The notes under the pieces are model-generated. The model was not told the origin of the DNA and did not search any database. It saw only the letters and a program-made list of their open reading frames with translations. From a bacterium (GTDB taxonomy: Bacteria > SAR324 > NAC60-12): a DNA stretch of 27,047 bases. Location: the NCBI GenBank assembly GCA_965233585.1, contig CBDDTI010000058.1, positions 1 through 27,047 on the forward strand, read 5' to 3'. How positions within the stretch are numbered: the stretch's first letter is position 1; every line of letters starts with the position of its first letter. Made by a program: the position numbers and the translations under genes. This document shows, one piece after another, positions 1 to 27,047 of this stretch.

Positions 1-508
1 GAATAATGCCTTGCACAATCGTCCACATGTCCATGACACCTAGAAGAATGTCCATGTCGCCTCCCATCCTTGGGATCGATTCATTCAATTCAAGGTTATT
101 TAACTTTTTAAGAATATGATCATTGACATGTGTATTTCCATAATTAACCGTCATTATGAAGGGAACTACGAAACAATCAAAAGTAACAAAACCGAACGAT
201 GCCTTAACATGACATCTCACTTTCTGCGATTGTTGTACATTTGTACCATGAAGCGTATTAATGGACAAAGTTACATTTTTATCAAGAGTTTCATGTCTTA
301 CCCCTTTCAAAGCTTTTGTTGTGATGAAAGAAGACGTAGAACCTGTGTCCAATAGAACCCTTAATTTAACATCCTCGGAAGTTCGGCTAGGTACCATTAG
401 TGTGGGGAGCAATTGTGTGGTATTTAAATTAGGGTGTGCTAATTGAAGTTCTCCTCCCAGAGTTCGGCCTGAAAAATTGGTAAAACTATCCGAAATATGA
501 GTAAAAGC
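1..508 (-). pseudogene. pol: BEL/Pao LTR retrotransposon aspartic protease region (partial, cut off at the Polinton TIR, runs off the window)
   Basis: Minus-strand frame is open from 508 to 2 (absent from the ORF track). It reads ...VKLRVLLDTGSTSSFITT...GDMDILLGVMDMW, with the DTG catalytic and DILLGxD motifs of BEL/Pao proteases. Confidence 0.8.
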
Positions 509-509
509 G

Positions 510-1071
510 GATGACATCAGCGGCACATTAGGTGTTTTCGGCCCGATTTCATCTCGAATTTTAAAAATGTGACCTAAATTCATCTAAAAACATCCTGATG
601 CGACCTCGTTGCAAGCAAAATGGCAACTGATGTAACCTAAAACAACCTAAACGCGCCTAAATGCATCCTTCTTTCTTGTGCGTGCATTGCTTTGTCTAAT
701 GCACGCATTGGTTCATCTAATGCTGGCACAAAATTTTTTGTGCCTGCATTGTTTCATCTAATGCAAGCATTGCTTCATGTAATGCAGGCACAAAATTTTT
801 TGTGCCTGCATTGCTTTGTCTAATGCAGGCATTGCTTCATCTAATGCACGCACAAAATTTTTTGTGCGTGCATTAAAAAGTCTGGTGCCTGCATTGCTCT
901 GTCTAATGCTCGCATGAAAAAGTTTATGCTGGCATTAAATTTGTTACGCCTGCATCAAATTTTGTCATGCTGGCATTACTTTTCCTAATGCACGGACCTC
1001 AAATTTAACGCACGCGTAAAAAATTTAGATGTAGGCACTTGAATGTTAGTGGTCCATAGTCGAGTAAATGT
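510..1071 (+). repeat. Left terminal inverted repeat
   Basis: 510-694 is the exact reverse complement of 20598-20782 (185 bp). Similarity continues with substitutions and one indel to ~1071/~20285. Confidence 0.95.
679..1016. repeat. Subterminal phased array of TGCnnGCA palindromes (20-21 bp period, 62 bp higher-order unit)
   Basis: Motif starts at 679,700,721,741,762,783,803,824,845,865,886,907,927,947*,968,989*,1009* (* = degenerate). Confidence 0.9.
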
Positions 1072-1134
1072 GAGAAAAACAAAGTATTGCAAACAATATC
1101 AGGTTTAGTTTTTTATCATTTACCTTGTATTTTT

Positions 1135-2310
1135 TTAAAATTTTTTAATGTTCAATTTAGGAAATTTTTTATAAAATGGATTCTTTTTTATATTTAGTTT
1201 TTGTAATATTACTTGCGCTGGTAATAGTTCCTTTCGCTGCTCGACCTTCAATGGCTTCTTGTAAAACGGGTTTTTTCGTAATTTTTTATTTTTTTTATTG
1301 CGTCTTAATTTTGAAAGTGGTTCATTTTCTTCGTAATTTTTAAAAATATAGGTCTGTTTTCGTCGCTTTTTAGGAATGCCGCTTTCATCTGTGTCATCGG
1401 TGTTTTTTCTCTTGCCCCTAAAAGATGGCAATGTTTTTTTGCTAACCTGTTTCCGACGCTTTGATGGAATGCCACTTTCATCCTTGTCATCGCTGTTTTT
1501 TCTTTTGCCTCGAAAAGACGGCAAAGTTTTTTTGCTAACCTGTTTTCGTCGTTTTAACGGAATGTTGCTTTCATCCTCATCATCAACGTTTTTTCTCTTG
1601 CCACGAAAAGATGGCAAAGGTTCCTTTGTTTTGTTTTTATCGTGCACAATCGCGGCTTTTGCCAATGTTTCCCTTGCTGATCTTTCTTCTTCCAAACTAG
1701 GTCGGTAGTTGTGTTTTTTTCGCAAATGTTCCATAAGGAAATACGGTCTCGTGTAAGTTGCATAGTGACAAAACGAGCATCTAAGTTTTGGTCGAACGTC
1801 ACGCTTTTTCATCGAGATGTTTGATGGTTTGTGGCGTTTAGGTTGTGGCACGCTATCTTGTGGATTTTCCGCTGCATTTCCCCGATGTAAAAGCGATATT
1901 TCCTCTTGATGTGTTACGTTTTTTAGTTCCGATTGATTTACTGGTGGAAAGATGAAATGCGGATCCTCGAGCGGGCTTACGCCTGATGTCGAGGCAGAAG
2001 TGTGTTCATCTTGAGAAAGTTCTTCACTGTTTCGAGCAGTCGCGGATTCCCCCTCAATCAGGCTCGACTGCTCAATATTATTCATCGTATTTACTGAAGT
2101 TGAAACTGTTTTCTTAGAATCTTCTGGTTGTGATTTGTAAGATTTCTGCTGCCCGAATTGAATAGCTTTTTCTATATAATTTGAATCGTTATTTAATCGA
2201 TCTAGTTGATTAACCTTGTCATCTTCGCCTATGACCTCCCTCACGGCTAAGTAAATTCGTTTTGGCACCAGAAACATGGTGTTAATATCATCTTTCTGTT
2301 TCTTTTTCAT
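1135..2310 (-). CDS. Basic protein with a C2H2 zinc finger and three 31-aa NLS-like repeats (putative DNA-binding or core protein)
   Basis: 391-aa ORF. Finger CSFC-x13-HLRKKH, repeats LPSFRGKRKNxDDxDESxIPxKRRKQ, duplicated KNPFYKK at the C-terminus. Confidence 0.75.
   Translation of the reverse strand: MKKKQKDDINTMFLVPKRIYLAVREVIGEDDKVNQLDRLNNDSNYIEKAIQFGQQKSYKSQPEDSKKTVSTSVNTMNNIEQSSLIEGESATARNSEELSQDEHTSASTSGVSPLEDPHFIFPPVNQSELKNVTHQEEISLLHRGNAAENPQDSVPQPKRHKPSNISMKKRDVRPKLRCSFCHYATYTRPYFLMEHLRKKHNYRPSLEEERSARETLAKAAIVHDKNKTKEPLPSFRGKRKNVDDEDESNIPLKRRKQVSKKTLPSFRGKRKNSDDKDESGIPSKRRKQVSKKTLPSFRGKRKNTDDTDESGIPKKRRKQTYIFKNYEENEPLSKLRRNKKNKKLRKNPFYKKPLKVEQRKELLPAQVILQKLNIKKNPFYKKFPKLNIKKF
1354..1617. 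repeat. 93-bp coding tandem repeat, ~2.8 copies
   Basis: Units start at 1354, 1447 and 1540 and encode the 31-aa repeat. Confidence 0.9.
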
Positions 2311-2660
2311 TTTGTAATAAGTTGAGTAATTAGAGGTATTACAGCGCTAGCAATAGCCGTTAAAACCCCGATTATACCACCTCTTTGTAAAATTCGTTTC
2401 TTTTTACAAATATCTCGACTATTGCGAGGGTAATTCGACAGTTTTTTAAAGTCAGGTAAATGACAACCGATTTTTGACCTTAACTTTGCTCGTACGTGTT
2501 TACTTAAAGTAAACTCCCCGTTTAAAACGTAGTGAATTATTCGACACAGTGTATAGATACCTTCCTCGTTTAAACACGCAATAAAATTAGCACAGTCACG
2601 ACCTTTTAAATTTTTAACCCCGTTCAAAAGAGAAACCGCTTTTTCCAGTGATCTCGACAT
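2307..2660 (-). CDS. Small conserved Polinton protein (PW-like) with C-terminal QRGG and a hydrophobic helix
   Basis: 117 aa ending KKKRILQRGG-IIGVLTAIASAVIPLITQL, the pattern of the small basic protein found next to Polinton ATPases. Confidence 0.75.
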   Translation of the reverse strand: MSRSLEKAVSLLNGVKNLKGRDCANFIACLNEEGIYTLCRIIHYVLNGEFTLSKHVRAKLRSKIGCHLPDFKKLSNYPRNSRDICKKKRILQRGGIIGVLTAIASAVIPLITQLITK

Positions 2661-2690
2661 TTACCTTTTAAACAAATGATTCCGGCATTC

Positions 2691-3377
2691 TTACGTGCGC
2701 ACGTTGTACGCCCTTGTTGGCTGTTCGTCGGGGAAAATATGACTTCTTAATCGAACTGAATTATTTTGCTGCTGATGAAAATCAAGCAGTAAATAGCTAT
2801 AAGGTCTTTCGCTGGTTGCTGTCACATATGCTTCGTTTAGCAGATGCACGTTACCCGGAAACACCTGTTTAGCTAGGTTTGAGACGGCGCTACGGTCTCT
2901 CGGATTGTTGAATAAAATCATGTATTGTGAGTTGATGCTGAGCATTCTGAGCTCGCTTTTGGCGCTAAACATGTTCTGACACAAAAAAACTGTCAGACAA
3001 TTATAATGATGTGTTAAAACCGTGAAAAAGTGCTTTAGCACTGATCCTACTTCATCAAGAAAATCATCGAAAATCACAATCTTCGGAAGAGTTCTAGGAA
3101 ACATTTCCAGTATATCTTTCATGTCTTCAACTGATTCCGGCATGGATGAAAATTTGCAAAACCTTTTCTCTCGCGCGTCATTGTTCATCCACCGCTCCAT
3201 ATCAGCATAGGCGGGTTGAAATTCTTTGTAAAATAAAATCATACATTCCGGAACAGGCGAGCACATTATGCCTCTATTTTCAACCAGTTTTTTTAGCCAT
3301 GACGTTTTTCCGCAAGAGGTGGGGCCAACCGCGAGTAAGTTGGATGGAAGCTTAAAACGCAAATCAAAACCGTCCAT
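2691..3377 (-). CDS. A32-like (FtsK-HerA) genome-packaging ATPase
   Basis: Walker A GPTSCGKT, Walker B IVIFDD, plus LCQN and LRMLSINSQY motifs. First ATG is at 3377 (the ORF track starts at GTG 3395). Confidence 0.93.
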   Translation of the reverse strand: MDGFDLRFKLPSNLLAVGPTSCGKTSWLKKLVENRGIMCSPVPECMILFYKEFQPAYADMERWMNNDAREKRFCKFSSMPESVEDMKDILEMFPRTLPKIVIFDDFLDEVGSVLKHFFTVLTHHYNCLTVFLCQNMFSAKSELRMLSINSQYMILFNNPRDRSAVSNLAKQVFPGNVHLLNEAYVTATSERPYSYLLLDFHQQQNNSVRLRSHIFPDEQPTRAYNVRT

Positions 3378-3438
3378 GTTTTTGTTTTTTACCACAGAAA
3401 AAAGGACAAAATATTGTCATCAATTTTTAACAATATAT

Positions 3439-6400
3439 TTATTTGATTTTCTTACATTCATGTTTATGGCATTTTTTTATGTTACAACTTCCCAAGGCCA
3501 AAGTGCACTTTCCACAAGAAAGCACATAACGTTTGGTGTCCATGGCGGATAGAGCAATTTTTCGTTGGTAGGTTGTAGATATTCTGTGATTCTTTGATTT
3601 AATATTTACAAGTGGCTTATATACCATGGATGATTCGGTTAAGCATTTTTTATAATCGTCAAAAGTCAAGTGATTCTTAATACTAGTTTTTTTGAGGCCC
3701 TTACAAATTTTCTTCACGCTGGCTCCTCTGGTTTTCAAGTCTTTGACTGTCATGCTGTAACATTTCGGCCTCAAGCCAATAAATTCTGTGATTGCTGCTT
3801 TTCCTTTTAGCTCGTCTTTAAAGTAAAACAAATGGTTGGCTCTGCTATCGTCAAACAACTCATGATCTTTATCGTATTTAGAGAAGTCAAACATGTGTTC
3901 CATTTTTTTCAACTTTTCAACTAGATTTTGGCATTTTACTTGAAATAGAAACGAGTCTGTGTCTGAAAAGCATAGCTTTAGATTCTCCGTTCCAAAGTAA
4001 CGTCTAAATTTGTCGTATGATCGATACATGTAAAGTTTGGATAGTTCCAAAATTGCAAATCCTACCGCCAGAGGTTTCTTCATTTCAATCACGGCCGGTT
4101 TTTTCATGACAGCCACAAGGTTTTCGTTTATGACTTTTATATTTGAAACATGTTGACCAACGCAAGTCTGTCTTAGTTTCTTTTCATTGTGACACAACAC
4201 GACTTCGATGTAGTTTCGCGCGTTCTCTGCAAACAAAAAAATAATTGTTATTGTTAAAAAAATAGGGTCAATACTTTTTTACCTATAAATTTGCCGAACG
4301 TTGAATTGGCAAACAACTTGAAAAGACGTAATTCAAAATCAGTTTTCGCCTCTGACCTCAATTTTGTAATTTTTGTGATGAAGTTTTTCAAAAAGTCTTT
4401 TTGCTCAAACTTGACCGCTCGTCTGATTTTCGTAAGCTTCAGTCCTCGCCTCAAATAATACTTTAAATTATCTAACAAGACGACATATTTACGACGTGGG
4501 TAGAATGTGGCGAGAAGTTTTCGCGAGCTGTAACGTTTGTTTTTGTAATCTGATGGGCAGTGCTTCTTCAAAAGTTGTTTGTTAAACGGTGAAAGATCTT
4601 CATAGTTTATTGTGTCAGTGTAAGGGGCCAGAGGAAATTGATCATCTCTCTGCAAATAAAATATTTAATTTTTTTTCTAACCATAGGTGCTTTACAAAAA
4701 AAATTTTTTACCGTGTGATATTTTTCAGGATAGAGTAAATCCACTTCGAAAGCATAGCCGATCTTGCTTTGTGAAGGTAATTTTAAAATATCGGCATCTG
4801 TCCATGTTTTTATCTCCTTTTTTGACACCCACTTAAAATTACCTACCGGCAGCATGTGTGTCTCCATGCTGCCGTAAAGATTATTAGCTGAAATGTAATG
4901 TAATTTTAATCAATCTTTTTCAGTGCTTTATAAAAATATTACCATCTACATATAGTAAATGCTCGCCATTGACTTTTGGATCGGCCTGACCCATTGCATG
5001 TCTAGTGGCTATAAAACTTTGCCCCCCTCTAATGCCGCGTGTAAAAAACTGTTCCATTGCCGGATCGTGAAACAAGTCTAACGAGCCTGGTGGTTTTGAC
5101 ATTAAATCCGGTCTAATCTCTTCTTCATCTTTTCTTTCTTCATTCTGAAACATTTTAAGCATAATGTCGAAAGACAAGCCGGGTATGCCTAAATAGTAGA
5201 TTGGATCCAACTCGAAGTGTGACATCACCATTTCTCGATACTTTACAAAAATCTCGGCAAGCAAAATTACGTCCAGTCCGCAGTATAACTTCATGTAATC
5301 GTCCATATTTTTACAATTGAAGAACTTGAACACGTCAAAGCCGTGCTTATGATCTTCTGACGAGATGCCGACTTCGTTCAATCTTGAATAGAAAGCGTCT
5401 TTTTCCGGGAATTGACTGTTTTTAATCGAGTCATATGAAGAAAAGTATTCATACGGATACACTCCTTTTCTTTTCAATAATTTTAATCCTTTAGGCTTTT
5501 GTCGCGCCCACAACCTCTTGTAAGGCTCAAATTGTTTAAGAATAGGGAAGGTAAACGTCTCATCCTTGCACAAATCTGTCATGAGCGCTTCCAGACTAGA
5601 CGGCACGTGCTCTAGAGAATCTCTAATTTGAAATTTTCCAATAGTGATTGTCCGGAACTTTTCCTGGTTGCTTGCCATAAGATCCGACGCTCTATCCAGT
5701 TTTTCCACCAGTAGATTTATGTCATATCTAGAAATAAAAATTTATTTACTTGACTCTCACCAATCGAGATTTTTAAATTTCTACATCTGATACAAAAGAA
5801 CAATACTCACCCTTTCGCGTTGTGAAAGTATATAGGTGTTCTGAAAGGCCCCTGTCGTTGTAGATTGCAAATAGAATGTGCTGCTTGAAGAATGTTTCCG
5901 GTGACATGATCATGATCGACCACTTTTTTATATAATCGCGAGAACGGATCAAATTCTTTTTTGCAAATATGACAAAACGTAGCAGCGTGGTACTCTTTCC
6001 ATTCATTCTTGCTCGCTATAATTTGTGATGTGTTTCTGAAACGTTGCTTTCGAGCTTCCACTAGTTTTTCAAAATGATCCAGCTTTGATAAAAAATTTTC
6101 AACAGCGTCTTTTCCACTGTATGTCTCTTGATAAAATACTTCATTCTCCGAATCCACAAAACAAATTGAATAGCCGCAAGCCAGATGTTTGCTTAGTTCA
6201 ACAGAACCCGACACTTGACATCCGCATGTCACCCACACTTTTCCACATGTTTTACATTTTTCTGCTTCTTGCTCAGATTTTTCCATAAAACACTCAAAAT
6301 CAGCAAATCCTACCACTGGTGCTTTGAATGCATTTCTCTGTTTATCAAAATTCAAAACACTGCCTTTTTCAGGATAAATCACCTCTTGTTTATCTTTTTG

Positions 6401-7006
6401 ACAGATCTTCTCGTGTGCTTTTTGTTTCTTGAGCGAACGAAAATCCCTCAAACAGCTGTCACAAAAATAAAACTGACTTCTACTCCCTCTTTGTCCACCC
6501 CTTATGGATTTTCGGTTGTTCAGAAAGCCATTTAAATTAGTAATGGTGAAAAAGTGGTGCTGATGCTCAAGGTCTTTTAAGTTAGAAATACCATTTACGT
6601 CAATGCTGTCTTTATCGGCTGATGAAATTTGACAATCGCTTTTAATCATTAGCAGATTTAACGTATTTTTGTTCCTATTTTTCTCACCAGTTCTATTTGA
6701 GAAGATGTCTAGAACACTCAGTTGATATTCTCCTTCAAAAAGAACTCTTATACGCAGGGGTAGGTGCTTGTTTATTTGCACAAATTTGCTGATCTGGCTA
6801 AACTGTAGGGGAAAGGTCAGACCTTGCAAGTTAAATTTCTTTACATACTCTTTTGGAATTTTTTCGCAATGTCTGATGTTCGCCGTTTCCGGCCAAAGAT
6901 GCCCTATCACACAATATAGGAAATTTTTCTCATCATATTTTTTGTTCCATATAACACTTCGAGACTTTAATAAATACTCAGGCACGTTTACAGAGTCACT
7001 ATTCAT
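3439..7006 (-). CDS. polB: Protein-primed family B DNA polymerase, 5 exons (7006-5811, 5727-4943, 4887-4712, 4649-4283, 4226-3439), 1103 aa spliced
   Basis: ExoI FADFEC. Splicing restores ExoII FHNAKG|YD, motif A YVD|ANNLYG, YPEKYHT|RDDQFPLAP and motif B KLFANSTFGKFI|EN. Motif C SDTDSF and a later KCY motif are present. Exons sum to 3312 nt, in frame. Confidence 0.93.
4227..4282 (-). other. pPolB intron 4 (56 nt, GT-AG)
   Basis: ATAG|gtaaaa...tttgtttgcag|AGAAC joins FGKFI to ENARN. Confidence 0.88.
4650..4711 (-). other. pPolB intron 3 (62 nt, GT-AG)
   Basis: CACACG|gtaaaa...ttatttgcag|AGAGAT, phase 0. Confidence 0.85.
4888..4942 (-). other. pPolB intron 2 (55 nt, GT-AG)
   Basis: GATG|gtaata...catttcag|CTAATAAT restores the catalytic DANNLYG. 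Confidence 0.9.
5728..5810 (-). other. pPolB intron 1 (83 nt, GT-AG)
   Basis: AAAGG|gtgagt...ttatttctag|ATATGAC restores HNAKGYD. Confidence 0.92.
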
Positions 7007-7008
7007 TT

Positions 7009-7641
7009 TTAAAAAATGCTGCTACAGTCATAAATCAAAACACTGCAACTTTGGAGTCGAGCAAATCGCCAACCAGAGCCTCTAGTTAACAAATCGTCTT
7101 CCCTCTCTACTGATCCATTCAAAAGAGACTTTATCCTTTTACGAATTTGTCTATCACTTTGATATCTGTTAACTACAACGCCCTTCGACCTTAATGTGAA
7201 AGAATCGATGTCGATGCTTTTCCCCTGATTTTCTTCACTTAATCCGAGTATTTCGTAATCCGCTGTGATTGTTATACTTATCCGACAAACCACTCGATGA
7301 GTAAATTGACTTTTTAAAAGATTAAACACATTCTCGACCGTTTGCTTTGAGTTGCAAAAATCTTGCAAAGAGCTATTTAAATGCGACAGTTCTTGTTGAA
7401 AAATACAAACTTTGTTGCTGACAGCTCCTTGCCTTTTTGAAAATACTTTAGATTCCTCGTGATTTGAGTCAACGTGAAGCAATAACTCTTTTTTATCTTC
7501 ATATTTACTTTCGCAAAAAGGACACTTTTTTAAATCGCGGCCTCCCTGTTTTGAGTGATTTCCGTGTTTAAATTTTTGATGATAGGCAAGTCGACTTTTT
7601 CTGGAAAATGATATCTGGCACGTTTCACACTTGTGCGTCAT
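7009..7641 (-). CDS. Two C2H2 zinc fingers plus a GSGW-containing segment, likely the N-terminal part of pPolB
   Basis: Fingers CETC..HQKFKH and CPFC..HVDSNH. C-terminal RGSGWRF matches the GSGW motif of Polinton pPolB N-termini. The stop lies 2 nt before the pPolB ATG. Confidence 0.75.
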   Translation of the reverse strand: MTHKCETCQISFSRKSRLAYHQKFKHGNHSKQGGRDLKKCPFCESKYEDKKELLLHVDSNHEESKVFSKRQGAVSNKVCIFQQELSHLNSSLQDFCNSKQTVENVFNLLKSQFTHRVVCRISITITADYEILGLSEENQGKSIDIDSFTLRSKGVVVNRYQSDRQIRKRIKSLLNGSVEREDDLLTRGSGWRFARLQSCSVLIYDCSSIF

Positions 7642-7738
7642 TCTTTTTTCCCTGCTTTTGGACTTTTTTTCTGTAAAAATAAAAAAGTAAAAAATTGTTC
7701 AATCTTTAAATTTTATGTACAGAATTAATTTTTTATAT

Positions 7739-8584
7739 TTACAATAAATTATTGGCGCTTTCAACAATATCGCGCACTTCCGTTAAATTTTTTTTATACA
7801 AGTCCCGTATTGACGGGTTGGAAAAAAGAATTTCCCCCTGCGACTCGTAAAATACGAGCAGAGGGGAAACTTTACTAATAATAGTACGTAGTTTGTCTGA
7901 AAAAAAACGAAATTCAGGGTAAGGGCGGTTAACCCTCAGGTCGAGCCCTACACCCCCGTTTGACACCGAATTGAAATTTCTAATTGCTGCTCTTGACATT
8001 GCCACGCCCGGTAAACGTGTCACCCTTGCTCCTCGCGGTTCGGGGATTACGAGCCGCGGTGGAGCCGCAAAAAGTGGTGACGTCCTTGGTGCGGGACGGA
8101 TCGGTCTTAGTTGTGCCCGCAAAGACCTCGTGTCGCAAATAAATGGGGATTGTGCAACGGAAACAACAGCTGGAGATGGGGTTGATAGTCTTGATGGGGC
8201 CGGAGTTGGAGGACCCGGCAAGAACCCAACCTGCTGAAGCGGGGCAGGCAAAGAATAAATAGGAGATGGCACGGGTGAAGAAAGTGCTGAGGGTGTGTAA
8301 TACGCCGGTGTAAACGACGTATTAGGTGTTGAGGTCAAAAGAGGCTGAGTTTGAAGTGTCTCAGTCCTTATTGAAAAAAATGAGGAAGAAAGTGAGACAG
8401 GCGGAGAGGATGAAGGCAGGGCAATTGTAGAGGAGGCAGATGGTTGCGTTCCATCATCAACACTCGTTATGGGCGTAAGAAGCTCGACCGAGGCCCGATC
8501 CGTAGGTGTTTTTCTTCCTAGCCTTAATTTTAAAGCCGCACACCTTTTCATGCTGACCAATTTTGTCTCCTTGTCTTTCGGCAT
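7739..8584 (-). CDS. Hypothetical Pro/Ser-rich protein with a helical-looking C-terminus
   Basis: 281-aa ATG ORF, more GC-rich than its AT-rich flanks. No recognisable family. Confidence 0.65.
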   Translation of the reverse strand: MPKDKETKLVSMKRCAALKLRLGRKTPTDRASVELLTPITSVDDGTQPSASSTIALPSSSPPVSLSSSFFSIRTETLQTQPLLTSTPNTSFTPAYYTPSALSSPVPSPIYSLPAPLQQVGFLPGPPTPAPSRLSTPSPAVVSVAQSPFICDTRSLRAQLRPIRPAPRTSPLFAAPPRLVIPEPRGARVTRLPGVAMSRAAIRNFNSVSNGGVGLDLRVNRPYPEFRFFSDKLRTIISKVSPLLVFYESQGEILFSNPSIRDLYKKNLTEVRDIVESANNLL

Positions 8585-8948
8585 TGTCTAGAAAGCAAGG
8601 TGTTTGAAATGTGGTAAAAATTTTTTGCGCAAGCTCTTTTCTAGATTTAAAAAAATTTAAAAGACTTAAATAAACTCGAGATTAAAATATTTTCAAAAAA
8701 ATTTTATGTTTTAATTTTTGTAAACTTTTTTGTCTACTTACGATTTTTTAGAAGTTTTTTTTTAAAAGATAAAACCAGATCTTTTCTGTTCCAGTCTTGA
8801 TTTTTGAATGACTCCTTTTCCAAAAAAGGGTCAAACATGAAAACTTTTAAATTATAAAAAAGGCGCAAAAATTAAACTCAATTTTTGAAAGATCATTAAT
8901 TTTTTAGGAAAAAATTTGGTCCTCTCTTGTAAATCCTTTTATCCGCGG

Positions 8949-8966
8949 CAACCTGACGTCAGGTTG
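8949..8966. promoter_or_regulatory. Perfect 18-bp palindrome with a CRE core in the divergent intergenic region
   Basis: CAACCTGACGTCAGGTTG is its own reverse complement. TGACGTCA is the CREB/ATF consensus. Function is inferred. Confidence 0.45.
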
Positions 8967-9662
8967 TGTTTTCCATGCTATTTTCCTTTATTTTTGTCAT
9001 TTTTCCGCACATGCAATAAGGCTTTAAGTATAAAACCTCGAAAATTGGAGCAAATTAATGCCAAGATTTTAGATAGAGTGTTTGCTAACAAATTGATTTC
9101 TTCTTATCTTACAACAACACAATTTCTAGTGACACACACATTAAAATAAATTAGTGAAAAATGAGAAAAGATTAATTGTAAAAAGGTCAACAATTAGATC
9201 TTTACAGGCTCCACCCCCTTTTTGCCGTCAAAGAAATAAAGAATGACAATTTTCTAGAAGAAAAAGTTGAAAACCATTAACCGGTAAAAACCATTAACTA
9301 AAGTGGGAAAAAAAGCACGTGCTCCGGAAAGTAATTATTTTACAGAAGATGCGCTAATCCCGGCTCATTTTACCAACAAAAATAATAGGTACATTTAATT
9401 TGAAATATTTTTGAAAACTTTTATAAAAATAATTGCATTTCGATTTTTCTAGTTCCTTCTTGAACTTTCTACCATTAGCTGGAATAAAAAGTTTGTGCCC
9501 TTTTTTCCGCAATTCCATCGAGAATATTCTAGCATTAGCCGGTATATGACTCAAATTTGTATAAAAGCTGATAAGAGCTTTTGGTGAAATCGCAATCCCA
9601 TTTTGTGCAGCTTCACACTCACACCTAAGAAAATAATTACTTTTAAAAACATCGGTCGCGTC

Positions 9663-10890
<1,228 letters not shown>

Positions 10891-11013
10891 AGATGCGAGT
10901 GAGCATCCGCGGCAACAGCCGCGGCAACGGCAGCGACTGCAGCTTGGCTGCAGAATAGAAATCAGATTCGCGGGTTTCAATCAACTTGAACATTATAAGC
11001 AATTTTGTATTTT

Positions 11014-11499
11014 CTAATAAAGCTCCGTTTGCAAACGATTAACTAAATGCTTGACACGGTTTTCATTTTCGCGTAAATTATTTAGATTAAAAAAAGTACG
11101 AAAGTATTGAGGCTTCGCGTTTGCGCATGCATTGACAAACATGCAAAATGCTGCAGCATACCACCCGCAAAATAAAGAATCGAAAGCTTGAATTGGGCGG
11201 TCTAGAACGTGTCTTATCCTGCCGCAATTTACCCATTTTGTTAAAAAATTGATGAGGTGGTGATTATAGGTAGGCACGGGTAGTGCATAGCTGTCAAAAT
11301 AATACAAATAGTTTTGCTTATTGATGAAAAAGGCGATGAAATGACTGCCAGGATGGGTTGAAACTGAAAGATTGATGATGGCGCAACAACAAGTGTTCCA
11401 CAAGTCGGTGGGTATCGTGTCCACAGCGAACGTGCCAATGAAATTCCGACAAAGAGGTGATAAAAACCGATCCAGAAATAAGTTGCTTAATCCGGCCAT
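11014..11499 (-). CDS. Adenain-like cysteine maturation protease
   Basis: Catalytic His (PGSHFIA), Asp (YFDSY), and oxyanion Gln plus Cys (IQAFDSLFCGWY). Confidence 0.93.
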   Translation of the reverse strand: MAGLSNLFLDRFLSPLCRNFIGTFAVDTIPTDLWNTCCCAIINLSVSTHPGSHFIAFFINKQNYLYYFDSYALPVPTYNHHLINFLTKWVNCGRIRHVLDRPIQAFDSLFCGWYAAAFCMFVNACANAKPQYFRTFFNLNNLRENENRVKHLVNRLQTELY

Positions 11500-12833
11500 T
11501 ATCGTTCTTCGGCTCTAATAACTTGACCGTTCTCCTCTATTTTTATTCCGGAATTGAAAATGCTATAAGCCAGCAGGTAGATGGGGTGTGACTGCGCTGT
11601 TTTAAAGCCTAATTCCAAGTCCAACTTGCCTTTTTCGTCAGGGTGGATGTGAAAACTGTTGCAACGATCGGGGGTCAAATCAGCAGTTAGAAAACATCTT
11701 CCTTTCTTAAAAACCCCCGGCGAAATGTCGCATGAACTATTTGAAATGCCGAAACCCGTGCTGTCGTACATGTGTCTGTACAGGTCCATGTAGTTATCAT
11801 CATCAAAATCAGGCTGAAAAGCTTTTGGGAAAACGCATTGTCCGTTTTTAATAAGATTGAAATAATTTAGATCAAAGTGTTGAAAGTTGAACGGATTGAA
11901 CTTGTTGTCGTGCGTCAAAGCCTGGTTGTGAATTAGGGTAAAAATAACTTGTTTGGGCAAAATTTGTGAGGCAATATTTGTGATGGTGTACGATGTCACT
12001 CCAGCCGGAATCACATAAATTTTTAACTGACTTAGCTTAAAGGGTAGATAGCAGGGTTGTTGAGACATTTTCATCCTAAAATTTTTTCTCTGCTGCTCAA
12101 TTGGTAAAACTTTTCTCATTTTTAACTTTAAATCTTTCAAAACGATTTTAAAAGATTTGTCATCCTCAGCGTGAAGAATACCAAAAGCTGGATTGTTTCT
12201 AATGAGCTTAATCTTGATGTCAACATTCGGTGGCATATACTTATCTGTATACATAATATCCGCCCCCAATCGAGAGCAAAAATAGACTTTTTTGCCGTTA
12301 AGTATAATATTTCGACGCTGCATTAAACGCTGATTTATGCCAGGCTCGCTGGCACCGATATCATTTTCTTTCTCTTCAAAATAACCTTCGGCTCTTAGCT
12401 GACTCTGCTTGGTCTCTCTATCAAACGACAATTCAGTTTGAATAAAGTTTTTGAAAGGGTAGGAATTAGCCGTGCTCAGGTCACAGACTTGAGTACCATT
12501 AATGTAGATTTCAACCGCACTAAATAGATTGCTCGCAAAATTATTGACTAGAAAGACGCGGTCGTCAGGTCCGACATTTTCATCCTTCGTTGTCTTGACA
12601 ACAAAATGTCCTATTAATCTGGTCTGATCCAAGATGATGGAACACTCTTCGTCTCGCGGAATAATAAATTCGATCGGTCCGGAGTTTGACACGCTGGAAA
12701 CGCTGTTGTAGACTACATCGTTGCCTTTTTCAAGGCTTATATCGACCCCGAGCGGGGCGTGCAGATCGAGAGCTTGTTCAGTTAAATCATCTTGCTCAAA
12801 GCCGAGACCGGCAATGCCACCCCTTTCAGTCAT
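11499..12833 (-). CDS. Major capsid protein 1 (double jelly-roll, PY-like)
   Basis: 444 aa with GPIEFII, LFSAVEIYING, KYMPPNVDIKIKL, NPFNFQHF and ADLTPD motifs typical of Polinton MCPs. Confidence 0.9.
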   Translation of the reverse strand: MTERGGIAGLGFEQDDLTEQALDLHAPLGVDISLEKGNDVVYNSVSSVSNSGPIEFIIPRDEECSIILDQTRLIGHFVVKTTKDENVGPDDRVFLVNNFASNLFSAVEIYINGTQVCDLSTANSYPFKNFIQTELSFDRETKQSQLRAEGYFEEKENDIGASEPGINQRLMQRRNIILNGKKVYFCSRLGADIMYTDKYMPPNVDIKIKLIRNNPAFGILHAEDDKSFKIVLKDLKLKMRKVLPIEQQRKNFRMKMSQQPCYLPFKLSQLKIYVIPAGVTSYTITNIASQILPKQVIFTLIHNQALTHDNKFNPFNFQHFDLNYFNLIKNGQCVFPKAFQPDFDDDNYMDLYRHMYDSTGFGISNSSCDISPGVFKKGRCFLTADLTPDRCNSFHIHPDEKGKLDLELGFKTAQSHPIYLLAYSIFNSGIKIEENGQVIRAEER

Positions 12834-12902
12834 TGTCGGAAATGTGTGCCAGACCGTAGTTTTCTGCTTTTCTTAAAAAGAGGTCAAGTCAATAACAGGT
12901 TT

Positions 12903-14249
12903 TTAATATTTCACTTTGGTAACTTGAAGGTTGTTGTCGATGGAAATGGCGGCATTATATGTGGCGTAGGAAATCAAAGTATATGGTTGATCGAGAGGCG
13001 AGTTGAAAGTCAAGTCTAATTCTAAATTTCCAGGTACTCCAACGTGATTATGAAAAGATAGGCATTTATCAGGGGTCAAGTCAAACGCAAGAAACATCTG
13101 GCCATTAACAAAAGCGTCAGGTGTAATACGATTCCTACCACCAACGTTACTTTGAAAATGGTCATATAATTCCATATAATCCCCGCTCGGCAAGTGACAT
13201 TCTAGAAGACGAGGCAAGAGGGGTCTCCCATTGTTTTTTAAAATTACTGATGATAACTCGACATGATTAAAGTAAAAGGGAAATCCGTCGTTTGAGCCTT
13301 TTGCAAATAAATCGCTTTTTACTACGCAAAAAATAATTTGTTGCGGCAACAACTCGCTATTGTTGATGTGATTTGCAGAGAAACAGCGGGAACCTGCAGG
13401 CATTAGATAATGCTTCATCTGTGTGTCTTTGTAGGGTAGAAAAAAAGGCTGTCCTTTTTGCAGTTTAGCATTTAGCTTATTTCGCACGCGCTCGTGCGGC
13501 AGCACTTTTCTCATGCGGAGTTTTAATTCTTTCAAACGAATGCGAAAGGTTTTGTTTGGATTATTTTGAATCACACCAAAACATGTGTTAAACCTGCGCA
13601 ATACGATAGTGATTTCAACGTTTGGAGGTAGATATTTGTCAGTGTGAAAAATATCAACAGGCAAAGTCGAGCTAAAATAAACTTTTTTGCCATTCATTAT
13701 TCTCTGTCGATTCTCCGCGACACATTGGCACATATACATTTTACCAGACGCGTCAACCCTGTCATAACATTTGCCGTGGTGCGTTCGACAAAAGCCTTCG
13801 GTCCGCCCAACATTTGCTTTAACATTATTATCGTAGGACAAGAGAAAATCTATGTGATGCTTGTATGTATAAGAAAGAGGAGAACTTAAATCTGCGATTT
13901 GAGTGCCGTTAAGGTGGACTTCAATTTGTGAGAATAGAGCAGTGCAATAATGGTTAGTAATGGTTGTCGTATCAGTTGGTCCTACACCTTCGTCGCTGTC
14001 AGTCTTTACTACAAAGTGTCCCTCTAGCCTTGTCTGATTTAAAACAAAAGCACATTCCGGGTCGGAAGGAATTGAAAACGTGACATCTTCTAAATCTTCG
14101 ACAGGAGTCACGCTACTATATAACACAGTACGACCGGATATTAAATCTTTGTCCTCATAGGGAGTTGCATGCGCATTTAAACTATCACCCTGCAATTCAT
14201 CGAAATCCACAGTTAATCCACCGACACCACCATTAATCAACGATGACAT
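12903..14249 (-). CDS. Major capsid protein 2 (paralog)
   Basis: 448 aa, colinear with MCP1: LFSQIEVHLNG, DKYLPPNVEITIVL, PFYFNH, AFDLTPDKC. Confidence 0.9.
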   Translation of the reverse strand: MSSLINGGVGGLTVDFDELQGDSLNAHATPYEDKDLISGRTVLYSSVTPVEDLEDVTFSIPSDPECAFVLNQTRLEGHFVVKTDSDEGVGPTDTTTITNHYCTALFSQIEVHLNGTQIADLSSPLSYTYKHHIDFLLSYDNNVKANVGRTEGFCRTHHGKCYDRVDASGKMYMCQCVAENRQRIMNGKKVYFSSTLPVDIFHTDKYLPPNVEITIVLRRFNTCFGVIQNNPNKTFRIRLKELKLRMRKVLPHERVRNKLNAKLQKGQPFFLPYKDTQMKHYLMPAGSRCFSANHINNSELLPQQIIFCVVKSDLFAKGSNDGFPFYFNHVELSSVILKNNGRPLLPRLLECHLPSGDYMELYDHFQSNVGGRNRITPDAFVNGQMFLAFDLTPDKCLSFHNHVGVPGNLELDLTFNSPLDQPYTLISYATYNAAISIDNNLQVTKVKY

Positions 14250-14806
14250 TTCTAGACAACAAGAGACACGTTACTGTGACAAATATAAAGTTTAGTTGCA
14301 CAATTATTCTTATTGATGAGGGGCCGTTATCCTTACATAAAGATGTACCGCGAAAAGTTTTTAGTAATTTTACGGTAGTGAGAAAACAATACGTCTACAC
14401 TATTTTCAAGACTCGAAAAAACGACAAATCATATCATGTCAATATTACCAAAGTGCCTTCACGAGCAGATGTAAAAATTTCGCTAAGTCTGCTAACGGAC
14501 ATTATCAGCAATCGTTTTTATGTGAAATCGTGGGAAATAAACAATTTAACTTGTTCTTTCCGCACCAACTTTGAGATACCGCTGCCAGACGTTTTTGATA
14601 AACTTAAAAAGGAAAATTGCGTAAAAAAAATACGCTTTAATCCGGAACGTTTTCCGGGCATGTTTGTGACATTCAAAGCCAACACGGTTTTGATTTTTTC
14701 AACTGGCAAGATGGTAATAATCGGGGCCAAGACCGAAGATGCCGCCAATCATAGTTTGGATTTAATTATGAAATTTTTAAATCAATATAAGAACGAGCAA
14801 ATGTAG
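14243..14806 (+). CDS. TBP: TATA-box-binding protein-like factor
   Basis: The second half INNLTCS...FNPERFPG...TVLIFSTGKMVIIGAKT matches the TBP repeat. The first half VTNIKFS...FSNFTVVR..VYTIF..HVNIT is a degenerate first repeat. Confidence 0.88.
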   Translation: MTFLDNKRHVTVTNIKFSCTIILIDEGPLSLHKDVPRKVFSNFTVVRKQYVYTIFKTRKNDKSYHVNITKVPSRADVKISLSLLTDIISNRFYVKSWEINNLTCSFRTNFEIPLPDVFDKLKKENCVKKIRFNPERFPGMFVTFKANTVLIFSTGKMVIIGAKTEDAANHSLDLIMKFLNQYKNEQM

Positions 14807-14821
14807 ACTCGCGTTTCAGTT
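14786..14821 (+). promoter_or_regulatory. Candidate TATA plus initiator for the TFIIB-like gene
   Basis: TATAAG at 14786 and arthropod-type Inr TCAGTT (A at 14818), a -32 spacing, 29 nt before the ATG. Confidence 0.55.
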
Positions 14822-14846
14822 TTGCATTGCATGTGAAGAAATAAAC

Positions 14847-15545
14847 ATGGCTTGTTTTGTTAATTTCAACAAAACCTGTTCTCATTACAATATTGTAGAT
14901 GATTTTTCAAATGGGTGTGAAGTATGTACAGATTGCGGACTCGTGATGCATGATCAAATTTATGCTCCGTACGACAATCGGCTAGAGTCGTTCAATGTGG
15001 CTTGTGACAAAAACAATTTTTATGACGAGACAATGCAGAGGGTTTGCTATAAGTGCAACATCGAATGCTCAGATTTAAAACGCTCCATCTTTAAAAAATG
15101 GAACGCTAGTGGGAAAAAAAGGAAAAAAGGAGTTTGTTTAGAAAGTTTGGCGATAATGTGCATCTACACCGCGCTAATAGAGTCAGAGGTACCGCGGCCA
15201 ATGAAAGATTTATGTCTCATAACAGGCGTCAAGCAGGACAAAGTGTGGCAATATCTCAAAAATGATGACTCTTTCTACAGCCCCAATTTAATGTGTGAAT
15301 ATTTTCTACATTCATTAAATCTAGGCTACAAGGAGATAAAGGAAATTAGAGAGAAAGTAAAGCAACACGAAAAAAAGTTTGTTTTTTCTCCAAAAACACT
15401 AATTGCTGCATGCGCGTATGTCTTTTTAAGAGAAAAACGAAGTAGGATTGATTGTGAAAAACCTAAAAGCCTATCGCATCTAGCTAGGCAATTAGGAGTT
15501 AGTCCGATGGCCTTGAGCAGGTGCGTCAAAAAAATTGAAAACTGA
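14847..15545 (+). CDS. TFIIB: Transcription initiation factor TFIIB-like protein
   Basis: N-terminal Zn ribbon CSH..DFSNGCEVCTDCGLV. Cyclin repeat 1 LAIMCIY..EVPRPMKDL and cyclin repeat 2 SPKTLIAACAY...LARQLGVSPMAL. Confidence 0.88.
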   Translation: MACFVNFNKTCSHYNIVDDFSNGCEVCTDCGLVMHDQIYAPYDNRLESFNVACDKNNFYDETMQRVCYKCNIECSDLKRSIFKKWNASGKKRKKGVCLESLAIMCIYTALIESEVPRPMKDLCLITGVKQDKVWQYLKNDDSFYSPNLMCEYFLHSLNLGYKEIKEIREKVKQHEKKFVFSPKTLIAACAYVFLREKRSRIDCEKPKSLSHLARQLGVSPMALSRCVKKIEN

Positions 15546-15551
15546 TAAAGC

Positions 15552-15986
15552 ATGCGATTCCACCGTGGTCCGTCCATACAAGTGGGGGCGGGATTAGGTT
15601 CAATTTTTAGCAGTCTTTTCCGGTCGTTGGTTCCGGTGGCTAAGGGTGCCGCAAAGACAATCGGTAAAATTGCAAAAAACGGGGGTGTGCGTTCAGCGGG
15701 TCGATATTTAAAAAAAGAGGTGGGACGTGCAGCCATTGACTCCGCACTGGAAGCCTTGGACGGTAAGGCAGTTGGGGCCGCTGCAAAAAAGAGATTAAAA
15801 TCCGCAACTAGAAACATTCTACTGGCGGGTAAGGCAAGTAGGTCTGCACGAGCGCCCAAGAGACCGCTTAAGAGAAAAAATAGCACGCACGCAGTAGGAA
15901 GCAGCAAGAGAAGAAAAACAAAACAAAAACCGTTGTTTTATGTTGACGACACAGACGACGACTACGACATCGAAGATGATTACTAA
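15552..15986 (+). CDS. Small basic virion core or membrane-active protein
   Basis: QVGAG followed by the amphipathic LGSIFSSLFRSLVPVAK, a K/R-rich body and an acidic tail; a pattern common in Polintons. Confidence 0.75.
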   Translation: MRFHRGPSIQVGAGLGSIFSSLFRSLVPVAKGAAKTIGKIAKNGGVRSAGRYLKKEVGRAAIDSALEALDGKAVGAAAKKRLKSATRNILLAGKASRSARAPKRPLKRKNSTHAVGSSKRRKTKQKPLFYVDDTDDDYDIEDDY

Positions 15987-17055
15987 ACACGAATTTCTAA
16001 AGGCCTACACTTCGCCCGGCTCACCTTTTGCCTTTTCATCTGCAAACCGCGTTTTTAATCATTTTAATGGGTCCATACCAATAAATAAAATAAAGAAATG
16101 GCTGCAGGCATCAGACACCTATACTCTGCATCGGCAACCTAGAGCCCCAAAACCGAGGAACCCAACTTATGTTTATTACAAAAGATATCAATTCCAAATA
16201 GACTTGATCGAAATTGGAAAAATGGCGAAAGCAAATGACAATTATCGTTACCTGCTGACAGCGATCGACATTTTTTCAAGGTACGCCTTTGTTGAGCCTT
16301 TAAAAGACAAGACAGCTTTGGTTTTTTTAAAAGGATTTAAAACCATTATAAAAAAAGCCGGACAGCTACCGCGAAAAATACTGGCTGACAGAGGGTTAGA
16401 GATAAAAAATAAATTTTTCAAAGACTACTGTCGTCGTAATGGGATTACTCTTTTACACAGCGACAACTTTTTGCACGCGCCGTTTGTAGAAAGATTTAAC
16501 AGATCGCTAAAAAGTCTGATGTTTAAATATATGACATCCAGAGGCACAGACCGATTTATCCACGTGCTACAATCTTTAGTAAAGACATATAATTCGCGTG
16601 TGCATAGAATGATTGGCATGAGTCCGGCCGAAGCGGAAAAAGCAAAAAACGCATCAAAAGTCAGGACAAAACAAGAAGAGGTTTATGGAAAAATACAGAG
16701 GCGACCGCCTAAATTTAAGAAAGGTCAGACGGTCAGAATAAGTAAATATAGAGCACAATTCGACCGAGGTTACGATAAACAATTTACGGAAGAAATTTTT
16801 AAAATCAGGCGGGTGTTTACTCGTTTACCCATTCCTACATACGAGTTAGAAACTTTAGATGGTGACGAGTTAATAGAGGGGAATTTTTATGCTAATGAGC
16901 TGACTCTTGTTAAGCCACCAAAAGTATTTGACATTGAAAAAATAGTGAAAAGGAAGAAGGATAAAAGAACCGGGCAGAAGCTAGTGTTGGTGAAGTGGAA
17001 AGGCTATAAAAACCTTAGCTGGATTGCTGAAGATAGCATTATTGATCGGGCGTAA
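15976..17055 (+). CDS. int: Retroviral-like DDE integrase with a C-terminal chromodomain-like region
   Basis: FQIDL (D), LADRGLE (D), VERFNRSLK (E). C-terminus FDIEKIV...LVKWKGY..SWI. Likely ATG is 15976; an upstream in-frame ATG lies at 15940. Confidence 0.95.
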   Translation: MITKHEFLKAYTSPGSPFAFSSANRVFNHFNGSIPINKIKKWLQASDTYTLHRQPRAPKPRNPTYVYYKRYQFQIDLIEIGKMAKANDNYRYLLTAIDIFSRYAFVEPLKDKTALVFLKGFKTIIKKAGQLPRKILADRGLEIKNKFFKDYCRRNGITLLHSDNFLHAPFVERFNRSLKSLMFKYMTSRGTDRFIHVLQSLVKTYNSRVHRMIGMSPAEAEKAKNASKVRTKQEEVYGKIQRRPPKFKKGQTVRISKYRAQFDRGYDKQFTEEIFKIRRVFTRLPIPTYELETLDGDELIEGNFYANELTLVKPPKVFDIEKIVKRKKDKRTGQKLVLVKWKGYKNLSWIAEDSIIDRA

Positions 17056-17060
17056 CAACT

Positions 17061-18653
17061 ATGAAAGGAGGTCATCTTATTTATTGCATCTCGAATGCAA
17101 GCACCGATTGTTTCGAGAACACACTAACGCGTTTCAACAATGTATTACCTCAAAATTTGGAATTAGATGATAGGAGAGATTGGGAAGTAGGGGTTGTAGC
17201 TTTTGGTCTGCATTTAAATGTGAAAGAAGATTTTGTTTTTGACGTGATCCAGGTTAAATCCGACATTGTGTCGACAAGTCCAAACGAGAATTCTCGCATC
17301 TTATGCGTAGCCGATTTACCTTCGAACAAAAAACAGAAATATTTTTACCATAGTTTAAAAAACATACGATATTATCCTATTCAAATCACCTCAATAAAAA
17401 CAGTGGGCATCGAGTTTCTAGACGCGTCCGACAAACTTTTAAAACTAAAAACAGGACAGCCGAGTTTAGTTTTACTTCACTTGCGAAAAACAAAACGTGC
17501 AATGTCTTATTCGACTAAACATATTCGCGTCGACTCAAAAATGAACGACGACATAAAACCTGCGCAGAAAAACAACAATTTTGAGGTACATTTGAGCCAC
17601 CCGATTGATTTGAATGCAGGCGCTAAAATAGCTTTAGCCGACATCTCCTTTCCAAATCGGATTGATAGCATTCCGTTAAGTGTTTTTGATAAGAAAATCA
17701 AAGTAAGTACAGACCCGTTTGAGCAAGAAATCGAGGTCGAACTTGGGCAGCAAAAAACATTTGCTTACTTATTACGTCGCCTAAACGAGGGAAGAGACAA
17801 CGTAGTATGTAATTTTGTCGAATTTGATCAAGTGGGGAAAACAAAAGAATCGACAGACATGTTTTTCCGAGCGATTTACACAGGGCCAACGACGTGCGAT
17901 GATGAATTTAAATTGCATGAGGTAAAAGTGCAAATACCGCCAGAATTTAAAAACATTTTGGGAATCAAGGAAGAATTTATAGTCATTGGACCCGAAAGAA
18001 AAAAATTTATATCACAACAGCCTATGCGGAATCCAGACCCGACAGAATCAATCCCACCCGTTAAAATCAAGGTAGCAATCGAATCAATGCAATTTTGCTT
18101 TTCGATTGAGAAGAAAACTATCAAAACAACGAATGAATTAATTGAGGCCATGTATAATACTATGAGTGAAGATTTGCAAGGACTTATTCGAATTTCCGCG
18201 CATGAAAACCGTTTCAAAGTAGAGCGGAGCGGCAATCAGTACAAACGCTCCTTGGTAGTAAGGTTAAAAGTACCACATGAAATAAGATTATTGCTAGGAA
18301 TAAGACAAAACGAGGATATTGTTTTGACGGATGGAAGCGGACAATTCATAAGTCACGATCGACTTGATCCGCACTATCTATATCCCGGAGTGATGATCTG
18401 CTATGCCAATTTTGTCAATCACTCTGTAATTGGAGACGAGTTTTACCCGGTATTAAAGGTTATACCATTAAATAGAGGCGAGGAAGAAGACAATTATGTG
18501 ACAACACATTTCGATAATTTAGAATACGTAAAGTGTAATACAAGCCGTCTGGATTTATTGCACTTTCAGTTAAAAAGACTTGACGGAGAATCGATTAGTT
18601 TTGAAACCAATGAAAAAATCATGATGAATTTAGCCATTCAAAACCCGAAATAA
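17061..18653 (+). CDS. Minor capsid (penton) protein with two tandem jelly-roll-like domains
   Basis: Domain 1 (aa ~1-145): SNAS..NT...F...LP..LEL...WEVGV...LLHLRK. Domain 2 (from M148): FEVHL..PIDL...IALADISFP...VIGD...PVLKVIP...LDGESISF. Confidence 0.82.
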   Translation: MKGGHLIYCISNASTDCFENTLTRFNNVLPQNLELDDRRDWEVGVVAFGLHLNVKEDFVFDVIQVKSDIVSTSPNENSRILCVADLPSNKKQKYFYHSLKNIRYYPIQITSIKTVGIEFLDASDKLLKLKTGQPSLVLLHLRKTKRAMSYSTKHIRVDSKMNDDIKPAQKNNNFEVHLSHPIDLNAGAKIALADISFPNRIDSIPLSVFDKKIKVSTDPFEQEIEVELGQQKTFAYLLRRLNEGRDNVVCNFVEFDQVGKTKESTDMFFRAIYTGPTTCDDEFKLHEVKVQIPPEFKNILGIKEEFIVIGPERKKFISQQPMRNPDPTESIPPVKIKVAIESMQFCFSIEKKTIKTTNELIEAMYNTMSEDLQGLIRISAHENRFKVERSGNQYKRSLVVRLKVPHEIRLLLGIRQNEDIVLTDGSGQFISHDRLDPHYLYPGVMICYANFVNHSVIGDEFYPVLKVIPLNRGEEEDNYVTTHFDNLEYVKCNTSRLDLLHFQLKRLDGESISFETNEKIMMNLAIQNPK

Positions 18654-18701
18654 AACACGCATTGTATTGGAACACAGCAGAATATAATTTTGTCTGTATT
18701 T

Positions 18702-18974
18702 TTATCTTAAACGCGATTCATTAATATCATCTTCTGTTTCATCATTATCAAACGAAGAGGGGCAGAGGGTTGCAATAATTAAACACAAAAACAAATAAAT
18801 TACAAGTACCGTCAACAAAATTCGAGTTAAGGTTCTTGAATTATCCATTGATAAAAGTTCATCCATTGTGTTAATTACAATCCTGTTAACAGCAGCATTT
18901 GATGAGATGTTGGGGACTGCGGTGACGTTTAACACCTCTGCCACTTGATAATTGTCTTCGCGGGAGGGAGTCAT
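18702..18974 (-). CDS. Small single-pass membrane protein
   Basis: 90 aa with the hydrophobic segment ILLTVLVIYLFLCLIIATLC. ATGA overlap with the upstream ORF. Confidence 0.6.
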   Translation of the reverse strand: MTPSREDNYQVAEVLNVTAVPNISSNAAVNRIVINTMDELLSMDNSRTLTRILLTVLVIYLFLCLIIATLCPSSFDNDETEDDINESRLR

Positions 18975-19627
18975 TCTTGTATTTCGAATTCTAGAGAGGC
19001 GGCCGCGGAGTATTTGGAGCGGTCGTAATTCTGCGGATTAACATAAACCCCATCTTCTAACATGCCTGTAATTTCCTTCTTTGATTTTCTCACTTGCCTT
19101 GTCATTAGTCGAAATTTCTCAATTGATCTCTCCAATAACTTTTCTTCTTTGTGAGCATCTTCTCGAGCCATATCAATTGGAAAACTCATTTTGAGTTTTT
19201 CAAGCTCGAAAACAAGATAAGTCACATTAGCCATCAAATTTTCTAAAACGCTCTTAACGTGGTAAGACTTTTGGTGCGTCAACGGAGACCAATAATTACT
19301 ATTTGGCACAATGTAGGACATTGAGTTTTGTGGTTCCATTTTTGGTTGATCTTCATCCTCAATCCAAGCATCTGTGGGCTGAGTTTCGGGGAACGGGGGG
19401 ATGATTGATTTATAGTCATTCAAATCGCTCATTTCAGTTGGCTGAGTTTCCGGGAACGGGGGGATGATTGGTTTATAACCATTCAAATCGCTCATTCCAG
19501 CCTCAATGTTTAAGTTGGTCGACTGATTATCGTTTTTCATCCAGGTATTGCTGAACTGGGTTTCCGGGTATTGTGGAATGATTGATTTATAACCAGCCAT
19601 GTCTCTAATTCCAGTTTCGTCAGTCAT
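18971..19627 (-). CDS. Hypothetical protein with three YKxIIPxxPETQ repeats and a helical C-terminus
   Basis: 218-aa ORF. 63-bp tandem units start at 19377 and 19440, with a third copy near 19557-19610. A TATA box lies upstream. Confidence 0.7.
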   Translation of the reverse strand: MTDETGIRDMAGYKSIIPQYPETQFSNTWMKNDNQSTNLNIEAGMSDLNGYKPIIPPFPETQPTEMSDLNDYKSIIPPFPETQPTDAWIEDEDQPKMEPQNSMSYIVPNSNYWSPLTHQKSYHVKSVLENLMANVTYLVFELEKLKMSFPIDMAREDAHKEEKLLERSIEKFRLMTRQVRKSKKEITGMLEDGVYVNPQNYDRSKYSAAASLEFEIQE

Positions 19628-19654
19628 GATGTTGTTTTTTCAAGTGATAATTTT

Positions 19655-19692
19655 GAAATGTGAAAAAATGAGAAGATCAAGTCGTTTATATA
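19655..19692 (-). promoter_or_regulatory. Candidate TATA box and initiator for the 218-aa gene
   Basis: Minus-strand TATATAAA (19692-19685) lies 31 nt before the first A of TCACATTTC (19661). Confidence 0.55.
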
Positions 19693-20284
19693 CTTTATTG
19701 CCAAAGAAATTTCTAGAAAAGACTAGAAAATGGAAAAGACTGGAAAAAATCGTGGTCAGTTTAAAAAATTCATTTAGGAAAAAAATTAAAAATTGCATGA
19801 CAAAATACCGACAAACCTAATTGTGTTATTAATGATGTGAATTTTCTGGGAAATGGGGCTTTCTCTGGAATGGGGTAAAATTCGGAAAAGAGAAGAAGAA
19901 CAAAAGAAAGACATCTGCTTTGCACAAAAACTATCTAGAAAACTCCAGAAAAAATCGCGGTCAGTTCAAAAATTTTTTTGTAGAATTGTAATTGCATGAC
20001 AAAATATCAAGGAACCAAACAGTTTTGCAAAAAAAAAAATCAAATGTTTCAACGACTTGTGTGCAAAATTAAAAAACACAATTGAATAAATTAAGGATAA
20101 AAACGATTTGTGCATAAAAACAAAAAAAAAAAAAAACACGATGGAATAAATTAATGATTAAAAATTACTTGGTGATTGAAAACATTACAGCAATAAAAAT
20201 TACTAAAGTCTTTTAAAATTTTTAATTAATAAGAACATTGCAACATTGACTATAACTAAAGAGAAAAACTTTGCTCTTTTTATT

Positions 20285-20782
20285 ACATTTACTCGAGTAT
20301 GAACCGCTAACATTCTAATGCCCTGATCTAAATTTTTACGCGTGCGATAAATTTGAGGTCCGTGCATCAGGAAAAGTAATGCAGGCATGACAAAATTTGA
20401 TGCTGGCGTAACAAATTTAATGCCAGCATAAACTTTTTCATGCTGGCATTAAACGAAGCAATGCAGGCACCAGACTTTTTACGCACGCACAAAAAATTTT
20501 GTGGCTGCATTACATAAAGCAATGCCTGCATTAGATGAGACAATGCAGGCACAAAAAATTTTGTGCCAGCATTAGATGAACCAATGCGTGCATTGGGCAA
20601 AGCAATGCACGCACAAGAAAGAAGGATGCATTTAGGCGCGTTTAGGTTGTTTTAGGTTACATCAGTTGCCATTTTGCTTGCAACGAGGTCGCATCAGGAT
20701 GTTTTTAGATGAATTTAGGTCACATTTTTAAAATTCGAGATGAAATCGGGCCGAAAACACCTAATGTGCCGCTGATGTCATC
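20285..20782 (-). repeat. Right terminal inverted repeat
   Basis: Reverse complement of 510-1071, lacking about one 62-bp array unit. Confidence 0.95.
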
Positions 20783-21871
20783 TTTTTATTATTATTATTA
20801 TTACATTTTTTAGCGTTTGAAGACATGAAGCAGCTGTTTTGTTCTCGATTCATTTCATGGTATATTTGCGATGGTATGGCATTTAATAATAGCCATTGTA
20901 CCTACTTACACTACCTTTACGCATTTCTTGGCTAGCTTTATCCATAACACGCAACATGCCATGATGAACGCAAAATCAATAACGTTTCCAAGTCATTGCC
21001 AAAAAGCTGTTTGTTCATTATCATGAAAGCGATGAACGTACGTAAAATCAAACTCCAAATCTAAAGAAGAAAGTTTCACTGTTTTGAAGTGGGGTAATCC
21101 CCAGTGTTTCCACTTGCCTCCGGGCTTTTGACCCATGGGAGGTCTAGGGATGCTCCTGTACCCCACTTGACCATTACCTCACCCTTGGTCAACAGGTTGT
21201 GTTCCAGTCGCTGGAATTACAGGAGGTGCCAATCTCCCCACAAAGGTTGTCGTCTCGCTCTTGCCAGTAAGTTAATCATCAGAGAGAGAACCCAGGCTCT
21301 CACCCAAGTAGGCTGATTCAGAGCCTGCAACAAGCAACATCCCCATTCAGATGCTCTTTGTATTCCCAGTTTAATACTTACATGATACCTTCCCTCCTCT
21401 TTCCAACCTTGGCCCACAGCTGGGAAGTACCACTCTAACCTTTTTCCTACCAAACCCCTGAGTGTGTCACTGCCTGCTGATGCATGCGTAATGTCAATTG
21501 CAGGCTCTGACCCTATGTATCAGCCTTTCAACCAGAGTCCACATCCCCAGTGTAGGGTGAAAACACTGGGGATATGGTTGGCCCCGGGATTCGCAATACT
21601 GAAAAGTCTTTCAACTGAGGCAGACGAAGGCAACCACATATTGTACTTCATGTAAAGCTATTTTACTACTGAAAGCTTTAGGAGATCTTCTACCACTTGA
21701 ATTGAATCCCTTTTGGTGATTCTTCAACCTTATTCTCTTCCCTGCAATCCTCTTAACTCCTTTTTGAGAATTTGCAAACCATTCTTCTTGTCTGTTTCAC
21801 TGTCAATCCATTCAAATTCACCCCCACCAGCTGCCCCAAAGAACAAAAAAAATATTATATTCTTAAATGAT

Positions 21872-22006
21872 GATCGAGATCTTTAGAGAGAAGTAACTGT
21901 GAAGATCTCGATCAATTTGGATGAGGATACAGATCAGTTCACGATCATGAAAAAAGTGATCTAGATCATGATCGCCGATCAATGATCGCAGATCTTTAAT
22001 AGCCTG
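21872..22006. repeat. GATC-dense cluster, possibly a DNA-transposon or MITE end
   Basis: 12 GATC in ~125 bp, ending GATCTTTAATAGCCTG. The transposon interpretation is inferred. Confidence 0.5.
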
Positions 22007-23129
22007 CAGACAACTCACTGTTTGATCATATAATAGTTGTTCTGTTTGGCTTTCAAAAATGAGTATGGACAGGTATTGACAGATGAACGATCTGAGATAA
22101 ATACAACAAATTCAAGCAATCCAGCGTAAATATGACAAAGAAGGAAGTTGTGCTTTGGAAAAGAAAAAGGCCACGCTTCCCTGACTTGTGAATGGGACCG
22201 AGATGACAACTTCAACAAGTCTACGTCCGAGTGGAAGGCCAATAGCTCGTGAATGGGACCTGAGACAATAACTTCAACAAGTCTATCTTGAAGACTTGAA
22301 GGAAGAAAGACTGAAGAGAATACCAACTTCTCGGAGTCGAAAACAACTAACAAACAAATCTAATTCCGAAATTGACCGTGATTTGAAGTTGTATTTGATA
22401 ATAAATGTAATGTGTTTGGATATATTCAGTTTGAATGTATTGTTATAGTATTAGCAAGATTAACTATTTATATGACTATTTACTAAGTGACTAGCTATAT
22501 AATGACTTATAGTTTGACCAAGAGTTCAGTTCAAATATATTCTTTATATCACTTGGTTGTTGGTTCTTTTTCAGAGTAAGGGAAAAACCTTTAACTTAAG
22601 CAAATCTCTTTCAGTTTGAAATAGACAACTTGAACTTGGAACTTTGTCCCCATCAGAGGTAGTTCTTATCAGGAGATTAAAGCAATCGCTGTTTCCGAAG
22701 CAAAATTCTTTATATTCATCGATCGCGTCTGGAAATTCGAACCGATCTTCATTTTATATTTGTCAACGAAGTCTGGAAGTCCGAATTTCGGTAATTTAAT
22801 TGTTTTTGAAGTCGTGAAGTAGTTGTTGTTCTGTTTGGCTTTCAAAAATGGGCTTTCGAAAATAATGAACGAATCAAATTCCGAAATTGATAGCGATTTG
22901 AAGTTGTATTTGATAATAAATGTAATGTATTTGAATGTATTGTTATAGTAGTAACAAGATTTGTAGGATTTCTTTACTTGCCCTTTGTCCTTTAAGTATA
23001 GAAACCTAGATTTATATTGCATTCCGGAAGTGTAATTTCTCTTAGACCATCAATTAACTTTCACATCACGTATACGATCTAAACCATGAAAAGGGTTCAT
23101 ATCTCCACAAAAAAGTAATTGCTTAAAGT

Positions 23130-23675
23130 TGTTGCGTTGCGGGGCACAAAAAATATCACTAATAATCCCATAGGAAGATGACGTTACGAAGGGTTGGCAT
23201 TTATAACGATGATTTCCCCTCCGGTCTATTGATGTTTATTATGTCCAATACCGGTACACTTTCCAATATTTATTTTTGTAGCAATTCCTGATTTCACCTT
23301 TTTTTGCTCATCAATTTTAATAGTCATATATGCTCAGTGAATTTGCTTGTAATTATTTTATGCTCTACCCCTTCGGCCCCTTTCATCGAGCGTAAAATCT
23401 ACCCTACTTAAAAGAGTATATAAAGAGACCCTGATCAAGTCTTCTTCAGTCATTCATCCCCATTTCAGCAATTCGGTAGTCTTAAGTATTTCCCTCACAT
23501 AGTATTACAATAACACCTGTGTCGAACTTATTGTCAGTATAAGGTGAGAAAATACAACTAAGATAATACTTGCTCGAAATTGCGTGGCTCAAAAGGTATC
23601 ATTCTGAGTTTATTTTAGCTAGGTGCGAGTTTCCAAACTGGTCTGGTTTTGTATTCTCTGGAAAGATATCCAACA
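23130..23675 (+). repeat. Candidate 5' LTR
   Basis: TGTTG...CAACA ends, TATATAAA at 23417 with TCAGT 31 nt downstream, and a PBS following. The 5' boundary cannot be verified without the 3' LTR. Confidence 0.55.
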
Positions 23676-23677
23676 TT

Positions 23678-23690
23678 TGGAGCATCGGTC
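23678..23690 (+). other. Primer-binding site, tRNA-Gly-like
   Basis: TGGAGCATCGG lies 2 nt after CAACA. It resembles TGGTGCATCGG, the complement of an invertebrate tRNA-Gly(GCC) 3' end as recalled, with one mismatch. Confidence 0.5.
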
Positions 23691-23746
23691 TGTGAAGAAC
23701 ATCAATTCGGACTTATCAAATCTGATCCAACAAAGCCAACAACATC

Positions 23747-25805
23747 ATGGCTGAAGCAAGGCTCCAAGGTGATGAAGATGTGGAAGGTGGAGTCTCCACC
23801 GACCACGAGCTTGTTACTTCTGTCTACATGTTAGAAGGTAAATACTTCTCTATTTCCAAAGAGAGCCAGGAAACCATCCAACTGCTGTCGGAACAAATCA
23901 GAGAGGCATTACCAGACACCGGACAAAGGACAACAGACATGGAAAGGATCATCGACCGGGTTCAAACCCTGATGGCAACCAACTTCAGGGATATCAAAGG
24001 CGCCAAACGTCTCGAAGACAAGGTCAAAAGTCTCAGAACCACGCTAAGGAGAAGGATCACAGAGATGAATCAAAAGATTCTTCCAATGATTGAGATTAGA
24101 GACCCAACGGGAGACGGAGTGGAAGACATGATATCTGCTCTCAATGGAGCAGCGGTTGAACTTCAAAGACTGTTAATAGATGAAGCAGCCACAACCTTGA
24201 TTCTCCGCAGAGACATGACTCCAGAAGAAACAATTGTGGATGTTGTTAAGAGGAAAGACAGGATTGAAGTATCAAACGAACTCATCCAACACGCAAGAGA
24301 ATGGGTGAGTAAGTTTGGACCTGGAGAAAACAACCCAAGAGGAAAGCTGCAGGTGTTAGGATCAGCAGGAGTACCTGAGGGTGATACTGAGTACGACACC
24401 TCAGTTGCCAAACATACGGAAGACGATGATCAAGCCGAAAGAGCTGCTGAACAGGAGGCTATCCAACCTGTACAAAGAAGGGTTTCTCCCGAACCCAGCA
24501 AAAGACCGGTGACCACATCGACCCCACATGACCCAAACGCGCCGCTACCGTCGCCTCAAGCAATCCCGAGGATTGGTAGGGTGGTTAGTTTTGCGGGTGT
24601 CACAGATGAGAATGCACCAAGGGCAGGAGAAACTGCACCAAGATCAAGGATTAGGGATCCGGCTGGTCCGAAGCCAACTCTGAGGGCACACGAAGAGCAA
24701 TACTTTAGACTTCAGAACCAGAGTCAGACGGAACTACCGCTGTTACCAGATGATCTTACAGGCTCTGAATCTACAGAATTTTACACGGCGAACGACCAGA
24801 CCCTTAGATCCGCAGCTCACGACGATGGAGACAACGCCTTTACACAGGCCATCAAGAACCTCTCAAATAACCTGGTTATCCAGTATAACCAACCCTCTGC
24901 CAATGAGAAGGTTCCCAAGTTCGACGGGGATTACACCGAATGGAACGCCTTTTGGCAGGCGTTCACGGTCCTCGTCGACAAGAATCCCAAGGTACCAGTT
25001 ATTTCGAAGCTCAACAAACTCAACCAAGCTGTCAAGGGTGAGGCAGCTATGGTCATCTCAATGTTTGAGTTTGACGAGGAGAGCTACGAACTAGCAAAGA
25101 TGGCCCTTATCAACGAGTACGGGGATCCGGCACTTTGTGCTAACAAGATGTTGAGAGACCTTCAAAACCTCGAGAGAGTTAAAGCTAATGATTTTGAGGG
25201 TCTCCGTAACTTGCACGTTCGGAGTAAACAATTGGTTCTCCGTCTACAACGTTTGTATCCAACAATCCTGGACCAACCGATTCTTGTCTCTTCAACCATA
25301 GAGAATAAGATGAGTCGAGTGCTTGTACGAATGGGAGAAGGAGAATACCAAATGCAAGAGGGAATCGTTGTTACCACCTCCCCATAAGCATATCCAATGG
25401 ATCCTGAACTGGTTGGGTGACTACATTCAAACGAACAAACGATCTACCCTCAAAATGCATATGGGAGGCGAGAAGAGAAAAGGATCCACAGGAGGCAAAA
25501 CCAACGGAAATGGTGGTGCGATGCCCAAGTCTCTCAACAACTTTTACTTGATGCCGGAGCAGAAGATCCAATCAGAGCAATCGGATAAATGTATCTTCTG
25601 TGAGGGTAACCACTTCGCAGGCAAATGTAGAAAGAACCTTTCTGCTAACGCGGCTATAGAGAAGGCAAGAAAAGCTAAGGTTTGTCTTAATTGCCTTAAA
25701 CCGGGACACTTTGCGAGGGAATGTCAATTCAGCGGGTGCAAAGAGGTTGGATGCAACGGCAAGCATCATACCAGGTTGCATGGTGGTGACTTCAGATCCA
25801 AGTGA
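23747..25805 (+). pseudogene. gag: BEL/Pao gag, frameshifted near 25310-25325
   Basis: DUF1759-like VPKFDGDYTEWNAFWQAF in the 546-aa ORF. The knuckles CIFCEGNH..C, CLNCLKPGH..C and CKEVGC..HH..LH are in a different frame. Confidence 0.85.
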
Positions 25806-25853
25806 CAACCAGTCAGCCAGAAGCCATCTGAAAAGGACCGAATAATTAATAAG

Positions 25854-27047
25854 GTGATTAAAACCAATTCGCTTTTAGATGATGATTATCTTGTGCATCT
25901 ACCCATTGTCAGAGGCTTTTTGGCTGGACCCGTAGCGATTCCCGTAAACATCATGCTAGACACAGGTTCGACAGTAAATCTTATCAGCAAAAGACAGGTA
26001 GGCAGATTTATGATGAATTATAATATTGACGAAAGTTCTGTGTTTACCAAGGTAGCGGCGGAGTATGCGTTTACTCTAAATAGTGTAAATACATCGCGTA
26101 ATTGGGATTTGCAATTGTTACAATTTAAATTCACGTGACTTGCCAACTATTGGGGGGTTCGTTAAGGTTCTTGAAAAAGAGACATATATTCCTAAAGAAG
26201 GATTTTGCTTTGCTGTCCACAGTTTACGGATACGTTCCCTGTGGAAGCCAACAAGCAATGGTTTTGACGAAACCCGACCGTATGTACACACCTCCTTATT
26301 TTACATACCTTACGTCAACAGAGGCATTGACGAAAGCTATGGAGAAAATGTGGGAATTGGATAGATTACATATGGATGATTCTCCATCGCCGTTAACTAA
26401 AGATGAGATAATTGCGGTTTCCAAGATAAAAGACACATTGACTCTCCACAAAGACCTCAAACGGTTCATCACCGGGCTGTTGTGGAGAGCGTATCCAGAC
26501 CTGGTCAGCAATTACGCGAGTGCACGTAATAGGCTGGATTCGTTAATGAGAAAGTTGAGTCAAAATCCAGAGCTTAGGCACGCCTATCGCGAGGCTATGG
26601 AAGAGTATATCCGCAGCCAGGTGGTAGAAAGGGTTTGCGACCCGATCGCTGCCGATCCCAGCCGTACTAACGTTTATTATTTACCACATCGTGCTGTCTA
26701 TGATGCTTCCAGAGTTTCCACAAAATGCAGAATTGTCTTTGACGCCTCTGCGAAATCCCCGATCAAGAAAAGCCTTAATGACAATCTTGTTTGTGGCCCT
26801 CCACTGCAATTAAATATTTTAGCCATTGAACTTAGATTTCGAACTAAAAAATAAGCGTTAGTAGGGGACATAGGGAAAATGTTTTTGCAAATTAGGGTTA
26901 AAGAGGAAGATAGGGACGATTTAAGATTTTTGTGGAGGGATCCTGAGAAGCCAGGGGAACCGGAAGTTTGGAGATGGAACTCTCTGATTTTTGGGGCCGC
27001 CGATAGTCCGTTCCAGGCCATTACAGCCATTAAGACTTTGGTTCAAG
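25854..27047 (+). pseudogene. pol: BEL/Pao pol remnant (protease and RT)
   Basis: Protease IMLDTGS, then a frame break at ~26138. RT motifs YYLPHRAV, RIVFDAS and SLND..GP precede an in-frame TAA at 26852, followed by ALVGDIGKMFLQI...LRFLW...LIFG..SPF. Confidence 0.88.

Follow-up and report, generated by a model that had tools for sequence, protein, structure and literature searches.

A minus-strand locus in the 27,047-nt stretch of DNA analysed here (the window) appears in the stop-to-stop ORF list as five separate pieces in different frames. The question is whether these are the remains of a decayed gene or the exons of a working one and, if the latter, what its expression would require of the host. 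The reading that we consider very probable (about 0.88) is that the locus is the gene of a protein-primed family B DNA polymerase (pPolB) belonging to a Polinton/Maverick-type element of about 20 kb, that it contains four U2-type introns, and that the polymerase is made only after host splicing.

Structure of the Interrupted Polymerase Gene

The pPolB gene occupies the minus strand from 7006 to 3439 and consists of five exons and four GT-AG introns (Table 1). Read on the minus strand of the region 3400-7100, the spliced exons gave 398+1+261+1+58+122+1+261 = 1103 codons between an ATG at 7006-7004 and a stop at 3441-3439. A sequence-only reading of this DNA had proposed a 1103-aa frame after excision of GT-AG introns of 83, 55, 62 and 56 nt, and this was reproduced exactly. 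Its junctions (5811/5727, 4943/4887, 4712/4649 and 4283/4226) match the exon ends, and the introns lie where it had placed them, in ExoII, in motif A, in the YP..H..PLAP segment and past motif B. The contexts of introns 1 to 4 are HNAK(G)|YD, LYVD(A)|NNLYGS, YPEKYHT|RDDQFPLAP and NSTFGKFI(E)|NARNY, respectively. All donors are GTAAxx or GTGAGT, all acceptors are pyrimidine-rich stretches followed by CAG or TAG, and the introns are AT-rich, with a GC content of 0.19-0.27. Together they amount to 256 nt, and none has a length divisible by 3.

Table 1. Coordinates of the split pPolB gene and of other features of the element in the window.
Feature	Position	Strand	Description
Left terminal inverted repeat	510..1079	.	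arm 510-809 against 20483-20782, 300 nt, 98% complementary
P-loop ATPase-like ORF, candidate packaging ATPase	2691..3416	-	directly downstream of pPolB; weak Pfam ATPase matches below cut-offs
pPolB exon 5	3439..4226	-	788 nt including stop; motif C (FSDTDSF), KCY, C-terminal part
pPolB intron 4	4227..4282	-	56 nt, phase 1, GTAAAA...TTGCAG, directly past motif B
pPolB exon 4	4283..4649	-	367 nt; ends in motif B
pPolB intron 3	4650..4711	-	62 nt, phase 0, GTAAAA...TTGCAG, at YPEKYHT|RDDQFPLAP
pPolB exon 3	4712..4887	-	176 nt
pPolB intron 2	4888..4942	-	55 nt, phase 1, GTAATA...TTTCAG, within motif A
pPolB exon 2	4943..5727	-	785 nt; second ExoII half, ExoIII, first motif A half
pPolB intron 1	5728..5810	-	83 nt, phase 2, GTGAGT...TTTCTAG, within ExoII
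pPolB exon 1	5811..7006	-	1196 nt, 398 codons + 2 nt; N-terminal region, ExoI, HNH/endonuclease VII-like insert, first ExoII half
HNH/endonuclease VII-like segment in exon 1	5843..5983	-	residues 342-388
C2H2 zinc-finger ORF, separate from pPolB	7009..7698	-	weak zf-C2H2 matches
rve-type integrase, chromodomain-like C-terminus	15898..17055	+	rve E 1.3e-10, 41.9 bits against 32.6-bit cut-off
Right terminal inverted repeat	20277..20782	.	further arms extend to 1079 and 20277

As read from the translation, the exonuclease I-III and the polymerase A, B and C motifs are intact (ADFEC, HNAK(G)YD, YCGLD, YVD(A)NNLYGS, KLFANSTFGK, FSDTDSF and KCY). The same motifs align with those of an intronless metagenome locus, L020. 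Exons 2 and 4 each matched the Pfam family DNA_pol_B_2 (PF03175) above its 25.8-bit cut-off (E 5e-07, 29.4 bits, and E 4.7e-06, 26.2 bits, respectively), and exons 3 and 5 searched singly gave no Pfam match. Exon 5 had 6390 relatives in the database at E<=0.001, and in many cases the matching part was the C-terminus of a protein of 1050-1430 aa; neither exon 2 nor exon 5 had a match among PDB sequences. The HNH/endonuclease VII-like segment of exon 1 matched PHROG 423, endonuclease VII (E 3.9e-05), and PF02945 at E 0.0016, where the 18.7 bits lie under the 23.6-bit cut-off; PF02945 also occurs in two database relatives, P0023 and P0029.

When any one of the four introns is retained, the frame closes 0 to 35 codons past the exon end. 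With intron 1 retained, the product would be an N-terminal fragment of 399 residues that contains ExoI and the HNH-like segment. Since any retained intron truncates the polymerase, its production, and hence replication of the element by its own enzyme, should need the host spliceosome; the dependence on host splicing suggested by the sequence-only reading is thus borne out by the gene structure.

The Element Carrying the Gene

The gene sits in a Polinton/Maverick-type element of about 20 kb, bounded by terminal inverted repeats (TIRs) and integrated in animal-type DNA. Other copies of the element align from position ~500, and in at least six contigs the copies can be aligned over their entire length at 82-84%. 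The flanks of the nine copies are unrelated to each other, which indicates separate insertions. No 6-bp target-site duplication could be read: the candidate flanks, AATATG and TATTAT, differ, the element ends are not exactly placed, and a TAA microsatellite borders the right side.

In addition to the rve match, the integrase gave a Chromo match (E 1.1e-4) under its cut-off. A P-loop, GPTSCGKT, is visible in the translation of the ATPase-like ORF. The zinc-finger ORF stops 2 nt before the pPolB ATG, and it adjoins pPolB upstream in all intron-bearing families examined, always with its own stop and with a spacer of 2-115 nt. The intron-bearing clade also encodes TBP-like and TFIIB-like ORFs. Among the other long ORFs, no capsid or protease gene was recognized with Pfam or PHROGs, and 13 of the other ORFs had no PHROGs match of any kind. 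The long ORFs that carry no assignment include 1135-2346, 11499-12872, 12903-14270 and 17046-18653.

Selection on the Spliced Frame in Close Copies

Nine paralogous pPolB copies with 87.6-88.4% nucleotide identity to the window gene were compared; they represent few sublineages, so that counts of 9/9 do not amount to nine independent tests. The exon lengths (1196, 785, 176, 367 and 788 nt) are unchanged in every close copy that covers them, with exon 1 constant in the eight fully covering copies and exon 2 in 9/9. The intron lengths vary (74-88, 55-77, 61-67 and 55-57 nt for introns 1 to 4), and intron identity is 61-84% against 85-93% for the exons. GT and AG are nevertheless retained in all 36 intron instances, and the spliced frame has no internal stop in any of the nine copies.

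Substitutions are distributed over the three codon positions as about 60:44:237, and dN/dS in the spliced frame is 0.08-0.09 at dS 0.49-0.51. Some copies are apart by a dS of only 0.003-0.05. In an alignment of five elements, each of the 11 indels in the region 3439-7004 fell inside the 256 nt of the introns. Intron divergence (JC 0.18-0.52, against dS 0.5) proceeds at about the synonymous rate, so that nothing in the introns stands out as a conserved regulatory element. These data support the view that the interruptions are introns of the spliceosomal type and that the gene, on which purifying selection acts, is not a pseudogene. The earlier claim that the gene is not dead agrees with the low dN/dS (0.08), the stop-free spliced frame and the confinement of indels to introns.

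Intron Positions in Remote Relatives

Fifty-five pPolB loci of the assembly were compared, with inserts of 40 nt or more at a site scored as introns. An insert was found at the site of intron 1 in 43/43 intron-bearing loci, at that of intron 2 in 41/41 covering loci, at that of intron 3 in 39/41 (C98 and C212 minus having 0 nt there), and at that of intron 4 in all 39 covering loci, in 25 of which it has grown to 941-2322 nt. GT stood at the predicted bases of introns 1 to 4 in 43/50, 41/41, 39/44 and 41/41 rows and AG in 44/48, 41/44, 39/44 and 42/48 rows, respectively, the exceptions being rows without the intron. In all 33 remoter copies (43-70% amino acid identity), introns 1, 2 and 4 lie at the identical codon wherever the site is covered. 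Sister families have one or two further pPolB introns, 4 to 6 in all, and in the E5 tree the pPolBs with introns fall into a single group.

Twelve remote pPolB loci of the assembly are uninterrupted at the intron sites, with 0 extra nt where covered; in the remote lineage (<40% identity) inserts at introns 1 to 4 numbered 0/4, 0/2, 0/2 and 0/5. Nine distant metagenome loci were obtained by a search with alignment A2. Of these relatives, two have introns at other positions of the polymerase. The metagenome loci L020, L021, L022, L023 and L027 have zero extra nt at the intron sites where these are covered. Exon 1 is also collinear with intronless relatives. L020 reads without interruption HNFT-G-YD, LYYD-A-NNLYG, YPENLHK-KHREFPLAP and GKTI-E-NPRKH at the four sites, and its residues G, A and E are identical to those encoded by the three split codons of the intron-bearing gene. 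A search of viral contigs with exon 5 gave no relative, and a search of metagenome contigs and genome contigs with the exon-4 alignment A1 gave none.

The sequence-only reading had pointed to intron positions in related Polintons as a place to look, and introns 1, 2 and 4 proved to be common to a clade of at least 43 loci. Their presence in every copy of that clade indicates, on comparative grounds, that the pPolB introns are old, and the pattern at the third site indicates that intron 3 has been lost in one family.

Candidate Introns Outside the Polymerase Gene

Outside pPolB the long ORFs run without interruption, and a further intron was confirmed in none of them. Between the ORF 7739-8587 and the zinc-finger ORF there is a GTAAAT resembling a donor, at 7742, and a TTTTTACAG resembling an acceptor, which ends at 7671; a coding intron was rejected here, as the frames are not joined. 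For the indel clusters at 10688-10742 and 19449-19517 no GT-AG frame solution was seen. Splicing that would fuse the zinc-finger ORF with pPolB was likewise rejected, the ORF having its own stop in all seven copies (five families) with no conserved GT-AG across the spacer. Acceptor-like sites were observed before some ATGs in the family of the window, which brings to mind SL trans-splicing of a polycistronic transcript; the one ahead of the pPolB ATG is not kept in C96 or C77.

Proposed Host Splicing and Alternative Explanations

In the proposed mechanism the element would be copied as DNA, so that its introns travel with it, and synthesis of the polymerase would require that the gene be transcribed in the nucleus and that the host spliceosome first excise all four introns. 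We infer from the sequence that this splicing does take place and that its product would be an active polymerase. Four sequencing runs (X1, X2, X3 and X5) gave DNA-contig-like sequences that span the introns; their only joints, 4663>4800 and 7007>7062, are not at introns.

The five ORF pieces in different frames do resemble a decayed gene, and a dead, fragmented pseudogene might have its frame restored by chance GT...AG pairs. We regard this as almost certainly wrong, given a dN/dS of 0.08 over the joined frame, the absence of any copy with a stop in the spliced frame, the position of all indels inside the introns, the use of the same sites in families down to 43% identity and junctions that are seamless when compared with intronless relatives; the different flanks of the copies also speak against an assembly artefact of one locus. 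Removal or bypass of the interruptions by something other than ordinary splicing is scarcely credible as well. Introner insertions are known in dinoflagellate Maverick-Polinton-like elements, according to the available text of PMC11957031, but the four introns studied here are unlike each other and have canonical GT-AG ends with pyrimidine tracts. A blastn-short search for other copies of them in the 12-Mb assembly, which covers no more than part of the host genome, returned only the homologous introns of sister Polintons and one 22-nt match at chance level. Self-splicing would need introns far longer than 55-83 nt, whether of group I or group II; translational bypass belongs to the same set of explanations. 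The multi-intron structure, typical of host genes, and the single group formed by the intron-bearing pPolBs would fit a domesticated family of host polymerase genes with ordinary host introns. That the family is not a mobile element is, however, highly improbable, because the gene lies inside TIR-bounded elements of ~20 kb that align at 82-84% from end to end between unrelated flanks, carry an rve integrase and include nearly identical copies.

Given that the locus is a spliced element gene, it may be asked whether the splicing is regulated, with one or more introns removed only in certain cells or at certain stages. Gating of transposition by splicing has a precedent in the third intron (IVS3) of the Drosophila P element. 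The truncation caused by any retained intron, the 399-residue product with ExoI and the HNH-like segment expected when intron 1 is retained, and the restriction of confirmed introns to pPolB would all suit a gate of this kind, but all donors and acceptors are strong consensus sites, unlike the weak sites of regulated introns, and the introns show no conserved regulatory element. Regulated gating is accordingly improbable, and the earlier suggestion of gating by tissue or stage finds no support in eight strong consensus splice sites and introns that are short and ordinary; splicing is most likely constitutive. A broader proposal, which we hold as speculation and think unlikely, is that the replicase of an entire clade of animal Polintons has become a gene with several introns in the manner of the host, the rest of the element staying compact and virus-like. 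On this view the introns would be of adaptive value, either by marking the transcript as 'self' (nuclear export, escape from the silencing of intronless foreign genes) or by timing the polymerase, together with the TBP-like and TFIIB-like factors of the clade.

Implications

On the reading that the gene is spliced by the host, reliance on the host spliceosome for making a replicase is something that a virus-like element can sustain over long periods of evolution. There is also a consequence for annotation. At least 43 polymerase loci of this small assembly would score as decayed under a rule of uninterrupted ORFs. The 10-copy family of the window would fail the same rule, yet it is under purifying selection (dN/dS 0.08), has a stop-free spliced frame and occupies different insertion sites. 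The expectation that ORF-only annotation would call such copies degraded therefore holds, published surveys expecting intronless ORFs. As introns occur elsewhere in the polymerase in two of the nine distant metagenome relatives, the blind spot of these surveys may exceed one family. The shared, lost and gained introns furthermore provide discrete characters for tracing Polinton lineages.

Relation to Described Elements and Viruses

In the portions of these reports that were available, Barreat & Katzourakis 2021 (PMC8097293) describe the elements that they count as intact as having conserved ORFs free of introns, Bellas et al. 2023 (PMC10120064) defend the choice of a gene caller for prokaryotes by the statement that endogenous viruses 'do not contain introns', and the preprint of Widen et al. 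2022 (10.1101/2022.07.12.499685) refers to 'all of these intronless genes' and confines introns to cargo. As far as the same kind of text shows, surveys count a copy as intact only when its ORFs are uninterrupted (PMC8097293, PMC10120064, PMC9356565). No earlier mention of such polymerase introns was met in the available text of the Polinton literature, the founding 2006 paper, Krupovic & Koonin 2015, Pritham et al. 2007 and the Repbase entries apart. Compared with the core genes published as intronless in those portions, introns in the Polinton polymerase itself appear to be new.

The element shares with animal Polintons/Mavericks (adintovirus-like; vertebrates, nematodes) its size of ~20 kb, the TIRs, pPolB, the rve integrase, the P-loop ATPase-like ORF and the occurrence of copies at different sites. 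It differs from them in its polymerase, which has four introns here and 4 to 6 in sister families, whereas their core genes are intronless in the published accounts available, and the clade differs also by its TBP-like and TFIIB-like ORFs. A nuclease segment within a Polinton polymerase has been described: Jeong et al. 2023 (PMC10748475) report nuclease-bearing Polinton pPolBs (pPolB2 with an HNH or VSR insert). The present gene resembles these in its additional nuclease segment of HNH type; the available text of that report makes no mention of spliceosomal introns, the word 'intron' there referring to group I introns only.

Spliceosomal-type introns within integrated Polinton-like elements are also seen in dinoflagellates, where Gozashti et al. 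2025 (PMC11957031) describe, in the text available, Maverick-Polinton-like proviruses with multicopy introners that were mostly gained after integration. In contrast to these, the introns reported here are single-copy, mutually unlike and fixed at the same codon throughout the clade, and the spliced frame is under selection. Ginger1 transposase genes carry 1 to 4 introns (Bao, Kapitonov & Jurka 2010, PMC2836005, as far as available) and give a parallel in one respect, that of a mobile element copied as DNA, whose GT-AG introns are kept for want of an RNA intermediate in which they could be lost. Ginger1 is a single-gene cut-and-paste element, whereas the split gene of the present element encodes the replicative polymerase of a virus-like element with many genes.

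The P element is a DNA transposon with introns in its transposase gene and is likewise a single-gene cut-and-paste element. Among nuclear DNA viruses, adenoviruses express a protein-primed family B polymerase, together with the terminal protein precursor, from the E2B region by way of host splicing, the coding body of the polymerase being essentially one exon joined to short leaders. In comparison with that one-exon body, the polymerase gene of the present element has four introns that cut through its catalytic motifs.

Results and Discussion

On the minus strand of the window, the pPolB gene (protein-primed family B DNA polymerase) is spread over five stop-to-stop ORFs in differing frames (5807-7021, 4920-5741, 4607-4909, 4254-4664 and 3439-4278). 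The sequence-only reading had joined these pieces into one frame by removal of four GT-AG introns of 83, 55, 62 and 56 nt; the minus-strand reading agrees, with five exons summing to 1103 codons and junction coordinates that match exactly. Exons 2 and 4, each alone, exceeded the curated cut-off of Pfam DNA_pol_B_2. The introns were found at the sites claimed for them: intron 1 splits HNAK-G|YD and intron 2 splits YVD-A|NNLYGS, which we take to be the insides of ExoII and motif A, respectively, intron 3 lies between YPEKYHT and RDDQFPLAP, and intron 4 is located at NSTFGKFI-E|N, presumably directly after motif B. None of the four lengths is divisible by three, and retention of any single intron brings the frame to a stop 0 to 35 codons past the exon end.

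Coordinates of pPolB exons and introns and of other features of the element
Feature	Position	Strand	Details
Terminal inverted repeats	510-1079 and 20277-20782		
P-loop ATPase-like ORF	2691-3416		
Exon 5	4226-3439	-	stop 3441-3439
Intron 4	4282-4227	-	56 nt, GTAAAA...TTGCAG
Exon 4	4649-4283	-	
Intron 3	4711-4650	-	62 nt, GTAAAA...TTGCAG
Exon 3	4887-4712	-	
Intron 2	4942-4888	-	55 nt, GTAATA...TTTCAG
Exon 2	5727-4943	-	
Intron 1	5810-5728	-	83 nt, GTGAGT...TTTCTAG
HNH/endonuclease VII-like segment	5843-5983	-	between ExoI and ExoII of pPolB
Exon 1	7006-5811	-	ATG at 7006-7004
C2H2 zinc-finger ORF	7009-7698	-	C-terminal RGSGWRF motif; conserved
TBP-like ORF	14237-14806	+	Pfam TBP, E 4.2e-16, one repeat
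ORF with weak TFIIB zinc-ribbon match	14781-15545	+	after TBP-like ORF
rve integrase	15898-17055		chromodomain-like tail

Nine further pPolB copies of 87.6-88.4% nucleotide identity were found in the assembly. Exon lengths were identical across all copies covering them, intron lengths varied (74-88, 55-77, 61-67 and 55-57 nt for introns 1-4), and identity was lower in introns than in exons. The splice dinucleotides GT and AG were retained in 36/36 intron copies and the spliced frame was stop-free in 9/9 copies, which come from few sublineages and are thus not nine independent tests. Substitutions were distributed over codon positions 1, 2 and 3 at about 60:44:237, and dN/dS (Nei-Gojobori) of the window copy versus the others was 0.08-0.09 at a dS of about 0.5, with intron divergence of the same order as dS. 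When five whole elements were aligned, the stretch from 3439 to 7004 showed 11 indel events, each of them within the 256 nt of introns. The flanks of the nine copies were mutually unrelated, pointing to separate insertions; as some copy pairs showed a dS of only 0.003-0.05, a recent spread of intron-bearing elements is indicated.

Distant copies were collected by searching the assembly by tblastn with the translation of each of the five exons, chaining the matches into loci and requiring at least 300 covered residues. The 55 loci obtained comprised 10 of the window's family, 33 of other families (43-70% identity) and 12 of a remote lineage (<40%). Among loci of at least 43% identity, sites 1, 2 and 4 were occupied wherever covered. 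The C98 locus and the minus-strand locus of C212 were without intron 3, with 0 extra nucleotides at the site. The predicted bases were GT and AG in every row with an insert, the exceptions being exactly the insert-less rows.

Loci with an intron (insert of at least 40 nt) among the loci covering each site
Intron	Window's family	Other families	Remote lineage
1	10/10	33/33	0/4
2	10/10	31/31	0/2
3	10/10	29/31	0/2
4	10/10	29/29	0/5

An additional intron near residue 579, absent from the window's family, was found in other families (28 loci with exon 2 aligned in two pieces), and the C98 family has one more near residue 192. In a sister family, 25 copies have an enlarged intron 4 of 941-2322 nt. 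The intron-4 site of locus L013 (3158-5419, contig C96) holds an antisense ORF of 398 residues made of low-complexity repeats (GAWSSS... units); it may represent a gene nested in the polymerase intron, a satellite or inserted sequence.

The metagenome locus L020 (33-43% identical) is continuous at 4/4 intron sites, reading HNFT-G-YD, LYYD-A-NNLYG, YPENLHK-KHREFPLAP and GKTI-E-NPRKH, and at the three split codons its residues are identical to those that the splice model gives for the window. In a rapid maximum-likelihood tree of the region encoded by exon 5 (52 assembly rows and 17 external proteins), 42/42 intron-bearing rows formed one group (SH-aLRT 87, without bootstrap), nested in a starred clade (95) along with the database proteins P0002 and P0034, and intronless lineages from this assembly were distant. 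Both proteins are continuous across the intron-4 site; at the intron-3 site P0002 carries an in-frame 24-residue insert beginning with V and ending in FFIILQ, as a read-through GT...pyrimidine-CAG intron would give. Among the best 150 of 6390 exon-5 relatives, all 52 short proteins with at least 10 upstream residues read through the intron-4 site, a count that sets no bound on intron frequency because most proteins of this kind stem from ORF callers unable to bridge introns. Introns elsewhere in the polymerase were seen in 2/9 distant metagenome loci, at differing positions: in L026 (about 564-621) an apparent intron of 56 nt with GT...AG ends interrupts motif C (TDT|DS), and in L019 (about 700-741) an acceptor lies directly before GNANYGK (motif-B NxYGK residues), with non-coding sequence upstream.

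The window, a complete contig of an assembly of 12.0 Mb in 747 contigs, is eukaryotic repeat DNA. An element of ~20 kb is enclosed by the terminal inverted repeats, and the flanks contain BEL/Pao-type retroelement domains (DUF1759, DUF1758, gag-type aspartyl protease, CCHC knuckle), of a sort typical of animals. Completeness and contamination of the assembly are given as 92% and 2%. The assembly nevertheless contains pieces of animal-type retroelements and no fewer than 55 polymerase loci of Polintons, so host repeat DNA binned along with it may make up much of the 12 Mb.

Outside pPolB the long ORFs are uninterrupted, only in-frame indels occur from 14237 to 18651, and neighbouring minus-strand ORFs show stop/start overlaps (ATGA near 2346, TAATG near 11500) conserved in five copies. 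Apart from pPolB the element, though eukaryotic, is arranged like a compact virus genome, and the multi-intron polymerase gene is the exception within it. The zinc-finger ORF stops 2 nt short of the pPolB ATG (TAA-AA-ATG, 7004-7011) and is also found directly upstream of pPolB in C426, C98, C212, C593, C608, C96, C77 and C106, with spacers of 2-115 nt in the other intron-bearing families examined; no match to it was found in contigs of intronless pPolB lineages. Homologues of both the TBP-like and TFIIB-like ORFs were detected by tblastn in 35 contigs of the assembly (29-84% identity), including other intron-bearing Polinton families (C98, C30, C593). To our knowledge, no Polinton with its own transcription initiation factor genes has been described.

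Judged from sequence, the four interruptions are very probably (about 0.88) true spliceosomal introns that function in a Polinton polymerase gene under selection, and the finding is robust. The element is copied as DNA, so that its introns pass on along with it, and the polymerase would be made only from a nuclear transcript after the host spliceosome had removed all four introns, a dependence already proposed in the sequence-only reading and implied by the gene structure and the selection on the spliced frame. That part of the interpretation stands, as do the spliceosomal introns themselves. The further proposal, that splicing could gate activity by tissue or stage, finds no support and is improbable: all splice sites are strong consensus and the introns are without conserved internal sequence, for which constitutive splicing is the most economical reading. 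An introner-like origin was rejected, the introns being mutually dissimilar and found nowhere else in the assembly.

The pPolB introns contradict the working assumption of intronless core genes in the field, with practical consequences for annotation. The available text of PMC8097293, 10.1101/2022.07.12.499685, PMC10120064 and PMC9356565 calls the core genes of Polintons/Mavericks intronless or takes them to be so; the word 'intron' is absent from that of PMC4028283, and in that of PMC8502044 it occurs only for group II intron maturases. Earlier mentions of such introns may stand in the papers that first described Polintons and Mavericks (Kapitonov & Jurka 2006; Pritham et al. 2007) or in Repbase. 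The HNH/endonuclease VII-like segment of pPolB recalls the nuclease inserts that PMC10748475 describes in pPolB2 of nematode and oomycete Polintons. Introns in a nuclear DNA element are mechanistically no surprise. PMC11957031 and PMC2836005 report introner insertions in dinoflagellate Maverick-Polinton-like elements and GT-AG introns in Ginger1 DNA transposons, respectively.

What the first reader, a model, noticed from the sequence alone, without database searches (positions are those of the whole stretch)
14243..15545. Polinton encoding its own TBP + TFIIB pair: a candidate minimal viral pre-initiation system
Seen: adjacent, co-oriented, intact TBP-like (187 aa) and TFIIB-like (232 aa) genes sit within the structural block, and the element has no RNA polymerase. 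Established: TBP and TFIIB nucleate Pol II initiation. Chloroviruses encode both without an RNAP, and beta/gammaherpesviruses use a TBP-like protein to direct host Pol II to late promoters. These genes are not part of the canonical Polinton core. Inference: a two-component module redirecting host polymerase to capsid promoters, and a possible link to Nucleocytoviricota transcription factors. I know of no functional description but cannot check novelty.
Basis: partly seen in the sequence, partly recalled or inferred. Interest (0 to 1): 0.93.

Follow-up and report, generated by a model that had tools for sequence, protein, structure and literature searches.

The report
Polinton with its own TBP–TFIIB pair
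A 20-kb virus-like transposon carries its own small versions of two basic transcription start factors, TBP and TFIIB, and a large group of related elements keeps the same gene pair, so it probably steers the host's RNA polymerase to the element's own genes.

Summary
Observation confirmed. ORF 14243-14806 is a two-repeat TBP saddle (Pfam TBP 59 bits; AF2 pLDDT 91; the top 44 Foldseek PDB hits are all TBP entries). ORF 14847-15545 is a shortened TFIIB: a C-H-C-C zinc ribbon plus two cyclin folds (family profile vs human TFIIB 8.8e-12). About 16 profile positions stand where human TFIIB has a 64-residue B-reader/B-linker.

Both genes lie in a TIR-bounded Polinton (about 510-20782) with intron-split pPolB, rve integrase, ATPase and no RNA polymerase.

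The pair is not a sporadic capture. The same assembly holds 41 adjacent, co-oriented TBP→TFIIB pairs in at least 6 lineages (31-100% identity), 39 of 41 intact for each gene, with dN/dS 0.13-0.28. An unrelated metagenome contig has the same protease-capsid|TBP-TFIIB-ORF-integrase order at 32% identity. The TBP belongs to a large, unnamed family of 165-190-aa TBP-like proteins separate from canonical TBPs.

Function is inferred, not shown. An oriented TATT-type box (TATTTAAG/TATTWAA) lies upstream of capsid-like and packaging genes, and canonical TATAWAA upstream of others. This is a post-hoc lead that fits a herpesvirus-like late-promoter switch. A link to giant-virus factors could not be tested.

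The open literature searched holds only a figure-legend label "TBP" in one MELD-virus paper. Verdict: new variant of a known kind.

The parts
14243..14806 (+). TBP-like gene (187 aa), two-repeat saddle with a diverged N-terminal repeat
   Evidence: Pfam TBP 59 bits; PDB 3.2e-15; AF2 pLDDT 91.2; Foldseek top 44 all TBP entries
14847..15545 (+). TFIIB-like gene (232 aa): C11-H13-C27-C30 zinc ribbon, short disordered linker (about residues 39-56), two cyclin folds, C-terminal HTH
12903..14249 (-). capsid-like gene CAP448, head-to-head with the TBP gene (start codons overlap by 7 nt); capsid identity not verified
11499..12833 (-). capsid-like gene CAP444, a paralogue of CAP448 (39-40% identity)
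11014..11499 (-). adenain-like protease candidate (161 aa)
   Evidence: No Pfam hit for the window copy; the L021 homologue scores 20.7 bits on Peptidase_C5, cut-off 21.3
15552..15986 (+). ORF144, a small basic protein always placed after the TFIIB-like gene
15940..17055 (+). rve integrase with C-terminal chromodomain
   Evidence: Pfam rve 1.2e-10, Chromo 1.1e-4
17061..18653 (+). ORF530, conserved, function unknown
3439..7006 (-). [quoted passage not shown] TTTCTAG at the junctions)
   Evidence: Pfam DNA_pol_B_2 6e-7; junction sequences; the same pieces in other lineages
2691..3395 (-). packaging-type ATPase candidate
   Evidence: Weak Pfam ATPase_2, AAA_28 and Adeno_IVa2 hits; conserved at 61-91% identity across lineages
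7009..7641 (-). C2H2 zinc-finger protein ZNF210, conserved in the clade
510..1079 (.). left terminal inverted repeat
20277..20782 (.). right terminal inverted repeat
14332..14339 (-). TATGTAAG, 90 nt upstream of the CAP448 ATG, inside TBP codons L-H-K. It is a one-base variant of the TATTTAAG box found at this place in lineages B, C, D1 and D2.
12902..12908 (-). TATTAAA, 75 nt upstream of the CAP444 ATG, overlapping the CAP448 stop codon
8665..8672 (-). exact TATTTAAG, 88 nt upstream of ORF281
14139..14145 (+). TATTAAA, 104 nt upstream of the TBP ATG (also in lineage B; at -112 in D1 and D2)

Best explanation
The two genes are a conserved, element-encoded TBP/TFIIB pair and form a core module of a large Polinton (Maverick) clade. 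Most likely the TBP-like saddle binds and bends a TATA-like box in the element's DNA. The TFIIB-like protein probably docks on its conserved C-terminal repeat and on flanking DNA through its cyclin core and C-terminal helix-turn-helix. Its zinc ribbon would then recruit the host's nuclear RNA polymerase II, since the element encodes no polymerase. This would give the element promoter selectivity of its own, possibly for TATT-type boxes upstream of the capsid-like and packaging genes, as with the beta/gamma-herpesvirus late-gene TBP mimic. Shown here: homology, folds, conservation, synteny, purifying selection and absence of a polymerase. Inferred: DNA binding, pairing of the two proteins, which polymerase is used and which promoters are served.
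For: Folds and homology. The ribbon ligands C11, H13, C27 and C30 are invariant in 21 of 21 sequences, and Zn_Ribbon_TF matches 21 of 21 members. A C-terminal HTH is detected in 12-14 of 21 members. In the TBP C-repeat, F137 is invariant and F152 nearly invariant; both align with the FPG and LIF-SGK phenylalanines of an archaeal TBP. Conservation: 41 TBP-domain matches in the 12-Mb assembly, all inside Polinton copies. TBP and TFIIB hits fall in the same 35 contigs, out of 67 contigs with any hit to a window protein. All 41 pairs are adjacent and co-oriented with TBP first, and the gap is 39-106 nt in 40 of 41. The TBP ORF is intact in 39 of 41 and the TFIIB ORF in 39 of 41. Identity to the window copy falls to 38-40% (TBP) and 29-31% (TFIIB). 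For unsaturated lineage pairs dN/dS is 0.17-0.28 (TBP) and 0.135-0.26 (TFIIB). Independent metagenome contig L021 has protease(-), capsid-like(-) | TBP(+), TFIIB(+), small ORF(+), rve integrase(+) at 32% TBP identity; hhalign of the A1 profile against its TFIIB-like protein gives probability 97.1, E 5.5e-11, 213 columns. L021's TBP sits in a distant branch of a 151-row family of short TBP-like proteins, which a 99%-support branch separates from 14 canonical-type rows (FastTree; 9 hits shorter than 150 aa were dropped). Pairing: complex prediction gave 'weak support', score 0.46 against a best of 3 controls of 0.00. That mark was reached by 116 of 157 solved complexes and 2 of 215 mismatched pairs. 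At 0.60 or under, only 18 of those 157 solved complexes and both passing mismatches reached it. The runs agree in at least 85% of contacts and the partner pLDDT is at least 82. TBP-TFIIB complexes are solved, so the pass may come from memory. Promoter lead: in 8 representative elements (134,319 bp) 13 of 18 exact TATTTAAG occurrences lie sense-oriented within 150 nt upstream of a conserved gene start, and 1 lies antisense; these windows are 4.9% of strand space. The box lies upstream of both capsid-like genes, ORF117, the ATPase and ORF144, and never upstream of TBP, TFIIB, INT, PRO or POLB_N. In TBP codons opposite the CAP448 promoter, the same xxC-TTA-AAT-A nucleotides are kept in lineages B, C and D despite saturated dS.
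Against: There is no expression or binding data, and no RNA run holds the stretch (a blank only). The ribbon-to-core linker has about 16 profile positions where human TFIIB has 64 residues (47-110), and it is disordered in the model (pLDDT below 50 for residues 39-56). A canonical B-reader/B-linker is therefore absent, and canonical start-site selection and DNA opening are doubtful. The TBP N-repeat is so diverged that neither Pfam nor hhalign detects it; the model lacks helix H1 and has a very short N-terminal stirrup. The complex prediction is only weak support. The motif was found post hoc among about 7,900 8-mers, and the lineages are related, so the counts are not independent. The window's own copy has TATGTAAG, not TATTTAAG, upstream of CAP448. 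The capsid identity of the neighbouring genes is unverified.
Confidence: 0.6

Rival explanations
1. Decoy or shut-off factors. The pair competes with host TBP/TFIIB, binding host promoters or sequestering host factors or Pol II, and so damps host transcription or the element's own expression. It would not start transcription itself.
For: The B-reader/B-linker region needed for productive initiation is missing or very short. The N-terminal TBP repeat, the TFIIA side in cellular TBP (recalled), is strongly altered.
Against: The zinc ribbon, whose known role is polymerase recruitment (recalled), is invariant in its ligands. Both DNA-facing parts are conserved under purifying selection. The oriented boxes upstream of element genes fit activation better than global competition.
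Confidence: 0.13
2. DNA-architecture or targeting role. The TBP/TFIIB-like complex marks or bends DNA for the neighbouring integrase, as TFIIIB does for Ty3 integration, or for protein-primed replication at the TIRs.
For: The order TBP-TFIIB-ORF144-integrase is invariant in all lineages examined and in L021. Ty3-TFIIIB structures appear among the fold matches (rank 36).
Against: Gene order in a compact virus is weak evidence. No tRNA or Rfam RNA gene lies in the window. No target-site duplication or target motif was found at the ends. A retained polymerase-recruiting ribbon would not be needed for such a role.
Confidence: 0.07
3. The pair serves another polymerase: host Pol III or Pol I (a Brf- or Rrn7-like role), or the polymerase of a helper virus, as poxvirus VITF-3 serves the viral polymerase.
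For: TFIIB-like factors exist for every multi-subunit polymerase (abstract of PMC12917281). Brf1 and Brf2 entries are among the fold matches.
Against: The best sequence matches are TFIIB: human 8.8e-12 against 0.14 for the TFIIIB 50-kDa subunit. There is no Brf-type C-terminal extension, as the protein ends right after the second cyclin fold. The genes to be expressed code for proteins. No helper virus is known for such elements (recalled).
Confidence: 0.07
4. Recently captured host genes drifting neutrally.
For: TBP and TFIIB are of cellular origin in the end. The preprint version of Starrett et al. lists TBP among 'homologs of host proteins' (10.1101/697771, passage read).
Against: At least 6 lineages down to 29-40% identity keep both genes intact, adjacent and in the same order, with dN/dS 0.13-0.28. 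An unrelated contig has the same synteny. The family is separate from canonical TBPs on the tree.
Confidence: 0.02

Closest known systems
TBP/TFIID-like and TFIIB genes of giant algal viruses that lack an RNA polymerase (chloroviruses such as PBCV-1; prasinoviruses)
   Same: A DNA virus without an RNA polymerase encodes both a TBP-type and a TFIIB-type factor, presumably to use host Pol II. The PBCV-1 list TFIIB, TFIID, TFIIS, VLTF2, VLTF3 is from a passage of PMC7019647. That PBCV-1 has no polymerase is recalled. Earlier scan notes e1-5312141 and e1-5586784 describe such prasinovirus sets.
   Different: Here the genome is about 20 kb instead of 150-400 kb, integrates through an rve integrase, and carries no TFIIS, VLTF or capping genes. 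The TFIIB is shortened, with no B-reader/B-linker-sized segment. The TBP belongs to its own family of 165-190-aa proteins. No close relative was found in IMG/VR.
Beta/gamma-herpesvirus viral pre-initiation complex (TBP mimic BcRF1/ORF24/UL87 on TATT-box late promoters)
   Same: A virus-encoded TBP-fold protein directs host Pol II to late (structural) genes through a non-canonical TATT box that cellular TBP binds poorly (passages of PMC4893493). Here TATTTAAG/TATTWAA boxes lie upstream of the capsid-like and packaging genes, and TATAWAA upstream of others.
   Different: The herpesvirus mimic is a large, barely recognisable TBP fold that contacts Pol II itself and works with five other viral proteins, with no TFIIB homologue. 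The Polinton protein is a clear Pfam TBP with a true TFIIB homologue beside it. Binding to the box has not been tested here.
Poxvirus VITF-3 (atypical TBP/TFIIB-like heterodimer); ASFV TBP-like and TFIIB-like factors (the ASFV factors are recalled)
   Same: A virus-encoded, much diverged TBP/TFIIB pair acts as a two-subunit promoter factor (abstract of PMC12917281).
   Different: Those pairs serve the virus's own multi-subunit polymerase in the cytoplasm. This element has no polymerase.
Cellular TBP paralogues and TFIIB-family factors (TRF2/TLF, Brf1/2, plant pBrp)
   Same: The same two folds, specialised for subsets of promoters.
   Different: These are mobile-element genes, much shorter, found only inside Polinton copies in this assembly, and separated from canonical-type TBPs by a 99%-support branch.
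'TBP' gene drawn in a MELD virus with adintovirus-like PolB (Starrett et al. 2021, Fig. 5 legend)
   Same: A TBP-like gene in a Polinton-related element had been labelled before (PMC8502044, passages and section 3.4 read; the figure itself is not held).
   Different: It is a label only. The text gives no TFIIB partner, conservation analysis or function. The term is absent from the one supplementary file held. I could not tell which virus carries it or whether it belongs to this family.

Membership tests
TATA-binding protein (Pfam PF00352) | TBP repeat scoring above the curated cut-off | tested here: met
   59 bits against 22.9 for residues 98-182. All 41 copies in the assembly are over the cut-off.
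TATA-binding protein (Pfam PF00352) | Two tandem repeats forming a saddle | tested here: met
   AF2 pLDDT 91.2 with two beta-sheet/helix halves. Foldseek aligns about 190 columns to full TBP cores, TM 0.59-0.72. The N-repeat is not detectable by sequence, and helix H1 is missing in the model.
TATA-binding protein (Pfam PF00352) | Two pairs of DNA-kinking phenylalanines | tested here: inconclusive
   C-repeat pair present: F137 invariant, F152 nearly invariant, both aligned to an archaeal TBP. In the N-repeat, F55 is invariant at the analogous strand end and position 40 is F/Y/H in most rows. This equivalence rests on the model's secondary structure and recalled yeast numbering, not on a superposition.
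TATA-binding protein (Pfam PF00352) | Binds TATA-box DNA | not testable with these tools
   Needs EMSA or SELEX.
TFIIB family | N-terminal zinc ribbon (C/H-C-C ligands) | tested here: met
   C11, H13, C27 and C30 are invariant. Zn_Ribbon_TF matches 21 of 21 members, best 2.4e-8; the window copy itself scores 22.2 bits, below the cut-off of 29.
TFIIB family | Core of two cyclin-like repeats | tested here: met
   Profile positions 57-223 align with human TFIIB 111-283, whole-sequence E 8.8e-12. Ten helices in the AF2 model. All 29 Foldseek matches at E<=0.001 are TFIIB/TFB/Brf entries; TM is only 0.31-0.39, probably because domain orientation differs. The Pfam TFIIB repeat matches at E<=0.01 in 7 of 21 members and scores above its cut-off in L021 (32.4 bits against 23.6).
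TFIIB family | B-reader and B-linker between ribbon and core | tested here: not met
   About 16 profile positions against 64 residues in human TFIIB. The segment varies in the alignment and is disordered in the model.
TFIIB family | Binds TBP-DNA and RNA polymerase II | tested here: inconclusive
   Complex prediction with the element's own TBP: weak support, 0.46 against a best control of 0.00, possibly from memory of solved complexes. Polymerase binding cannot be tested here.
Polinton/Maverick | [quoted passage not shown] | tested here: met
   DNA_pol_B_2 6e-7; rve 1.2e-10.
Polinton/Maverick | Terminal inverted repeats | tested here: met
   510-1079 against 20277-20782, 93-98% complementary.
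Polinton/Maverick | Morphogenesis module: double and single jelly-roll capsid proteins, packaging ATPase, adenain-like protease | tested here: inconclusive
   The ATPase gets weak Pfam hits. The protease is supported only through the L021 homologue (20.7 bits, cut-off 21.3).
Polinton/Maverick | 6-bp target-site duplication (recalled) | tested here: not met
   No matching flanks at the TIR ends. The exact termini are uncertain by a few bases.

The most novel reading that the evidence does not exclude
A large, mostly unannotated clade of Polintons may run a self-contained two-protein pre-initiation system, the smallest known in any virus. In this reading the TBP prefers TATT-type boxes embedded in coding DNA upstream of capsid and packaging genes, while canonical TATA boxes, read by host TBP, lie upstream of the TFIIB-like gene, ORF530 and the zinc-finger gene. 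That would give a herpesvirus-like early/late switch in a 20-kb integrating element. Such a module in Polinton-like ancestors could be the source of, or a sister to, the TBP/TFIIB genes of Nucleocytoviricota.
Probability: 0.2. Interest if true: 0.85.

Novelty: new variant of a known kind. Interest (0 to 1): 0.62.

Why it matters
Polintons are usually assumed to depend entirely on host transcription, and their accepted core is replication, integration and capsid genes. A conserved TBP+TFIIB module shows that one large clade carries its own promoter-recognition apparatus in only about 1.3 kb. This offers a very small natural system for asking what TBP and a linker-less TFIIB can do on their own. 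It offers a testable promoter code (TATT against TATA boxes). It also bears on how large DNA viruses acquired their transcription genes, which matters for the nuclear-escape view of giant-virus origins. In practical terms, at least 137 clusters of unnamed 165-190-aa 'TBP' proteins in metagenome catalogues are probably Polinton genes, not cellular TBPs.

Tried and rejected
- IMG/VR scans: the TBP profiles A2 and A3 found no relative. TFIIB profile A1 found only 2 distant giant-virus matches (24% and 42% identity over partial stretches).
- The single metagenome scan gave 3 loci. L022 was not analysed beyond a motif scan.
- Expression: no RNA holder listed for window 11000-19000.
- hhalign of the N-half against the C-half of the TBP family found no repeat similarity (probability 0.35).
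- Capsid-like proteins: profile against PDB gave nothing below E 0.27, PHROGs gave 0 families for 8 proteins, and 86 homologues carry no informative name.
- No target-site duplication at the ends.
- No tRNA gene and no Rfam family in the window.
- The 'TAA inside' flag for 15 TBP matches was the natural stop codon read through, not a break.
- The AATATAAAG just upstream of CAP448 inside TBP codons N-I-K was dismissed as a promoter, because lineages E and F have N-V-K there.
- ESM Atlas neighbours (TBP and TFIIB clusters, partly labelled Nucleocytoviricota) are feature-based leads and were not used as evidence of kinship.
- A taxon-labelled phylogeny against host TBP/TRF, TFIIB/Brf and giant-virus homologues could not be built: the libraries carry no taxonomy, 10 clusters looked up gave only two generic names, and no host TBP lies in this partial assembly.
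Papers holding Polinton or Maverick together with TBP, TATA or TFIIB gave only the Starrett et al. legend. The other hits concern giant viruses, mirusviruses or unrelated uses (passages checked in PMC12220804, PMC10675990 and 10.1101/2022.05.25.493380). Subscription journals and Repbase reports are not covered. bioRxiv supplements are closed. Figure 5 of PMC8502044 is not held.
- Earlier scan notes hold nothing on Polintons with TBP/TFIIB.


Full report
THE OBSERVATION. The window is a whole 27,047-bp contig (C58) of a 12-Mb, 747-contig assembly. Earlier scan notes describe that assembly as a SAR324-like bacterial bin (not tested here). This contig, however, is eukaryote-type DNA. It has short GT...AG introns in the polymerase gene and retrotransposon fragments on both flanks (aspartyl protease / DUF1758 at 2-583, DUF1759 gag-like at 23747-25387). 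ORFs 14243-14806 (+, 187 aa) and 14847-15545 (+, 232 aa) are intact and 40 nt apart.

They lie inside an element bounded by terminal inverted repeats at 510-1079 and 20277-20782 (300 nt at 98% and 152 nt at 93% complementarity). On the minus strand, from the left end inward, the element holds ORF391, ORF117, an ATPase, a family-B polymerase in four exon-like pieces, a C2H2 protein and ORF281. A variable 2.4-kb stretch follows. Then, still on the minus strand, come a small protease-like gene and two paralogous 444/448-aa genes. On the plus strand lie TBP, TFIIB, ORF144, an rve-chromo integrase and ORF530. None of the 21 ORFs scanned has an RNA-polymerase domain.

WHAT THE TWO PROTEINS ARE: TBP. 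The C-terminal half of the first protein is an unambiguous TBP repeat (Pfam 59 bits against a cut-off of 22.9; archaeal and eukaryotic TBP structures at 3e-15 to 1e-7). The N-terminal half is not recognisable by sequence (hhalign of the two halves gives probability 0.35). With a 25-sequence alignment, AlphaFold2 gives a confident two-lobed saddle (pLDDT 91.2). All 44 Foldseek PDB matches at E<=0.001 are TBP entries, aligned over about 190 columns. In the model the N-lobe lacks helix H1 and has a much shorter loop at the stirrup position. The C-lobe keeps the FPG stirrup and the LIFS-GK strand, with F137 invariant and F152 nearly so.

WHAT THE TWO PROTEINS ARE: TFIIB. The second protein is weak as a single sequence (below both Pfam cut-offs; human TFIIB 3.9e-5). 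A 21-sequence family profile matches human TFIIB at 8.8e-12, ribbon to ribbon (profile 16-40 against human 22-46) and core to core (57-223 against 111-283). The ribbon ligands C11, H13, C27 and C30 are invariant. Zn_Ribbon_TF matches 21 of 21 members, the TFIIB repeat 7 of 21, and helix-turn-helix models match the extreme C-terminus in 12-14 of 21. The AF2 model (pLDDT 75.5) has ten helices after a disordered stretch at 39-56, and all 29 Foldseek matches at E<=0.001 are TFIIB, TFB or Brf chains. One defining part is absent. Human TFIIB has 64 residues of B-reader and B-linker between ribbon and core. This family has about 16 poorly conserved positions there.

NOT A SPORADIC CAPTURE. The assembly holds 41 TBP-domain matches, all over the Pfam cut-off and all inside Polinton copies, and 43 pieces matching the TFIIB-like profile, two copies being in two pieces each. 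I ran tblastn with 17 window proteins. TBP and TFIIB hits fall in the same 35 of the 67 contigs that hit anything, always with ORF144 and the capsid-like genes. All 41 pairs are adjacent and on one strand, with TBP first. The gap is 39-106 nt in 40 of 41. The TBP ORF is whole (180-217 aa) in 39 of 41 and the TFIIB ORF (232-252 aa) in 39 of 41 (the broken ones are on C224, C514 and C670).

There are at least six lineages. Against the window copy, identity is 84/85%, 58/45%, 41/36-41%, 40/31% and 40/33% (TBP/TFIIB). Where dS is not saturated, dN/dS is 0.17-0.28 for TBP and 0.135-0.26 for TFIIB. Other Polinton families in the same assembly, with a polymerase about 30% identical, have no TBP domain. 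So the module is specific to a clade.

OUTSIDE THIS ASSEMBLY. There are 31 TBP-like and 23 TFIIB-like proteins in the 90% clusters, none with a name. Six TBP/TFIIB couples share the same longest-contig length, which suggests they share contigs. The one metagenome scan returned three contigs. L021 (4.1 kb) reads protease(-), 444-aa capsid-like(-) | TBP 169 aa(+), TFIIB-like 224 aa(+), small basic ORF(+), rve integrase(+). L023 reads protease, capsid-like, then the start of a TBP. L021's proteins score TBP 56.9 bits, TFIIB repeat 32.4 (cut-off 23.6), rve 49.8 and Peptidase_C5 20.7. Its TFIIB-like protein matches the family profile at probability 97.1.

An exhaustive profile search of 1.84 billion representatives found 4,601 proteins at E<=1e-3, 1,305 at <=1e-10 and 15 at <=1e-30. 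Most of the best 150 are 165-190-aa proteins matched end to end. Longer, canonical-type TBPs match only through the C-repeat, in two or more stretches. These short proteins share the signature NIKxS ... NF ... F ... NHxNITK ... IDNIT ... E(K/R)FPG ... GK.

I built a FastTree of 165 rows: 25 from alignment A2, 139 of the 148 new hits (9 under 150 aa were dropped) and L021. The 14 rows I labelled canonical-type, because they matched in two or more stretches, are split from the 151 short ones by a 99%-support branch. The window's clade (24 of 25 A2 rows) and L021 lie far apart within the short family. Two distant points of the family have the same Polinton synteny, so the family as a whole is probably Polinton-borne. 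That is an inference.

HOW IT PROBABLY WORKS. Both DNA-facing modules are retained: the TBP saddle with the C-lobe phenylalanines, and the C-terminal HTH of the TFIIB core. The ribbon, which in all known TFIIB-family factors recruits the polymerase (recalled), is retained too, and the element has no polymerase. I therefore read the pair as a minimal promoter-recognition and polymerase-recruitment module for host Pol II.

The asymmetry of the TBP fits a dedicated partnership. In cellular complexes the C-lobe is the TFIIB side and the N-lobe the TFIIA side (recalled). Here the C-lobe is conserved and the N-lobe is remodelled.

Complex prediction gave only 'weak support': score 0.46 against a best of 3 controls of 0.00. 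The mark was reached by 116 of 157 solved complexes and 2 of 215 mismatched pairs. At 0.60 or under, only 18 of those 157 and both passing mismatches reached it. The runs agree in at least 85% of contacts and the partner pLDDT is at least 82. TBP-TFIIB complexes are solved, so this may reflect likeness only. The missing B-reader/B-linker means initiation cannot be fully canonical. The protein may tether the polymerase and leave start-site selection to host factors, or it may act as a competitor (rival 1).

A PROMOTER LEAD (POST HOC). CAP448 and TBP are head to head, and their start codons overlap by 7 nt in lineages A, B and C. Each gene's promoter must therefore lie in the other's coding sequence.

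A k-mer screen of the 150 nt upstream of 12 conserved genes in 7 elements picked TATTTAAG: 11 of 78 windows against 13 of 2,100 random windows, p 6e-12 before about 7,900 tests. In 8 representative elements (134,319 bp), 13 of the 18 exact copies lie sense-oriented in such windows, which are 4.9% of strand space, and 1 lies antisense. The box lies:
- 87-101 nt upstream of CAP448 in B, C, D1 and D2 (the window has TATGTAAG at -90);
- 88 and 105 nt upstream of CAP444 in D1 and D2;
- 34 nt upstream of ORF117 in E, F and F2;
- 43-44 nt upstream of the ATPase in F and F2;
- 93 and 128 nt upstream of ORF144 in E and C.
It never lies upstream of TBP, TFIIB, INT, PRO or POLB_N.

Opposite the CAP448 box, the TBP codons read xxC-TTA-AAT-A in B, C and D although dS between these lineages is saturated. 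E and F have TCT-TTT-AAT-AC there, which gives TATTAAAA on the capsid strand.

With the looser TATTWAA, 28 of 139 copies are sense-upstream (p 1.9e-10). This also covers CAP444 in A and B (-75) and the TBP gene in A, B, D1 and D2. Canonical TATAWAA (18 of 119 sense, p 2e-5) lies upstream of the TFIIB-like gene, ORF530 and ZNF210, and never upstream of CAP444, CAP448, ORF117, the ATPase or ORF144. L021 has TATTTAAA 66 nt upstream of its capsid-like gene.

The lineages are related and the motif was chosen after looking, so this is a lead and not a result. It matches the beta/gamma-herpesvirus arrangement, in which late promoters carry a TATT box that cellular TBP binds poorly and a viral TBP-like protein recognises (passages of PMC4893493).

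COMPARISON WITH WHAT IS KNOWN. Virus-encoded TBP and TFIIB homologues are known in three settings:
- giant viruses, including polymerase-less chloroviruses (PBCV-1 list in a passage of PMC7019647; absence of a polymerase recalled);
- poxvirus VITF-3, an atypical TBP/TFIIB heterodimer for the viral polymerase (abstract of PMC12917281);
- the herpesvirus TBP mimic.

For Polintons I found one trace. The legend of Fig. 5 of Starrett et al. [quoted passage not shown] No paper in the searched library holds Polinton or Maverick together with TFIIB in a relevant sense. None holds them with TBP or TATA beyond that legend. Subscription journals, Repbase and closed supplements were not covered.

VERDICT. 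The mechanism, own promoter recognition for host Pol II, is the best-supported reading but remains inferred (confidence about 0.6). The proposed kinship with giant-virus factors is open. I rate it a new variant of a known kind (virus-encoded TBP/TFIIB), with interest 0.62.

Noticed in passing
window 14332-14339(-), 12902-12908(-), 8665-8672(-), 14139-14145(+); G000 contigs C47, C98, C593, C93, C30, C79, C224: Oriented TATT-type boxes (TATTTAAG/TATTWAA) lie upstream of the capsid-like genes, ORF117, the ATPase and ORF144. Canonical TATAWAA lies upstream of the TFIIB-like gene, ORF530 and ZNF210 and never upstream of the former set. The CAP448 box is embedded in TBP codons with synonymous sites kept.
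   Followed up: partly
window 11499-12833(-) and 12903-14249(-): There are two paralogous 444/448-aa capsid-like genes (39-40% identity) in lineages A-D. Lineages E and F and contigs L021 and L023 have a single copy. No match in Pfam, PDB or PHROGs, so the fold is unknown.
   Followed up: partly
window 3439-7006(-): The polymerase gene is in four ORF pieces separated by short AT-rich gaps with GTGAGT / TTTCTAG-type ends, so it is probably intron-split and not broken. The same split recurs in other lineages.
   Followed up: partly
G000 as a whole: A bin described by earlier notes as a SAR324-like bacterium holds at least 35 contigs with this Polinton clade, plus a second Polinton family (polymerase about 30% identical; e.g. 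C315, C493, C581, C606, C657) that has no TBP or TFIIB. These are eukaryotic contigs mis-binned with a bacterial genome.
   Followed up: partly
G000 C30, C79, C224 compared with the window: In lineages E and F the replication block (ZNF210-PolB-ATPase-ORF117) is inverted relative to the capsid/TBP block compared with lineages A-D.
   Followed up: no
window 1135-2310(-): ORF391 contains three tandem copies of a roughly 33-aa basic unit (LPSFRGKRKN..D.DES.IP.KRRKQVSKKT) after a C2H2-like finger. It is poorly conserved between lineages (28-53% identity).
   Followed up: no
window 15552-15986(+); L021 2804-3184(+): A small, very basic protein with a G/A-rich N-terminus always follows the TFIIB-like gene. 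It overlaps the integrase start in the window and has no family match. It may be a virion core or membrane-lytic protein, which is a guess.
   Followed up: no
window 672-1025 and 20330-20620: The TIRs contain internal short repeats and a 53-nt hairpin-like inverted repeat (698-750 / 781-833).
   Followed up: no
protein P0029 (ENA contig of 10,665 bp): One 187-aa predicted protein matches both the TBP-like (38% of the query) and the TFIIB-like (59%) protein. It is probably a frameshifted or mis-called fusion across the short gap.
   Followed up: no
window 2-583(-) and 23747-27047(+): Both flanks carry retrotransposon-type gag/protease fragments (DUF1759, DUF1758, Asp_protease_2), which points to a repeat-rich eukaryotic locus. 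No target-site duplication was seen.
   Followed up: partly
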